A DNA stretch of 64,000 nt from Myxococcota bacterium (GTDB lineage Bacteria; Myxococcota_A; UBA796; UBA2385), in contig JBIJDH010000006.1 in assembly GCA_044344255.1 (NCBI GenBank), positions 128,001-192,000 on the forward strand, given 5' to 3'. This document shows positions 1 to 64,000 of the stretch, piece after piece. The notes beneath the pieces are model-generated. The model worked only from the letters and a program-made list of their open reading frames with translations. It made no database searches and was not told the DNA's origin. The translations under genes were made by a program, and so were the position numbers. Within the stretch, counting starts at the first letter, position 1, and every line of letters begins with the position of its first letter.

Positions 1-3000
1 ACGGCTCGGCTCGAGCACCCCAACATCGTGCCGGTCTATGAGATCGGTCGCAGCGCGGACGGAGCGCTCTACTACACGATGCGCCGCATCCGTGGGCGCT
101 CCCTCGCGGATGCCATCGAGAGCGCCCCCTCCCCGCAAGCCCGCCTCGCGCTGCTCCCTCACTTCCTCGCGGTGTGCAACGCGGTGGCCTTCGCGCACAG
201 CCGTGGGGTGGTGCACCGAGACCTCAAGCCCGCCAACATCATGGTCGGTGAATTCGGTGAGACGCTCGTGGTGGACTGGGGCATCGCCCGCCTGTTGGGA
301 GACGCTCGGCCGGACGTGCCCGCCCCCGCGGTGGAGACCCTGCTGCAGGATATCGGCGAGACGCGCGTGGGCGCCGTGATCGGCACCCCGGCCTACATGA
401 GCCCGGAGCAGGCCCAGGGTGCCGAGGTCACCCCTCGTTCGGACGTCTGGAGCCTCGGCGCCGTCTTGCACGAGCTGCTGACCGGGCGCTCACCGTACGA
501 AGGGGATCCTCGCACCACATTGGCGCGCGCCGTCCTCGGCTTCGTCCCGCCGATCCGACTCGACCCCGGCGTCCCGGCCGAGCTCGCGGCCGTCGCCTGG
601 CGTGCCATGGCGGCCGCACCCGAAGATCGGTACGCGACGGCGCTGGATCTTGCCGCAGACATCGGCGCGTACCTCGATGGCAGGCGCGTGGCCGCCTACA
701 CCTACCGGCCGCGAGACGCCCTGCGCCTCTTCGGGCGGATGTACCGGGTCCCGCTGGCGCTCGCCGGGGTGGCCGCGCTGGTGTCCCTCGTGGTGGGCGC
801 GGCGGCCTTCGTGCGGGTGCGCGCAGAGCGGGATCGCGCGGTCGCCGCGGAGGTCGCTACCGCCGAGGCGTTGGAGGAGGCCCGGCTCCGGGGGCTCGTC
901 GCGCGGGCCGCAGAGGCGGTCGCGAGGGGAGACCACGGCGCCGCCCTGGCGCTGGAGCGCGCCGTGTACGCCGCGGGCGACGGGAAGACCGGCGGGGCCG
1001 CCGCCGCCGAGGCCTTTCGGCTCATCCAGGAGGGCGCCGGCCTGCACACGCTGCCGGTCTCGGACGGCCCCGTGGCGGACGTACGGTGGGCGCTCGGCGG
1101 CGAGCTGGTGGTGGCGCTCACAGAGGATGGCGCGGTCTCGGCGTGGCGGGTGGCGACGGGCGAGCGGGCGCTGCTGCTCCCCTACGACGACGTGACGCAG
1201 ATGGTCATCCGGTCCGACACCGAGGTCTTGGTGGTGCGGGAGCCGAGTGGAGCTCCGGGTGAGGTCGAACGGTGGGACCTGCGGACCGGGGCGAAGTTCG
1301 GAGGCTGGACAGAGGGCGCCGACGAGGGCGTGAGGTTGGTGGCGCTCTCTCCCGACGGCGGACGGCTCGCCATCGCCCACTTCACGCTCCGCGTCTACGA
1401 CGTGGCGACCGGGCGCCTCCTCTGGCGCATGGAGCGTGACCCTTCCCAGTGGCAGGTCAACGCGGTCGGCTGGGCGCAGGGCGGACAGACGCTGTTGGTC
1501 GGAATCTCCGGCCTCCAGGCGCTGAAGGTCCTCGATGGCGCGAGCGGCGCGGTGCGGGCGTCGCTCTCGACCACCGGCTCGGTGTGGGCGCTCGACGTGA
1601 GCGCGGATGGGGAGCGCGCCGCGGTGGCGGGCGGGGGCGGGTGGGTGTACGCCTGGGAGCTCTCCACCTCGCGCCCGCTCCTGGCTGCGCGGGAGCACGA
1701 GTCGCGGGTGGCGGCCGTCGCCTTCGACGGGGATGGAGGTCGGCTCGCGGCGCAGTCCCTGCTTGGGCGGGTCGTGGTGTGGAGCACCGCGACCGGCGCG
1801 CGCGAGGCGTCGGTGGAGCCCGGGTCGGATGGAGAGTCGGTGTTGAGGTGGACCAGGACCGGCGAGCTCCTCGTCGCGACCCCGGGCCACGTGGCCGCGT
1901 TGGTCTCCCCGCGGACGGGCCAGGTCCGGGCGGCCTCGGTGGGGGCGCTTGGGCCCGTGACGGCCGTCGCGCTGCACGAGGGGCGACTGGCGGTCGCCGC
2001 CGGCGACGGGAGGGTTCGGATCGGCGTCATCCCCGCCGAAGGCGTGCGGGCCCACCTCGCGGCCGCTCACTTGACCCACGTGCGCGCGTCGATGGGCCTC
2101 GCGGTGGCGAGCGATGGTCGCGCGGTGGTGGGATTGGCGGACGGGACCGCCCAGGTCTTCCCCTCGGATGGGGCCCCCGTCCGAGGCGACGGTGCCGCCT
2201 GCCGGCTCGGCTTCATCGACGGGGGCGGTACGCCTGTCGTCCTCCACACGCCGAGCTGCGCGGTGGGTCATGCCACCTGGTTCAGCGGCCCGGTGGGTGT
2301 CGTGCTGCGCCTCCTCTCCGACCCGCCGCGCGTCCTGTTCAGCGAGCCGCCGCAGTCGCCGCCGGAGCACTCGAACAACGGGGGTGCCGCCGCCCTCTCC
2401 CTGGGCGCGGGCTTCGCTGCTTGGGCTCGCCTGGACGGCACGGTGGGGGTCGGCGACACCCGCTCCGGCCGGGTGTGGACCGCCGCGCCGGTCGATGGTC
2501 GGGTCGATTGGCTGGAGTTCTTGGACGGCGGCCGGGTGCTCGCGGGCCAGCTCTCGGAGTCCGAGCGGGCCTTCGCCCTCTGGTCGACCTCCGACGGCCG
2601 GCTCATCACCACGGTCGGGGAGGGCGACTTCGGGTACCCCCTCGGTGGGGAAGGCCCCCAGCTCCTCGCCCCCGACCTCGAGCACGGCACCCTCCAACGT
2701 TGGGAGATCGAAGGCACCGCGCTCCCGCCGCTGCCGGGCCTCGTCGGCGCAGGGGTCAGCGCGCGCGCGCCGGGAGTCACGGTGCTGGGCGACGACGCGG
2801 GGCGTATTCGGGTGGTCTCGGACACCGGAGGCGCCCCGGTCGACCTCCGCACGGGAGAGGGCGAGGTCCGGGCGCTGGCGATCACGGCCGATGGCGCGCG
2901 GTTCGCACGCGGCTCGGGTGACGTCGTGACCGTGCACGACACCACCACGGGCGCGCTCCTGCAGCGAGTGTCCGTGAAGACCCCGCGCCACCTCCGCTTC

Positions 3001-3225
3001 GCGGTGGACGGAATGACCCTGTGGATCGTCGGCGATGAGGTGGTGCTCGAGGTCCCCACGCCCGCCTACGACGCCGCTCGCATCATCGAGGCCTCCGGCG
3101 CCGCCACCAACCTGCGACCTTGTCCCGACACCTTCGACGTCGTCCCCGTGGTGCCGTACCCATCGGTCGAGAGCACCTGGGCGCCGCCGGAGTCCTGCGA
3201 GCGAGCGCCAGACGTGGGCGATTGA
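1..3225 (+). CDS. Ser/Thr protein kinase with transmembrane helix and C-terminal WD40 repeats (5' truncated by window)
   Basis: Frame open from base 1 (TARLEHPNIVPVYE). Kinase motifs HRDLKPAN, DWG, GTPAYMSPE, DVWSLG. Hydrophobic segment LALAGVAALVSLVVGAAAF, then many WD40-like repeats (e.g. HESRVAAVAFDGDGGRLA...VVVW). Confidence 0.92.
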   Translation, partial: TARLEHPNIVPVYEIGRSADGALYYTMRRIRGRSLADAIESAPSPQARLALLPHFLAVCNAVAFAHSRGVVHRDLKPANIMVGEFGETLVVDWGIARLLGDARPDVPAPAVETLLQDIGETRVGAVIGTPAYMSPEQAQGAEVTPRSDVWSLGAVLHELLTGRSPYEGDPRTTLARAVLGFVPPIRLDPGVPAELAAVAWRAMAAAPEDRYATALDLAADIGAYLDGRRVAAYTYRPRDALRLFGRMYRVPLALAGVAALVSLVVGAAAFVRVRAERDRAVAAEVATAEALEEARLRGLVARAAEAVARGDHGAALALERAVYAAGDGKTGGAAAAEAFRLIQEGAGLHTLPVSDGPVADVRWALGGELVVALTEDGAVSAWRVATGERALLLPYDDVTQMVIRSDTEVLVVREPSGAPGEVERWDLRTGAKFGGWTEGADEGVRLVALSPDGGRLAIAHFTLRVYDVATGRLLWRMERDPSQWQVNAVGWAQGGQTLLVGISGLQALKVLDGASGAVRASLSTTGSVWALDVSADGERAAVAGGGGWVYAWELSTSRPLLAAREHESRVAAVAFDGDGGRLAAQSLLGRVVVWSTATGAREASVEPGSDGESVLRWTRTGELLVATPGHVAALVSPRTGQVRAASVGALGPVTAVALHEGRLAVAAGDGRVRIGVIPAEGVRAHLAAAHLTHVRASMGLAVASDGRAVVGLADGTAQVFPSDGAPVRGDGAACRLGFIDGGGTPVVLHTPSCAVGHATWFSGPVGVVLRLLSDPPRVLFSEPPQSPPEHSNNGGAAALSLGAGFAAWARLDGTVGVGDTRSGRVWTAAPVDGRVDWLEFLDGGRVLAGQLSESERAFALWSTSDGRLITTVGEGDFGYPLGGEGPQLLAPDLEHGTLQRWEIEGTALPPLPGLVGAGVSARAPGVTVLGDDAGRIRVVSDTGGAPVDLRTGEGEVRALAITADGARFARGSGDVVTVHDTTTGALLQRVSVKTPRHLRFAVDGMTLWIVGDEVVLEVPTPAYDAARIIEASGAATNLRPCPDTFDVVPVVPYPSVESTWAPPESCERAPDVGD

Positions 3226-3274
3226 CGGGCAACGGAACGTCGGGCACTGGAACGTCGGGCACCGGAACGTCGGG
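3226..3274. repeat. 3 x 15-bp tandem repeat (CGGGCAnnGGAACGT) directly after the kinase stop
   Basis: Copies at 3226-3240, 3241-3255 and 3256-3270, plus a partial copy. Confidence 0.85.
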
Positions 3275-3302
3275 GGCCGAGATGGGCGACCCCCGAGGCC
3301 GT

Positions 3303-4835
3303 TCAGCCCTTGAGGAAGAGCAGGGCCGTCTGCAAGGTGACCGCCAGCTCGGGGCTCGGGTCACTCCACGCCTTCCGCGCTTCGAGGAGCACGCCCTCGA
3401 GGCCCTTCAGGCGGAGGGCGGCGGCGGCGTCGATGGCGCGGACGTCTCGCTCGCCGACGCGGGAGAGGAGGTGGGCCTCGACCCACTCCCGATCGTGGCC
3501 GGTCATCGCGCGGAGGGGCGCCTGCTGGATGGCGTCGCCCGTGGTCGCGGACAAGGTGGCGAGGGCCTCTTCGCGCAGGGCCGCGTCGCCGGGGACGTAG
3601 GTGAAGGGCGCCTCGCCGCGCTCGGCCTGCTTGAGCTGTCGCCGGGCCTGATAGGCGGCCGGCTCCCACACCGCGCGGAGGGGCGTCGCGAGCCGGAGGG
3701 CGAGGGCGGCGGCGGGGCCCCAGGAGCGAGGTCCGGACGCGGGCGGGAGGTCGAGGCGGGTCACGATCGTGGCCCAGGCCCCCTCGCGCGCGGCGCGGTC
3801 ACCGGAGAGCAGCCGGTCCGTGAGCTCGGGGAGGGCGGCGGGGTCGGGGGCGGAGGGACCGGCGGGGGGGCGCAGCCGCGCGAGGCTGCGGTCGATCGCG
3901 GCCACCAGCGGCTCGCTCCAGCCCCAGCGGCGCCGCGCCTCCTCGAGGGCCGGGACCGCCGCGCGGAGGCCGATGGCGCCGATCGCGTCGGCGGCGCGCG
4001 GATCGCGGGCGCCGAGCTCGTAGACCAGCTTGTGCTCGGCCCACTGGCGGTCGTGCCCCTCCATCGCCTCGATGGCCGCGACGTCGATGGCGGGGGAGGC
4101 CTCCTCGAGGCTGGCCCAGAGGCGACGGATGAGCGCGGGGTCACCTGGTGCGTAGACGAGCCCGAGGGCCTCGGCGGTGGAGCCCCCGGCGAGCGCCTGG
4201 AGGGCCTCGGCGGCGGCGGCCGCGCCCGCCGGCCAGACGCTGTCGAGGCCGGTGATGGTGCGGGTGTAGAGGGTCCGGAGCGGCGTCTGGTGGGGCTTGT
4301 TGAGGGTGGCCGGGAGGGCGAGCTTCTCGATGAGCCCCTCCCAGGCGTGCATCCGCGCGGTCACGCTCGAGGCGCGCAGGGCCACGAGCAGGCCGGCGAT
4401 CGCCTCGGGCCCGGCGAGCTGGCGGAGGCTCCAGGCGGCCTCGGCGGCGTCGAGGGGGGCGAGCCCCTGGCCGAGCTCGGCGCCGAGACGAGCGGCGACG
4501 GCGGGGGAGGGGCGGAGCAGGGCGAGGGCGCGGGTGGCCGTGACGCGCACGGCGGGGCGGGGATCTGCCTCGAGCTTCTCGAAGAGGGGGATCGCTTCGG
4601 TCACCCCGAGGGCGGCGAGGGTCTCGATGGCCCGGGTGTCCCCCTGCTCGAGGGCGCGCTGCTCCAGGAGCTTGTCGGCGGCTGCCCGCTCCTCGGCGCT
4701 GAGGCGACCGATGTTGTCGAGATCGTAGGTGAGCTCGCCCTGGCTTCCGCCGCGGGCGACCTCATCTTGAAAGCGCTCGAACGGCGTGAGCTCTTGGGGA
4801 GTCGCGCCTGCTTCCGTGGCTGAACCAGCCTCCAT
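3303..4835 (-). CDS. HEAT/PBS-lyase-like helical repeat protein with internal duplication; candidate immunity protein
   Basis: 510-aa ORF with HEAT-like units (DPRPAVRVTATRALALL). Duplicated block AMEGHDRQWAE..DPRAADA / AMTGHDREWVE..DVRAIDA. Starts 30 bp after the toxin stop. Confidence 0.75.
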   Translation of the reverse strand: MEAGSATEAGATPQELTPFERFQDEVARGGSQGELTYDLDNIGRLSAEERAAADKLLEQRALEQGDTRAIETLAALGVTEAIPLFEKLEADPRPAVRVTATRALALLRPSPAVAARLGAELGQGLAPLDAAEAAWSLRQLAGPEAIAGLLVALRASSVTARMHAWEGLIEKLALPATLNKPHQTPLRTLYTRTITGLDSVWPAGAAAAAEALQALAGGSTAEALGLVYAPGDPALIRRLWASLEEASPAIDVAAIEAMEGHDRQWAEHKLVYELGARDPRAADAIGAIGLRAAVPALEEARRRWGWSEPLVAAIDRSLARLRPPAGPSAPDPAALPELTDRLLSGDRAAREGAWATIVTRLDLPPASGPRSWGPAAALALRLATPLRAVWEPAAYQARRQLKQAERGEAPFTYVPGDAALREEALATLSATTGDAIQQAPLRAMTGHDREWVEAHLLSRVGERDVRAIDAAAALRLKGLEGVLLEARKAWSDPSPELAVTLQTALLFLKG

Positions 4836-4865
4836 GTACCATCCCGGTGACGTTGGCTGCGTCGA

Positions 4866-7800
4866 TCAGGGCGAGCCGCTCGCTGTCTTCTGGGCGGCGT
4901 ACTCGTCCATCCGCTGCTTGTTCTTGTCCTCCGCCAGGGTGACCATGCTGACCCGGTCGCCCTGCTGGTAGGTGCCCTTGATGCCGCCGCCCGTGAAGCG
5001 GTGGTCGGCCTCTTCGATGTTCGCGACCTTGACCGCGCAGGCGTAGAACGTGATGTCGGGGACGGGCAGCGCCTTCTCCTCGAAGAAGCCGGCGAAGGTG
5101 GGCTGCTCGATCTTGTTGAAGATGCTCTGATCGCGGCTGGAGCCGAGGCCCACGAAGCCGAGGTACCGCCGCCCGCTCACCTTGTTGGAGGCGTGCATGG
5201 CGTACGCCTGGGAGAGCGCGCCCCAGAGCTGGGTGTTCCAGGCGCCGTCGATGTTGAGGCCGTCAAAGAGGCCGCCGAGGGCGCTGGACTCGAGGGCGAC
5301 CTGGGCGTTGGCCTTGGCCATCGAGCAGCCGGGCTTGCCCGACCAGAAGGCGAAGGTGGAGGCGCCGGCCGCCTGCTTCGACATGTACTTGGCCAGCGCG
5401 TCGCAGATGGGATCGAACTCCGAGATGATGGACTTCATCGTGTCGGAGCCGAGGTCCTTGTACCGCCCGGCGGGGTCGACCGCGGGGGCGGCCTTGTAGG
5501 CGGAGTTCGTGCGCAGGATGGTCGAGACGGTCTGCAGCCAGATGCGCTCGGCGTCGCCGCCGGGGTCGCCCATGCCGATGCTGTTGGAGATGCGGATGAA
5601 GCGGCCCTTGAAGGTGGCGTAGAACTCGGAGGTCAGGGTCTCGCGCGGGTTGAGGTCGACCGGCTTCGCCGACTCGCCGAAGGCCGTGAAGCCCTTGGCG
5701 ATGTGCGTGCTGACCTCGGCTTCTTTCGTCCAGACGAGCGACTTGACCTTGTCGCGGGCGCCGTGCTTGTCCGGCATCGCCCACAGATTGTTGAGCAGCC
5801 TTCCGAGCGAGGTGATCCCGCCCTTGGCGGCGCGGAGGGCGGCGGCGGTCTCGGAGCGGACGGTGGTGTCGGCGATCGTGTTGAGCCGCCCCGTCCAGTC
5901 GGCGAGGAGCTGGTCGGCCGGGGTCGGCGTGCTGGCGACCATCGGGGTCAGGCTGCCGCCCGCCGTGGCCACCCACATGCTGTGCGACTCGGCCCCCGCG
6001 GTGAAGCCCTGGCGCTGCTCGAGGGCGCCGGTGAGCTCGGTTTGCTGGGCCTCCGGTGTGGAGGCGCCGGTGACCTGGCCGGCGGTGGCGGCGTCGATCG
6101 CCTGCTGGACCTCGGCGGGGAGCTCGACGCTGGTGACGCTCACGAGCTCGACGGAGATGTTGCTGCTGCGCAGATCGGCGGCGGTCCCGCGCTTGATCTC
6201 GGTGGCGATGGCCCCGAACTGCGCGGACAGGCCGACCACGCCCACCGCGGCGGTGCGGGCGGCGGCGGCGGAGCCGAGGGCGGAGGTGAGGCGGCTCTGG
6301 GCGCTCCCCTGGCGGCCGGCGTCGAGCGGCTGGTCATTGCTGCTCTTCAGCCGCGCGGCGCCGTGCATGGTCATGCCGATGGCGCCGTAGTCCTTGTCGC
6401 GGACGGTGAGCCGGGGCGTGACCAGGGTGACCGAGCCCGGGGTGGCGGTGGTGCCGCGGCCTTGCTGGCTGTTGCCGCCGGTGTTGGCGGCGTCGACGCC
6501 GTTGCCGCCGGTGGCCTGCCCTTGGTTCGCGTTCGACTGCTGGGCGGTGCCCGGCGCGGCGCCGGCCTGGGTCTGGGCGCCGTCCGGCGTGGCGGTGTTG
6601 GTGCCCGCCTGCACCTGCGTGCCCTGCTGGGTGCCCGACTTCGCCTTGGACTCCTTCGGCTTGAAGAGGTCCTTGGCCTTGGCGATCAGCTTCTCGATGC
6701 CGTCGTCGATGCGCTTGTGGAGGGCCTGGAGGACCTCCCGCACCTTCTTGCCGATGCCGGAGACGCCGATCAGCTTGGCGAGCAGATCGATGGCGATGGG
6801 GATCATGCCGGCGAGGGCCGACTCGACCTGGGCCGCCGCGCCGCCGATGGCGCCGGTGGCGATGGCGTGCACCGAGCCGATGATCGACTTCACGACGCCG
6901 TAGATGCGGCTGATCTGATCCCGCATGAATTCGTAGAGGCGCCAGGCGGTCATCACCGCCTGAACGATGGCGCCCACGGGGTTGAACATCGTCGCGATCT
7001 TGGTGACCGCGGCGATGACGATCTTCTCCATGAGGAAGCTCTGGATCTTGCTCACGACCTCGTCGTAGATGCCGTCGAGGTGCTCGGTCAGGTTGTTGGC
7101 CAGCCCCTCGAGGCCGCCCGACCACATCGTGTCGACGAAGCCCACCACCTGCTGCATCTTCTCGACGTTCTCGGCGCCGATGTGCTTCTTGGCCTTCTCG
7201 AGGACGTACTCCTTGTCGATGCCGGTCACCTGCATGACGAGGGAGGCGATGCCCCCGGCGTCGAAGGCGGTGGGCATCGTGATGCCGGCGTCGCCGGCCT
7301 GACCGGTGAGCCAGTTCACGAAGCCGGTCTTCAGGTGATCGACGAAGTGGTCCTTGAAGTTGTTGAAGCCGAGGGCGGCGGCGTCGATGAGGTTGCCGAC
7401 GAACTGGCCCGGGCTCTTGACGATGATGCTGATCGTCTCTTCGCCCTGGGCCATCACGCTGCGGAACTCGGCAGGGTCAATTCCGCAGAGCTTGAGGGCG
7501 GCCTCGAGGGCCATCCACAGGAGCTCCTGCCAGTTGCCGGTGGCGAGGGCCTTGGCGATCTCGAGGGCGGCGTTGACCGCCTCGTTGAAGGTGTCGGAGA
7601 TGGCCTTCAGCGTGTTGTTGATCGCGTCGCAGACCTGGGCGATGGTCTCCTTCAGCCGGTCGGCGAAGTGGTCGACCATCTCACAGGCGAGCTCGACGGC
7701 CTCGTCGATGAAGGCGCAGAGCGCCCGGGCGAGCCCGGGGAAGATGCTGCCGAGCAGGTTGTTGACGAGGCTCTTCAGGTACTCGCCGAAGGCCTTGATC

Positions 7801-10800
7801 ACGCTCTTGACGAAGCTGGCGGCGGCCTCGATGATCCTGTTGGCGAAGGCCTTGGCGGCGTCGAGGATCGTGGCGACGAGGCTGCGGACGGCGTCAAAGA
7901 TGGCGGTGACGGCCTCGGCGACGGCCTTGATGGCGTCGGCGACGAAGTCTACGGCCTTCTGCCACCAGGAGCGGTCCTTGGACTTCTCCTCGGCGGCCTT
8001 CTTCTCATCGGCGGCGCTCTTCTCGGCCTTCGAGACCTCCTGGCCGGCCTTCTGCTCGGCCTTCTGGAACTCGCTGTCGATCTTGGCGCCGTCCTGGGTG
8101 ACCCGGCTCTGAATGGAGCTGAGGTCAGAAGACTGCTTCCGACGGGCGTCGGAGTCGACCTTGCTGATCTCCTTCTGCTGCGCCTGGATCGTGCTCTGCT
8201 GCTCGGACGTGATGTCGGCGCGGGCCGAGCGGACCGCGTCCTCCTGGGCCGTCTGGGCCTCCTGGTTCGAGCGCTCGACCTCGGTCTGGGCGCGGCTGAT
8301 CTCGGTCTCGTGGGCGGTGTCGCGAGTGGTGGCGGCGGCGTCGAACTCGGCCTGGGCCTGGCTCATCGCCCCGTCCATGCCCGGGGCCATCGCCTCGTCG
8401 AACTTGGCCTGCACGTCGGCGGGCAGGTTGAGCGAGAGGTACTCCTCGAACTCGGGGAGCTGCTCGGTGCCGGAGATCGCGCCGAGCGCGATGTCGGGCA
8501 CCTCGGTCTCTTCACTCAGCTCCTTCAGCGTGACCTGCTCGGGGCCGGGGCCGGTGCGGATGGCCAGCTCGGCCTCGACCTGGGCGGCCTGGGCCTGGGC
8601 CATACCCTCGGAACGCTGACGCTCGGTGCGCTGGGGGTCCTGCTCACCCTGGAGCTTGATCGCCGGCTTCGGGTTGGGCGTGGTGGCGATGGTGCCGTCG
8701 GTGGTCTTGATCTGGCGGATCGCGCTGGCGCCGGCCTGGGCCTTCTGGTCGTCCGTCGCCGCGGCGGGGAGGCTGCTCAGGCTCTGGCCGACCGAGGCGT
8801 TGCCGGTGAAGCGGCCCGGGTTGGTCGGCGTGACCGGGGGCGGCGTGGGCGTCTGCCCCTGCACCTGATCGGTGATCTCGGCGCGCTGGGCGTCGACCTC
8901 GCCGTCGCCCTTCGCGTCCGGCGCCATCTGGCCGGACATCGTGGCGGTGAAGGTGGGGAGGGCCTCGTTGAGGGCCGCTCCCTCGACCTGGAAGCCTGCG
9001 TCGACGTTCCCGCCGAGCGAGGGCCAGGAGGCCGCCTGCTGAGTGGCGCCGGCCGTGGCGAAGTTCTTGAACGACTCGGCCGCGGTCTGCCCCGCGGCGA
9101 CGGGCTCGGGGGCCGGCGCCGGGGCCGAGCCCGCGCCCATGCCGCCGGAGCCGCCGATGGAGCCGGCCGAGCTCGTGGAGGAGGCCGTGGAGGTCGAGCC
9201 GCCGCCGCCGCCACCGCCACCGCCACCGTCTGTGGAGGTGGTGGAGGTGCTCGATGCGGTGGAGCCGGTCGATGCGGCCGAGCTGCCCTCTACGCTGGAC
9301 TCCCCGCTCGCGCCGCCGGTGGCGCCGCCCTCCTCGCTGTTGCCGAAGCGCTGGCTCATGCGGTCGGCGATGGCCGGGGCCTCTTCACTGCCGGCGAGCC
9401 GAGACACCGCCTCGGCGGGGTTGGAGAGGGCCTGCTGCGCCTGCCCGGCGTAGCCCTGGGCCTGCCCGGCGACCTGCTGGACCTGCCCGGCGGCGCCCTG
9501 CACGGCGCTGCCGATCTCGCCGAGGGTGCCTCCCATGCCGGAGAGCTGGCCCGCGGTCTCGCTCACCCGCCCGGCGAGCTCGCCCACGCTGCCGAGCGCG
9601 CCGCTGAGCTCGCCGGCCACGTCGGCGCCCTGGCTGAGCGCGTCTCCGAGGCCGGGGGCCGCGCCGAGGAGGGCGCTGACGGCCTCGCCTGCGAAGCCCT
9701 TGGCCTCGCGCTCGTGAGCGTCACCGGGCTGAGAGATACCCGCGCCACCGCCACCTTCGACGGCGTGGTGGAGCTCTTCGGCGAGGAGCTTGACCTTGCC
9801 GGGGTCGCCCATCGAGGGGGCCTGACCGCGGCCAAAGAAGATGTCCTGACCCTCGGTCATCGCGCGGGCCTTGTGGCCCTGGGCGTAGGCTTGCGAGGCG
9901 GCGTCGGTGTGCACGCGCACCTTGTCGATCGCGCCGCCGAAGAGGCCCTGGAAGCCCTTCTTCAGGTCTGAAGGGAGCTGCTGGCCCTTGCCCGTGGGGC
10001 GGGCGACGTCGGGGCGCGCGTCCCGGCGGAGGAAGCCGAAGGCGTTGCGGTTCTTCTTGCGGCCGGCGGGCTTGGGGGCCTCGAAGATGCGGTCGAGCAG
10101 GGCGTCGGGCACGCCCTCGGCCTTGAGCCGGCCCTTGTAGTGCTCGCTGCCGCCGGTGAAGGTCTTGGCGGCCGAGACGAGCTCGTCGTCGGTGTAGATC
10201 TCGCGGATGGCCTCGTACCAGCCCTTGCCACCGCGGTTCTCGTAGTGCCACCACTCCTTCTTATTGTAGGACTTCTCCCAGCCGTTGTGGGCGGGGATGC
10301 GGTTCCAGCCGAACTTGGCGGCGAGGCCGGTGACGTCGAGGAACTTCTTCTGGCCGGCGCCCTTGCCGAAGGGGTTGGTGTCGGCGGTCTTGAGCTGGTC
10401 TTCCGTCAGCGTCACCATCAGGGCGCTGTTGTCGCTCTCGCCTGGAGTCCCGCCCGTGGGCGCGGCCTGGGTGCGGTCACCGCCGTTCCCTGCGCCCTGC
10501 TGCTCGTTCGGCTTCGCCTCTTCCTTCACGGGGAGGTAGAGCCGGAACATCATCCGCTCGGTGCCCCCCTCCTCCTTCTGGGCGTCCTTCAAGATGAGCC
10601 AGGGGAGGTCCTGGTTGAGATCGAGGGCGCGGCCGGTCTTGTGCCAGCTCACGTTGTCGGCGCCCACCTTGCGGGTGGTGTAGTCGAGGCCGCGCGAGGT
10701 GTCGCCGAAGCCGGTCGACACGTCGTGCCCGGTGATCTTCTTGACCTCGTCGGCGAACTTGCGGAAGCCCTCGACCACGGCGTCGGACAGCTTCTCGTGC

Positions 10801-11996
10801 GGCTTCGTGCCGTCCTTGGCCACCGGCGTGAGCTTGTGGGTGGTCTTATCCTTGTCGGCGTCGACGTCGCGGGCGAGCACGGCGCCCTCGCCGGCCTGCT
10901 GCCCGGACTCGACGGCGAGCCCCGCCGAGGCCACGGCCGGCCCGTCGACGTCGAGCCCGCCGAGGTCTGCGCCCTGCAGACCGCCGTTCGTGGCGTCGGC
11001 GACCGCGCCTTCGCTGGCGAGCGAGCCGCCGAGGGCGGTGACCGGCGCGGTGACCGGCGCGGTGTCCGCGTCGTTGTCGACGCTGTGACCGTGGCCGATG
11101 GACTGGACGACCGTGGCGGCGCGGGCCTCGGCCTCGATCTCGGTGGCGTCGGTGGGCCGGGAGACGTTCATGCCCTCGCCGCGGTCACCGGTCGGGCGCA
11201 GGCGGCCCTCCTGGTGCTGTACGACGTGGGTGAGCTCGTGCGCGATGAGGTGAAGGCCCTCTCGGCTGCTCGGGTTGAACTCGCCCTGGTTGAAGTAGAC
11301 GTCGGTGCCCACGGTGAAGGCGCGGGCGTGGATGGCGTCGGCGGCCTGCACGGCGGCGCCGTCGGTGTGGAGGCGGACCTGCGAGAAGTCCACCCCGCCG
11401 AAGGCGTTGCCGAGCTTGCTCTCGAGCTCGGTGGAGATGGGCCGGCCGCCGCGGCGGGTGGCGGTCTCGACCTTGGAGATGGAGCGACGATCCCAGGCGC
11501 CGCCGCCGGGGGCGTCGGCGTGGCGGGCGACGGCCTCCCCGGTGAGTGCGCTCGGCCCGGACACCCCGAGGCCAGCGACCCCGAGGCTGCTGCCGCCTCC
11601 GTTTCCGGAGCCGTACTGGCCGAGCCAACCGTTGACGAAGCTGTTCGAGAAGAGGCCGCTGGCGCTGTCGGCGACGAGCACGCCGGCGGCGCCGAGGGTC
11701 ATGGCGCCCTGGACCACCTGGACGGGGCCGCCGTCGATGCCCGAGAGCGCGGCCTGCACGAGGCTGTTGCCGTAGACCTCATGCAGCGAGGCGTTCAGGC
11801 CCGCCTGGGGCTCCTGACCCGGCAGGTGCCCCGCGATCCGTCCGGAGCTCTGCTCCGGCGACCGCACACGCTGTTCGGCGCGCTCTTCTTCCTCGCCGCG
11901 GAGGCCGGGGATCGGGCCCCTGGACGGCGCAGGCCGGCGACCCCGGGAGGAGTCGGTTTGAGGACCGGAAGACTCGAAGCCAAAGGAAGGGGGCAT
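4866..11996 (-). CDS. Giant DUF4157 (eCIS-core) multidomain protein: DUF4157, M15 peptidase, degenerate DUF4157, helical stalk, SPFH-like module, ADP-ribosyl cyclase/NADase-like C-terminus
   Basis: ATG at 11996 with GGAGG upstream, ~2376 aa. DFSQVRLHTD..ARAFTVG..HELTHVVQ; SWHKTGRALD..EWWH; DKVRVHTD..EELHH; FWSG..LES..LWGALS..SIFNKIE. Confidence 0.85.
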   Translation of the reverse strand: MPPSFGFESSGPQTDSSRGRRPAPSRGPIPGLRGEEEERAEQRVRSPEQSSGRIAGHLPGQEPQAGLNASLHEVYGNSLVQAALSGIDGGPVQVVQGAMTLGAAGVLVADSASGLFSNSFVNGWLGQYGSGNGGGSSLGVAGLGVSGPSALTGEAVARHADAPGGGAWDRRSISKVETATRRGGRPISTELESKLGNAFGGVDFSQVRLHTDGAAVQAADAIHARAFTVGTDVYFNQGEFNPSSREGLHLIAHELTHVVQHQEGRLRPTGDRGEGMNVSRPTDATEIEAEARAATVVQSIGHGHSVDNDADTAPVTAPVTALGGSLASEGAVADATNGGLQGADLGGLDVDGPAVASAGLAVESGQQAGEGAVLARDVDADKDKTTHKLTPVAKDGTKPHEKLSDAVVEGFRKFADEVKKITGHDVSTGFGDTSRGLDYTTRKVGADNVSWHKTGRALDLNQDLPWLILKDAQKEEGGTERMMFRLYLPVKEEAKPNEQQGAGNGGDRTQAAPTGGTPGESDNSALMVTLTEDQLKTADTNPFGKGAGQKKFLDVTGLAAKFGWNRIPAHNGWEKSYNKKEWWHYENRGGKGWYEAIREIYTDDELVSAAKTFTGGSEHYKGRLKAEGVPDALLDRIFEAPKPAGRKKNRNAFGFLRRDARPDVARPTGKGQQLPSDLKKGFQGLFGGAIDKVRVHTDAASQAYAQGHKARAMTEGQDIFFGRGQAPSMGDPGKVKLLAEELHHAVEGGGGAGISQPGDAHEREAKGFAGEAVSALLGAAPGLGDALSQGADVAGELSGALGSVGELAGRVSETAGQLSGMGGTLGEIGSAVQGAAGQVQQVAGQAQGYAGQAQQALSNPAEAVSRLAGSEEAPAIADRMSQRFGNSEEGGATGGASGESSVEGSSAASTGSTASSTSTTSTDGGGGGGGGGGSTSTASSTSSAGSIGGSGGMGAGSAPAPAPEPVAAGQTAAESFKNFATAGATQQAASWPSLGGNVDAGFQVEGAALNEALPTFTATMSGQMAPDAKGDGEVDAQRAEITDQVQGQTPTPPPVTPTNPGRFTGNASVGQSLSSLPAAATDDQKAQAGASAIRQIKTTDGTIATTPNPKPAIKLQGEQDPQRTERQRSEGMAQAQAAQVEAELAIRTGPGPEQVTLKELSEETEVPDIALGAISGTEQLPEFEEYLSLNLPADVQAKFDEAMAPGMDGAMSQAQAEFDAAATTRDTAHETEISRAQTEVERSNQEAQTAQEDAVRSARADITSEQQSTIQAQQKEISKVDSDARRKQSSDLSSIQSRVTQDGAKIDSEFQKAEQKAGQEVSKAEKSAADEKKAAEEKSKDRSWWQKAVDFVADAIKAVAEAVTAIFDAVRSLVATILDAAKAFANRIIEAAASFVKSVIKAFGEYLKSLVNNLLGSIFPGLARALCAFIDEAVELACEMVDHFADRLKETIAQVCDAINNTLKAISDTFNEAVNAALEIAKALATGNWQELLWMALEAALKLCGIDPAEFRSVMAQGEETISIIVKSPGQFVGNLIDAAALGFNNFKDHFVDHLKTGFVNWLTGQAGDAGITMPTAFDAGGIASLVMQVTGIDKEYVLEKAKKHIGAENVEKMQQVVGFVDTMWSGGLEGLANNLTEHLDGIYDEVVSKIQSFLMEKIVIAAVTKIATMFNPVGAIVQAVMTAWRLYEFMRDQISRIYGVVKSIIGSVHAIATGAIGGAAAQVESALAGMIPIAIDLLAKLIGVSGIGKKVREVLQALHKRIDDGIEKLIAKAKDLFKPKESKAKSGTQQGTQVQAGTNTATPDGAQTQAGAAPGTAQQSNANQGQATGGNGVDAANTGGNSQQGRGTTATPGSVTLVTPRLTVRDKDYGAIGMTMHGAARLKSSNDQPLDAGRQGSAQSRLTSALGSAAAARTAAVGVVGLSAQFGAIATEIKRGTAADLRSSNISVELVSVTSVELPAEVQQAIDAATAGQVTGASTPEAQQTELTGALEQRQGFTAGAESHSMWVATAGGSLTPMVASTPTPADQLLADWTGRLNTIADTTVRSETAAALRAAKGGITSLGRLLNNLWAMPDKHGARDKVKSLVWTKEAEVSTHIAKGFTAFGESAKPVDLNPRETLTSEFYATFKGRFIRISNSIGMGDPGGDAERIWLQTVSTILRTNSAYKAAPAVDPAGRYKDLGSDTMKSIISEFDPICDALAKYMSKQAAGASTFAFWSGKPGCSMAKANAQVALESSALGGLFDGLNIDGAWNTQLWGALSQAYAMHASNKVSGRRYLGFVGLGSSRDQSIFNKIEQPTFAGFFEEKALPVPDITFYACAVKVANIEEADHRFTGGGIKGTYQQGDRVSMVTLAEDKNKQRMDEYAAQKTASGSP

Positions 11997-12089
11997 CCTG
12001 CCTCCGAACGCACGGATACGCGGGGATGTTATCACCGCCGGCCGTCCTGGTCGGCACAAAGCGGGTGCCTTTTGTTGGAGATTCCGACC

Positions 12090-13097
12090 TTGAGCCGTCC
12101 CGTCCACCTGCGCAGGCTGCCGCTCTCCCTCGACGTGTTCGATGACGAGGCCTTTCACCGCGGCCTGCTCGAGCGGGTCGAGCGGGACGTCGTGCTCCAG
12201 GGGCAGCCCACCCCGGCGATCCACCTGTTCCACGACGATCACGAGCGAGTGCTCGACTGGTCGCGGGTGAGCGCGGCTGACCCCGACGCCGATGTCGGCG
12301 CCACCTTCGCCGCCCTCGCCGACGGGCGCGGGGTAGAGCGCCGCGTGGTCGTGGCGATGCTCGATGACCGAAAGGGCAGCCCCGCCGCCTTCATCCTCGA
12401 GCAGCTCCGCGAGGATGGCGAGCCCCGCGGCTGGTGGCTGGCGCTCCGGCCGTTCACGTGGAACGCTGCGCGGGTGGGGCGCTTCCACGGGGCCTGGCAG
12501 GTGGGGCAAGGGCAGGAGGGGCTGCCGCCGATGTTCGCCGAGCTCGTGAGCGCCGGCGAGGGGCGCCGCGCGGCCCGGGTCTTGCCTCCGGCGCCGCTCC
12601 AGCCCGACATCCGGGTCGCCTTTGGGGAGCTGCCCGAGGGGCAGGCGCCGCCCCAGGGGGTGGAGGGCTTCGCGAGCCTCGCCGTCGCGATGGTGCTGCC
12701 GGAGGTCCAGCGTGAGGGCATCGATCACGTCAAGGTGATCCGCCTCGCCGGCGCGGCCTGGGAGGAGTGGCACCTCCACGGCGACATGCCGGCCGACTTG
12801 GACGACATGGTGCGCTACATCGCGCAGCGAGAGAGCCCCGCCGAGGCCGTCGCCGTGGCCCAAGGGGTGCTCTTCATGGAGGAGGGCGAGCCGACGAAGG
12901 CGCTGCGGCTCCAGGCCGAGCGGGGCGGGAAGCGGGTGGAGCGTATCTTCACCTTCCGCTTCCCCGAGGGGCAGGCGCAACGCCTGCCCTCCCGCGCCTA
13001 CGCCCGCGGCCTCGGCCCCGTCGAGGAGGGGGAGGGGTGGCTCGGCGTCGAGCCGATGGTCCTCTTCGAGCTCGGCCCGCTCGGCGTGGACGCCTGA
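12090..13097 (+). CDS. Hypothetical protein (~335 aa), divergent from the DUF4157 gene
   Basis: 3' part of the long + ORF looks coding. TTG at 12090 follows GGAG. The upstream part of that ORF is antisense shadow. Confidence 0.7.
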   Translation: MSRPVHLRRLPLSLDVFDDEAFHRGLLERVERDVVLQGQPTPAIHLFHDDHERVLDWSRVSAADPDADVGATFAALADGRGVERRVVVAMLDDRKGSPAAFILEQLREDGEPRGWWLALRPFTWNAARVGRFHGAWQVGQGQEGLPPMFAELVSAGEGRRAARVLPPAPLQPDIRVAFGELPEGQAPPQGVEGFASLAVAMVLPEVQREGIDHVKVIRLAGAAWEEWHLHGDMPADLDDMVRYIAQRESPAEAVAVAQGVLFMEEGEPTKALRLQAERGGKRVERIFTFRFPEGQAQRLPSRAYARGLGPVEEGEGWLGVEPMVLFELGPLGVDA

Positions 13098-13124
13098 AGC
13101 GGCGGCCAGCGGCGAGGCGCCGGC

Positions 13125-14225
13125 TCAGCCCCCGGAGGCCGGCGGGGCGCAGAGGGTCGCGGTCACGCTGTCCACGGGCAGCTTGTTGCCGATGAAGAGC
13201 GCCGTGCGCTGGTGGATCTCGGTGGGGTGGAGGTCGAGGATGCGACCCCGTCCGTCCGTGGCCGCCCCGCCCGCCGCCTCGGCCAGGAAGGCGAGGGGGA
13301 AGGCCTCGTAGAGCACGCGGAGCTTGCCCTCGGGGTTCTTCTTCGTGGTCGGGTAGAGGAAGATGCCGCCCTTGAGCAGGTTCCGATGGAAGTCCGCCAC
13401 CAAGGAGCCGATGTAACGGCCGTTCCAGCCCTTCGCCTTCACGGCCTCCACCCACGTCTTCAGCTCGGGCCGCCAGGAGTTCGTGTAGCCCTCGTTGGTC
13501 GAGTACATCTTGGCTTCGGGGGTGAGCCGGATGTCAGGGTGCGAGAGGAAGAACTCGCCGACGGTGGGGTCGAGCGTGAAGCCGTGGACGTGGCTGCCGG
13601 TCGAGAGCACCATCATCGTCCCCGAGCCGTAGATGACGTATCCACCGGCCACGATCTCTCGCCCGGGCCGGAGCACGTCGCCGATGTCGGCCGGCCCGCC
13701 CTCGGGGGACTTACGTCGGAAGATGGCGAAGATCGTGCCGATGGTGGCGTTGACGTCGATGTTGGAGCTCCCGTCGAGGGGGTCCATGCAGAAGACGTAG
13801 CGGCCGCGAGGGAAGCGCTCGGGGATGAAGTAGGGCTCCTCGTCCTCTTCGCTGGCGATCGCGCAGACACAGCCCGCGTGCTCGAGCGCGCGCTTGAAGG
13901 CGTTGTTCGCGTACAGATCGAGCTTCTGAACATACTCGCCCTGGACGTTGACGTCGCCCGTGGCGCCGAACATGCCGGCCAGCCCCGCGCGGTTCACGCG
14001 GGCGCTCACGAGGCGGGAGGCCAGCGAGACCTGGCGCAGCAGCGTGGCGAACTGGCCGGTGGCCTCGGGGTGGGCCTTCGTGGTCTCGAAGATGAAACGA
14101 TCGAGGGAGATGCCCTCCTCGAACTGTCGCTCATCCATGCCTTCGAGGAGATCTCGGCCGGCGGTCGGCGCGGTCGGCGCGGTCGGTGCCGGGGGCGTGG
14201 GGGGCGTGGAGGGCGTTTGGGTCAT
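13125..14225 (-). CDS. fbp: Fructose-1,6-bisphosphatase class 1
   Basis: NVQGEYVQKLD, ASEEDE, DPLDGSSNIDVN, RYIGSLVADFHRNLLKGGIFLYP, GKLRVLYEAFP. ATG at 14225. Confidence 0.96.
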   Translation of the reverse strand: MTQTPSTPPTPPAPTAPTAPTAGRDLLEGMDERQFEEGISLDRFIFETTKAHPEATGQFATLLRQVSLASRLVSARVNRAGLAGMFGATGDVNVQGEYVQKLDLYANNAFKRALEHAGCVCAIASEEDEEPYFIPERFPRGRYVFCMDPLDGSSNIDVNATIGTIFAIFRRKSPEGGPADIGDVLRPGREIVAGGYVIYGSGTMMVLSTGSHVHGFTLDPTVGEFFLSHPDIRLTPEAKMYSTNEGYTNSWRPELKTWVEAVKAKGWNGRYIGSLVADFHRNLLKGGIFLYPTTKKNPEGKLRVLYEAFPLAFLAEAAGGAATDGRGRILDLHPTEIHQRTALFIGNKLPVDSVTATLCAPPASGG

Positions 14226-14236
14226 GGGGGCTCCGT

Positions 14237-14659
14237 TCAGGCGCTCTTGCAGTACGGTTCGAGTCGGGCGCGGAAGGTGTCGGTCCAAGGGGTGGCGGCG
14301 CGGCTGACGGGATCGACCCGGACGAGGGTGCGGGTGCCCTGCGCGTAGGGCACGTCTTCGTCGAGGGGGAGCACCGTGAAGCCGAAGACGAGGCTCGACC
14401 GGCCGAGCCGCTCGACCCAGATGCGGCAGCGCACCCGACCGACGCCGCGCACCGCCCGGTCGTAGGAGATCTGGTTGGCCCGGACAAGGTGGTATTGGTC
14501 GGGGTTGTTGACGGCGTCCAGGATGGTGCCCCAGCCGAGGTGGCTCCAAAGCTCGCCGATGGTGCGCTCAATGATCAGCAGGTACCGCGCGTTGTGCAGC
14601 ATCTGGAAGGCGTCGAGGTCGTCGAAGTAGACGCCGTGGACCGTCTCGTGAAAGCGCAT
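14237..14659 (-). CDS. Acyl-CoA thioesterase (4HBT/YbgC hot-dog family)
   Basis: VYFDDLDAFQMLHNARYL..E, VERLGRSS motifs; 140 aa. Confidence 0.88.
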   Translation of the reverse strand: MRFHETVHGVYFDDLDAFQMLHNARYLLIIERTIGELWSHLGWGTILDAVNNPDQYHLVRANQISYDRAVRGVGRVRCRIWVERLGRSSLVFGFTVLPLDEDVPYAQGTRTLVRVDPVSRAATPWTDTFRARLEPYCKSA

Positions 14660-14777
14660 CGTGTCCTTTGGAGTCCGCCTCGGCGCGCCTCGCAGGAGGG
14701 TCGCGGCGACCGGGCGGTGGCCTATCGCGAGCGCGGCCCTCCCAACAGGCTATGTCCGGACGCCCTTGGAGGATCCG

Positions 14778-17108
14778 ATGAGTGAGCTGCACCGTGACCC
14801 GAGTCATGCCGATGCACACGCAGGAGCCGCGCGCGAGGAGAGCCCCCTCCCGGCGATCCGCGCGCTCTACGCCCGGATGGCCGAGCGCCACGCCATCGGC
14901 CGCCGCCGCCTTGGGCGCGCGCTGACCCTCTCCGAGAAGGTGCTCTTCGCCCACCTCATCGACCCCGAGGGCCAGCCCTTCGAGCGCCGTCGGAGCTTCC
15001 TCGCGCTCCGCCCCGACCGGGTGGCGATGCAGGACGCCACCGCCCAGATGGCCCTCCTCCAGTTCATGACCGCAGAGCAGGACGAGGTCGCCCTGCCCAC
15101 CACCGTCCACTGTGACCACCTGATCCAGGCTTACGTCGGCGCAGGCCCGGACATGGCGGTCGCCCTGCGCGACAACCGCGAGGTCTTCGACTTCCTCGCC
15201 TCGGTGTGCGCGCGCTACGGCGTCGGCTTCTGGAAGCCGGGGGCGGGCATCATCCACCAGGTGGTGCTCGAGAGCTACGCCTTCCCGGGCGGCCTCCTCA
15301 TCGGGACCGACTCCCACACCGTCAACGCGGGCGGCCTCGGCATGGTGAGCGTGGGCGTGGGCGGCGCCGACGCGGTGGACGCGATGGTGGGCCTGCCCTG
15401 GGAGGTGCTCTGCCCGGGCGTGATCGGGGTGCGGCTCGTGGGCAGCCTGTCGGGCTGGGCCTCTCCGAAGGACGTCATCCTGCGCGTCTGCGAGCTGCTC
15501 ACCGTCAAGGGCGGCACGAACAGCATCGTCGAGTACTTCGGCCCCGGCGTGGAGAGCATCTCGGCCACCGGGAAGGCGACGATCTGCAACATGGGGGCCG
15601 AGCACGGCGCCACCACCTCGATCTTCCCCTTCGACCACCGCATGGCCGCCTACCTCCGCGCCACCGGCCGCTCGGAGGAGGCGGCCCTGGCGGAGGCGCA
15701 CGCCGGCGCCCTCGAGGCCGATCCCGACGTCTACACCGATCCAGAGCGCTACTTCGACCGGGTCCTCGAGATCGACCTCAGCGCGCTCTCGCCCCGGGTG
15801 GTCGGCCCGCACAGCCCTGATCGCGGCCGCCCCCTCTCCGAGCTCAAGGCCGAGGCCGACCGCGAGGGCTGGTCGCGGCGCTTGACGAGCGCCCTCATCG
15901 GCTCCTGCACCAACTCTTCCTACGAAGACATCGAGCGGGCCGCGCATGTCGCCCGCCAGGCCGCGGCGCGGGGGCTCGTCGCGAAGGTCCCCTTCTTCGT
16001 GAGCCCGGGCTCCGAGCAGATCATGGCGACGCTCGAGCGGGATGGTCAGGCCGAGGACCTCCGGAAGATCGGCGCCATCGTGCTCGCCAACGCCTGCGGC
16101 CCGTGTATCGGCCAGTGGCGTCGGGACGACTGGAAGAAGGGGCAGGCCAACACCATCATCAACTCCTTCAATCGCAACTTTCGTGGACGGAATGACGAGA
16201 ACCCGGAGACGCTGTCCTTCATCGCCAGCCCCGAGGTGGTGGTGGCGGCGGCGCTCTCGGGCCACCTCGGCTTCGACCCCGAGACGGAGCTGCTCAAAGG
16301 CGCAGACGGCGTGCCCTTTCGCCTCGAGGCGCCCACGGGCGACGAGCTCCCGCGGCGCGGCTTCGCCGAGGCCCAAGACGGCTATGTCCCCCCCTTGCCC
16401 CTGGCCGACCGGCGGGCGGTGGCCGTGCTGGTGGCCCCCGGCTCGCGGCGCCTCGAGCGCCTCCAGCCCTTCGCGGCCTGGTGGGGGGGAGACCTCCCAG
16501 GGAACCGGGTGCTGGTCAAGGCCGTCGGCAAGTGTACGACCGATCACATCTCGGCGGCGGGGTCCTGGCTCCAGTACCGCGGCCACCTCACGAACATCTC
16601 GGGCAACCTCATGCTCGGGGCGGTCAACGAGCTCACCGGTGAGGCCGGCCTCGGCATCGACGGCCTCACGGGCGAGCCCGCATCGCACCCCGACATCGCG
16701 CGTCACTACAAGGCCGCGGGTCAGCCCTGGGTCATCATCGGCGACGAGAACTACGGGGAGGGCAGCTCGCGGGAGCACGCGGCGATGGAGCCGCGGCACA
16801 TGGGCGGCGTGGCGGTGATCGTCCGCTCCTTCGCCCGCATCCACGAGACCAACCTGAAGAAGCAGGGGATGCTCCCGCTCACCTTCCGCGATCCGGCCGA
16901 CTACACGAAGGTCCGCGGGGATGACATCATCGACATCGTGGACGTGGCCGCGATCGCCGAGGGTGGCTCCCCGTCGTTGGTGTTGCGGCACGCCGACGGG
17001 ACGGTTGAACAAATCGAGACCCACAACACCTGCTCGCCCGAGCAGTTCGCCTGGTTCGTGGCGGGGAGCGCGATCAACGCCATCCGCGCGGACCGCGCCG
17101 GGGCCTGA
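14778..17108 (+). CDS. acnA: Aconitate hydratase (mitochondrial-like type)
   Basis: DRVAMQDATAQMA, HCDHLI, GTDSHT, IGSCTNSS, NACGPCIGQW, NRNF, TTDHIS, GSSREHA. ATG at 14778 after GGAGG. Confidence 0.95.
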   Translation: MSELHRDPSHADAHAGAAREESPLPAIRALYARMAERHAIGRRRLGRALTLSEKVLFAHLIDPEGQPFERRRSFLALRPDRVAMQDATAQMALLQFMTAEQDEVALPTTVHCDHLIQAYVGAGPDMAVALRDNREVFDFLASVCARYGVGFWKPGAGIIHQVVLESYAFPGGLLIGTDSHTVNAGGLGMVSVGVGGADAVDAMVGLPWEVLCPGVIGVRLVGSLSGWASPKDVILRVCELLTVKGGTNSIVEYFGPGVESISATGKATICNMGAEHGATTSIFPFDHRMAAYLRATGRSEEAALAEAHAGALEADPDVYTDPERYFDRVLEIDLSALSPRVVGPHSPDRGRPLSELKAEADREGWSRRLTSALIGSCTNSSYEDIERAAHVARQAAARGLVAKVPFFVSPGSEQIMATLERDGQAEDLRKIGAIVLANACGPCIGQWRRDDWKKGQANTIINSFNRNFRGRNDENPETLSFIASPEVVVAAALSGHLGFDPETELLKGADGVPFRLEAPTGDELPRRGFAEAQDGYVPPLPLADRRAVAVLVAPGSRRLERLQPFAAWWGGDLPGNRVLVKAVGKCTTDHISAAGSWLQYRGHLTNISGNLMLGAVNELTGEAGLGIDGLTGEPASHPDIARHYKAAGQPWVIIGDENYGEGSSREHAAMEPRHMGGVAVIVRSFARIHETNLKKQGMLPLTFRDPADYTKVRGDDIIDIVDVAAIAEGGSPSLVLRHADGTVEQIETHNTCSPEQFAWFVAGSAINAIRADRAGA

Positions 17109-17136
17109 GCGCCGGGGCCTGAGCGCCGGGGCCTGA
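17095..17136. repeat. 3 x 14-bp perfect tandem repeat GCGCCGGGGCCTGA containing the aconitase stop
   Basis: Copies at 17095, 17109 and 17123; the first TGA is the acn stop. Confidence 0.9.
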
Positions 17137-17182
17137 GGCGACGGGGCGTGCTAGCCGGCCCGCCCCTCTGCCGGAGCGCCCC

Positions 17183-17797
17183 ATGGCCCTTGACCGCTCG
17201 ACCTCTGCCCTCTCTGCCCTCCTCCCTGCGCTCACGCTGCGCGCCGGAGGCCGCTGCGAGCTCTGCGCTCGGGAGGGCGAGCTCAGCCCGCGGTCGGTGC
17301 CCCCCGCCGAGCCCCCCTCCGCCGATCGGGCGATCCTGCTCTGCGCCGACTGTGACGCCGGGATCGACGCCCCCGAGGGCCGGCCTGCAGCCCGCTGGAG
17401 CTCGCTCTCCGAGGCGATCTGGAGCGAGGTGCCGGCGGTGAAGGTGCAGGCCTGGCGCCTGCTCTCTGCGCTCTCGGGGGAGGCCTGGGCGGCGGCGGCC
17501 CTCGAGGCGGCCTACCTCGACGAAGACACCCTGGCCTGGGCCGAGGCGGGCGCGCGGGAGGCCCCCGAGGCTGCGGAGGCCGAGGCCACCGCGCGGGACA
17601 GCAACGGCGCTGTGCTCCGCGAGGGGGACTCGGTCACCCTCATTAAGGATCTGCCGGTGAAGGGCGGGGGCTTCACGGCCAAGCGGGGCACCCTGGTCAA
17701 GGGCATCCACCTCATCGGAGATCCCGACCACGTCGAGGGATCGGTGAACAAGATCCAGATCGTGCTCAAGACCGCCTTCCTCAAGCGGGTGAGCTGA
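17183..17797 (+). CDS. phnA: PhnA-domain protein with N-terminal Zn-binding Cys motifs
   Basis: CELC..CADC N-terminus; RDSNGAVLREGDSVTLIKDLPVKG..KRGTLVKGI PhnA C-domain. Confidence 0.88.
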   Translation: MALDRSTSALSALLPALTLRAGGRCELCAREGELSPRSVPPAEPPSADRAILLCADCDAGIDAPEGRPAARWSSLSEAIWSEVPAVKVQAWRLLSALSGEAWAAAALEAAYLDEDTLAWAEAGAREAPEAAEAEATARDSNGAVLREGDSVTLIKDLPVKGGGFTAKRGTLVKGIHLIGDPDHVEGSVNKIQIVLKTAFLKRVS

Positions 17798-17802
17798 CCG
17801 CC

Positions 17803-17857
17803 TGGACGGTGGTGGACGGCTGGGCTACAATGTCCACGCTTGTCCACATGGGTCCGA
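17803..17857 (+). promoter_or_regulatory. Sigma70-type promoter with 10-bp-phased operator repeats
   Basis: TGGACG (17803)-N17-TACAAT (17826). TGGAC at 17803 and 17813; TGTCCAC at 17831 and 17841; GGTCCG at 17851. Confidence 0.65.
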
Positions 17858-17905
17858 GGATGACCTTCGGTCGGCCGCTCGGCGGGGGCATCGGGGAGCG
17901 CGACG

Positions 17906-18613
17906 GTGCGGCTGAACGTTCGAGAGGCGGCCGAGCTCCTGCAGGTCTCGACCAAGACGATCTACCGCTGGGTGGGGGACAGCAAGCTCCCCGGCTACCG
18001 CGTGCAGCGCACCTTCCGCTTCGACCACGCCGAGCTCGTCGAGTGGGCGACGGCGAACCGCATCGAGGTGTCGCCCCGCTTCGCCGCGGACGCCCCCGTC
18101 GCCGAGCCCATCCCCGAGCTCGACCGCGCCCTCGAGGCCGGGGGCATCGCCTACCGGGTGGGCGGGGCCTGCCGCGACAGCGCGCTCCGGGCCGCGCTCG
18201 ACACCTTGCGCCTCGGTGAGGATGGTGACCGTGACGCGATCTTCGCCGCCCTGCGCGCCCGGGAGGAGCTCGCGTCCACGAGCATCGGCGATGGCCTCGC
18301 CCTCGCCCACCTGCGCAACCCGCTGCGCCTCCAGCTCAACCGGCCCACGGTGAGCCTCTGCTTCCTCGAGCGGCCGGTAGACTGGTCGGCGCTCGATCGT
18401 CAGCCGGTTCGGGCATTGTTCATCATCTTGGCGTCCACGGTCCGCTCGGTCTTGCAGCTCCACGCGCGAACCTACTTCGCCTTGCGAGACCCAGCCTTCC
18501 GAGAGCTGATCCTGCGGGAGGGCTCCCGCGAGTCGATCCAGGCCGAGGCGCGCCGGGTGGCCGCGTCCTTCCCGCCGCCGCCCGCTCCCCTCGCGGTCTC
18601 ATGCTCGGGCTGA
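17906..18613 (+). CDS. HTH_17 (excisionase/BldC-like) DNA-binding domain fused to PTS EIIA (Ntr/Fru-type) domain
   Basis: LNVREAAELLQVSTKTIYRW..LPGYRV..FRF; RAREELASTSIGDGLALAH (phospho-His motif). Confidence 0.9.
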   Translation: MRLNVREAAELLQVSTKTIYRWVGDSKLPGYRVQRTFRFDHAELVEWATANRIEVSPRFAADAPVAEPIPELDRALEAGGIAYRVGGACRDSALRAALDTLRLGEDGDRDAIFAALRAREELASTSIGDGLALAHLRNPLRLQLNRPTVSLCFLERPVDWSALDRQPVRALFIILASTVRSVLQLHARTYFALRDPAFRELILREGSRESIQAEARRVAASFPPPPAPLAVSCSG

Positions 18614-20577
18614 CGGTCGCCGGCGCGGTCCTCCTCGTGGGGGCGCTCTGCGCGTTGGCCCTGCCGAACAACCGCGCCCGGGCGGCGGCCGCCTTGTCCA
18701 CCCAAGGGCTCGCGCTGGTGATCACGCTGGGCTCGGTGTTCCCTGTGTTGGCGGGGGGGCCGGCGCTCGCCGAGTCCTGGTCCCTGTCGTACCCCCTCGA
18801 CGTCGTCAGCGGCGAGGTCGACGCGCTCAGCGCCTTCTTCATCGCCTGGTCGCTGCCGATGACCCTGCTGGGGACGCTCTACGCGGTCGGCTACCTCCAG
18901 CGCTCCCTCGAGGAGGGGCGAAATGGCGGGCCGCACTTCGCCTTGCTCAACATCATCGCGCTGTCCTTCTTGATCATCTACGGATCCCGTCACGCGATCA
19001 TCTTTCTGCTCGGCTGGGAGCTCGCGGCGGTCTCGGCCTGGCTGCTCGTGATCTGGGACTACAAGAACCAGAAGGTCCGCTTCTCCGCCTTCAACTACCT
19101 CGTCTCCACGCATGTCGGGCTGCTGGTGCTGGTCGCCGCCTTCATGTACCTGCACGGACAGACGGGCTCGATGGACTTCGCCGCCTTCGGGCGCACCCTC
19201 GGGGTGTCGAGCGGAGGGCGCAGCTTCGTCTTCCTCTTGTTGGGCGCGTCCTTCGCGCTGAAGTCCGCCTTCTTTCCTGTTCATTCCTGGCTCCCGCGGG
19301 CCCACTCCGCCGCGCCGGCCCATGTCTCCGCCCTGATGTCGGGCGTGATCCACAAGGCGGGGCTCTTCGCCTTCCTCCGCTTCACCCTGCTGATCGGGGA
19401 GCCTGAGGAGTGGATGGGCTGGCTGGTGCTGCTCTTCGGCGCGCTCTCCGCGCTGTTCGGGGTGGTGTATGCGGCCTCCCAGCGCGACCTCAAGCGGCTG
19501 CTCGGCTACTCCTCCACCGAGAACGTGGGCATCGCCGCGATGGGCTTTGGTGTGGCCTACCTCGGCCTGTGCTGGGATCAGCCGGCCCTCGTCGCGCTGG
19601 GCATCACCGGTGGGCTGCTGCACATCCTCAACCACGCCCTGTTTAAGTGCCTGCTCTTCTACGCGGCGGGCGCCGTCTATCGCTCCACCCACACGGTCGA
19701 TCTCGAGCGCCTGGGCGGCCTCCTCCGCCGGATGCCGCGCACCGGCTGGCTCTTCCTCGTGGGCGCCTTGGCCATCGCCGGGATCCCGCCGATGAACGGC
19801 TTCATGAGTGAGCTGCTCGTCTATGCCGGTCTGCTCGGGCAGACCGCCCCCGGCTCGGTCGAGAACGCGGCCCTCGTCTCGGCCGCGGCCCTGCTCGGCT
19901 TCGTGGGCTCGGTGAGCGCGCTGGCGATGGTCCGGGCCTTCGGGGTCGCCTTCCTCGGCAGCCCGCGGGACAGCGCGGTCACCGATCACGGCGATCCTCC
20001 GGCCACGATGCTGCTGCCGATGGGGCTGCACGCCGCCGGCGTCGTGCTGCTCGGTCTCGCGCCGTCGGTGGGCGTCGCCTTCATCCGGCCGGTGGTGGTG
20101 CTCTTCCACTCCGGCGCCGCGGGGATGGCCGCTGTCGACGACGTGCTCTCGCCGCTGCAGTGGGCCTGTCGCGGCCTCGTCGTGGGCATCGTGGTCCTCG
20201 GCCTCGTCGGCTGGCGACTCGGCCGCGGGGCCCGCCGCCACGTCACCTGGGGCTGCGGCTACACGGCGGCGAACCCGCGGATGCAGTACACGGGCAGCTC
20301 CTTCAGCCAGCCCTTCGTCGAGATCTTCGAGTCTCTCTCGCCGCAGCGCTGGCGGGTGAAGCTGTCTGGCAAGATCTTTCCGCCCGCGAGCGGCCACCTC
20401 GAGGTGCATGTCGCCGACGCGGTCGAGGGCCGCATCTTCGAGGTGCTCGGTCGCGGCGAGCAGCTCTTCGTGCGAGCGGCCGCCGCCATCCCCGAGCAGC
20501 CTCGGTACGCCTTCGGCGCGGGGCTCGTCGTCCTCGTGGTGCTGGTGGGCCTCCTCGTCGCGGGGGGTGTGCCCTGA
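18601..20577 (+). CDS. hyfB: Ehr/hydrogenase-4 component B-like proton-translocating membrane subunit
   Basis: GWEL, KSAFFPVHSWLPRAHSAAPAHVSALMSG, DLKRLLGYSSTEN, NHALFKCLLF, TWGCGY...RMQYT. Confidence 0.92.
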   Translation: MLGLTVAGAVLLVGALCALALPNNRARAAAALSTQGLALVITLGSVFPVLAGGPALAESWSLSYPLDVVSGEVDALSAFFIAWSLPMTLLGTLYAVGYLQRSLEEGRNGGPHFALLNIIALSFLIIYGSRHAIIFLLGWELAAVSAWLLVIWDYKNQKVRFSAFNYLVSTHVGLLVLVAAFMYLHGQTGSMDFAAFGRTLGVSSGGRSFVFLLLGASFALKSAFFPVHSWLPRAHSAAPAHVSALMSGVIHKAGLFAFLRFTLLIGEPEEWMGWLVLLFGALSALFGVVYAASQRDLKRLLGYSSTENVGIAAMGFGVAYLGLCWDQPALVALGITGGLLHILNHALFKCLLFYAAGAVYRSTHTVDLERLGGLLRRMPRTGWLFLVGALAIAGIPPMNGFMSELLVYAGLLGQTAPGSVENAALVSAAALLGFVGSVSALAMVRAFGVAFLGSPRDSAVTDHGDPPATMLLPMGLHAAGVVLLGLAPSVGVAFIRPVVVLFHSGAAGMAAVDDVLSPLQWACRGLVVGIVVLGLVGWRLGRGARRHVTWGCGYTAANPRMQYTGSSFSQPFVEIFESLSPQRWRVKLSGKIFPPASGHLEVHVADAVEGRIFEVLGRGEQLFVRAAAAIPEQPRYAFGAGLVVLVVLVGLLVAGGVP

Positions 20578-21500
20578 GCCTCCCCGTCCTGGCGCTCAAC
20601 CTCGTGGGGCTGGCCCTGCTCCCCTGGCTGATGGTGGGCCTCATCAACCGCACCAAGGCGCGCTGGGCCGGGCGCCTCGGGCCGCCGCTGCTCCAGTCTG
20701 TCTACGATGTGCTCCGACTCTGTCGAAAGCGGCCCGTGTACAGTGAGACCACCACCGCGATCTTCCGGCTCACGCCCTACGTGGGCCTCGCCGCGACCCT
20801 CGCGGCGGCGCTGGTGGTGCCGATCGTCGGATTCCCGCCTCTCTGGTCCTTCTCCTACGACTTCATCTGGCTCGCCTACCTGTGGGGCCTCGGGCGGGCG
20901 GCGCTGATGCTCGGCGCCCTCGACACCGGCAGCTCCTTTGAGGGGATGGGGGCGAGCCGCGAGGCGACCTTCGCCACCCTCGTCGAGCCGGCGCTGCTGC
21001 TCGTCATGGGGGCCCTCGGAGCCACCACCGGCGCGACGAGCCTGATGGGCGCGGTCTCGCAGGGTGCCCACAGCATCGAGGCGCTCGTGGCCTGGGGGGC
21101 GAGCCTGTTCGCGCTGCTCGTCGTGGTGCAGGCCGAGGGTGCGCGGATGCCGGTGGACGATCCGACCACCCACCTCGAGCTCACGATGATCCATGAGGTG
21201 ATGGTGCTCGATCACAGTGGCCCCGAGCTCGCGGCGATCCAGATCACCGCTGCCCTCAAGCTGACGCTCGGCGCCTCGCTGATCGCCGCCCTGCTCAACC
21301 CGTGGACCGGCTCCGGGCCTGCGGCGACCGGCCTCGTGGTCCACCTCCTGCTCATGGTGATGATCGCCGTCGTGATCGGCACCATCGAGTCGCTGTGGGC
21401 GCGCTTCCAGCTCCCCGTGCTGCATCGGTATCTGTTCATGGCCGTGGTGGGCGGAGCGGTGGCCCTGCTGGCCACCACCTGGCAGGGGGGAGGGCTGTGA
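20574..21500 (+). CDS. hyfC: Ehr/HyfC (HycD/NuoH-like) membrane subunit
   Basis: KARWAGRLGPPLLQ, LDTGSSFEGMGASRE, RMPVDDPTTHLELTMIHEVMVLDHSG. Probable CTG start overlapping the hyfB stop (alternative ATG at 20631). Confidence 0.9.
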   Translation: MSLPVLALNLVGLALLPWLMVGLINRTKARWAGRLGPPLLQSVYDVLRLCRKRPVYSETTTAIFRLTPYVGLAATLAAALVVPIVGFPPLWSFSYDFIWLAYLWGLGRAALMLGALDTGSSFEGMGASREATFATLVEPALLLVMGALGATTGATSLMGAVSQGAHSIEALVAWGASLFALLVVVQAEGARMPVDDPTTHLELTMIHEVMVLDHSGPELAAIQITAALKLTLGASLIAALLNPWTGSGPAATGLVVHLLLMVMIAVVIGTIESLWARFQLPVLHRYLFMAVVGGAVALLATTWQGGGL

Positions 21501-22141
21501 CCTCCTTGCTCATCGGCTTCGTGATCGTGCTGCTGGTGCCGCTCTTCGTGGGCACCTGGCGCATCAGCCTGCTCGGCCTCAGCCTGCAAGGCCTGCTCCT
21601 CTACGGCGTGGCCTACCGTCTGGAGGGGGCCGACACCTCAGCACCCGGTCTGCTCACCGCCTTCGACCTCATCTTCTTAAGAGGGATCCTGGCGCCTGCG
21701 CTCCTCTATCGGGTGCTCCAGCTCCGGCGAGCGCCCGAGCGGAACGACGTGCTGCCGCCCAACCTCATCGCCTGGGCCGCCGCGATCGGCCTCGTGCTCG
21801 GGGCATTTCGCCTCGCCCTGCTGCTGGTCCCCGTGGCGGGGGATGAGCAGCTCCAGGTGGGCGCGGCCGCCGCGGCGGTGCTGCTCGGCTTCCTCGTGTT
21901 GTCCTCGCAGGGCGGGGTGTTCAGCCAGATCGTGGGCGCGCTGCGGATCGAGAACGCGATCGCCCTCTTTGAGCTCGGCACCAGCGATGGGCACGGGTCG
22001 CTCGGGCTGCGGTGCGGGCAGCTCTTCATCTTTGGGGCGTCGTTGCTCTTGTTTCGTTGGTATCTGAGCACGGTCGATCCCGCGCCTCCTGTGCACCACC
22101 CGATCGAAGAGCTGCCCGATCTCAAGGACATCCACCCATGA
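21497..22141 (+). CDS. hyfE: HyfE-like membrane subunit
   Basis: GTG start overlapping the hyfC stop; hydrophobic; LSLQG, QIVGALRIENAI; position in operon. Confidence 0.82.
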   Translation: MTSLLIGFVIVLLVPLFVGTWRISLLGLSLQGLLLYGVAYRLEGADTSAPGLLTAFDLIFLRGILAPALLYRVLQLRRAPERNDVLPPNLIAWAAAIGLVLGAFRLALLLVPVAGDEQLQVGAAAAAVLLGFLVLSSQGGVFSQIVGALRIENAIALFELGTSDGHGSLGLRCGQLFIFGASLLLFRWYLSTVDPAPPVHHPIEELPDLKDIHP

Positions 22142-23574
22142 GCGCCCGCCCGCTGGAGCCGGAACTGCGGCAGGTCAGCGAGACGCTGGCGCGGCAGAGC
22201 TCGCGCTTCGGGCCGGCCTTCTTGTTGTTCGCCGGGCTCTGCTCCCTCGCCTTCGCGGCCCTGATGGTCTTCGGCTCCTTCGACCCCGGCGCGCTCGGCC
22301 CCTACTTCGCGGTCGACGCCACCGCGCGGCTCTTCCTGCTGCTCATCAACACGATCTTCGTGGGCATCGTGGTCCACGAGTGGACCCGCGTCCGGGTGGA
22401 GTCCGACTCGGTCGAGGGCCTGCGTGTGCTCCTGTGGACCGCCTTCCTCGCGGCCTCCAACCTCGCGGTCCTCTCCGATCACTTCGTGGTGACCTGGATC
22501 TGCCTCGAGCTCAGCACGCTGGCCGCCGCGCCCTTGATCGTGCGGCGCGGCGCGGCCTCCTCTCGGCTGGCCTCGTGGCGGTACCTCCTCTTCTCGTCGG
22601 TGGGCCTCGGCCTGACGCTGCTCGGCTTCATCTGCCTCGCCCGCGGGCTCGTCGCCGACGGGGGCGGGCACGGCGGTCTCGAGGCGCTCTCGGTGAGCGG
22701 GCTGCTCGGCGAGGTGCCCTCCGGGGCCTCGCCCTGGCGCTCCCTCGGCGTGGCCCTGGCCATCCTCGGCTACGGCGCCAAGCTCGGCCTCGCGCCGCTC
22801 TACGTCTGGCTGCCGGAGGCCTACGACGAGGCGCCGCCGCCCGTGACCTCGCTGCTCGCCGCCCTGCAATTCAACTGCGCGCTGGTGGGCCTCATCCGGC
22901 TCCTCCAGGTCTTCCGGGCTGGGCACGAGGGCCTCGTGAGCATCGAGCTCATCGGTATGGGGCTCGCGACGGTGGCCCTCGCCGCCGCGAGCCTGATCGC
23001 CACCCGGAGCATCCGCCGACTCGTGGCCTACGCCTCCATCATGCACGGCGGGGTGATCGCGGTCGGCCTCGGGGTGGGGGCCGGCGCGGGCTACGGCGTG
23101 CTGCTCTACGCGGTGAGCAACGCCTTCATCAAGGCGATGTTGTTCCTCACCGCGGGCAAGATCGAGGCCCGGTACGGCACGAAGGACACCGCTCAGATCC
23201 GAGGCGTCATCAAGGTGCTGCCGCCGAGCGGCCTCTTCCTGATGGCGGGCACCTTCGCCCTGCTCGGCTTCCCGCCCTTCGGGAGCTTCATCGGGGAGCT
23301 GCTCATCCTCTCCGGCCTTGTGCGCGGCGGCTATCTGTTCGCCTTCGCCGCCCTCGGCTTCCTCGTCACCGTGGCCTTCGTCGCGACCGGGCGCACGGTG
23401 TTCCCAATGATCTGGGGGCAGCCGGAGGGCCACCTCGAGACCGGGAAGAATTCTGTCCTCTTCCTCGTGCCGAAGCTCGCATTCCTCCTCGTGCTGGTCG
23501 TGCTCGGCCTTCACCTCCCCGACCCCGTGAACGCGCTGTTTCACGAGGTCGCCGTCAGCCTCGGAGACGAGTGA
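22138..23574 (+). CDS. hyfF: HyfF-like proton-translocating membrane subunit
   Basis: WICLELSTL, SWRYLLFSSVG, GYGAKLGLAPLYVWLPEAYDEAP, RRLVAYASI. Confidence 0.9.
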   Translation: MSARPLEPELRQVSETLARQSSRFGPAFLLFAGLCSLAFAALMVFGSFDPGALGPYFAVDATARLFLLLINTIFVGIVVHEWTRVRVESDSVEGLRVLLWTAFLAASNLAVLSDHFVVTWICLELSTLAAAPLIVRRGAASSRLASWRYLLFSSVGLGLTLLGFICLARGLVADGGGHGGLEALSVSGLLGEVPSGASPWRSLGVALAILGYGAKLGLAPLYVWLPEAYDEAPPPVTSLLAALQFNCALVGLIRLLQVFRAGHEGLVSIELIGMGLATVALAAASLIATRSIRRLVAYASIMHGGVIAVGLGVGAGAGYGVLLYAVSNAFIKAMLFLTAGKIEARYGTKDTAQIRGVIKVLPPSGLFLMAGTFALLGFPPFGSFIGELLILSGLVRGGYLFAFAALGFLVTVAFVATGRTVFPMIWGQPEGHLETGKNSVLFLVPKLAFLLVLVVLGLHLPDPVNALFHEVAVSLGDE

Positions 23575-25100
23575 TGTCCACCGGCGCTACCGCCGACCTC
23601 GGCCCTTCGGTCGGGCTGTGCTCGACTTCGGCCGGGGAGGCTGCCCTCGAGGCCCCCGGGCCCTGGCGAGCCGAGCTCCTCGAGGCCCTGGCGGGCGGGG
23701 CGCGGCTGGTGAGCCTCTTCGGCCGACGGGCCGACGAGGGCACGGCCGCGCTCACGGCGGTGCTCCAGGGCCCCTCGGGCGCGCTCCGGCTCACCCGCTG
23801 CGCGGCGTCGATCGGGGAGGGTGTCCACTCCCTCACCGAGGAGCACCCCGCCTTCCACTGCTTCGAGCGGGAGCTGCACGAGCAGCTCGGGCTGAAGGTG
23901 AAGGGCCACCCGTGGATGAAGCCCCTCCGGTTCGAGGGTGGAGGTGGACAGTCCTCGATGAACGCCTACCCTTACCACTCGGTGGAAGGGAAGGACGTAC
24001 ACGAGGTCGCCGTCGGGCCCGTCCACGCCGGGGTCATCGAGCCCGGCTCCTTTCGATTCATGTGCCACGGGGAGCGGGTGCTCCACCTCGAGATCCAGCT
24101 CGGATACCAGCACCGCGGCGTCGAGCGGCTGCTGCTCGGGCGGGACCCCCGCCGCCTGGGCCCTCTCGTCGAGACCGCGGCCGGGGACACGAGCGTCGCC
24201 CACGCCTGGGCCTATTGCGCCGCCCTCGAGGCGCTCGCAGAAGGGAGCGCCGCCGGCGGGGTGATCGACGGCGTGGTCGACGGCGCGGTCGAGCGAGGGC
24301 GGGCGCTGCTGCTCGAGCTCGAGCGAGTGGCGATGCACCTCGCCACGCTCAGCGGGCTCGCCGCCGACATCGGCTTCCTGCAGGGGGCGACGGCCTACGG
24401 GAGGCTGCGCACGACGGTCATCAACACCACGATGCGCCTCACCGGCAGCCGTTTCGGGCGCGGCGGGCTGCGGCCGGGGGCCTCGGCCTTTGGTTTTGAC
24501 GCCGCCGCGCTGCGCGACCTCGAGGCGGCCTTCGGGCCCCTCACGGACGATCTCGCCGTGGTCCACGATCGGCTGCTCTCCGATGTCACCGTTCAGCACC
24601 GGCTCGTCGACGTGGGGGTGGTGTCCCCGGCCCTGGCGGCGCAGATCGGCCTCGTCGGCGTCGCCGCGCGGGCCTCTGGCCAGCGGATCGACCAGCGGAG
24701 CCACGACGCGGGCCTCTACGCGGCGCTCCCCCTCCGGCCCCAAGTGGAGTCCTCCGGGGACTGCCTCGCCCGGACGCGAGTGCGGGTGCGCGAGATCCAC
24801 GCCTCCCTCGACTGGATCCGGCGGCTGCTCGCCGAAGGCCTGGAGCTCCAGCGCGGGCGGGTCGAGCTCGGCCCCCTGCGACCGAACGCGCTCGTGGTGA
24901 CGGTGGTGGAGGGGCTGCGCGGCGAGGTGGTCCACGCCCTCGAGACCGACGCCCGGGGCGCCCTCCTCCAGTACAAGGTGCAGGACCCCTCCCTCCGCAA
25001 TTGGCTCGGCCTCGCCCTCGCGGTGCGGGGGGGTACGATCTCGGACTTTCCCATCTGTAACAAGAGCTTTGACCTCTCTTACTGCGGGCATGACCTGTGA
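23574..25100 (+). CDS. hyfG: Ehr large subunit (HyfG/HycE-like NuoC+D fusion) lacking Ni-binding CxxC motifs
   Basis: FERELHEQLG, VGPVHAGVIEPG, LGYQHRGVE, EGLRGE, DPS..NW. C-terminus DFPICNKSFDLSYCGHDL with no DPCxxC. Confidence 0.9.
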   Translation: MSTGATADLGPSVGLCSTSAGEAALEAPGPWRAELLEALAGGARLVSLFGRRADEGTAALTAVLQGPSGALRLTRCAASIGEGVHSLTEEHPAFHCFERELHEQLGLKVKGHPWMKPLRFEGGGGQSSMNAYPYHSVEGKDVHEVAVGPVHAGVIEPGSFRFMCHGERVLHLEIQLGYQHRGVERLLLGRDPRRLGPLVETAAGDTSVAHAWAYCAALEALAEGSAAGGVIDGVVDGAVERGRALLLELERVAMHLATLSGLAADIGFLQGATAYGRLRTTVINTTMRLTGSRFGRGGLRPGASAFGFDAAALRDLEAAFGPLTDDLAVVHDRLLSDVTVQHRLVDVGVVSPALAAQIGLVGVAARASGQRIDQRSHDAGLYAALPLRPQVESSGDCLARTRVRVREIHASLDWIRRLLAEGLELQRGRVELGPLRPNALVVTVVEGLRGEVVHALETDARGALLQYKVQDPSLRNWLGLALAVRGGTISDFPICNKSFDLSYCGHDL

Positions 25101-25849
25101 TGTGGCTCTCCGCGCTCCGCGTCCGGCTGCGGCAGGGCCAGCCGACCATCCGCGACCTGCGGGCCGCGACGCCCGTCGGCGCCCGGGGGCGCCCCTCGAT
25201 CTCCGCCGCCCCCTGCGTCGAGGGCTGCACGACCTGCCGGGATGAGTGCCCCACGGAGGCCATCTCCCTCTCGCCCGTCCGCCTCGACCTCGGGCGCTGC
25301 ATCTTCTGCGGCGCCTGTGAGGAGCGCTGCCCGGCGGAGAAGATCCGCTTCAGCAGCGAGCCTCGAATGTCGGCCCGCGCCCTCCCAGACCTCGTCGTCG
25401 AAGAAGGCCCGGGCCCCGGGCCGCGGGTGGCGGCGGACCCCGATCTCTCGCGGCGTTACGGCCGCTCGCTCAAGCTGCGGCAGGTCTCGGCGGGGGGATG
25501 TAACGCCTGTGAGCTCGAGCTCAACGCCCTCGCCAACGTCAACTTCGACGTCCAGCGCTACGGCATCGAGTGGGTGGCCTCCCCTCGCCACGCCGACGGC
25601 CTCGTGCTGACTGGGCCGCTCACCGCCAACATGCGGGACGCGGTGCGCCTCACCTGGGACGCGATGCCCGACCCTCGCTTCGTCATCGCGGTCGGGGCGT
25701 GCACCCTCACCGGGGGCCTCTACCGGGGCTCCGGGGCCCTCGAACGGGGGTTCCTTGGCGAGGTGGGGCCGGTGGTCTACGTCCCGGGCTGCCCGCCCCA
25801 CCCGCTCACCATCGTCCACGCGATCATGGACCTGCTCGACATCCGCTGA
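25097..25849 (+). CDS. hyfI: Ehr small subunit: 2[4Fe-4S] ferredoxin fused to NuoB/HyfI-like domain
   Basis: CVEGCTTCRDECP, CIFCGACEERCP; GGCNACELE, ASPRHAD, VGAC, PGCPP. Confidence 0.9.
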   Translation: MMWLSALRVRLRQGQPTIRDLRAATPVGARGRPSISAAPCVEGCTTCRDECPTEAISLSPVRLDLGRCIFCGACEERCPAEKIRFSSEPRMSARALPDLVVEEGPGPGPRVAADPDLSRRYGRSLKLRQVSAGGCNACELELNALANVNFDVQRYGIEWVASPRHADGLVLTGPLTANMRDAVRLTWDAMPDPRFVIAVGACTLTGGLYRGSGALERGFLGEVGPVVYVPGCPPHPLTIVHAIMDLLDIR

Positions 25850-25873
25850 GCGCCGAGCCGGCCACGGACACGC

Positions 25874-26653
25874 TCAGGCCGCGGGCGGGGCGGAGACGAG
25901 GGCGAAGTGGCCGCCCTGGGGGTCAATCCCGTTGAGGATGTGACCGCCGCCGGGGATCTCCTGGGGTCCGTGGATGACCTGCCCACCGGCCTCTTGGATG
26001 GTGGCGACCGCGGCGTGCACGCTCGGGACGTTGATGTAGCAGGACCAGGCGGAGACGGGCATCTCCTTCGGGCGCCGCATCATGCCGCCGAGGCTCGGGA
26101 GCTGGCCAAAGCCGAACATCCGATAGGTGCCGTGCTCGCCCATCTCCATCTCGCCGGTGTTGTCCCAGCCGAAGAGGGCGGCGTAGAAGGCGAAGCCGGC
26201 CTCGAGGTCAGCGGTCATCAGCTCGTGCCAGCCGATCCCGCCGAGGGTGGTGCTGCCGGAGGCGGCGCCGGCCATCTCGCTGCCGGGGACGGGCGTGAAG
26301 GCGGCGAACACCGCGCCCTGGGGGTCGCTCAGGACGGCGAAGCGCCCGATGGTGGGGATGTCGGTGGGGGCGAGGTGCACCTGGGCGCCGAGGGCCTCGG
26401 CCTGCTGCACGGTGGCGTCGACGTCGGGCGTGCCGATGTACGCGAGCCAGTGGGGCGGCACGTGGACGCCGGGGGGGAGCATCATCGAGCCGCCGACGGG
26501 GCCGTTCGGGGTGGTCCACATCATGTACTCGCCCATGTCGGACGTGTAGGCGGACAGCGTCCAGCCGACGACCTTGGTGTAGAAGGCCTGGGCGGCCGCG
26601 GTGTCGTTGGTGTTGAGGTCGTACCAAAAGAAGCGACCGGAGACTTCAGACAT
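25874..26653 (-). CDS. VOC family (glyoxalase/bleomycin resistance) two-domain protein
   Basis: Two repeats: WYDLNTND..AFY..DPQGAVF and WHELMTAD..AFY..DPQGGHF. Confidence 0.92.
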   Translation of the reverse strand: MSEVSGRFFWYDLNTNDTAAAQAFYTKVVGWTLSAYTSDMGEYMMWTTPNGPVGGSMMLPPGVHVPPHWLAYIGTPDVDATVQQAEALGAQVHLAPTDIPTIGRFAVLSDPQGAVFAAFTPVPGSEMAGAASGSTTLGGIGWHELMTADLEAGFAFYAALFGWDNTGEMEMGEHGTYRMFGFGQLPSLGGMMRRPKEMPVSAWSCYINVPSVHAAVATIQEAGGQVIHGPQEIPGGGHILNGIDPQGGHFALVSAPPAA

Positions 26654-26825
26654 GGTGGGGCTCCATTTTGAGGGCGAGCGCGGGGGACACTGAACGGGTT
26701 GCGGCGCTCAGGCCGCGCAAACTGGTATCCAGGCACCGCCAGGTTGTCGAAGAAAGAACCCGTACAAGGGTATGATGGTGCCAGATCGCGTGATCCATGT
26801 GTCGGGATCGGGCTGATCGGAGAGC

Positions 26826-26840
26826 GGTCATAAAATGACC
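26826..26840. promoter_or_regulatory. Palindromic operator-like site GGTCAT-AAA-ATGACC
   Basis: Perfect 6-bp inverted repeat in an AT-richer divergent intergenic region. Confidence 0.4.
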
Positions 26841-26945
26841 TGGATTGTCGCCCTCTGCAGGCGCCCCGGTCGACCGCCTTGCCCCGTCCCTTGCGGATCC
26901 CGCTTCCCGCGCCTACAACAGGGGCAGGACGTCCAGGGAGGCCCG

Positions 26946-27512
26946 ATGCGCACCCGAGTTTTGTTGTGTCTGCTCCTCGCCGCTTGCGGTAAGGACACCG
27001 AAGACGCGGACGCGGACGGAGCGGGCGGCGATGAGGCCGACGCCGACAGCGACGCGGACTCGGACTCGGACGCCGACAGTGACGCCGACAGTGACGCCGA
27101 CAGCGACGCGGATTCGGACGCCGACAGCGACGCGGACGCCGACGGCGATCTGAGCTGCCTCGACTGGAGCGCGCTCGTCGTCGATGAGTCCGGCACCACC
27201 GGGCCCTTCACCTCGAGCGCCTCGCTGGTCGCGACCGGCGCCGTGGCGAACCACTGTGAGGCGCTCGTCTCCTTCGAGACGCCGTCTACCTGCCTCTTCA
27301 GCAGCTTGAGCTACGCGGACGCCGACAGCGGCGAGGTCGTGGACATGGGCTGGCCCTGCGGTGACGCGGTGACCACTTGGACCATCGCCCCCGGCTATCC
27401 GACCGAGTCGAGCCAGCCGCTCGGCGCGGTGGGCCCAGGCCACTTCACGATCACCATCCCCTTCGACGATGTCGAACACCACATCGCCAGCGCCACCTTC
27501 GTGGTGGAGTAG
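26946..27512 (+). CDS. Lipoprotein with (DADS)n acidic linker and small beta-rich C-domain
   Basis: ATG after GGAGG; lipobox LLLAAC; DADSDADS repeats; C-terminus similar to the next gene. Confidence 0.82.
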   Translation: MRTRVLLCLLLAACGKDTEDADADGAGGDEADADSDADSDSDADSDADSDADSDADSDADSDADADGDLSCLDWSALVVDESGTTGPFTSSASLVATGAVANHCEALVSFETPSTCLFSSLSYADADSGEVVDMGWPCGDAVTTWTIAPGYPTESSQPLGAVGPGHFTITIPFDDVEHHIASATFVVE

Positions 27513-27520
27513 GAGCGATC

Positions 27521-28261
27521 ATGAGCCCTCTGCGAACCTCACGCTTGAACCGCGGCCCCTCCACGCCGGCGCTCCGCTTCGCCCTCGCGTTGTCTCTGCC
27601 CCTCGCGCTGCACGCCGGCTGCGGACGGTCGAGCGAAGACAAGACCCCCGACGACCAGGACGTCGGCGGCGGCGGGGACGACGGCGGTGACGAGGGGGCT
27701 GACCCCAGCGGCGACACCGGCGGCAGCGATGGTGGGAGCGACGGCGGGACGGACGGTGGCACCGACGGCGGCACCGACGGGGGCAGCACCGGCGGCGGAG
27801 ACGGCGAGCCCGACGCCGACACCGACGTCGACGCGGACACCGACACCGACACCGACCCGGCCACCGTGGTGATCGACGTGACGGGCATGGACTGCCTCGA
27901 CAACCTCGAGTTTATTGCGCAGATCTATGACTTCGACGGTGTTCGTTGCGATCCGCTGTGCGCGCCGGGAGACCTCCAGCTCACCGCCGTCGTGGCCAAC
28001 CCCTGTGACTACGACCAGGAGCTGAGCACCCACGCCGACGTGCTCATCAGCTCGATGTCCTTGTCATTCCTCAGCACCGGCGAGGGGATGGGCATGAGCG
28101 TCGGCAGCAGCGGTGGCCCGACGGACTGGCTGATCGAGGCGGGCACGGGCCTCGCGGAGCCCACGTACTTTGGGTACCTCGAAGGGGGCGAATACCAGCT
28201 CGACATCGGCTTCGACGACGTCGATCGACACAGCGCCACGCTGCTGTTCACGGTCGAGTGA
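27521..28261 (+). CDS. Paralogous lipoprotein with GGTD/DT acidic linker
   Basis: ATG after AGGAG; LHAGC lipobox; ends FDDVDRHSATLLFTVE versus FDDVEHHIASATFVVE in the previous gene. Confidence 0.82.
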   Translation: MSPLRTSRLNRGPSTPALRFALALSLPLALHAGCGRSSEDKTPDDQDVGGGGDDGGDEGADPSGDTGGSDGGSDGGTDGGTDGGTDGGSTGGGDGEPDADTDVDADTDTDTDPATVVIDVTGMDCLDNLEFIAQIYDFDGVRCDPLCAPGDLQLTAVVANPCDYDQELSTHADVLISSMSLSFLSTGEGMGMSVGSSGGPTDWLIEAGTGLAEPTYFGYLEGGEYQLDIGFDDVDRHSATLLFTVE

Positions 28262-28351
28262 GCGGCCGGGGTCCGCCCCGCGGCCTTCGGGGTCGCGTGG
28301 GTGGGCCCGCGCGAGTCGGATAGGCGGGAGCCCCTGTCCCCGAGGTCTCCC

Positions 28352-29587
28352 ATGCGTGGGTCGCGTGTGTTCGGCGCCGCCGCGCTGTTGGTCGGCATCG
28401 CCGCGGGCGCCTATTGGTACCTCCGTCCGGCCCCGAGCGAGGTCTCGCTCCGGCTGGAGGCGCTCGAAGCCGCCGATGTGGTCGCCACCGTCACCGCCAC
28501 CGGCACCCTCGGGGCGGTGACGACGGTGGAGGTGGGCACCCAGGTGTCGGGGGCCATCAGCGAGCTGCTGGTCGACTTCAATGACCAGGTGGAGGTGGGG
28601 CAGCTCCTCGCCCGCCTCGACACGTCGCTGCTCCAGTCCGACGTCGCCTCGGCGCGCGCGGCCTGGCAGGTGGCGTCGGCGGAGCGCGACCAGGCCGCCC
28701 TCGCCCTCGTGCGCGCCCGCGCCCTGTTCGGGGGCGGAAACCTCGCGGAGGAGGAGCTCGAGGTGGCGCGGATGGACGACGCCGTGGCCGACGCCCGGCT
28801 GCGCTCGGCCAACGTCTCGCTCGAGCGGTCCACCCGGAACCTCTCCTTCGCCACCATCCGCTCGCCGATCGCCGGCACCGTGCTGCGACGCGACGTGGAG
28901 GTCGGTCAGACTGTCAACGCGGGGATGTCGGCCCCCACGCTCTTCTTGCTCGCCGGCGACCTCTCTCGCCTCCAGATCATGGCGTCGGTCGATGAGGCCG
29001 ACGTGGGGCGGGTGTCCGCGGAGTCCGGGGTGGAGTTCACCGTCGCGGCCTACGGGGAGGCGAAGTTTACGGGCGCCGTGCGGCAGGTGCGCCTGCAGTC
29101 CGTCGTGGCCGAGAACATCGTGACCTACCCCGTGGTCATCGACGTCGAGAACGCCGACGGGAGGCTCCGCCCCGGCATGACCGCCACCGTGAGCTTCATC
29201 GTCGAGCACGCCGAGGGGGCCCTCTGCGCGCCGAACGCGGCCTTACGTTTCACCCCCGAGCCTGCGCAGATCGGGGCGGCTCCGGTCAGCGAGGGTGGGG
29301 CTGAGGCCAAGGCCGAGAAGGGCGGCAAGGGCGGGCGCGGAGGGCGGGGCGGCCGGCGCGCGGCCTCGAAGGCGCGGACGCTCTGGACCCCGCAGGAGGA
29401 CGGGCTCCTGCGCGGCCTCACCGTCAAGACCGGCATCACGAACGGCGCCTGCACGGTGGTGGAGGGGGAGGGGGTGACCGAGGGCATGACCATCGTCACG
29501 GGGCTCGAGCGCGCGGCCGAGGCGGGTAAGTCGGGGAGCCCCCTCGCCGGAGGGTCGGCCCAGCCGCGCCGCCCGGGCGGGATCTGA
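28352..29587 (+). CDS. macA: Efflux periplasmic adaptor subunit (MacA/HlyD family)
   Basis: ATGTL..VEVGTQVSG..VDFND, IRSPIAGTV..VEVGQTV, VDEADVG, LRPGMTA. Confidence 0.92.
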   Translation: MRGSRVFGAAALLVGIAAGAYWYLRPAPSEVSLRLEALEAADVVATVTATGTLGAVTTVEVGTQVSGAISELLVDFNDQVEVGQLLARLDTSLLQSDVASARAAWQVASAERDQAALALVRARALFGGGNLAEEELEVARMDDAVADARLRSANVSLERSTRNLSFATIRSPIAGTVLRRDVEVGQTVNAGMSAPTLFLLAGDLSRLQIMASVDEADVGRVSAESGVEFTVAAYGEAKFTGAVRQVRLQSVVAENIVTYPVVIDVENADGRLRPGMTATVSFIVEHAEGALCAPNAALRFTPEPAQIGAAPVSEGGAEAKAEKGGKGGRGGRGGRRAASKARTLWTPQEDGLLRGLTVKTGITNGACTVVEGEGVTEGMTIVTGLERAAEAGKSGSPLAGGSAQPRRPGGI

Positions 29588-30805
29588 GTGTCCGTCTTCG
29601 CGCTCATCGGCCTCGCGCTCCAGAGCCTCCGCTCGCACGTCGGGCGGGCGCTCCTCACGATGCTCGGCGTGGTCATCGGTGTCGCCTCGGTGGTGGTGAT
29701 GGTGGCGATCGGCGAGGGGGCGCAGGCCGAGATCGCCGCTCGGATCCAGGGTTTGGGCGCGAACCTTGTCGTCGTCACCCCCGGCTCGGGCACGCCGGGG
29801 GGCGTGAGCGGCGGCGCCGCCTCGATGGACAGCCTCACCCTCGAAGACGCCGCCTTGCTGGCGAGGGAGTCGCAGCTCCTGGCGGTGGTCTCGCCGGTCA
29901 TCTTCTCGCGCGGCAACGCGGTCGCCGGCCGTAACAATTGGCGCACGGTGCTCTACGGCGTGGACGTCTCCTACGCGGAGATCCGCGCCTGGACAGTGGA
30001 GACAGGGCGCTTCCTCGAAGAGGACGATGTGCGCGCCAGCCGGAAGGTCTGCCTGCTCGGGGCCTCTGTCGCCGCCGCGCTCTTCCCCGGGGAGGACGCC
30101 GCCGGCCAGCGCATCCGCCTGCGCGGGGTCCCGCTGCAGGTGGTGGGGACCCTCCAGAAGAAGGGGCAGACCGCCGATGGTAACGATCAGGACGACGTGA
30201 TCATCGCCCCCTACACCACCGTGCGCAGCCGCCTCGCCGGGCGTCAGTTCATCGGGCAGATCCTCGGCAGCGCCTGGAGTGAGGCCGACCTCGTCGGCGC
30301 GCAGGCCGAGGTCAAGCAGATCCTCCGAGAGTCGCACCGCCTCTCTGCCGCGGAGCCCGATGACTTCGAGGTCCGCGACCAGGCCGCCCTCGCCGCCGCC
30401 GCGAGCTCGACCACCGAGGTGATGACCACCTTGTTGCTCGCGATCGCCAGCGTCTCGCTGCTCGTGGGCGGCATCGGCATCATGAACATCATGCTCGTGA
30501 GCGTCACCGAGCGGACCCGCGAGATCGGCATCCGCCGCGCCTTCGGGGCCAGCCAGCGCGACGTCTTGGGGCAGTTCCTCGTCGAGAGCATCGTGCTCTC
30601 CGGCCTCGGCGGCGTCGTCGGGGCCGCCTTCGGTGTAGGGGCGACCGCGGTGGTGGCCGGGGTGACCGGCTGGTCCACCGTCGTCACCCCGGGCACCCTC
30701 GGCGTGGCGATGGCCTTCTCGATCGGCGTGGGCGTCTTCTTCGGTTGGGTGCCGGCGCGTCGTGCCGCCGCCCTCGACATCGTAGACGCCCTCCGCACCG
30801 CCTGA
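29588..30805 (+). CDS. MacB/FtsX-family ABC transporter permease
   Basis: LTMLGVVIGVASVV, GGIGIMNIMLVSVTERTREIGIR, PARRAA. No nucleotide-binding domain. Confidence 0.93.
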   Translation: MSVFALIGLALQSLRSHVGRALLTMLGVVIGVASVVVMVAIGEGAQAEIAARIQGLGANLVVVTPGSGTPGGVSGGAASMDSLTLEDAALLARESQLLAVVSPVIFSRGNAVAGRNNWRTVLYGVDVSYAEIRAWTVETGRFLEEDDVRASRKVCLLGASVAAALFPGEDAAGQRIRLRGVPLQVVGTLQKKGQTADGNDQDDVIIAPYTTVRSRLAGRQFIGQILGSAWSEADLVGAQAEVKQILRESHRLSAAEPDDFEVRDQAALAAAASSTTEVMTTLLLAIASVSLLVGGIGIMNIMLVSVTERTREIGIRRAFGASQRDVLGQFLVESIVLSGLGGVVGAAFGVGATAVVAGVTGWSTVVTPGTLGVAMAFSIGVGVFFGWVPARRAAALDIVDALRTA

Positions 30806-30846
30806 GCCCGACGCGAACCGGCGCCTGCCTTGGGCCCGGACCGGTC

Positions 30847-32388
<1,542 letters not shown>

Positions 32389-32413
32389 GAGGGCTCCAAG
32401 TCGGGCGGCGATG

Positions 32414-33622
32414 CTACCGGATTTCTGCGCGCCGAGAGAGCGGGATGAAGACGCCGAGCGACAAGAGCGACAGGACCAGCGCGGCCGCCGAGGCCAGGGG
32501 GCTCAGCACGAAGGCGCCGATGGGCAGACAGAGCAGGCGGAGGAGCTCGAGGGTCTGCGCGCCCGGCCGTCGATCGAGCAGCCAGCCCCAAGAGGCGAGG
32601 GTCCAGAGGATGAGCCCGCCGGCCGCCCCCTGCTGGGCCGCGGGGAGCGAAGCCTGGAGGAGGAGGAGGGCGGTGAGCGTGATGGAGACGACCACGAGCC
32701 AGGCGGCGATGTAAGCGAGCAGCCCCGCCTCGACGGGCGGGTCAAAGCGGAGGGTCGGGCTGGGGGTGGGGATGCGCTGGGGGCCCCCCTCGGCGGCGGT
32801 GCGCCACTCGGGCGGGGCCACCCAGACCCGCAGCCGATCGAGGCCCCGGGCGGCGAGGCTCCGGTCGAGCAGCTTCTTCAAGGGGGCGAGGTTGGCGCGC
32901 AGGCTGTCTGCGCTCTCGAAGCCCTCGACGACGCCGTAGACGGGCTCCTCCCCCTCCGGCTCGAAGGTGCCGAAGAGGCGGTCCCAGACGATGAACACGC
33001 CGGCGTGGTTGCGGTCGATGTAGCGGGGGTTGATGCCGTGGTGGACGCGGTGGTGGCTGGGCGTGTTGAGGACGAGCTCCAGCGGGCCGAGCCTTCCGAC
33101 GAGGCGGGTGTGAATCCAGAACTGGTACACGGTGTTGAGGGCGTTGCAGGTCAAGAAGACCAGCGGGGAGACGCCGAGCACCGCCAGCGGCAGGTAGAAG
33201 GGCGCCGCGGTGATGGTGGTGAAGATGGCCTGCCGGAGCGCTATCGCGAGGTTGTAGTCCTCACTCTGGTGGTGGACGACGTGAGCCGCCCAGAGGATGC
33301 CCACCCGGTGGCTCGCGCGGTGCCAAAGGTAATAGAGGAAGTCCACCGCGACGAAAGCGCCGATCCAGACGGGGAGCGTGTCTGGGAGCTGCCAGAGGGC
33401 CGCGGCCGCGTAGACGGCGGTGTAGCTGGCCGCGAAGACCAAGGGCCCCAGGAGCAAGCCGAGGGTCTGGCTGGAGATGCCGCAAGCCAGCGAGGAGATC
33501 ACCTCCACCGCTCGATAGGCCGGCCGCGGCCCGCGCTGGCAGCCCATGAGCTTCGCCGCCAGGAGCTCCGCCCCGATGAGCACAAAGAAGCCGGGGATGG
33601 AGAGCGCGATCGGGTTGAGCAT
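32414..33622 (-). CDS. Sterol desaturase family / alkylglycerol monooxygenase-like membrane diiron enzyme
   Basis: His boxes WHRASH, HVVHHQSEDYN, QFWIHT, TPSHHRVHH; WDRLFGTF; extra C-terminal TM region. ATG at 33622. Confidence 0.88.
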   Translation of the reverse strand: MLNPIALSIPGFFVLIGAELLAAKLMGCQRGPRPAYRAVEVISSLACGISSQTLGLLLGPLVFAASYTAVYAAAALWQLPDTLPVWIGAFVAVDFLYYLWHRASHRVGILWAAHVVHHQSEDYNLAIALRQAIFTTITAAPFYLPLAVLGVSPLVFLTCNALNTVYQFWIHTRLVGRLGPLELVLNTPSHHRVHHGINPRYIDRNHAGVFIVWDRLFGTFEPEGEEPVYGVVEGFESADSLRANLAPLKKLLDRSLAARGLDRLRVWVAPPEWRTAAEGGPQRIPTPSPTLRFDPPVEAGLLAYIAAWLVVVSITLTALLLLQASLPAAQQGAAGGLILWTLASWGWLLDRRPGAQTLELLRLLCLPIGAFVLSPLASAAALVLSLLSLGVFIPLSRRAEIR

Positions 33623-33785
33623 CGGGTCCCACGGGGGAGGGGGGTCGGATTCCGAAGGCACAGAATAGCTGATCGACCTCTCCCGCTGTCCGGTCCGGCG
33701 GGTTCCGGCGCGCGCCACCGCCGCGCCCGAGGCGGAGCTCCGGCGAGCCGGCTATGCTCGGGGGAGCCGCTTGGAGGGCCCCCGA

Positions 33786-35867
33786 ATGCGTCGCTCAACC
33801 CTTGGACACCGCGCCTCGAATGGTCTTGTGGGGGGCCGCGCCGCCGCCGCCCTCATCGTGCTGCTCCTCGCGTGCTCCGGGAAGGGCAGCGGAAGCGACA
33901 ATGGGGAAGTGGGGGGCACCGATGGCACCGATGGCACCGATGGGACGGACGGCGGCTCGGAGTCCACGGCGATCAGCCTCAGCCTGAGCTCCCAGTACGC
34001 TGAGCTCGACGGCGACATCACCGCGACCGTCGTCGTCACGGGGGCCGACGGCTCCGTGCTCTCCGAGCCCTACACCTTGGTGAGCGACGCCGCTTCGGGC
34101 GTGAGCATCGACGGCGACGTCCTCTCCTTCAGCGAAGAGGGTGCGTACACCTTCACCGCCTCCTTGAACAGCGACCCCAGCGTGTTCGCTACCTCTTCGC
34201 CCGTCTTCGTCGATGAGAACGGGCCGCTGATCACGCTCGACAGCCCGAGCCGCGGCGCCTTCAACGCGGGGGGGGCGGTCACGGTGAGCGGTCACGTGAT
34301 CGACAACGCCGCCGGGGTGGCCGGCCTCACCGTCAACGGCAGCCCCGTCACGGTGGACGCCGACGGCGCCTTCTCCACCTCGGTCACCCTCGATCCGGGC
34401 GAGCAGACGCTCCTGCTCGCGGCCTCCGACAACGACGTGCCGGCCAACGAGGCCGACGTGCTGGTCGGCCTCACCGCCGGCGACTACCAGCCGGTCGGCA
34501 GCGCCCTCAGCAAGGCCCTTGAGGTGCGACTCTCCGAGGAGGCGCTCGGCGCCTTCGCGGCCACCCTCTCCGGGGAGCTCAGCGCCGACGTGATCGAGGA
34601 CTCCCTCATCGCCTCGAACCCGATCGCCACCGTGGGCATCTCTTGCCTGTCGGTCGAAGTCAACGTCACCTCCTTCGACTACGACAGCCTCAGCGCCGAC
34701 CTCAGCCCCGACACCGGTAAGCTCAGCTTGGACGCTGTGATGACCGGCATGGTCATCGGCCTCAACAACGTGGCCTACTTCTGCTCGACCACCGCCAACC
34801 CCTACGCTGGCATCATCTCGGCCGACGAGGTCAACATCCTCGCCGACATGACCGTGACCGTGCCCACGCCGGGTGATGTCGATGTGGCCATCACCGACTC
34901 CGACGTCAGCTTCACCAACCTCGCGGTGGACGTCGGCGGCCTCGAAGACCTCCTCGACACCTTCGGGGTCACGCTCGCAGACCTCGGTGTGGACCTCGAG
35001 GGTCTGCTCGGCGACGCGATCAACGAGACCCTGATCGCCGACCTGCCCGATCAGATCGCGGCGGCCCTCGAGGCCATCACCTTCCACGAGGGCTTCGACT
35101 TCGTGGGGGCCAGCGTCACCCTTGACGCCCTCGTGAGCGAGGTGGTGCTCGATCCGCTCGGCATGACGATGCGCTTCGACGCCGACGCGGTCGCCGACAC
35201 GGTCAAGGCCGACCTGCCCGCCAACCCCGGCTCCTGGCTCCAGGGCGGCGGGGCGCCCGCCTACGACGGCGCCGACGGCATGAACCTCTCGCTCGCGCTC
35301 GACCTCTTCAACCGCATGCTCTACGCGGGTTGGAGCGCCGGGGCCTTCGATCAGGACCTCTCGAACGAGGAGCTGGCCCTCGATCCGGCGGCCATCGGCC
35401 TCATCTTCCCGGGCGCGACCACGCTCAACCTCGTGATCGTGCCCTCGATGCCGCCGGTGCTCAGCCCCGGCACGGGGGACGGCCTCTTCGACCTCGACAT
35501 GGATGAGCTCCAGCTGGTGGCCACGGGCGACGTCGACGGGGTGGAGCAGGTGCTCACTACGGCCTCGCTCCACCTCCACGCCGACCTCGACGCCACCGTC
35601 GACGCTGACGGCCTGATCTCGATCGCCGTCGAGAACCTGAGCCCGACCGCCGACGTCTACCCCGCCGACATGAGCTCGACTGCGGCGGCGGAGTCCTTGG
35701 AGGCCACCCTCGGCAGCCTCGCCGGTGTGCTCCTCGGCGACCTCTTCCCCGGCATCGAGCTCCAGCTCCCGGCGCTGCCCGGCTACACCCTCGAGCCGAC
35801 CGGCCTCGAGGCGAGCGGTGACGCCCTCACCTGGATGACCGTCGGCGGCACCCTCGTCGTGGATTGA
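33786..35867 (+). CDS. Lipoprotein: GTD linker, Ig-like domains, putative BPI/LBP (TULIP)-like region
   Basis: LLLAC lipobox; (GTD)n; ITLDSP..VTVSG..VNG..G.FS Ig domain; acidic beta-rich C-half with LSLALDLFNRMLYAGWSAG. Confidence 0.75.
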   Translation: MRRSTLGHRASNGLVGGRAAAALIVLLLACSGKGSGSDNGEVGGTDGTDGTDGTDGGSESTAISLSLSSQYAELDGDITATVVVTGADGSVLSEPYTLVSDAASGVSIDGDVLSFSEEGAYTFTASLNSDPSVFATSSPVFVDENGPLITLDSPSRGAFNAGGAVTVSGHVIDNAAGVAGLTVNGSPVTVDADGAFSTSVTLDPGEQTLLLAASDNDVPANEADVLVGLTAGDYQPVGSALSKALEVRLSEEALGAFAATLSGELSADVIEDSLIASNPIATVGISCLSVEVNVTSFDYDSLSADLSPDTGKLSLDAVMTGMVIGLNNVAYFCSTTANPYAGIISADEVNILADMTVTVPTPGDVDVAITDSDVSFTNLAVDVGGLEDLLDTFGVTLADLGVDLEGLLGDAINETLIADLPDQIAAALEAITFHEGFDFVGASVTLDALVSEVVLDPLGMTMRFDADAVADTVKADLPANPGSWLQGGGAPAYDGADGMNLSLALDLFNRMLYAGWSAGAFDQDLSNEELALDPAAIGLIFPGATTLNLVIVPSMPPVLSPGTGDGLFDLDMDELQLVATGDVDGVEQVLTTASLHLHADLDATVDADGLISIAVENLSPTADVYPADMSSTAAAESLEATLGSLAGVLLGDLFPGIELQLPALPGYTLEPTGLEASGDALTWMTVGGTLVVD

Positions 35868-36901
35868 GGGGCTTGCCCTCAACGGTGGAAGGGGGCTCGC
35901 CCCCAACGGTGGAAGGGGGCTCGCCCCCAACGGTGGAGGGGGGCGAGCCCCCGACGGGGGGAGGGGACGCGGGCGCCGAGGCCCCCTCGCCGGCGCAGGG
36001 ATCTGATAGCCTGCGCGGCGTGGCCCACCCGAGACCCCATCCCTCGCCGCTCCCCCCGCTGACGGCGCCGGTCCGTCGGATCGGCGCGGAGCTGGAGCCA
36101 GGGCACGCCTCTGGGGGGCTGGGCGAGCTGTGGAGGCACCGACGGCTGGTCTGGGCCTTCGTGATGAACGACCTCAAGCACCGCTATGTGGGCAGCTCGA
36201 TCGGCTTCTTCTGGACCGTCGTGACCCCGCTGCTCGAGCTCGTCACCTACACCTTCGTGTTCCACTTCCTCATCGGGGTGCGCTTCCACGAGGACGCGGG
36301 CTGGTCGCACTACGCGCTCTTCTTGTTCTGCGGCATGGTGACGTGGTTCAGCGTGCAGGACGGCCTCAGCAAGGCGGCGACCTCCATCACCGACCACGGC
36401 CACCTCATCAAGAAGGTGAACTTCCAGGCCATCACGCTGCCCGGCTACGTCGTGGCCAGCGCCATCTTGAACCAGGTCATCCGCCTCGGGGTGCTCTCGG
36501 CGGCGGTGGTGCTGATCGGGCCGGGGCTCTCCTGGCACTTCTTGCTCGTGCCCTTCGTGCTCGTGGTTCAGGCCTCGTTCGTGTTGGGCGCCGGGATGCT
36601 GCTCGCCACGTTGAACGTCTACTTTCGAGATACCATCCACTGGGTGAGGGCCGGGCTGCTGCTCTGGATGTTCGTCACCCCGATCTTCTACCCGGCCTCC
36701 AAGTACGCCGACCGCTTCGGGCTCCTCCTCCAGCTGAACCCGCTCGCGCACCTCGTCGGCGTGTACCACCAGCTCATCCTCAACCACCGGCTGCCGCACC
36801 CCCACAACCTGCTGGTGGTCGCCGTCATGGCCGCGTTCTCTTTGCTCGTCGGCTACTCGGTCTTCCATCACCACCGCGACCGCTTCTCCGATCTCGTCTG
36901 A
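35864..36901 (+). CDS. wzm: ABC-2 polysaccharide export permease (Wzm); start uncertain
   Basis: DLKHRYVGSSIGFFW..P, LIKKVNF, VYFRD, FVTPIFYP, NPL. The N-terminal repeat region may not be translated. Confidence 0.88.
   Translation: MRGLPSTVEGGSPPTVEGGSPPTVEGGEPPTGGGDAGAEAPSPAQGSDSLRGVAHPRPHPSPLPPLTAPVRRIGAELEPGHASGGLGELWRHRRLVWAFVMNDLKHRYVGSSIGFFWTVVTPLLELVTYTFVFHFLIGVRFHEDAGWSHYALFLFCGMVTWFSVQDGLSKAATSITDHGHLIKKVNFQAITLPGYVVASAILNQVIRLGVLSAAVVLIGPGLSWHFLLVPFVLVVQASFVLGAGMLLATLNVYFRDTIHWVRAGLLLWMFVTPIFYPASKYADRFGLLLQLNPLAHLVGVYHQLILNHRLPHPHNLLVVAVMAAFSLLVGYSVFHHHRDRFSDLV
35868..35952. repeat. 24-bp tandem repeat with REP-like core GGGGGCTCGCCCCC; last core inverted
   Basis: Cores at 35891 and 35915, a degenerate copy at 35868, and the reverse complement GGGGGCGAGCCCCC at 35939. 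Confidence 0.85.
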
Positions 36902-37036
36902 CTTGCCGCCTTGGCTCTTCCGCGTTCGCGTGGGGATGGTAAGGTCCGAAGAGACCCCCGATCCGGGGAGAGGGCGCTGGTTTCGCCTTCCCCGAGTCGG
37001 CCGCTCCTCTACCGGACCTCCTACACCGGAACTGCC

Positions 37037-38524
37037 GTGGCCCAGAAGAACTCCAAGGTCCTGTTCATCAAGTACCACGAGGCCGCTGACCAGCAGCCCC
37101 TGTCGCAGAAGGCCGCGGAGAAGCTGGGGATCTTTCCGAGTCTCGCGCTGGCCAGCCTCGCGTCCTGGCTGCGACAGAACGAGTTCCCGGTCAGCATCAT
37201 TGACCTCCACGTCGAGAACCTGTTCCCGAAGGACGCCCACAGCCGGGTCTCCGACTACAACCCCACCATCGTCTGCCTGACCAGCAAGACGCTCGGCTGG
37301 CCGGCGGTGATCGAGATCGCGCAGATGGTGCGGGAGGCGGCCCCGCAGGCCCTGGTCGTGGTGGGCGGGCCGCACATGAGCATCTACCCGAAGGAGTCGC
37401 TGACCTGGGACTGCTTCGACATCGCGGTCGTGGGCGACGGCGAAGAGACCTTGCTCGAGATCTGTGAGCGGGTCGAGGCCGGCGCCACCGTGGCCGACCT
37501 CCAGGACATCCTCGGCACGGTCGTGCGGCGTCCCACCGGTGAGGTCGTCCAGAACGCGCCCCGGCCGCTCCCGAAGGACATCAACAAGTACCCGATGCCC
37601 GCCTGGGATCTCATCCCGGTGGCCAACTACCACTGCCTGACGCTCCTCAAGCCCTTCGCCACGATGGTCACCACCCGCGGCTGTCCCTGGCACTGCGGCT
37701 ACTGCTCCCAGGTCTACTCTGAGAAGCTGCGCTTCCGCGACGTGGAGCTCGTGGTCGACGAGATGGAGCACCTCGAGAAGGTGTACGGCGTGAGGGAGAT
37801 CGTCTTCTTCGATGAGACCTTCACCATCGGCAAGCGCCGGATGCTCAAGTTCTCCGAGGAGGTCCAGAAGCGCGGCCTCAAGGTGAAGTTCAACATCCGC
37901 GCCCGCGTGGACACCGTGGACCGCGACGTGGTCCGCGCCCTCAAGAAGGCCGGCCTGCGCTCGATCCACATGGGGGTTGAGGCCGGCACCGATCGCGTCC
38001 TCAAGATCATGAACAAGCAGATCACCCGTGAGCAGACCGAGCGGGCCTTCCGAATCTGCCGCGAGGAGGGCGTGGACACCCGCGGCTACTTCATGGTCGG
38101 CTACTACGACGCCACCCCCGACGACGTCGAGGACATGATCAAGTTCGCCAGCGGCCTCGGCCTCGACTGGGCGAGCTTCTCGGTGGCCACGGCGCTCCCG
38201 GCGACCGACCTCTACCGCATCGCCCAGGAGCGCGGATACGTCGATGGCGACTACTGGAAGCAGTACACCATCGACGGCGGTGGCGTCATCCCGCAGCTCG
38301 AGACCGAGACCTTCACCTCTGAGCAGCTCCGCGCCTTCCGCACGAAGGCGTACATGAACTTCTACCTCCGCCCCGATCTCATCCGTCGGAAGCTCAGCAA
38401 GAGCGAAGGTCGGGAGGAGCTCATGGAGATGCTCGGCGGCGCCACGGTGCTCTCGGAGATCGTGAAGAGCACGCTCTTCAAGCGGATCCCCAAGGTGGGC
38501 CTCGGCAAGTGGGGCACCGTCTGA
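37037..38524 (+). CDS. B12-binding radical SAM protein (class B methyltransferase-like)
   Basis: VVVGGPH..GDGEET cobalamin-binding domain; RGCPWHCGYC; FFDETF; GVEAG. GTG at 37037. Confidence 0.92.
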   Translation: MAQKNSKVLFIKYHEAADQQPLSQKAAEKLGIFPSLALASLASWLRQNEFPVSIIDLHVENLFPKDAHSRVSDYNPTIVCLTSKTLGWPAVIEIAQMVREAAPQALVVVGGPHMSIYPKESLTWDCFDIAVVGDGEETLLEICERVEAGATVADLQDILGTVVRRPTGEVVQNAPRPLPKDINKYPMPAWDLIPVANYHCLTLLKPFATMVTTRGCPWHCGYCSQVYSEKLRFRDVELVVDEMEHLEKVYGVREIVFFDETFTIGKRRMLKFSEEVQKRGLKVKFNIRARVDTVDRDVVRALKKAGLRSIHMGVEAGTDRVLKIMNKQITREQTERAFRICREEGVDTRGYFMVGYYDATPDDVEDMIKFASGLGLDWASFSVATALPATDLYRIAQERGYVDGDYWKQYTIDGGGVIPQLETETFTSEQLRAFRTKAYMNFYLRPDLIRRKLSKSEGREELMEMLGGATVLSEIVKSTLFKRIPKVGLGKWGTV

Positions 38525-38596
38525 GCGGAGCGGCGTCCCGTCTGAGGGCCGCCCCCGTCTGAGGGGCGTCCCGTCTGAGCGGCGGCCCCGTCTGAG
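38517..38596. repeat. 5 copies of CCGTCTGAG (spacing 21/17/16/17 bp); the first contains the rSAM stop
   Basis: Copies at 38517, 38538, 38555, 38571 and 38588. Confidence 0.85.
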
Positions 38597-38620
38597 CGGC
38601 GCTCTGCCGAGCGCCGCTCA
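38593..38620. terminator. 12-bp perfect hairpin between convergent genes (possible bidirectional terminator)
   Basis: TGAGCGGCGCTC-TGCC-GAGCGCCGCTCA; no U-tract. Confidence 0.55.
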
Positions 38621-38629
38621 CGCGGCCCG

Positions 38630-39763
38630 TCAGTTGGTGCTGAGCTTCTGCGTGAGGTGATTGCCGACGGTGAGCGATCGGTCCGCGTCGGTGATGACGG
38701 CGGTGGAGGTGCGCTCATCGACCCGCACGACCACGAGGCGGCCGATCACCGAGAGGGGGAGCTTGTCGTCCTCCCGCTTGATGTCGAGCATCTCGTCCCG
38801 GCGCTCGTAGATGTAGAAGCTCGAGCCGACGCGTACGCCGTCCTCGCGGCCGCGGTCGATGAAGACCGTCTCGCCGGGGGCCATGGAGAAGCTCTCCTCG
38901 TTGGTGCGGGCGACGAGGGTGGCGACGACGTCGCCCTTGGGCTCGGCGACCTCGATCTGCACCGCGACGGGGAGCATGGGGCCGACGAGGTCCCCGCGCT
39001 CCACCTCGCTCCAAGACTGGCGGAGCACCGCGGAGACATACTTGCCCTCCTGGTGCACGATCTTGGCCTCGGCGACGATGCGGTAGAGGCTACCGTACTT
39101 CTCCTTCGTCTCGGGGTGCCGGACCTTCTTCGAGACCCGTCGGAAGACGGTGACCACGTCTCCGCACTGGAAGGCATCGGGATCATCGACCTTGAGGTAG
39201 ATGAGATCTCGCTCGGAGAGCATGCTCTGTAAGCCGCGGGCCTTCGGCACGGTGCCGTAGACCTCGAGGTCGTCCTTCTGAGCCAGGAAGCCGGGCGCAA
39301 TGTAGGTGCGGGCGTCGCGGGTCTGGTTGAAGCGGACGTTCGGGCCACACTCGGCGTCGGAGGTGGAGTAGTCGGACTGCGCGTCCACGTAGCCGCCGCC
39401 CGCGCTCATCGTCTCGAGCTCCACCGAGGGCGGGTCGAGCAGCGTGCCCATGCGGAAGACGATGCGGTTGCCGGGGTAGATCCAGTGCGGGTTCGTGATG
39501 TAGTCGTTGATCGACCACAGCCGCGGCCAGTAGAAGGCGTTGCCCAGGAACGCGCTCGAGATCTCCCAGAGGGTGTCGCCCGTCTGGACGGTGTAGTAGT
39601 CGGGGACGGTGGCCCCGCCCCCGCCGCCGCCCATGGCGACTTGATCTCCCATGTTGTCGACGATCTGCTCGACCTGCTGGGCGTCAGCGGGGGCGCTGAG
39701 GCAGAGCCCGCCCAGGAGGAAGAGCGAGGGCAGGGGAGAGGGACAGCGGGGGGGACAGGGCAT
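38630..39763 (-). CDS. Secreted LysM peptidoglycan-binding protein
   Basis: Signal peptide; YTVQTGDTLWEISSAFLGNAFYWPRLWSINDYITNPHWIYPG. Confidence 0.92.
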   Translation of the reverse strand: MPCPPRCPSPLPSLFLLGGLCLSAPADAQQVEQIVDNMGDQVAMGGGGGGATVPDYYTVQTGDTLWEISSAFLGNAFYWPRLWSINDYITNPHWIYPGNRIVFRMGTLLDPPSVELETMSAGGGYVDAQSDYSTSDAECGPNVRFNQTRDARTYIAPGFLAQKDDLEVYGTVPKARGLQSMLSERDLIYLKVDDPDAFQCGDVVTVFRRVSKKVRHPETKEKYGSLYRIVAEAKIVHQEGKYVSAVLRQSWSEVERGDLVGPMLPVAVQIEVAEPKGDVVATLVARTNEESFSMAPGETVFIDRGREDGVRVGSSFYIYERRDEMLDIKREDDKLPLSVIGRLVVVRVDERTSTAVITDADRSLTVGNHLTQKLSTN

Positions 39764-39809
39764 CAGCGACTCCACCGGCGGGGAGGTTCCCAGGAGTGGG
39801 ACCCTGCTG

Positions 39810-40472
39810 TCAAGGGGCGCTGGCCACGATGAGGTCTGAGGAGCCGAGGCGGGCGGCGAGGCCCTGGCGGGCGGTCTCTGCGGCCTTCCGATCGGGGTAG
39901 CCCCCGACCCGCACGCGGTACCAGGTGGTGCCGTCCACGAGGGCGGCCACGCGGTACACCTGGAGCTTTCGTTCGCTCAGCTCGGCCATCTTGGCCTCCG
40001 CCTCGGCGAGGGTGGGGTAGCTCGCGATCTGCACGGACCAGCCGGCCTTCGCGGGGGCCTCTTCGGTGGGGGCCGTCTCGGGGCGCGGTTCAACCGCCAC
40101 CGCCGCCGGTGTGGGCGGCTCGGTGGGGGTGACGGCCTGGATCGCGACCTCGCCGGTGAGGACCTCGGGGAAGACCATGTGATCGGCCCTCTCGTCGGTG
40201 ACCGCCCGGCCGGAGGGCGAGATGGCCGACTGGGCGTACTCCACCTCGCGCAGCAGCGCCTCGAGCGCGTCTTCCTGCGTGGGATCGGGCAGGAAGCTCG
40301 CAGTTGCGGCCGCCACAGGCCCGGGCTCCTCCCCCCCCCGCTTGCCCACCTGGAGGCCGATGAGGAAGGCGAGGGAGGCGACGCACAAGTTGGCGACGCC
40401 GAGGGCCATCAAGTGGCTGCGGGTGATCCAGATCTGGCGATCTGCCCGGCGGGGGATGTCGGTGCGCTGCAT
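39810..40472 (-). CDS. SPOR domain membrane-anchored protein
   Basis: N-terminal TM (AFLIGLQVGK); GWSVQIASY..EAE..WYRVRVGGY. Confidence 0.9.
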   Translation of the reverse strand: MQRTDIPRRADRQIWITRSHLMALGVANLCVASLAFLIGLQVGKRGGEEPGPVAAATASFLPDPTQEDALEALLREVEYAQSAISPSGRAVTDERADHMVFPEVLTGEVAIQAVTPTEPPTPAAVAVEPRPETAPTEEAPAKAGWSVQIASYPTLAEAEAKMAELSERKLQVYRVAALVDGTTWYRVRVGGYPDRKAAETARQGLAARLGSSDLIVASAP

Positions 40473-40556
40473 CGGTGGGCCACTGGCTGGGGGACGAGAG
40501 CAGGGAGAAGGAGAGGCTAACTCACGATGACCGTAGCGTCTGCCCCCTTCGCCCTT

Positions 40557-40636
40557 GCCATGTCAACAAACGACCACATGAGCAATCGAGAGGTGGGATG
40601 CGGTCGTTGACGTGCCTTGACATGGCTTGACATGCT
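40557..40636. promoter_or_regulatory. Three 10-bp-phased direct repeats (TTGACRTGSY-like) plus one inverted copy in a divergent intergenic region
   Basis: TTGACGTGCC (40607), TTGACATGGC (40617), TTGACATGCT (40627); GCCATGTCAA (40557). Confidence 0.6.
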
Positions 40637-40842
40637 GGGCGGGCGCGGATTACCCCGCCGGTCATTGCGAACTCCAGGTGTGGGTCCGGCCCCATGTGCC
40701 CCGGCGTTGCTCGGATCCCCCGGCTCCCTCCCCTCGGCTTGCGACACCGGGGCGGGGGAGCCGGCATCCTGGGCCGCCCTCCCGGCTCGGTTAGTTGCTG
40801 TCGCGCGTGAGCGGCGCGACCATCACCGAAATTGGGGCGTTC

Positions 40843-41904
40843 ATGACCACTCTTCGTCCATCCCTGGCCAATCTGGGCCCTCGCAGCCTCGGGCACAGCG
40901 GCCTCCAGGTCTCGCCCTTGTGCCTCGGCGCGATGACCTTCGGGGAGGCGGACGCCTCCTCGTTCATGCACGGGGCGAGCTGCACGGACACCGTGGCTCA
41001 CGCGATGCTCAGCCGAGCGCTCGACGCAGGCATCAATTTTGTCGACACCGCCGATGTCTACGGCCAGGACGGCCTATCGGAGCGGGTGATCGGCGAGTGG
41101 TTCGCGGCTACGGGGCGCCGCGACGAGGTGGTGCTGGCCACCAAGTTCCGCTTCCGGATGGGGCCGGGCCCCCTCGGCACGGGGGCCTCCCGGCGGCGGG
41201 TGATGGCCGCCTGCGAGGCCAGCCTCCGCCGCCTGCGCACCGATCGGATCGACCTCTACCAGATGCACATGCAAGACATCGACACCCCGATCGAGGAGAC
41301 GCTGCGGGCCCTCGATGACCTCGTGCGTCAGGGCAAGGTGCTGTACACAGGGGTGAGCAACATCGCGGCCTGGCGCCTCGCGGACGCGATGTGGACCTCC
41401 AAGGTGGGCGGTCTCGAGCGCTTCATCTCCCTTCAGGTCGAGTACAGCCTGATGGAGCGGGCGATCGAGCGGGAGCACGTCCCCCTCTCCCGCCAGTTCG
41501 GCCTCGGCATCATCCCCTGGTCGCCCTTGGCCGGCGGCTTCCTCTCGGGCAAGTACCGTAAGGGCCAGCCCCCCGCGGACGGGTCCCGCCTCAGCACAGA
41601 CCGATGGAAGCAGCGGATGGCGGCGGTGGACAGCCCGCGCGGCTGGCGGGTGCTGGCGGCGGTAGACGCGGTCGCCGCGGAGGTCGGTGCCACGCCCGCC
41701 CAAGTCTCGCTCGCCTGGCTCCTCCACAAGCCTCAAGTGAGCTCCGTCCTCTTCGGAGCCCGCACACTCGAGCAGCTCGACGACAACCTCCGCGCCGCGT
41801 CGCTGGCGCTCAGCCCCGAGCAGGTCGCGGCCCTCGACAAGGGCGCCGAGTTTGACCCCGGCTACCCCTACTCGATGATCGCCCGTATCCAGCAGCGCTG
41901 GTAG
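40843..41904 (+). CDS. Aldo/keto reductase
   Basis: LGHSGLQVSPLCLGAMTFG, GINFVDTADVY, LATK, DLYQMH, WSPLAGG. Confidence 0.95.
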   Translation: MTTLRPSLANLGPRSLGHSGLQVSPLCLGAMTFGEADASSFMHGASCTDTVAHAMLSRALDAGINFVDTADVYGQDGLSERVIGEWFAATGRRDEVVLATKFRFRMGPGPLGTGASRRRVMAACEASLRRLRTDRIDLYQMHMQDIDTPIEETLRALDDLVRQGKVLYTGVSNIAAWRLADAMWTSKVGGLERFISLQVEYSLMERAIEREHVPLSRQFGLGIIPWSPLAGGFLSGKYRKGQPPADGSRLSTDRWKQRMAAVDSPRGWRVLAAVDAVAAEVGATPAQVSLAWLLHKPQVSSVLFGARTLEQLDDNLRAASLALSPEQVAALDKGAEFDPGYPYSMIARIQQRW

Positions 41905-41914
41905 GGCCGGCCGC

Positions 41915-42898
41915 GTGGCGCCGCGCCGGGGCCCCGCCTTGGCCCTGGGCCTGGGCTTCGCCCTCCTGCCCCTGATCGGGCTCGAGGTCTGGCTGCGTGA
42001 GGAGCAGGCTGTGGTCGAGCTCCTCGACGATGGTCGCCTCTATCGCTCTCGCCCCGGTCGTTTCGGCACCACCGCCGAGGGCCTGCGGCCGCCCGCGCTC
42101 GCCCCTGCCCCGGGGGCTCGTCGTGTGGTGGTCCTGGGCGACTCCACCACCTGGGGGCTCGGTGAGGCGGAGGCGGCCTGGCCGGCGGTGCTGGAGCGGC
42201 GCCTCGGCGCGGGCTGGAGGGTGTACAACCTCTCGACCTACGGCTACGATCTCGACCAGCTGGTGGCCCTCTTCGAGGCCCTCGGCCGCGAAATCCGGCC
42301 CGAGCTCGTCCTGTATGCGGCTTACACGAACGATGTCTACCCCACGCGGATGATCCGCCTCGGGCGGTATGAAGGGCCCGTGTGGCTCGAACGGAGCTCG
42401 GGCATCCTGCCGCGGCCGCTCTGGCGGGGCAGCGCCACGCTGCGCCTCGCCGAAGGGCTCCTCCTGGCGCCAAGTGTGCGCGAGGAGCCTGAGCTCGACG
42501 CCTTCGCCGCCGCGCTCCGTCGCTTGAAGGCCGCGGTGGCGCAGTCGGGCGCCGCGCTCGGCCTCGTGGGCCTCGTCCCGCACGTGCTGGCCAGCGCGGA
42601 CCTCGCCGCCTGTGACCGCGCGGCCGACCGCCCGGGCCGCTGCGCGCTGGAGCTTCAGCTGCACGCCGAGGAGCTGAAGCTCGCCGCGGCGGCGGGCCTC
42701 CCCGCCCTCGACACGCTGCCTGCGCTCCGGGCCTCCGGTGCGGCCGCCTTCTTTGGGGTGGCGGGCGACTGGATCCACGCCGATGAAGCCGGCCACGCGC
42801 TCATCGCAGGGGCGGTCGAGGCTTGGCTCCGCGCCGATGAGGGCCCGCTCGGCGCGTCCGCGGCGCCCGGCCCCCTCGACCAACCGCCGCGCCGATGA
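41915..42898 (+). CDS. SGNH/GDSL hydrolase family protein, membrane anchored
   Basis: VLGDSTTWG, NLSTYGY, YTND, DWIHADEAGH. Confidence 0.85.
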   Translation: MAPRRGPALALGLGFALLPLIGLEVWLREEQAVVELLDDGRLYRSRPGRFGTTAEGLRPPALAPAPGARRVVVLGDSTTWGLGEAEAAWPAVLERRLGAGWRVYNLSTYGYDLDQLVALFEALGREIRPELVLYAAYTNDVYPTRMIRLGRYEGPVWLERSSGILPRPLWRGSATLRLAEGLLLAPSVREEPELDAFAAALRRLKAAVAQSGAALGLVGLVPHVLASADLAACDRAADRPGRCALELQLHAEELKLAAAAGLPALDTLPALRASGAAAFFGVAGDWIHADEAGHALIAGAVEAWLRADEGPLGASAAPGPLDQPPRR

Positions 42899-42916
42899 GG
42901 CTACGGGCCAGCCGCC

Positions 42917-43660
42917 TCAGCGGATGAAACGCTTGGACTCCTCCACGCCCTTGTTCGCGAGGCGGTCGGCCCGCTCGTTCCCCTCGATGCCGACGTGCCC
43001 TGCCACCCAGTGCAGGCGCGTCTTCCGAGCCTTGAGGCGCGCCTTGAGGCTGCTCACGAGGTCGAGGTTGGCCTTCGCCTTCCAGCCGAGGGTGAGCACG
43101 CCGTAGGCGTATTGGCTGTCCGTGAGGATCTCGGCGGTCGCTTCGATGGGGAAGCGGTTGGTGTCGAGCAGATCGAGCGCGAGGCCGATGGCGGACAGCT
43201 CCCCCTTGTTGTTGGTGCCCTTTCCGAGCGCGGCGAACTTCTCATGCTCCGCGCCACCCGGCAGCTTCACGAGCGCGCCGGCGCCGCAGGGCCCGGGGTT
43301 GCCCTGGCAGGCCCCGTCGGTGAAGCAGACCGCCACGTCCGCCTCGAAGCCCTCCACGAGGGCGTGACCGGCGACTCGGGCCCGCTCTGCTTGATCTTCG
43401 GTGCGCTCTCCTGCCTTGCCGAAGCCGGTCGCGGGCTTGCCGGGGCGCCCCGGACCCGCGTCGGCCGAAACGCCGGCCGGGAGCTCCTCGGGCGGCGCCT
43501 TGCCGGGCTCCACGTTGCTCGGGTTGGCGCGGTAGATCTTGGCGCCCTCATCGGCGGAGTAGCGCACCGGCACCCGCCCGCTCTCGTCCTTTACCTTGCC
43601 TTCGGCGCCGACCTCGATCCAGACGTCTTTTCCCTTGCACAAGCCCTTGATCCAGGCCAT
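42917..43660 (-). CDS. rnhA: Ribonuclease HI with N-terminal extension
   Basis: FTDGACQGNPG, TNNKGELSA, TDSQY, WVAGHVGIEGNERADRLA. Confidence 0.95.
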   Translation of the reverse strand: MAWIKGLCKGKDVWIEVGAEGKVKDESGRVPVRYSADEGAKIYRANPSNVEPGKAPPEELPAGVSADAGPGRPGKPATGFGKAGERTEDQAERARVAGHALVEGFEADVAVCFTDGACQGNPGPCGAGALVKLPGGAEHEKFAALGKGTNNKGELSAIGLALDLLDTNRFPIEATAEILTDSQYAYGVLTLGWKAKANLDLVSSLKARLKARKTRLHWVAGHVGIEGNERADRLANKGVEESKRFIR

Positions 43661-45912
43661 CAATGCTCTCCCAAGTCCATGCGGAAGCTCTGCCCGGTGG
43701 ACCGTTCGAATTCATACAGTGAGTGATTGAAGCAGCCGGCCGTGCAGCCCTCTGCGTGGAGCCGCCTTCGGTAACGCTGGACCCCCTCGCTCCACCATAG
43801 CTCCCGGAGCGGCTTTTCGAAGACGTTGCCGACCACGAGCCCCTCGGCCCCCCAGACGCAGCAGGGGATGAGCTCGCCCGTGTACTTGACGCCATACTGG
43901 TCGATGAAGCCGAGGCAGCGGACGGCGCCGAGGGATCCCGCGTGGTGGTCGAGGCCTTGGAGGAGGTACGCGGCCCGCGCGGCCACCGCGGGGTCCTGGG
44001 CCGCCATGCGCGCGACCACCGCCCGCCAGGCGGCCTGATCGGCCGGACTCTGGAAGGCCAGCGCGGGGGCGTCGTTCACCGGCCAAAAGTCGAAGCTCGC
44101 CCCTCGCTCGGTCGCGAGGGCGTAGACCGCCTCCAGCTCCCCGACGTTCTCGCGGTTGGCGGTGAAGTAGACGCTGGTCGCCACGCCGCCGCGCTCCCGC
44201 ACGCGGTCGAGGCCGGCCAGGGTGCGCTTCCAGGCTCCCTTCTGGCCGCGCAGGCGGTCATGGGTCTCCGCGAGCCCGTCGAGGGAGAACGACAGGGAGT
44301 CGACGCCAGAGTGGATGAGCTCCTCCCAGCGGGCCTGGATCCGGGTGCCGTTCGTCGTGATGTTCACGGCCAGGCCGCGGGCCTTGGCGGCGGCTACCAC
44401 GCGGAAGAGGTCCTTGTGCAAGAAGGGCTCACCGCCGGTGAGGACGAGCACCTTCGTGCCGATGGCCACCGCCTCGTCGAGGAGGGGGAGGGCGGCCTCG
44501 AGGGAGAGCTGCGCCGGATCGTCCCAGAGGTCACAGAAGGAGCAGCGAAGGTTGCAGCCGCGGTTGAGCAGCAACAACATCGTCAGCGGCTTGCTCGCCT
44601 GCCGCGCGGGGAGGTGGGCGTCGATCAGAGGGGGGCGGGGCGCCGGCTCGCGGTGGGCGAGGCGGTGGTTCCAGTCCGCTCCGGCGCCCTCTCCGGCGTA
44701 CAGCGAGCAGTAGGCGCGCGCGATCTCCGACCAGTCGTAGCGGGCGGCGAAGCGGGCCGCGGCGGCGCCGAGGCGCTGCGCCCGGGGGCGATCGTGGAGC
44801 AGCGCCCGGGCGGCCTCGGCGAAGGCGTCGGCGCCGTCGGCGATGCAGAGGTGCTGCCCATCGGTGTAAGCGATGCCCTCCGCCCCCTTGGTCGTGCTGA
44901 CGATCGGGCGGCCGGCCGCCATGTACTCGAGCAGCTTCATCCGAGTGCCGCCGCCGGCCGTGATCGGGCAGAGGCAGAGGTCAGCGGCGACGACATGCGC
45001 GGCGAGATCGGGCACCGGTCCGGCGAAGATCACGGCGGCATGCGTGTAGTAGAGGGGAGGGTTCATCCCGCAGATGAGCACCCGGAGCTTCGGCATCTCG
45101 GGCAGGAGCCGAGGGAGGAGCTCGAGCACGATCCAGCGGACGGCCTCGGTGTTTGGCCAGTAGTGCAGCGTGCCGTGAAAGAAGAGGAGGGGCGCTGCGG
45201 GATCGATGCCGTATCGTGCGCGGATCCCGGCGCCGTTGGCCGTTTGGAACACGCCCACTTCCACCCCGTGGGGGATCACGGTCACCCTCGAGGCGTCGAG
45301 CCCCGCGCTCACCATCCGCTGCCGATCGAGGTCGCTGACCGCGATGACGTGCTGGACCAACGAGAGGGCGGAGAGCTCCACGCTCCGGACCCGGTCGGTG
45401 GTGTGGCCGAATTCCGTCAGGCGGTCCCACTCGACGTTGTGCTGGACGACGCTGGTGATCGGCGACCGCCCCCCACGAGCCCGACGGAGCCCGCCGAGCA
45501 GGCCGGCCGCGACCGCCGCGGGCATGGTATAACCGGGGAACTCGGCTTGAAAGACGTCGATTCCCTCTCTCCGGCCCACCTCGAGGGCGCGGGCCCACCA
45601 GGTCGGATCGAAGAGGGGCCGGTAGAGGAAGCTCTCGTCTGGCGGGTAGCCGACGGCGCGGCAGAGGCGCTCGGACAGGCGGCTGAGGTGGGGCAGCGGC
45701 GGCCACTCCTCGGCGGCCCGAAAGCGGAGGCTGTAGGGCACCTCCTGCACCTTGCCGTCGTCCCAGCGGAGGTAGTGGTCGCGATCGTCGGTGACGACGA
45801 AGCTCGGCGCTCCGGTGACCCGCGAGAGGTGCTCGGCTGTGCGCACGATCTTGACCGCTGCACCGTGATTGGGCGGGAACAGATCGCCGCGCGTGACGAG
45901 GCAGATTCGCAG
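43660..45912 (-). CDS. Glycosyltransferase family 4 fused to radical SAM/SPASM-like domain
   Basis: (M)RICLVTRGDLFPPNHG, HNVEW, GGGTRMKLLEYMAAG; CNLRCSFC, TGGEP, TNG, GELIPCC, CTAGC. Probable CTG start at 45912. Confidence 0.9.
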   Translation of the reverse strand: MRICLVTRGDLFPPNHGAAVKIVRTAEHLSRVTGAPSFVVTDDRDHYLRWDDGKVQEVPYSLRFRAAEEWPPLPHLSRLSERLCRAVGYPPDESFLYRPLFDPTWWARALEVGRREGIDVFQAEFPGYTMPAAVAAGLLGGLRRARGGRSPITSVVQHNVEWDRLTEFGHTTDRVRSVELSALSLVQHVIAVSDLDRQRMVSAGLDASRVTVIPHGVEVGVFQTANGAGIRARYGIDPAAPLLFFHGTLHYWPNTEAVRWIVLELLPRLLPEMPKLRVLICGMNPPLYYTHAAVIFAGPVPDLAAHVVAADLCLCPITAGGGTRMKLLEYMAAGRPIVSTTKGAEGIAYTDGQHLCIADGADAFAEAARALLHDRPRAQRLGAAAARFAARYDWSEIARAYCSLYAGEGAGADWNHRLAHREPAPRPPLIDAHLPARQASKPLTMLLLLNRGCNLRCSFCDLWDDPAQLSLEAALPLLDEAVAIGTKVLVLTGGEPFLHKDLFRVVAAAKARGLAVNITTNGTRIQARWEELIHSGVDSLSFSLDGLAETHDRLRGQKGAWKRTLAGLDRVRERGGVATSVYFTANRENVGELEAVYALATERGASFDFWPVNDAPALAFQSPADQAAWRAVVARMAAQDPAVAARAAYLLQGLDHHAGSLGAVRCLGFIDQYGVKYTGELIPCCVWGAEGLVVGNVFEKPLRELWWSEGVQRYRRRLHAEGCTAGCFNHSLYEFERSTGQSFRMDLGEH

Positions 45913-46202
45913 GGAGGGCTCCTCTTGGCGGGAGGGGGAGTATCCCGATGCGCTCGCCGTGGTCGGGGTGTCCGCGTGTGGCGCGCGCCCCCAGCTCGCT
46001 TCCTCCCAACAATGCACGGCGTCGGGGACCGCCGTCCAGCCGAGCGGGAACGCGCTATCCGGAAGGGGCGTGCCCCCGGTCGCTCGCGCGCGGTAGGATG
46101 ATCCGGGTGGGGTGCCCGCCCCGCTCGACGGGCCACCGCTCGCCCCCTCCCTGCTCCCGACGCCCGCCTCTCCCCACCTCGGTCCTTTTGGGTTGGCTCC
46201 TG

Positions 46203-47138
46203 ATGGTTGTCCCGGCGCGAACGAACGGCTCCGTGATCGTCTCCTGGTTGGGAGCGCAGCCGCCGGCCTCGATTGTCGCCGCCCTCACCCGAGTCGCCCA
46301 GGTCGGCATCGGGTGGCGGCAGGACGCAGATCTGGTGGTGATCTGGGCAGCCTCTGGCCTCGAGCTCTTGTCCGTCGTGCCGAGCTCTGGCCCACGTCCT
46401 GCGGTGCTGATCGCCTTCGAGCGAGAGCCCTCCGCCGACGAGCGTCGGTCTTGGGCGCGGGCCGCGGTGGGTGAGATCGTGCTGGCCGATCGTCTCGCCG
46501 AGCTTATTGTCGAGCGTTGGGGGGGCACCCCAGCGGGAGCCGCGCCGGCTTCCCCCTCAAACAAGGTCCAGATGTCCGCCGCCGCCTCCGGACTCTCTTC
46601 GGCCTCGCTGGCCACGCCCCGAGACGCTTTCCCTCCGCTGCGGATGCCCTTTCCGAGCGGAGGGCCTCCCCCCGGAGTCGCGTCCTACGTGGAGTCCCTC
46701 CAGCGTTACATCCAGCTCCGAGACGCCTTCAGCGCCGAACACGGGGCCCAGGGGCTCGGACAGCTCATGGAGCTCTTCCACCTCCGAGAACAAGTGCCCC
46801 CCACCTCGGCGCGTCGCTTGGTGGCCTTCGGTCAGACCTTCGGCAGCGTCGAGCAGCAGCTCGGTTGGCCGCTGCTCCTCCGCCGTGGACCCTCCCGAAA
46901 GCGACAGGGCAACGACGTGCTGCGGGGATCGGTCTTCGGCGTAGGGACAGACGGCCTGATCGTCGATCTGGACTTCCAGGCTGCGCCTCGGCAGAAGCTC
47001 GTCGGAGACCTGCCGGTCGATCTGACCCAGAACGCGCAGCTGCTCTTCGAGGCGCGCTGGCAGCGCCGGGTGGCGGCCTCGCGCTGGCACCTCGGGCTGC
47101 TGATCCTGGAGATGCGCCTCCGACCGCTGGACCCTTGA
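46203..47138 (+). CDS. Hypothetical protein (possible degenerate receiver N-domain, PilZ-like C-domain)
   Basis: ORF fills the gap. ADLVVI..PAVLIA..ARAAVGEIV resembles a receiver; the C-terminal beta pattern ends in ARWQRR..WHLGL. Confidence 0.6.
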   Translation: MVVPARTNGSVIVSWLGAQPPASIVAALTRVAQVGIGWRQDADLVVIWAASGLELLSVVPSSGPRPAVLIAFEREPSADERRSWARAAVGEIVLADRLAELIVERWGGTPAGAAPASPSNKVQMSAAASGLSSASLATPRDAFPPLRMPFPSGGPPPGVASYVESLQRYIQLRDAFSAEHGAQGLGQLMELFHLREQVPPTSARRLVAFGQTFGSVEQQLGWPLLLRRGPSRKRQGNDVLRGSVFGVGTDGLIVDLDFQAAPRQKLVGDLPVDLTQNAQLLFEARWQRRVAASRWHLGLLILEMRLRPLDP

Positions 47139-47643
47139 CCTCGCGAGCCCTCCCGGCGGGGGCCTCGATCGGCCGTCGTCCGCTTGACAGCACCCTTACA
47201 CCCGTTCGCTTGCGCACCAGGGAGCGGAGAGGAGAGGATGAAGTGTCAGCCGGTTGGCGCCCCACAGGATCTGCATGCCCCCTCAGTCGATGCACCATTC
47301 GCACAACCCGCTCCGCATCTGTGGTGCGGGTGGTCGGTGCGCGTCGGGGGGTGGAGTCATCCGCTCGTGTTATCGCGGGGCGTGCCTTGAAAGCCGAGGG
47401 CCATCTCGTTACGGGCCCGACATGCTGAACGTCATGCCCGTCATCACGCTCGGTTCGAGGGGGCCGAGGGGTGCTCGCACCGCCGGCTCGTCGTTCCGTG
47501 ATGGGGTGAGCTCCCCGCCTTTGGGGTGCAGGGTTGACGATCTGGGCCGATTGTTCGGTTTCGTGTTGGCGAACCGCCACGCGGTGTCTCTTGTCTGAGC
47601 GCGGCTGGTCGAGGACGCATCTGAGGACCACGGAGGGTTGTCT

Positions 47644-48309
47644 ATGACGGAAGTCGCGAGGTTCTTCCAGGCCGGAGGATCACTGATGTATGTGAACCTC
47701 CTCGTGGCTGTCATTGGGTTGACGGTCGTCGCGGAGCGGTTCTACGTGCTCAAGTTCCGGCTCAACTTGGATGTTCGAAGCTTTCTCGAGGCGATCGAGA
47801 AATTTGTGATGGCGGGAAACTACGACCGCGCCGTGAAGCTCTGTGGTACCCGAGCCGAAGCTGCGCTGCCCAAGGTTGTGCGTGCGGGCCTTTCGAACGC
47901 TCGTAAGGGCGGCTCGGCCGTCACTGCGGCCCTTGAGGAGGCCATGGCCGAGGTGAGCCCCCGGGTCACCAAGCGCGCCGGGCTCCTCTTCGGTATCGCC
48001 AACATCGCGACGCTCATCGGCCTCATCGGGACGATCTTCGGTCTGATCGACGTGTTCGCCGCGCAGGCCATGGCCGCGCCCGACCAGAAGTCGGCGATGC
48101 TCACGGCCGGTATCGCGCACGCGATGAACAACACCGCCTTCGGTCTGGGCATCGCCGTGACCTGCATCATCTTCCACTTGATCCTCAGCGCCTCGGCGCG
48201 TACGATCATGGAAGGTCTGGAGTACGGCGCGCTCCGGTTGGAGAACATCATCGCGAAGCGGCGCCTCATGGAGGCTTCCGGGCAGGCCACGACCTCCGAC
48301 GAGGGCTGA
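47644..48309 (+). CDS. exbB: MotA/TolQ/ExbB proton channel protein
   Basis: ANIATLIGLIGTIFGLI..GIAHAMNNTAFGL; ATG after GGAGG. Confidence 0.93.
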   Translation: MTEVARFFQAGGSLMYVNLLVAVIGLTVVAERFYVLKFRLNLDVRSFLEAIEKFVMAGNYDRAVKLCGTRAEAALPKVVRAGLSNARKGGSAVTAALEEAMAEVSPRVTKRAGLLFGIANIATLIGLIGTIFGLIDVFAAQAMAAPDQKSAMLTAGIAHAMNNTAFGLGIAVTCIIFHLILSASARTIMEGLEYGALRLENIIAKRRLMEASGQATTSDEG

Positions 48310-48322
48310 TTAGGAGGTCTCC

Positions 48323-48829
48323 ATGGGCTCGCGCTTCTCGTCCCATAATGCCGAGATCGGAATGGAAGGTACGGAAGGCGAGCTCAACCTCGTCCCCTAC
48401 CTTGACATCATGATCAATCTGGTGATGTTCCTCCTCTTCAGCTTTCAGATCGTTCATGAGCTGAACATGATCGATGTGAACGCGCCCTCCTATGGGGGAG
48501 GGCCGTCCAAGGGCGCGCAGGATGAACAAAAGAAGGTGGTGACGAAGCTGCTCGTGGCCAAGACTGGCTACAAGGTGCTCTTCTCAGACCCCTCCCTCCC
48601 CTCGATCGACGTCCCCAAGCTCGACGGCAAGACTTACGACACCAAGGGCCTGAGCGAGCAACTCGTTCGGGTCAAGTCGGAGTTCGGCCTCAGCTCGGAG
48701 ATGGTGGTCACCGCGGAGGCCGACATCTCCTACGCCAACATCGTGGACGCGCTCGACGCGGCCCGTGAGAAGGATGGCAAGGAGCTGTTCCCCGATGTCG
48801 TGCTGGCCGTCGCCGCTGGCGTGAAGTGA
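48323..48829 (+). CDS. exbD: ExbD/TolR family protein
   Basis: ELNLVPYLDIMINLVMFLL; AEADISY..IVDALD. Confidence 0.92.
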   Translation: MGSRFSSHNAEIGMEGTEGELNLVPYLDIMINLVMFLLFSFQIVHELNMIDVNAPSYGGGPSKGAQDEQKKVVTKLLVAKTGYKVLFSDPSLPSIDVPKLDGKTYDTKGLSEQLVRVKSEFGLSSEMVVTAEADISYANIVDALDAAREKDGKELFPDVVLAVAAGVK

Positions 48830-48839
48830 AGGAGCGACG

Positions 48840-49421
48840 ATGAGCAGCGCCGAGGTGCCCGCGCCCACTGTGCACGAGAGCGTGTCGGAGGAGATCTACT
48901 CCTCCTTCTCTCGACACGGGAAGAAGCGGCGAAAGAAGAAGGCCATCCACCTCCCCGGAGAGGAGATCACGGAGCTGAACCTGACGGCCATGATGGACAT
49001 CATGACCATCTTGATCATCTTCTTGCTCAAGAACTTCGCGAACGAGCCACAGAAGCTCAACATGGACGATCACCTTCGTCCGCCGGAGTCCTCCGCCAAG
49101 ACCCCGATGGTACCGGCGGTGACGATCACGATCACCACCGAGTCCATCCTGGTGGACGACAAGGTGGTGGTGCTGACGCCAGACGTGAAGCTGGGCAGCG
49201 CCAAGCAGATGCTGATCCAGCCCTTGAGCGACTCGCTCAACGCGAAGACTGAGAACCTGAAGGCCCTCGCTCAGCGCACGGGGCAGCCCTTCACGGGCAA
49301 CCTCCTGATCATCGCGCATCGGGAGATCCCCTACAGCCTCCTGTCGGCGGTCCTCTATACGGCTGGGCAGGCCGACTACAGCAAGTACAAGCTCGTCACG
49401 ATGGGGAAGGCCAAGCAGTAG
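48840..49421 (+). CDS. exbD: Second ExbD/TolR family protein
   Basis: ELNLTAMMDIMTILIIFLL; AHREIPY..VLYTA. Confidence 0.92.
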   Translation: MSSAEVPAPTVHESVSEEIYSSFSRHGKKRRKKKAIHLPGEEITELNLTAMMDIMTILIIFLLKNFANEPQKLNMDDHLRPPESSAKTPMVPAVTITITTESILVDDKVVVLTPDVKLGSAKQMLIQPLSDSLNAKTENLKALAQRTGQPFTGNLLIIAHREIPYSLLSAVLYTAGQADYSKYKLVTMGKAKQ

Positions 49422-49480
49422 GCGCTCGGTGGCCTCCCGGGCGACCGCCGCGATAAGCGGTCGCTCCGAACGGAGGGTTC

Positions 49481-51640
49481 ATGGGCCTGCTCGCTGGAAG
49501 GGTCGTCCTCATCACGGGTGCTGGGAACGGGATCGGGCGGGCCCACGCGCTCGCCTGCGCGCGTGAGGGGGCCCGCGTCGTCGTCAATGACCTCGGCGGG
49601 GCTCGTGACGGCACCGGCGCGGATGGCTCAGCCGCCGCTGCGGTCGTGCGCGAGATCGAGGCCCTCGGCGGGGAGGCGGTGGCCAACACCGACAGCGTCA
49701 CCGACGCCGCGGGCTGCGCTCGGATGGTCGCGGCGGCGATGGAGAAGTGGGGTCGCCTCGACGCGGTGGTGAACAACGCGGGCATCCTGCGCGACGGCAC
49801 GTTCCGTAAGATGACCGACGAACAGTGGCGCCTCGTCATCGACGTGCACCTGAACGGCACGCAGAACGTGACCCGCGCCGCCCTCCCGGCCCTGCTGGGC
49901 AATGACGGCGGCGCGGGCGGCGGCGCGATCATCAACACCACTAGCTACTCTGGCTTGATCGGTAACTTTGGCCAGTCCAATTACGGCGCGGCCAAGGCCG
50001 GGGTCTACGGCTTCACGCGGGTCCTCGCCCTCGAGCTCCGGCGCTCGAACATCACGGTCAACTGCCTCGCCCCCATCGCCAAGACGCGGATGACCGAAGA
50101 GATCGGCATGGTCGAGGCGGAGTGGACGCCGGAGCAGATCTCCCCGGTGGTGGTCTTCCTGGCGAGCGAGCTCGGCAAGGGCGTGACCGGCAAGGTCTTT
50201 GGCGTGCAGGGGCAGCGCATCCACGCCTACGAGATGAAGGCCAACGACGGCGTCGAGAAGGCGGGCTCTGAGCCCTGGACGGCCCCGGAGATCGCCCAGC
50301 ACCTGGACCGCATCTTCGCCTTTGAGCTCGGCGCTCCGGCTTCTGCGCCGCTCTCGCCGCCCCCCGCGCAGGCGGCGCCCGCGATGGGCGCGGCCCCGGC
50401 GGCGCCCGATCCGGTCTCCGAGGCCTTCAGCTTCGTGCCGCAGGCCTACAAGGCCGACAAGGCAAAGGACTGGGCCGCGGTCATCCACTTCAAGATCGCG
50501 GGTGGGCCGGACAAGACGATCATCTGCGGCGAGGGCAAGGCGCGGGCAGAGGACGGCCTCCACGGCACGCCCACCTGCACCTTCAAGACCGACCGTGAGA
50601 CGATCATCGGCATCCTCACGCAGCAGATCGACGCCCAGAAGGCGTTCATGAAGAACAAGATCTCCGCCGATGACCTCGGCGTCGCGATGAAATTCGCGAT
50701 GTTCTTCCGCTTTGAGAAGCCGGCGGCCCCCGCCGCCGCCGCCGCCGCCCCCACCCCTGCCGCCCCCACCCCTGCCGCCGCCGCCCACGCCGTGGAGGCC
50801 ATATCGGCCCCGCCGCCCAAGGCCTGGGCTCCGCCGATCGGGAAGACCTACCAGGCGGGGTACTTCCTCGTGAAGCCGGCCGACGCCGAGGCCTACGCCG
50901 CGGCCACCAACGACCCCAGCCTCGCCTACTACGGCGAGGGGGCGATCGTGCCTCCGATGTTTCACGTGCGGCTGCTCCGCGACGCGATGTTCGCCGTGAT
51001 CCTCGATCCGGAGCTCGATCTCGACGTGCTCCGCCTCGTCCACGGTGAGCATGACGCCACCTTCCACCGCCCCCTCAAGGCCTGGGATCTCGTCCAGTGT
51101 CGCGCCACGCTCGAAGGCGTCGAGCAGAAGGCGAAGGGCCTCCTCGTGACGGTCCGCCTCACCGGCATCGTGAACGGTGAGGTCTCGGTCGAGGCCCGCT
51201 CGCTCTTCTTCATCCGGGGGCAGATCAAGCTGCCGCTCCCCGCCGGGAAGGGCTCCCCCGAGGAGAAGGTTGACCTCGGGGAGCCCTCTCACACGCGCAC
51301 GATCGAGGTCAGCGCAGACCAGTCCTACCGCTACGCCAAGGTCTCGCTGGACGACAACCCGATCCACACCGACGCCGCGACCGCGCAGGCCGCGGGCCTC
51401 CCCGACGTGATCCTGCACGGGCTCTGCACCATGGCCCTCTCCGGGGTGGGCGTCTTGCGGGCGATCGCCTTTGACGACGCCACTCGCCTCAAGCGGCTCG
51501 GCGTTCGGTTCAGCAAGCCGGTCCTCAACGGCAGCGCGCTGCGCCTGCGGATCTGGAGGCAGCCGAACGGGGCTCGTTTCGACGTGCTCGACGCGCAGGG
51601 AGAGGCGGTGATCACCAACGGCGTGGCCGAGCTCTCCTGA
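49481..51640 (+). CDS. MFE-2-like multifunctional beta-oxidation protein: SDR dehydrogenase, SCP2, double hot-dog (MaoC) hydratase
   Basis: TGAGNGIG, VNDLG, NNAGILRD, GNFGQSNYGAAK; SCP2-like PTCTF..DAQKAFMKNKI; LVHGE; YAKVSLDDNPIHTD..ILHGLCT. Confidence 0.9.
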   Translation: MGLLAGRVVLITGAGNGIGRAHALACAREGARVVVNDLGGARDGTGADGSAAAAVVREIEALGGEAVANTDSVTDAAGCARMVAAAMEKWGRLDAVVNNAGILRDGTFRKMTDEQWRLVIDVHLNGTQNVTRAALPALLGNDGGAGGGAIINTTSYSGLIGNFGQSNYGAAKAGVYGFTRVLALELRRSNITVNCLAPIAKTRMTEEIGMVEAEWTPEQISPVVVFLASELGKGVTGKVFGVQGQRIHAYEMKANDGVEKAGSEPWTAPEIAQHLDRIFAFELGAPASAPLSPPPAQAAPAMGAAPAAPDPVSEAFSFVPQAYKADKAKDWAAVIHFKIAGGPDKTIICGEGKARAEDGLHGTPTCTFKTDRETIIGILTQQIDAQKAFMKNKISADDLGVAMKFAMFFRFEKPAAPAAAAAAPTPAAPTPAAAAHAVEAISAPPPKAWAPPIGKTYQAGYFLVKPADAEAYAAATNDPSLAYYGEGAIVPPMFHVRLLRDAMFAVILDPELDLDVLRLVHGEHDATFHRPLKAWDLVQCRATLEGVEQKAKGLLVTVRLTGIVNGEVSVEARSLFFIRGQIKLPLPAGKGSPEEKVDLGEPSHTRTIEVSADQSYRYAKVSLDDNPIHTDAATAQAAGLPDVILHGLCTMALSGVGVLRAIAFDDATRLKRLGVRFSKPVLNGSALRLRIWRQPNGARFDVLDAQGEAVITNGVAELS

Positions 51641-53716
51641 GTGGCCCGGCCCCGGCCCCGGTCTCTCGCGGCCGCCGCGGCCCTCTTCGCGGGGCTGCTG
51701 CTGAGCCCGATCTTGCTCGAGGCCGTCTGCTGGATCGCCGATGAGGGCGCATTCCCGCACGTGAACGTCTACGTGGCGGACGAGGCGCTGGGGGCGCGCC
51801 TGCAGCCCGGTGCGACCGAGCGGATCTCCTTCAGCGGCAACCCGGTGAGCTCGGTTCGGATCAACGCCCGGGGCTACCGGGGGCCGGACTGGGGCCCCGC
51901 GACGGCCGACGACATCCTCCTCGTGGGCGACTCCCAGGCCTTCGGCCTCGGCGTCGACGAGGGTGACACCGCCGCCGTGGTCGTCGACCGCCGGCTCCAT
52001 CGCGCGGTGCTCAACGCCGCGGTGCCCACCTACGGGCCCGAGGAGTACCTCTCGACCGTCGAGGCGGTGCTGGCCGAGCGGCCGGTGGGCCACGTGGTCA
52101 TCGTCCTCAACGCCTCCAACGACTTCTTCGAGCTCGGCCGCCCCAACCGTGAGCGTCATCGGATCTGGGACGGTTGGGCTGTGCGCGCCGAGACGGCCCC
52201 CGAGCTCGTCGAAGACTTTCCGGGCAGGGCCTGGCTTTATGGTCGTTCACACGCCTTCTTCGCCTGGCGTCGCCTCCGGCATGGGCCGCTGGGCTCGGGG
52301 AGCCTCCCCTCGGAGGGGCAGCCCGCCGATCTGCTGCCCGCGGTCTCCGGAGATCCGGCCTCGAAGGAGGAGGCGGAGCGGCAGCGCTCCGAGGAAGAGC
52401 TGCGCATCATCGCCGCCGCTCGCGCGGAGGCCGGGGCGCGGGCGGAGGGTCGGGGGCTGGTCCAGGTCTGGCTCGACACCCTCGGCTACGACAGTGAAGA
52501 GCTCGACTTTGTCGCCGCCGCGGTCAGCCAGGGCGCCCACCCGGGCGACATCATCGACGTCGGATACGGGGAGGGCAGCCGCAGCGTCGCCCTCACCGCG
52601 CAGCTGCTCGAGGAGGGCGCGCAGCTCCGAGCGCAGGTCCCGGAGCGGGCGCGGGCCTGGCTGAAGGAGCACCCCGACTCCGAGATGGCGCCGCCGCTCC
52701 GCGCCGCCCTCGCCGCCGCCGACGGAGCGCCCGCGAACCCCGCCTCGATCCAGCGTGTCGCGCCCCGGGCCTCCGCCCCCAGCCCCTTCCACGACTACCT
52801 GCTCCGTGCGAACGCGCTCGTCGCCGAGCACGAGGCCGAGCTCACGGTGGTCATGCTCCCCCTCGACGTGCAGGTGAGCGAGGCTGAGTGGGTCAAGTAT
52901 GGCGCCGCCCCTCAAGATCTCACCGCCGCCAACGCGCTCCTCGACGAGGTGGCGAGGGACGGCCGGGGGCTCGGGATCCGGATGCTCCAGCCCCGAGCGG
53001 CCCTCGCTGCCGCCGAGCCCGGGGCCTTCCTCGATGGCGATCTGCACCTCTCGCCGAAGGGCCATCGGGTGGTCGGCGAGGCGCTGGCCGACTTGATCCG
53101 GGGCCCCGCCCCCGTCCCCCTGCCCGGCTGGGGCCTCCCCGAGGGGAGGAGCCGGGTGCCCCTCGCCGAGGAGTGGGCGCTGCCGCCGGAGCGCCACGTC
53201 GACGGCCAGGTGCCGTCGAGCTGCTCCGCCCGCCGGGTGAGGGAGTGGGTCCGCCTCGACTGCGAGGATGGGGTCGGCCTCGGCCTCGCGCAGGCCTCAG
53301 AGGAGGCGCTGTGGTCCGTGGATCGAGAGGGGGCTCACGTGGTCCTCCCCACGACGCGCGCCTCGATCGTCGATGTCCACGAGGCCACGCGGGTCCTCCG
53401 CTTCCGCTTCGACGGCGAGACCGCGACGATGGTGCGGCTGGAGGCCACCCCGGCGCCGCGAGCCGCGCTCCCAAGCGCCCTCTTGTCCTGTGAGATAGAG
53501 CGAGGGTGGGTCGGCGACCTGGAGCACGGCTGTGAGGCGACCGGCTGCGAGGGCCTCCAGGCCTGCGCCGACGGCTCGCGGCGGGCCCTCCCGGACTGTC
53601 CCGAAGGGGAGGCGAACGCCGGCTCCAGCGGGCACTGTTACGCGCTCTGCGACGAGGCCCACCCCTGCACCTCCGGGGTCTGCACCCCCTGGCAGGGCAG
53701 CGCCGTCTGCCTCTGA
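51641..53716 (+). CDS. SGNH/AlgX-AlgJ-like protein with large insertion and Cys-rich C-terminus
   Basis: N-terminal TM; INARGYRG, VGDSQAFG, NAAVPTYG, NDFF, DGDLHLSPKGH; about 10 Cys in the tail. Confidence 0.78.
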   Translation: MARPRPRSLAAAAALFAGLLLSPILLEAVCWIADEGAFPHVNVYVADEALGARLQPGATERISFSGNPVSSVRINARGYRGPDWGPATADDILLVGDSQAFGLGVDEGDTAAVVVDRRLHRAVLNAAVPTYGPEEYLSTVEAVLAERPVGHVVIVLNASNDFFELGRPNRERHRIWDGWAVRAETAPELVEDFPGRAWLYGRSHAFFAWRRLRHGPLGSGSLPSEGQPADLLPAVSGDPASKEEAERQRSEEELRIIAAARAEAGARAEGRGLVQVWLDTLGYDSEELDFVAAAVSQGAHPGDIIDVGYGEGSRSVALTAQLLEEGAQLRAQVPERARAWLKEHPDSEMAPPLRAALAAADGAPANPASIQRVAPRASAPSPFHDYLLRANALVAEHEAELTVVMLPLDVQVSEAEWVKYGAAPQDLTAANALLDEVARDGRGLGIRMLQPRAALAAAEPGAFLDGDLHLSPKGHRVVGEALADLIRGPAPVPLPGWGLPEGRSRVPLAEEWALPPERHVDGQVPSSCSARRVREWVRLDCEDGVGLGLAQASEEALWSVDREGAHVVLPTTRASIVDVHEATRVLRFRFDGETATMVRLEATPAPRAALPSALLSCEIERGWVGDLEHGCEATGCEGLQACADGSRRALPDCPEGEANAGSSGHCYALCDEAHPCTSGVCTPWQGSAVCL

Positions 53717-53827
53717 AGGATGTGCTGCCGCTGAGGCGTGCTGCCTTGGAGGGATTTGACCCCAGCGGCGCGGGCCGCGCCAGCCGCGGGCGGGCGGGAT
53801 AATCGGCCCCCTCTCGTGGGGTCCACC

Positions 53828-54427
53828 ATGTCCGATGTGCACGCCTTCCTCGACCGTGTCTTTCAGCGCCTCCCCGCCTCGCCGCCGCGCGAGTTCCAGT
53901 TCTTCCACTGGGCCTGGCCGGGTCGCGCCACCGAGGAGGGCTTTGGCCTGCTGCCGGTGCCGGGCCTCGATCCCGGCAAGGTCATCGACGCCGCGATGGA
54001 CGTCGATCACTACCTCGGAAACGTCGAGCACGTGAAGGTCTCCCGCTCGGTGCGAGACGCCCGCTGGAGCCTCCCCGCCGCGACCCGCTTCTACCAGCGG
54101 GTCGATGTCCCGATGCTCGGCTCGATCCACCACGAGCTCGTCATCCAGCGGCTCGCCGAGCGGAAGGGCTACCAGATCGCCGCCTGGGACCTCCTCCGCC
54201 CCGAGACCGAGGCCCTCAACTCCAAGGAGGGGGCCCGCAGCGACGTGAGCCAGGGCGCCTGGATCGCGGCCCCGGGCGTCATCGGCTACGCCCTCGCCTC
54301 CTACCCGCGCCGCGACGACGTCGGCCTGCTCAAGTGGAAGGCGCTGACCACCGGCGCCGACGTCGCCGCCAGCCGCGTCCTCAAGGCGAACATGGAGTGC
54401 CTCGCCCGCTGGGCCTCGCGCCGCTGA
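53828..54427 (+). CDS. Hypothetical protein, possibly START/SRPBCC fold
   Basis: Strong coding bias; MDVDHYLGNVEHVKVSR..FYQRVDVP..GAW pattern. Confidence 0.65.
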   Translation: MSDVHAFLDRVFQRLPASPPREFQFFHWAWPGRATEEGFGLLPVPGLDPGKVIDAAMDVDHYLGNVEHVKVSRSVRDARWSLPAATRFYQRVDVPMLGSIHHELVIQRLAERKGYQIAAWDLLRPETEALNSKEGARSDVSQGAWIAAPGVIGYALASYPRRDDVGLLKWKALTTGADVAASRVLKANMECLARWASRR

Positions 54428-56816
54428 GCGCGCTCGCGGGGGCTCGGCGACGTCGGGCGATCAGGAGCGTAAGGGGTCCGAGCAGGGCCCCGCTTGCGGC
54501 GCCTGCCCCCTGGGCGCAGCCGCAGCCGCCCTTGGGCGCCCCGGCCCCTGCGGACGGGGTGCCGCTGTCTTCGTCACCGCCGTACCAACCATCGGTGCCG
54601 TCTGTGCCGTCGGTTCCGTCTGTGCCGTCGGTTCCGTCGGTTCCGTCGGTTCCGTCGGTGCCGTCGGTTCCGTCGGTGCCATCGCCCCCGCCATCGCCGG
54701 TGTCGCTGCCGTCGCAGTCCTCCTGGGCCTGGGCCCGATCGTGGAGGGCGAGCACGTAGCCGCCGGCCCCGAAGCCGAGCATGGGCGCCGGCCCCTCGAA
54801 GTCGCCGGTCACCGGGTCGAGGAGCTCGGGCAGGGTGTCGTCGTTCATCCGCGCCTGGGCGGTGATCCAGTCCTCGAGGGGCTCGGCGCCGGAGGGGTCA
54901 CAGTCGCGGCGCATGGCGACGGCGGCGCGCAGATCGATCATCACCCACTCCTGCTCGTCATAGCTGTCGCCGTCGTCGTTCCGCTTGAAGCCCTTTCCGT
55001 GGGCCACCCGCAGCGCCTCCCAGGCGGCGCGGCTGGCGCGGTAGGCCTCGCTCCGCGGCGGGAGGGCGTCATTGTTGAAGGCCTCGACCGCGGCGAGGTC
55101 GAGGGCGTCCCCGCTCAGCTCCTCAAGGTTGCCCATCAGCGCACCGTCCCGGAGGAGGCGGGCCTCGATGGCCACAGAGATCGACTCCGAAGCGGACCGG
55201 TAGGCCTCCGCCCGAGGGTCGCCCAACCGCTCGGCGAGGGCCGAGGCCTCCTGGAGGCCGCGGGCGGCCCAGGCGCTCGTGTAGGTGAAGTGCTTCTGGT
55301 GGCCGTTCCAGTGCCGCTCCCAGATGCTCGAGTCTTCGGTGATGAGCCCGGTCTCGTCGATCGAGGCGAGCAGCGGATCGGCCACGCCGTCGAGGGCGAT
55401 GGGGCCGAGCTCGGCGAGCACGGCGGCGTCCTCGTTCTGATCCATCCACTCGCCGAAGGCCCAGAGCCAGAGCCCCCAGTCGTCGAGCTCGATGTTGGGG
55501 CCGTTTTCGTCTGCGTCGCTCCACTCGCCCCCGTCGCCGTAGGTGCGGCAGACGGTGACGCTGTAGTCGAGCCCGCCGAGGTAGTCCGCGTAGTCGCCCG
55601 ACTTTCCCTCCTGAACGAAGAAGCGGAGGCCGGCCAGGGCCTCCTCGGCGTAGCCCGCCGCCGTCAGGGCGCGGATGGCATAGGCGCCGTCCCGGGCCCA
55701 GGTGATGTTCCATAGGTGGGTGAAGTCGCCGGAAGAGACGGGGAGGGAGGCGACGATCTGTCCGTGGGGGTCGCCCTCCTCGCGCACCTGCCCCTGACGG
55801 AGGAAGGCGAGGGACTGCCGGTAGACCGCCTCTTCGTCGGCGCGCAGGCCCGCGGGCGGGGTGGCCAGGGCCTGCCAGTCGGCCCAACCGGCGAGCTCGG
55901 CGTCGAGGAGCGCGCTCGGCGCTCGCTCGTCGATGAAGGCGGTCACGGCGGCGGGCACGAGGCTGCGGTCGCCGCCGCTCGAGAAGGCCTCGACGAGGCC
56001 CACCCAGGTCTCCGCGCCGGGTGCGAGGCTGCCCACCGACCACTGGAGGCCGGGGACGAGGTCGTCCCCCGAGCGGTCGCAGCCGTCGCTGAGGTCGGCG
56101 CCGGCGTTGACGGTGCTCCAGACGGCGTCGCAGCTCCGCCGGGTGGGCGCGACGAGCGGGACGAGGTGCATGCCGAGGCCGGTGCCGCTCCCGCTCTCGT
56201 AGAGCCCGAGGCCGAGCGGCTCGACCTGCTCGGCGAGGGTGTGGGCGCCACCGCCGTCCTCGCCCCCGAGGTGGTAGTTGTGCAGCGAGAAGAGCTCGAC
56301 CGAGACCGCGACGGCCCCGTCGTTGCGGACGCGCAGCAGGTGGAGGAAGCCCGGCCCGGCGTAGCCGAAGGGGGCGCTCACCACCTCCTCGATGAAGAGG
56401 CTGCCGCGGCTCCGATCGACGCGCAGGACGCCCGTGCCGGGGTCGTAAGACTCGGCGCCGGCCGCGGTCAGCCAGCCGCTCCAGCCCTCGGCGCGGAGGC
56501 CGAAGTAGGTGTCGTAGAGCAGATCCCAGGTGTCGTCGCTGAGCGCGTCGGGCCGCTGGTAGAGGTGGTCCGAGAAGCGGTCGAGCACGCCGCCGCCGCC
56601 GCCGTCCCGGTTGTAGACCACCACCCCGTAGCCGTTGGAGGACACGCGCCCGTCGAGGCTCTCGTGGGGTTCGACGGCCCCTGCGTTGGCTGGCAGCAGC
56701 GCGCCGCCGACCCACAGCGCGCTGACCCACAGGGCGCAGCCGACCCGCAGCGCGCGGCCGACCCGCTGGGTGAGGTGGGCGCGGCGTTCGCGGGCTCCGA
56801 GTGTGCGGTCGGACAT
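54381..56816 (-). CDS. Glycoside hydrolase family 15-like secreted protein with (GTD)n linker and MYXO-CTERM-like anchor
   Basis: Signal peptide; GQIVASL, WARDGAY, SIWE, LPE; GGCGCA..LLIARRRR. Confidence 0.85.
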   Translation of the reverse strand: MSDRTLGARERRAHLTQRVGRALRVGCALWVSALWVGGALLPANAGAVEPHESLDGRVSSNGYGVVVYNRDGGGGGVLDRFSDHLYQRPDALSDDTWDLLYDTYFGLRAEGWSGWLTAAGAESYDPGTGVLRVDRSRGSLFIEEVVSAPFGYAGPGFLHLLRVRNDGAVAVSVELFSLHNYHLGGEDGGGAHTLAEQVEPLGLGLYESGSGTGLGMHLVPLVAPTRRSCDAVWSTVNAGADLSDGCDRSGDDLVPGLQWSVGSLAPGAETWVGLVEAFSSGGDRSLVPAAVTAFIDERAPSALLDAELAGWADWQALATPPAGLRADEEAVYRQSLAFLRQGQVREEGDPHGQIVASLPVSSGDFTHLWNITWARDGAYAIRALTAAGYAEEALAGLRFFVQEGKSGDYADYLGGLDYSVTVCRTYGDGGEWSDADENGPNIELDDWGLWLWAFGEWMDQNEDAAVLAELGPIALDGVADPLLASIDETGLITEDSSIWERHWNGHQKHFTYTSAWAARGLQEASALAERLGDPRAEAYRSASESISVAIEARLLRDGALMGNLEELSGDALDLAAVEAFNNDALPPRSEAYRASRAAWEALRVAHGKGFKRNDDGDSYDEQEWVMIDLRAAVAMRRDCDPSGAEPLEDWITAQARMNDDTLPELLDPVTGDFEGPAPMLGFGAGGYVLALHDRAQAQEDCDGSDTGDGGGDGTDGTDGTDGTDGTDGTDGTDGTDGTDGTDGWYGGDEDSGTPSAGAGAPKGGCGCAQGAGAASGALLGPLTLLIARRRRAPASALSGARPSGRGTPCSP
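54592..54682. repeat. In-frame 9-bp (Gly-Thr-Asp)n coding repeat
   Basis: About 10 degenerate copies within the GH15 gene; similar linkers near 27720-27790 and 33915-33950. Confidence 0.85.
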
Positions 56817-56831
56817 GATCTCCCCGAGGGT

Positions 56832-58553
56832 TCAGCCCGTCCAGCCGACCGCGAGGCCTGGGCAAGCGGGAGGGCCGGGGCAAGTGGGCGAGGTGCAGGG
56901 CGTGAAGGCGCCGTCGGGATCGAGGGGATCGGGGGGACGGACGCGGTCAGCGCGGAGGGCGTAGGAGGGGGCGGCGGCGCCGACGGGCGGCAGGCGGGCG
57001 AGCTCGGCGTCGCTCGCCCTGCGGAGGGCGCAGGGGAGGAGGGCCTGGAGCTCGGGGCGGCCGGCGAGGGCCAGGAGCGAGCCCCCCTGGGCCGTGAGGC
57101 GGAAGCGGAGGGGCAGGGCGACATCGAAGGGTCGATCGGCTGGGCCGCGGATCACCTGCACGAGGCCCACGTCCGCCTCGGTGAGGCGAGCGAGCCGCTG
57201 GAGCCCCTCGAGCTCCTCGGGTGAGGGCGCGGCGGTGAAGACGTGGTCGAAGCTCTGGACGCCGCGGAGGCCGAGGAGCTGCCGATCGGAGAGCGCGAGG
57301 AGGTTGTTGAGGGGGCCCCCCACCCGGACGGCGCGGAAGGACAGGCGCAGGCACTCGCGGAGGAGCTCGGCCAGGGCGGGGTGACGCAGCGAGGCGGCGT
57401 CGGCGACGCGGAGCTCGGGCGCGCCCTCCTGCGCGGCGCGGAGGAGCAAGGCGCGCAGCTCCCGGCTGCTCCCCTCGAAGACCACCCGCAGCGTGGCGGG
57501 CGGTGGGGCGCTGGCCTCGAGCAGCAGCGGATCTCCGCCGAGGCCCCCCGGCTCACCCGCTCGATGGAGCGCGCGGTGGACGTCGCGCAGGCGGGTGGAG
57601 GGACGGCGGCCGGCGCGGGGCGGCGGTGGCGGCACAGGCTCGCCGGGCGCGACGGCAGGGGGCTGGAGCGCCGCGCGCGGCGGCCGAGGCGGGGAGAGGG
57701 CCTCGATCATCCCGAAACGATCGACGTAGCCGAGGGGGACGCCGCCGCAGACCGGCGCGCCGGGGCAGCGCCCGCAGGGCAGGCCCGGCGACCGCGCGGT
57801 GGGCTCCTCCCCCTCGGCGGGGCCCGGGCCGCCGCCTGCGCCGGGCCCCTCGCCCTCGAGGGTGAACAGGGCCTCCGGCAGCCGGGGCGCGGCGCAGCGG
57901 GGGAGCCCGAGGAGCTGGAGCCGGAGGTCGCGCGCGCTCGCGACGTCGACCAGGGCCTCGAGCGGTCCCTCGAGGAGGCCGAGACGGGGCGCCAGCGCGA
58001 CATAGTCGTGGGCGGCGGGCCCACAGCGCCGGAGCCAGCGGAGGCGAAAGGCCCGGGCCCCGAGGTGGGCAGCGACGGAGGCGGTCTCGGCGGGGTGGTC
58101 TTGCGTGGGGCGGCAGAGGGTCGCCTCGACCTCGACCTCGAGGCCCGCGGCGGCGGCGGCGCGGATCGCCGCCCGCGCCCGCCGCGCCGCGCCGGGGAGC
58201 CCGACCAGCCAGTCGTGGGCGTCCGCGCGCGCCGAGTGGAGGGGCAGGCGCAGGTGGCGGAGGCCGGCCGCGTGGAGGGAGGCCGCCACGCCCGCGGCGC
58301 TGAGGGCGAGGCCATCTGTGGCGAGGCCGACACGGTGGCCAGCGAGGTGGAGCGCGCGGATGAGCGCGGGCAGCTCCGCCCGCAGGGTGGGCTCACCGCC
58401 GCCGATCCACAGCGGGGGCGCCGCGAGGGAGGTGCTCGGGGGGCCGGCCTGGCGGAGGGCGTCCTCGAGGCTGCTCGCCGTTCGGGGCGGGGCCTCATCG
58501 AGGCGGCCGCGCTGGCGGGGCCCGCCGCCGAGATCGATCCAGCGCTCGGGCAT
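56832..58553 (-). CDS. Tandem radical-SAM-like (HxsC-type) protein lacking CxxxCxxC
   Basis: GGGEPTLR, LATDG, LHSARADAHD; PCGRC..CGG; a second degenerate barrel ending PC..C..CPG. Confidence 0.72.
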   Translation of the reverse strand: MPERWIDLGGGPRQRGRLDEAPPRTASSLEDALRQAGPPSTSLAAPPLWIGGGEPTLRAELPALIRALHLAGHRVGLATDGLALSAAGVAASLHAAGLRHLRLPLHSARADAHDWLVGLPGAARRARAAIRAAAAAGLEVEVEATLCRPTQDHPAETASVAAHLGARAFRLRWLRRCGPAAHDYVALAPRLGLLEGPLEALVDVASARDLRLQLLGLPRCAAPRLPEALFTLEGEGPGAGGGPGPAEGEEPTARSPGLPCGRCPGAPVCGGVPLGYVDRFGMIEALSPPRPPRAALQPPAVAPGEPVPPPPPRAGRRPSTRLRDVHRALHRAGEPGGLGGDPLLLEASAPPPATLRVVFEGSSRELRALLLRAAQEGAPELRVADAASLRHPALAELLRECLRLSFRAVRVGGPLNNLLALSDRQLLGLRGVQSFDHVFTAAPSPEELEGLQRLARLTEADVGLVQVIRGPADRPFDVALPLRFRLTAQGGSLLALAGRPELQALLPCALRRASDAELARLPPVGAAAPSYALRADRVRPPDPLDPDGAFTPCTSPTCPGPPACPGLAVGWTG

Positions 58554-58590
58554 GTGCTCCTCCAGGGTCCGCGCCTCCAGGGTCCGCTCC

Positions 58591-59178
58591 TTATCGTGTG
58601 GGGGCCGCCCGTCGCCCGATCGCGGCGGCGAGCGCGGCGACGCTCCCGGCGATGAGGGCCACCGCCCCCCAGAGCAGGTAGAGCGCGCTCGCGGGGAAGC
58701 CGAGCCCCTCTGCCCAGCCCCCGAGCCCGGCGCCGGTCTGCCCGCCCTCGAAGTGGGGGCGAGCCGAGGAGAGGATCGGCTCCAGCCGGAAGCGCTGCCC
58801 CTCGCGGATCGCGATGAACACGACTGGATAGGTGGACCGCTGCCAGGCCGGGGGGACGGTGACCTCCACCTCGTGCAGGAGCGGGAGGCCGTCTGCGGTC
58901 CCCGCGAGGCTCAGCCGCGCGCCTTTGGGGGGTGGATCCAGCAAGGCCCAGTGCTCCCCGTCACCCGGTGCGTCGTAGCTGCCGGTCCCGTCGTCGCTCA
59001 AGAGCACGGCGGCCGGCTGGCCGGTGAGGGTGGCGGTGACCTGCACGTCCTCCACGCCGGCCGGGAAGGCGACGGCCACGGCCACAGAGCCCGCGGGCTC
59101 GCTGTCCCCGCCGGGCGGGGGGGGGGCCTGACTCCAGCCGAGGCCGCCGAGCGCCACGAGCAGCGAGAGCGCGCTCAT
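58591..59178 (-). CDS. Secreted/membrane-anchored protein with choice-of-anchor-X-like DDG..D..GDG motif
   Basis: Signal peptide, LSDDGTGSYDAPGDGEH, C-terminal TM followed by RR. Confidence 0.65.
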   Translation of the reverse strand: MSALSLLVALGGLGWSQAPPPPGGDSEPAGSVAVAVAFPAGVEDVQVTATLTGQPAAVLLSDDGTGSYDAPGDGEHWALLDPPPKGARLSLAGTADGLPLLHEVEVTVPPAWQRSTYPVVFIAIREGQRFRLEPILSSARPHFEGGQTGAGLGGWAEGLGFPASALYLLWGAVALIAGSVAALAAAIGRRAAPTR

Positions 59179-60926
59179 GCGCCCGAGTCCTCAGCCCAGG
59201 CCTGGATCTCGGCCCAGGCGCCGTCGATGTCGAGGTTGGCCGGCGGGATGTGGTACAGGATGACCGGATCGTCCTCGGTGGGGGCGCTCGCGGCGGCGGT
59301 CTTCGTGAGGCGGGACAGCGTCGCCTTCATCCGGCTGAGGTCGGAGTCGCGGAAGCCGCTCGTGTGGAGCGCGAGGTCGGTCACCCCGAGGCGGGCGAGC
59401 ACCCCGAGGATCTGCTGGGCCTCCGCCTCTCGGCCATCCGCGAGGGCGAGGGAGAGGCGGCGGTTGGTGACCGTCTGCGCGTCGCCGGCCCGCGTGAAGT
59501 CGGTCATGCAGGGCTGGCCGTGGTGGGTCTGGTAGAAGGCCGAGAGCCCCGCGAAGCGGAGGAGGTCGCGGTCATAGCCCCAGAGGTCGAGCAGGGCGCC
59601 CTTGCCCGACAGGCTCGCGTAGGCGCTGGGCACGGTGGCGGGGGCGCGGGTGGTGTCGGTGGCGAAGCCGGTGAAGAGCAGGCCGTCGGCCAGCAAGAGG
59701 CCGAGCAGGAGCGCCGTCCAGCGGGGCCTCAAGCCGTCCCGGCGCAGGCGATCGAGGAACAGCGCCACGAGCGCGGCGAGCCCTACGAAGCTGAGCGCGA
59801 GGAAGCGGGCGGGCATCCGGTAGGCGAGCACGGAGCGGCTGATCGCGTAGAGCCCAGCGTAGGGCAGGCGGAGGGTGCCGAAGCTCCGGTCGTCGAGCCG
59901 GAGGTAGGGGCCGAGGGCCAGCGTGACGCCCACCGCGGAGAGGATCAGCCAAGGCAGGACCTTCCGGGGGCTGCGCACCGCGAGGGCCAGCAGGCCGAAG
60001 CACAGGGGCACGAGGCCGACGCTGCCGATCCGCCCCTGGCGGAGGTGCGCCGTGCCCGGCACCGGGACGAGCAGGCCGGTCAAGCTGAGGGAGTCGAGGG
60101 CGACGTTGCGGAGCGGATCCTGGCCCTCCGGGAACCGAGCGGCGATCGCGCCGTCCAGGGCCGCGCCCACCATCAGCGCGAGGGGCACTACGGTGATCAC
60201 GGCGGCGGCGAGGAAGCCGCCGATGGCCGGCAGCGTGGGGCGGAGCCGGCCGCGCTCCCAGCCGACGAGGATGGCGCTGCCGAGCACGGCGAGGAGGATG
60301 GCGCCGTCCACCGCGTAATAGCCGGAGGACCACGCGAGGGCGCCGAAGAGGAGCCCGGCCTTCACGCCGTCCCGCACCGCCCCGGAGCGGGCGGCGAGCA
60401 CGAGCTGACCGGCGAAGGCGGGGAGGAAGAGCCCCGCCAGGAGGTAGGCCTCCCCCTCGATCCGGTAGGTGTGGGTGAGCGTGTTGAAGGCGAGCACGAG
60501 CCCCGCGGCGAAGGCGGCGGCGCGCCCGACCCCCAGCACCCGATGGGCCAGCCAGGCCCCCGCCGCGCCCGTGCTGGCGATGGCGACGAGCGAGAAGGCG
60601 TTGAAGGCCGCGACCGGCGAGAACACGAAGCGGAAGGGGAGGTAGAGCAGGCCGAAGAGGAAGCTGTCGGCCAGCCGGAGGTCGAGGCCCTTCGGCCAGG
60701 CCACCGCCGTGTCGTGCAGCAGCGGCGCCTCGAAGGAGAGGGCTCGCCAGAAGTGCTCCCCCAGCCAGATCGTGCCGTAGCCGTCGAAGCGGCGAGACGA
60801 GAAGAGCAGCTCGTCGTTGAAGTGTATCGCCAACGGCCAGGTGCTGGCGACGGCGAGGAGCAGGTAGAGCGACCCGGCGGCGAAGAGCGCGCCCGCACCG
60901 GCGGCGGCGGCAGGGCGGTCATTCAA
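59175..60926 (-). CDS. Polytopic membrane protein, GT-C/YfhO-like glycosyltransferase
   Basis: TWPL..D..W..AWPKG, YRMPARF, YQTHHGQP; many TM helices; TTG start overlapping the upstream stop. Confidence 0.72.
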   Translation of the reverse strand: MNDRPAAAAGAGALFAAGSLYLLLAVASTWPLAIHFNDELLFSSRRFDGYGTIWLGEHFWRALSFEAPLLHDTAVAWPKGLDLRLADSFLFGLLYLPFRFVFSPVAAFNAFSLVAIASTGAAGAWLAHRVLGVGRAAAFAAGLVLAFNTLTHTYRIEGEAYLLAGLFLPAFAGQLVLAARSGAVRDGVKAGLLFGALAWSSGYYAVDGAILLAVLGSAILVGWERGRLRPTLPAIGGFLAAAVITVVPLALMVGAALDGAIAARFPEGQDPLRNVALDSLSLTGLLVPVPGTAHLRQGRIGSVGLVPLCFGLLALAVRSPRKVLPWLILSAVGVTLALGPYLRLDDRSFGTLRLPYAGLYAISRSVLAYRMPARFLALSFVGLAALVALFLDRLRRDGLRPRWTALLLGLLLADGLLFTGFATDTTRAPATVPSAYASLSGKGALLDLWGYDRDLLRFAGLSAFYQTHHGQPCMTDFTRAGDAQTVTNRRLSLALADGREAEAQQILGVLARLGVTDLALHTSGFRDSDLSRMKATLSRLTKTAAASAPTEDDPVILYHIPPANLDIDGAWAEIQAWAEDSGA

Positions 60927-62782
60927 GGCGGCGGCTCCGGCGAGCGGGGAGGGGGCACTTCAGGGTCACCAGGGTATCGCCCCCTCTCCGGGCCGACCAC
61001 CGGCGCCGCCCCCGCACCATCGACCCCCGCCGCGCCAGGCGCCGCGCAGGGGTCGCCGCCGCCGAAGGGAGCGTAGAAGCGGAGTGTGTCGTCCTGGTAG
61101 ACGGGTGGCCCGAGCAGCTCGGCGAGGCGCCCCCGCATGGCCCGCTGGAGGACGGGGCTGCGAGCCAAGGCCGAGGGGAGGGTGTCGAGCCGCCAAGCGA
61201 ACCAACGATAGCCGAGGACCTGCAGCTCGGCGCGATCTTCGAGGGTCCAGGCGCCCTGGTCTCGGGGGTCGACCACGCTCCGAACCAGGGCGGCTACGAA
61301 GCTGTTCTCGACGCGGAGCGCCTGCTGCGCCGCGGGCACCAAGGCGTGCGAGCGCTCGTTCATGCCCCCGAACATCGGCCGCTCGAAGACGGTCTGGGCG
61401 AAGAGCGGCTCGTGGTCCCGGCCGTAGGGGAGCACGAAGACCGCGCCCTCTTCATCGGCGAGGCAGGCCCAGGCCGGCGCGGTGCGGGCCTCCCAGGTGG
61501 GGAGGGGGAGCTGCCCCGCCCGCGCGCCTTCAAGGCTGAACAGGGTGAGCGAGAGCGCGGCGGCGGCGGCGCGGCGGCGCGGCGGCAGGCGGTCCAGGGC
61601 CGTGGCGGCGCCGAGGGCGCTCAAGGGGACCAAGAGGACGAGGGCCCGCATCGGCCAGTACAGGCGCGCCATCGGCGGGAGCGCGTTGGCCAGGAGCACG
61701 TAGAGCGGGTTGGGCAGGCCGCCCGGCGCCGGGCCGACGGCGAGGAGCAGGGCGAACAGCCCGATGGCCGCCCAGCGTCGTCCGGCGAGGGTGGCGGCGG
61801 CGGCGGCCAGCAGGGCGACGAGGCCGAGCGCGGGCCCAATCGGGGTGACCCCGGACTCCGAGCGGAAGACCGCGTGGATCGGGTCGCCCAGGACGCAGAG
61901 CTGGATGTTGTCGCCAGCGGCGCTCCGCAGCGAGAGCTCCCCGCTCAGCCAGTCGCGGACGGGCAAGACCCCGCCTACCGCCCCCTCCGCCAGGGCCCTC
62001 CCGAGGGGCAGCGCGACCGGGGCGCAGAGCAGCAGGGAGAGCAGCCCCATGCCGAAGAGGCGCGGCAGCGCGCTGCGGAGGCGGAGCTCCGGGGGCGCGG
62101 AGAGGGCGAGGAGGCAGGCCGCGAGCGCCGCGAAGAGGCCGGCGAACCAGTAGACGTAGGCGGTGAGCGCGAACATCAGGCCGGCGACGACGGCGCTGCG
62201 CCAGCCCGCGCGGGGCTCTCGCTCTCGAAAGGCCCGATCTGCGGCGCCGAGCGCGAGCAGCAGGGGCGCGGCGATGGCCTGGGTGGGGCGGCCCTGGATG
62301 AGCTCGAAGAGGGGGGTGGGGTGCAAGGCGGCGATCGCGGCGCCGAGCAGGATCCCGTGGGGGGAGGCCCCGCGCTGCCGGAGCCAGAGCCCGGCCGCGG
62401 CGCCGTTGCTGGCGAGGATCAGCAGGTAGAGCGTGTTCCAAGCGAAGGTCGGCCCGCCCCACCAGCGGAGGGGCACGCTGAAGAGGGCGTCGACGAGGTT
62501 GGCGCCGGTGTCCCCAGCGATGTCCTTGCCCCAGGGGAAGAAGAGACGATCCGTGTGCAGGCCGAGCTCGGAGCCCTCGACGTAGCGGGCGGCCCACCAC
62601 TGGAACCACCAGGTGCCGAGCGCGTCCACCGAGCGGGTGCCGAGGGCCGTCTCTCCCCCGGCTCGGAGGCCGAAGCCGACGAAGATCAGCGCCATCACGA
62701 GCAGCGTGAGGGCGAGCAGCCCGATTCGGCGCCCGTCGACGGGAGCCGGTGGCAGGGGAGGAGCGACCGGCGGAGGAGACAT
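60923..62782 (-). CDS. Second GT-C/YfhO-like polytopic membrane protein
   Basis: VDALGTWW..LFFPWG, RLYWPMR, QTVFERPMFGG; many TM helices; ATG at 62782. Confidence 0.72.
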   Translation of the reverse strand: MSPPPVAPPLPPAPVDGRRIGLLALTLLVMALIFVGFGLRAGGETALGTRSVDALGTWWFQWWAARYVEGSELGLHTDRLFFPWGKDIAGDTGANLVDALFSVPLRWWGGPTFAWNTLYLLILASNGAAAGLWLRQRGASPHGILLGAAIAALHPTPLFELIQGRPTQAIAAPLLLALGAADRAFREREPRAGWRSAVVAGLMFALTAYVYWFAGLFAALAACLLALSAPPELRLRSALPRLFGMGLLSLLLCAPVALPLGRALAEGAVGGVLPVRDWLSGELSLRSAAGDNIQLCVLGDPIHAVFRSESGVTPIGPALGLVALLAAAAATLAGRRWAAIGLFALLLAVGPAPGGLPNPLYVLLANALPPMARLYWPMRALVLLVPLSALGAATALDRLPPRRRAAAAALSLTLFSLEGARAGQLPLPTWEARTAPAWACLADEEGAVFVLPYGRDHEPLFAQTVFERPMFGGMNERSHALVPAAQQALRVENSFVAALVRSVVDPRDQGAWTLEDRAELQVLGYRWFAWRLDTLPSALARSPVLQRAMRGRLAELLGPPVYQDDTLRFYAPFGGGDPCAAPGAAGVDGAGAAPVVGPERGRYPGDPEVPPPRSPEPPP

Positions 62783-62924
62783 CGAAGCGCGACCCATCGG
62801 GGCTGGCGGATTAACGGGTGGGATGCCATCTTGGGGTGCCGGGCGACGCCCGCGGCCCCCTCCGAGGCGGCCCTCGAGGGATCCTCGAGGGCCCCTCGAC
62901 CTCCTGTACCGGAGCGCCAACCTG

Positions 62925-63317
62925 ATGTTCAGCCGCCTGATCACCGCCTCGGCCGGCCTCGCTGCGCCTCTCGTCCTGCGCGGCTCCCGTTGCCTCCTCT
63001 TCGGCGCCCTCGTGTGGGTCACCGCTTGTTCCACGACGCGAGACTGCGCCACCTTGGACAAGCCGGCGGATCGCGACTGGTGCTGGTACGAGGTCGCGGT
63101 CGCCGCCGCCGAAGCCGATGATCTCCCGAAGGTGAACGAGGCCGTCCAAAAGATCGAGGAGCCGATGGTGCGATCGGCCGCCGTCAACAAGGTGCTCTCC
63201 CTCGACCCGCAGGGGCTCGACGAGAAGAGCGCGATCACGATGTGCGACACGCTCATCGAGACCGACCAGAAGACCTGCATCAACACCTGGAAGCGGCCCC
63301 ACCTCTGGACCAACTGA
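62925..63317 (+). CDS. Small Cys-containing putative lipoprotein
   Basis: ATG after GGAG; WVTAC lipobox; C..DWC, C..C motifs; strong coding bias. Confidence 0.7.
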   Translation: MFSRLITASAGLAAPLVLRGSRCLLFGALVWVTACSTTRDCATLDKPADRDWCWYEVAVAAAEADDLPKVNEAVQKIEEPMVRSAAVNKVLSLDPQGLDEKSAITMCDTLIETDQKTCINTWKRPHLWTN

Positions 63318-63388
63318 CCCTCCCTTCTGCGGGGCGACGGGCGGGGGGGCGCGCGCCGCGGCGCCGCCCCCGGTCCCTCGCCCCACGG

Positions 63389-64000
63389 ATGCCGTGCGTG
63401 ACCGCGCTCTTCCTGCTGCTGCTCGCTTGCGCGCCCAATCCCGCGTCAGTCCCCGCCGCGGCCTCCACCGCGGCCTCCGCCGCCGTGGCGCCGCTCGGGC
63501 CGGCGCTCGAGCGGCAGGCGGGCCTCGTGCGGGTCGACCTCCTGCTCGGCCGAGACGAGCGCGAGTTGGTCGAGGCCTTCGAGGCCTTGATCCGGGAGGA
63601 GTCCGTCGTGCTCGGGACGGGCGCCTCGCGGCACCTCCAGGCCTTGCAGGCCCAGGAGCCCGAGGCCCAGCGAGAGGCCGCCCGAAATGGCACCGCCGCC
63701 GCGGACCTCCTCGGGCCGCTCATCGAGGTCCGGCGCCTCATCGGCCGCGACCCCGAGCTCACCGACGGCCGGCCCGGCACCGCGGTCCGTGGCACGGCCT
63801 CCCGCCTGCTCGAGGACGACCGAGACCGCCTCGTGGTCGCCGCGGCGCCCGTAGACCGCGCCCTCGGCGCCCTTGATCTCACCCTCCGAGACCCCGAGCG
63901 CCTCGCTGACCCCGCCGCGCTTCACGCCGTCGGGGAGCAGCTCCCCGGGCTGATCCTCGACCTGCTGGATCTCCAGCGTACGCGCTTGCTCGGCCTCCTT
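63389..64000 (+). CDS. Putative lipoprotein (3' truncated by window)
   Basis: MPCVTALFLLLLACAP lipobox; the frame appears to stay open to the window end, so it is absent from the ORF track. Confidence 0.6.
   Translation, partial: MPCVTALFLLLLACAPNPASVPAAASTAASAAVAPLGPALERQAGLVRVDLLLGRDERELVEAFEALIREESVVLGTGASRHLQALQAQEPEAQREAARNGTAAADLLGPLIEVRRLIGRDPELTDGRPGTAVRGTASRLLEDDRDRLVVAAAPVDRALGALDLTLRDPERLADPAALHAVGEQLPGLILDLLDLQRTRLLGLL

Follow-up and report, generated by a model that had tools for sequence, protein, structure and literature searches.

The locus raises the question of what a protein of 2,376 amino acids does when it joins DUF4157 domains, a long helical body, and an NADase-like end, and by which route it could act. 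The window, i.e., the whole stretch of 64,000 nucleotides that was analysed, was searched together with the rest of the source genome and a sample of 401 genomes of the phylum. The reading that we prefer, with a probability of about 0.68, is a Tme-like effector with an ADP-ribosyl-cyclase (ARC) NADase, which would be loaded in a contractile injection system (CIS) and kill by hydrolysing NAD(P)+, with 3303-4835 as its immunity gene.

Effector Gene and Domain Order

By ORF translation, an ATG at 11996 opens a frame of 2,376 codons on the minus strand. Coding onset was placed at ~11950-12000 by third-position GC frame plot, and the N-terminus is shared by P0004, a 99%-identical relative of 2,373 aa. 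The next co-oriented gene, 3303-4835 on the minus strand, encodes 510 aa, and a gap of 30 nt separates it from the effector TGA, as the preliminary description had stated. That description had also found no eCIS or T6SS structural genes in the window. This was confirmed in the 34 other ORFs scanned, which are housekeeping or unrelated and showed no CIS or T6SS family, no phage gene, and no developmental regulator linked to the effector. The following features were assigned, all on the minus strand.

4866..11996, minus strand: whole effector gene, 2,376 aa and stop (open frame and translation)
11487..11996, minus strand: Gly/Ser/Ala/Pro-rich N-terminal region, residues 1-170 (composition; no family)
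11205..11441, minus strand: DUF4157/eCIS_core copy 1, residues 186-264 (Pfam PF13699, E 3.7e-28)
9957..10814, minus strand: M15/LAS-like candidate zinc peptidase insert, residues ~395-680 (motifs and weak fold matches)
9747..9977, minus strand: DUF4157/eCIS_core copy 2, residues ~674-750 (Pfam, E 1.5e-12)
7977..9119, minus strand: conserved coiled/charged region, residues ~960-1340 (phmmer)
6597..7979, minus strand: tape-measure-like helical region (stalk), residues 1340-1800 (PHROG matches)
6051..6410, minus strand: SPFH/Band_7-like module, residues 1863-1982 (Pfam PF01145)
4881..5693, minus strand: ARC (CD38)-fold domain, predicted NAD(P)+ glycohydrolase (alignment, profile, model)
3303..4835, minus strand: HEAT-like candidate immunity gene P0002, 510 aa (HEAT_2, internal repeat, linkage)

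The size and domain order described earlier agree with this gene, with the M15 call made on motifs and weak fold matches. No Pfam match was found before residue 186. Among the collected proteins, residues 1-170 were conserved only in P0004, P0006, and P0077, and this region may be a packing signal. PF13699 scored 139.3 bits on the effector (cut-off 22), spread over two stretches; in a genome-wide profile search, copy 1 scored 101.8 bits and copy 2 57.3 bits. Copy 1 has an intact HExxH at 253-257 (H253, E254, H257). Copy 2 is degenerate, i.e., EELHH at 740-744 replaces the motif and the first His is absent.

The M15-like insert carries the motifs S450-W-H452...D459 and E581-W-W-H584, invariant in the three-sequence alignment A3. 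Its model was poor (pLDDT 53.7). The best fold match was LdcB/DacB at Z 4.7, followed by Ply500, VanX, LysB4, VanXYg, VanYB, BaLdcB, and ShhN at Z 3.1-3.9; no sequence or fold match was significant, all Z-scores being below 5, and Pfam, PDB sequences, PHROG, and phage searches gave no match. Of the dual activity claimed before, NAD destruction was supported by fold, catalytic residues, and profile, and peptidoglycan cutting, with motifs and Z below 5, was not established.

Residues 1340-1800 matched at least 15 PHROG families of tail length tape measure proteins, the best being phrog_4200 (E 1.9e-14), phrog_1272 (3.1e-13), and phrog_5493 (2.6e-12). By hydropathy, two hydrophobic helices lie in this region, at 1659-1678 and 1725-1749. 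The "helical stalk" described earlier is reread here as a phage tape-measure-like region. Stalk homologues numbered 129 at E <= 0.001, in proteins of 1,300-3,100 aa, and the closest named ones are from Myxococcota. Among the 120 listed, most have DUF4157 with varying Pfam domains, i.e., PF13930 endonuclease, PF00648 calpain, PF14412, and PF14521; this variation of the toxin modules among stalk homologues supports the earlier interpretation. In phmmer with residues 830-1340, most stalk homologues matched over ~960-1340, and this region travels with the stalk. With PF01145 (cut-off 23.6), the SPFH-like module scored 26.5 bits when taken alone and 20.5 bits within the full-length protein, and the stretch is shared with P0005, P0015, P0029, and loci L036 and L040.

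With the stalk read as tape-measure-like, the overall architecture is already published. The preliminary description had not known it from the literature, but Tme-like effectors (PMC11126660) and DUF4157 with a long linker and a toxin (PMC8213781) are described in sections of these two papers.

C-Terminal ADP-Ribosyl-Cyclase Domain

The C-terminal domain has the ARC/CD38 fold with all four catalytic residues kept. The key residues are W2218, E2236, D2245, W2258, S2262, and E2297. In alignment A1 of 36 sequences, W2218, E2236, G2241, W2258, S2262, and E2297 were invariant, including the whole active-site set of both Trp and both Glu (W/E/W/E). Pfam gave no family on the last ~260 aa at E <= 10, the ADP-ribosyl cyclase family included. 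Homologues were found in 155 representative proteins at E <= 0.001; 50 of them were scanned with Pfam, and none had a family on the ARC stretch, while 19 had an N-terminal DUF4157. Among PDB sequences, 9OUF (E 1.9e-4), 9RO8 (1.5e-3), and bovine CD38 (3e-3) matched the ARC profile, and the motifs were in register. 9OUF is Tac1 and 9RO8 is ARCtox, both characterised bacterial ARC NADase toxins.

The AF2 model of the domain was confident (pLDDT 93.4, pTM 0.90). Foldseek gave four matches at E <= 0.001, all CD38, and among the 44 matches listed, 41 were CD38, CD157, or Aplysia cyclase and three were a Vibrio NADase domain; TM-scores were only 0.33-0.47, and identity to CD38 was 13-18%. The top 50 entries of VIA-align were all CD38, CD157, or Aplysia cyclase (Z 10.2-11.8, 169-189 residues aligned). 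The NADase-like tip of the preliminary description was borne out by the fold, the catalytic residues, and the profile matches to Tac1 and ARCtox. The domain is not always C-terminal, being internal in L036, L039, and L040, which end in a calpain domain. Loss of the glutamate equivalent to CD38 E146 or Tac1 E516 favours cADPR release, according to PMC12356396. Because this second glutamate, E2236, is retained, linear ADP-ribose is the predicted product, not released cADPR.

Downstream HEAT-like Gene

P0002 scored 22.4 bits with HEAT_2, under the cut-off of 27.7. It is built of one ~330-aa unit and a duplicate of residues 143-309 of that unit (repeat E 1e-16). The earlier claim that this gene is linked to the toxin domain was supported in other Myxococcota, where homologues lie downstream of the ARC domain on the same strand in six of the 17 fetched loci. 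The ARC loci with such a homologue are L032, L035, L037, L042, L043, L045, and L062, the last added by a later search. Where ARC is at the ORF end (seven loci, including that of the effector itself), a homologue follows directly in four, and one more ARC-ending locus has a weak N-terminal match to P0002 (hhalign 75%, E 2.6e-5). Identities of ARC and HEAT-like pairs were correlated (r 0.82), with 15 non-independent pairs from six loci and one close pair driving much of it. P0002 is likely the immunity protein of the ARC effector, as judged from sequence and linkage, and a candidate new immunity family.

The alternative that survives best, although unlikely, is that the HEAT-like protein is a chaperone, adaptor, loading factor, or unrelated neighbour, and that self-protection comes from elsewhere, e.g., production just before lysis. 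HEAT-type repeats are common scaffolds, and homologues are missing in 10 of the 17 fetched ARC loci, among them the three with internal ARC and a calpain end (L036, L039, and L040). Six loci, L049-L054, carry homologues without ARC in the fetched flanks, L049 and L054 being cut by contig ends. However, homologues were found in 14 of the 401 genomes (G011 adds a further one by tblastn), and six of the 14 also have ARC, against ~0.6 expected by chance. In these six, from three families of the phylum, the homologue is always downstream on the same strand. Tandem duplicates occur in L045 and orphan copies in other loci, and both are typical of immunity genes. On the side of the alternative, immunity genes are absent for many eCIS toxins, as described in parts of PMC8213781 and PMC3482391.

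Contractile Injection Systems and Proposed Mechanism

The delivery machine was claimed to be encoded elsewhere, and two CIS loci do exist in the source genome, on contigs C52 and C83, apart from the effector contig. Besides two sheath genes, a gp19 tube, and a small DUF4157 gene, the C52 locus encodes an AAA ATPase, CIS_tube+LysM, GPD, Baseplate_J, Tail_P2_I, and gp25. The C83 locus encodes sheath, two gp19 tubes, CIS_tube, gp25, and Phage_base_V. VipB, the T6SS sheath, was not found in this genome (95% complete). Among the 401 genomes, 35 have the stalk, 17 have ARC, and 198 have the gp19 tube. The tube gene is present in every genome with the stalk and in every genome with ARC, a co-occurrence confounded by kinship, as whole families are 100% tube-positive. 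Homologues of the CIS proteins of the source genome were found within ~9 kb in none of the 23 related loci. As read from the sequence, the architecture is of the Tme type, yet no CIS locus is linked to the gene, and the case for delivery therefore comes from domain association and co-occurrence.

In the preferred reading, one of the two CISs would load, and likely eject, the effector. The tape-measure-like helices would sit in the tube lumen, and the hydrophobic helices may aid membrane passage once contraction has occurred. Lysin domains of phage tape measures cut peptidoglycan locally, and the M15-like insert may do the same. Death of the target cell would follow from NAD(P)+ depletion by the ARC domain, and the HEAT-like protein would protect the producer and kin by blocking the active site of that domain. 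The N-terminal DUF4157 would tether the effector to the spike or baseplate, by analogy with Tme (PMC11126660). The HExxH of DUF4157 copy 1 may free modules by autoproteolysis, in the manner proposed in PMC3482391.

Somewhat less probable than a non-immunity role of P0002 is that the effector acts inside its producer, i.e., that CIS fires intracellularly in development or stress, the NADase executes regulated death, and the HEAT-like protein is a safety catch. Myxococcota are known for developmental lysis, the nearest named relatives are from this phylum, and a partner gene for self-protection is present. Firing within the own cell was proposed for the cytoplasmic CIS of Streptomyces, and Tme, the only studied architectural relative, serves sporulation and eDNA release of its own producer (PMC11126660). 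However, the sequence holds nothing that separates intracellular from extracellular firing, the window has no linked developmental regulator, and the M15-like wall peptidase and the classical toxin-immunity layout suit attack on neighbours at least equally.

Delivery without a CIS is less credible still, i.e., another export or display route, or a prophage tail tape-measure remnant with acquired toxin domains. The homology of the stalk to phage tape measures and the lack of linked CIS genes, here and in the 23 related loci, speak for it. Against it, the effector has two copies of DUF4157, which is highly specific to eCIS loci according to PMC8213781, the gp19-type tube genes accompany every stalk genome, in G068 and G294 a tube gene is located on the stalk contig at a distance of 16-23 kb, and the window is free of phage genes. 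Least probable is that the ARC domain is a signalling cyclase (cADPR or a related nucleotide) or otherwise catalytically different, not an NAD-depleting toxin; non-toxic bacterial ARC enzymes that release cADPR are known, e.g., Nac1 (PMC12356396), and the subfamily is divergent, with no Pfam match and 13-18% identity to CD38, but E2236 is invariant, toxin-delivery modules are fused to ARC in 19 of the 50 relatives, and a protective-type gene is linked.

Comparison with Known Systems

MARTX-type toxins likewise carry several enzymatic modules and built-in peptidase domains on one very long chain, and the RDTND NADase domain of Vibrio vulnificus MARTX (PDB 8KA0/8KA1) was a Foldseek match to the ARC model (E 3.3e-3). 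In contrast to MARTX, the effector lacks RTX repeats and a cysteine protease domain, its delivery would use a phage-tail-like machine, and its autoprocessing is hypothetical.

The eCIS-associated toxins (EATs) share the N-terminal DUF4157, a linker of >1,000 aa, and a C-terminal toxin (PMC8213781, PMC11297309). NAD-targeting EATs with RES and TIR domains are known from these papers. The EAT activities given in the covered sections of these papers do not include the ARC fold, and the supplementary tables may add more. Of known EATs, 88% have an eCIS operon no more than ten genes away (PMC11297309), whereas the effector does not.

Tac1 (PDB 9OUF, PMC12356396) and ARCtox (PDB 9RO8, PMC12605009) are homologous at the profile level. 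Together with Tox-ARC (PMC3482391), they have the same W/E/W/E set, and they too form the end of a delivery protein and are followed by a protective gene. The carriers differ, i.e., T7SS LXG, T6SS PAAR/VgrG/Rhs, or CdiA in these toxins, and DUF4157 with a tape-measure-like body in the effector. The main texts of PMC12356396 and PMC12605009 do not mention DUF4157 or eCIS, and the 2012 toxin table (PMC3482391) gives no PVC route for Tox-ARC. The known ARC toxins are paired with Imm74/Imm63 or with small unrelated proteins for immunity, not with a ~310-aa HEAT-like protein. The ARC domain of the effector, ~260 aa against 145 residues (458-602) in the Tac1 toxin domain, aligns along almost the entire CD38 ectodomain.

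Tme (BN159_7576) of the Streptomyces davawensis CIS, as described in PMC11126660, shares the N-terminal DUF4157, a C-terminal enzymatic toxin domain, a length of >2,000 aa, and a tape-measure-like helical and hydrophobic middle, the likeness being one of described architecture. The EndA-type nuclease family of Tme, PF13930, occurs on many homologues of the effector stalk, whereas the C-terminus of the effector is an ARC-fold NADase. The effector adds a second, degenerate DUF4157, the M15-like insert, and the SPFH-like module, and its gene is outside any CIS cluster and followed by a candidate immunity gene. What is new here is a Tme-like effector, unlinked to CIS genes, that ends in an ARC NADase, together with a candidate new immunity family.

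Gene structure and surroundings

The window has a G+C content of about 72%, and the effector gene and its downstream partner were both identified on its minus strand, i.e.,

11996 to 4866-4868, minus strand: effector ORF, ATG to TGA, 2,376 residues by translation
4835 to 3303, minus strand: HEAT-like gene (product P0002), 510 codons, beginning 30 nt past the effector stop

The upstream stop-to-stop extension of the effector frame was judged non-coding, as the third-position GC signal stops at about 11950-12000, and the region of about 12100-13097 is occupied by a plus-strand gene. P0004, a 2,373-aa relative, begins with the same first residues and is 99% identical, i.e., 19 substitutions and one 3-residue gap. 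The ORFs, the third-position signal and the P0004 start agree with the positions and arrangement of the two genes in the preliminary description. In a promoter and terminator scan of the minus strand, nothing rose above shuffled sequences.

The divergent plus-strand gene (12102-13097) is a 331-aa ORF with good coding signal. It has no PADLOC family, and it was dropped as a member of the system because neither a Pfam family nor a counterpart in 23 related loci was found. PADLOC likewise assigned no defence family to P0002 or to the ADP-ribosyl-cyclase (ARC) piece of the effector. On the other side, a 1,065-aa Ser/Thr protein kinase-WD40 fusion (28-3225, plus strand) is convergent, and 78 nt separate its end from that of the HEAT-like gene. 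Fructose-1,6-bisphosphatase and aconitase are also among the window neighbours. Between 57225 and 64000, five consecutive long ORFs showed no Pfam family at E <= 0.001, i.e.,

57225-58655, plus strand: long ORF without Pfam family
58591-59190, minus strand: long ORF without Pfam family
59175-60959, minus strand: long ORF without Pfam family
60923-63445, minus strand: long ORF without Pfam family
63446-64000, minus strand: long ORF without Pfam family

C-terminal ARC domain

The last ~260 residues of the effector, searched as a single sequence, gave no Pfam match at E <= 10 and no PDB match. In a search of 1.84 billion representative proteins, 155 relatives were found at E <= 0.001. The Pfam scan of 50 of these relatives placed a family on the ARC stretch in none, an N-terminal DUF4157 in 19 and an endonuclease in one. 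Seven residues were invariant in an alignment of 36 sequences, i.e., W2218, L2235, E2236, G2241, W2258, S2262, and E2297. The profile of this alignment matched the PDB entries 9OUF (E 1.9e-4), 9RO8 (E 1.5e-3) and bovine CD38 (E 3e-3), and the motifs FWS, TLE, W..S..YA, and IE line up with all three. By this sequence comparison, the ARC domain is a divergent subfamily, reached only through a profile of its own relatives.

The entries 9OUF and 9RO8 are Tac1 (PMC12356396) and ARCtox (PMC12605009), and both are bacterial ARC toxins that hydrolyse NAD(P)+. In ARCtox, changing any one of its two Trp or two Glu residues abolishes activity (PMC12605009). The equivalents of these four active-site residues in the effector are W2218, E2236, W2258, and E2297.

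The AlphaFold model of the C-terminal domain reached pLDDT 93.4 and pTM 0.90. Foldseek returned four matches at E <= 0.001, all of them CD38 (best E 1.9e-4, probability 1.00, but TM of 0.33-0.47 only). Among the 44 rows shown, 41 were CD38, CD157 or Aplysia cyclase, and the other three were a Vibrio NADase domain. The best 50 VIA-align entries all belonged to the CD38, CD157 and Aplysia cyclase family and aligned 169-189 residues at Z 10.2-11.8. According to the model, the domain has a two-lobed CD38-like fold. The NADase-like tip proposed from sequence alone was supported by this fold, the invariant W/E/W/E residues and the profile matches to Tac1 and ARCtox, and the modelling and Foldseek comparison suggested for it gave a confident model with CD38-family matches.

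Release of cyclic ADP-ribose is favoured once the glutamate that corresponds to CD38 E146 is lost (PMC12356396). Because this glutamate is kept in the effector, the domain is predicted to be a glycohydrolase yielding linear ADP-ribose.

In three relatives of 2,400-3,500 aa (L036, L039, and L040, from genomes G387, G362, and G367), the ARC domain is internal and the protein ends in a calpain-type cysteine protease (PF00648). These effectors are not followed by a P0002-like gene and represent a distinct multi-domain variant of the same scaffold.

Downstream HEAT-like gene

The HEAT_2 family (PF13646) matched P0002 in one stretch, residues 68-117, with 22.4 bits, below the cut-off of 27.7, and Pfam and NCBIfam scans gave weak HEAT_2 and CpcE matches only. 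The term HEAT-like is thus a description and not a family membership. The protein consists of one unit of ~330 residues and a copy of unit residues 143-309 (36% identity, E 1e-16). A word-index search recovered its own cluster and one 74% relative only, and the related-locus search with the single protein gave two close loci only.

In the 401-genome phylum sample, P0002 homologues were found in 14 genomes, and six of these were also ARC-positive, against about 0.6 expected by chance. One more genome, G011, joins the set with both through tblastn. All of these ARC-positive genomes have the homologue and the ARC-bearing gene on one strand, with the homologue downstream. Among the fetched ARC loci, the linkage was found in 6 of 17, plus L062, always downstream and on the same strand, so the linkage of the HEAT-like gene to the toxin proposed in the preliminary description recurs in other genomes. 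Where ARC ends the protein, the homologue comes immediately next (the window, L032, L037, and L042), and where further domains follow ARC, it comes past one intervening gene (L035, L043, and L045).

The homologue was not seen in 10 of the 17 fetched ARC loci, and three of these are the loci with internal ARC and a calpain end. At L038, where ARC is C-terminal, the downstream ORF of 336 aa has a weak N-terminal match to P0002 (hhalign 75%, E 2.6e-5). For six loci with a P0002 homologue (L049-L054), the fetched flanks contained no ARC domain, and two of these loci are truncated by contig ends. The pairwise identities of ARC domains and their HEAT-like partners are correlated with r 0.82, a value from 15 non-independent pairs of 6 loci that is largely due to one close pair.

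L045 carries two near-identical HEAT-like copies (2366-3193 and 5379-6365), separated by ~3 kb and both downstream of a single toxin gene with the stalk. The pair suggests a recent duplication of a gene block.

A rival explanation is that P0002 acts as a chaperone or adaptor of the effector instead of an immunity protein. The downstream linkage, together with duplicated and orphan copies, is the pattern of a toxin-immunity pair, and it is reasonable to regard P0002 as the candidate immunity protein of the ARC effector.

Tape-measure-like stalk

The stalk, residues 1340-1800 of the effector, matched at least 15 PHROG families of the tail length tape measure protein (best E 1.9e-14, 3.1e-13, and 2.6e-12). 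Two hydrophobic helices were found in it, at residues 1659-1678 and 1725-1749. The helical stalk of the preliminary description is therefore present, and its description was incomplete, since the PHROG matches show tape-measure homology.

Stalk homologues numbered 129 at E <= 0.001, in proteins of 1,300-3,100 residues, and their named sources include Myxococcota, Chloroflexus, Cyanobacteria, Bacteroidota, Acidobacteria, and Actinobacteria. DUF4157 is present in most of them, and the extra domains vary, i.e., DNA/RNA non-specific endonuclease (PF13930), calpain (PF00648), AHH (PF14412), PF14521, ARC, or none known. This agrees with the varying toxin ends that the preliminary description proposed to look for, carried on a conserved delivery part as in polymorphic toxin systems (PMC3482391). 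The own genome holds a single stalk copy. The Atlas search of the stalk was uninformative, with a best score of 0.83.

DUF4157, linker, core and SPFH-like parts

DUF4157 (PF13699, eCIS_core) matched two stretches of the effector and scored 139.3 bits (cut-off 22), i.e.,

Residues 186-264: DUF4157 copy 1, Pfam E 3.7e-28, HExxH intact, H253-E-L-T-H257
Residues about 691-750: DUF4157 copy 2, Pfam E 1.5e-12, E740-E-L-H-H744, first His missing

Residues 800-960 form a linker rich in Gly, Ser and Ala, and residues ~960-1800 are the conserved core of the family. The SPFH/Band_7 match (PF01145, residues 1863-1982) is borderline, with 26.5 bits for the isolated piece and 20.5 for the whole protein against a cut-off of 23.6, and covers just profile positions 50-168 of 176.

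M15-like insert

The zinc-ligand signature of M15/LAS peptidases is His...Asp and His, in the form S-x-H-x-x-G-x-A-x-D and W-H. The insert between the DUF4157 copies carries S450-W-H452-K-T-G-R-A-L-D459 and E581-W-W-H584, which resemble the zinc-ligand motifs of VanY-type M15 peptidases. These residues are invariant in A3, the 3-sequence alignment of the insert. Two relatives were found in all, and the homologue search at near lengths gave one protein, P0263.

No Pfam family matched the insert at E <= 10, the A3 profile found nothing relevant among PDB sequences (a beta-lactamase at E 0.7 only), and no match was found in PHROGs or by tblastn in 50,697 phage records. The AlphaFold model from the 3-sequence input was poor (pLDDT 53.7), and Foldseek with it gave nothing significant (best E 2.2). 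In an exhaustive comparison of this poor model with 48,161 chains, the L,D-carboxypeptidase LdcB/DacB ranked first with Z 4.7. LAS-fold entries made up 8 of the top 50, all with Z < 5, i.e., LdcB/DacB, Ply500, VanX, LysB4, VanXYg, VanYB, BaLdcB, and Sonic hedgehog N. In the Atlas search, 10% of a single cluster carried Peptidase_M15_4 (score 0.88), which is a weak lead.

Of the M15 zinc peptidase first proposed, the zinc-ligand motifs stand, and no sequence match to a family model, PDB or PHROGs accompanies them. The insert is a plausible candidate LAS/M15-like zinc peptidase, and peptidoglycan cleavage by the effector is likewise putative.

Contractile injection loci

No CIS or T6SS family was detected in the 34 other ORFs scanned in the window, in line with the first reading of the sequence, which had placed the machine elsewhere in the genome. 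The own genome (8.18 Mb, 83 contigs, 95% complete) was searched as that reading had proposed, and two phage-tail-like loci were found, both off the effector contig, i.e.,

C52 CIS locus: AAA ATPase, 244-aa DUF4157 protein, two sheath genes, gp19 tube, CIS_tube+LysM, GPD hub, gp25, Baseplate_J, Tail_P2_I
C83 CIS locus: sheath, two gp19 tubes, CIS_tube, gp25, Phage_base_V spike

The T6SS route was set aside, as the T6SS sheath VipB did not turn up in the genome (95% complete) and the one PAAR match is on a different contig.

In the 401-genome phylum sample, the stalk was found in 35 genomes, ARC in 17 and the gp19 tube in 198. The tube gene was present in all stalk genomes (35/35) and all ARC genomes (17/17). 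This co-occurrence carries less weight than the counts suggest, since entire families are tube-positive throughout and related genomes are non-independent. Genomes G068 and G294 have the stalk gene and tube genes on one contig, 16-23 kb apart. In the 23 fetched related loci, no homologue of the own-genome CIS proteins was found within ~9 kb.

Other features were observed at and beyond these loci. The C52 locus, like the effector locus, is flanked by a Ser/Thr kinase. Next to the Phage_base_V spike gene on C83, a 1,372-aa protein (L058:1196-5311) was matched weakly by the C2 domain of the Pasteurella multocida toxin (E 1.3e-6) and by HopBA1, and it may be the own effector of this second CIS locus. 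On contig C43, a 525-aa protein (L059:5900-7474) combines an NlpC/P60 peptidase and two PG_binding_1 domains with a weak match to DUF4157. It is a second DUF4157 protein without CIS linkage, and it includes a wall-hydrolase module.

Interpretation and relation to known systems

The finding is real, and the preliminary description was largely right in proposing an NADase, a machine encoded elsewhere and a linked gene downstream. Its account was incomplete in that the tape-measure homology of the stalk places the effector in an already described class.

A fuller reading, to which roughly one chance in five is given, is that of a self-cleaving multi-cargo tape measure. The polyprotein of ~2,400 residues would be threaded through a CIS tube encoded in trans, and after firing its own DUF4157 zincins would cut it into three parts, i.e., a peptidase that cuts the wall, a tape-measure/SPFH conduit that inserts into the membrane and a CD38-like NADase. 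The downstream HEAT-like protein would represent a new immunity family for ARC toxins. Because the effector gene is unlinked to the machine, the myxobacterium could swap warheads and leave the CIS locus untouched.

Each module of the effector belongs to a known type. The apparent novelty lies in the pairing of a predicted ARC NADase with a tape-measure-type DUF4157 effector, in its additional M15-like and SPFH-like modules, in a divergent ARC subfamily that no Pfam model covers, in the candidate immunity family of HEAT-like proteins, and in the distance of the effector gene from CIS loci. The 2012 prediction of ARC toxin domains lists T2SS, T5SS, T6SS, and T7SS routes and Imm74/Imm63 immunity, and PVC is not among these routes (PMC3482391). 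Papers of 2025 add T6SS, T7SS, CDI, and some other ARC carriers (PMC12356396, PMC12605009), and their main texts make no mention of DUF4157 or eCIS. Among the papers found that mention both ADP-ribosyl cyclase and contractile injection, none was, judged by title and abstract, about a CIS-delivered ARC toxin, and supplementary tables could list such toxins. Among eCIS toxins, those described as targeting NAD include RES and TIR domains (PMC11297309).

If true, the finding ties bacterial CD38-like NADase toxins to CIS through a tape-measure-type effector, a route missing from the main texts of the ARC papers. It also reveals a sizeable unannotated ARC subfamily, i.e., 155 representative clusters without a Pfam model, with DUF4157 in 19 of the 50 scanned, and a candidate new immunity family that is open to direct testing. 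A natural multi-enzyme cargo of 2,376 aa also informs on loading limits, which is of interest to current efforts toward programmable protein delivery by eCIS. Tme-type effectors, i.e., tape-measure-related CIS effectors, evidently can sit far from any CIS locus, and surveys confined to the surroundings of CIS operons would miss them.

The Tme of Streptomyces davawensis is described as starting with DUF4157 and ending in an EndA-type nuclease, with a tape-measure-like region between them in which membrane helices are predicted, and it co-purifies with spike and baseplate proteins (PMC11126660). Two Tme-like traits were found in the effector, i.e., a very long ORF with an N-terminal DUF4157 (186-264) and a tape-measure-homologous region. 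The tme-like genes are defined there partly through synteny within a CIS cluster (PMC11126660), and the CIS loci lie on C52 and C83 and the effector gene on C74, so the effector was filed as an unlinked relative and not as a member under the published definition. By analogy, this unlinked relative should work like Tme. The linker of DUF4157 toxins is often longer than 1,000 residues (PMC8213781), and the effector fits this long-linker pattern as described there. With Tme it shares the published architecture, but its gene lies outside the CIS cluster.
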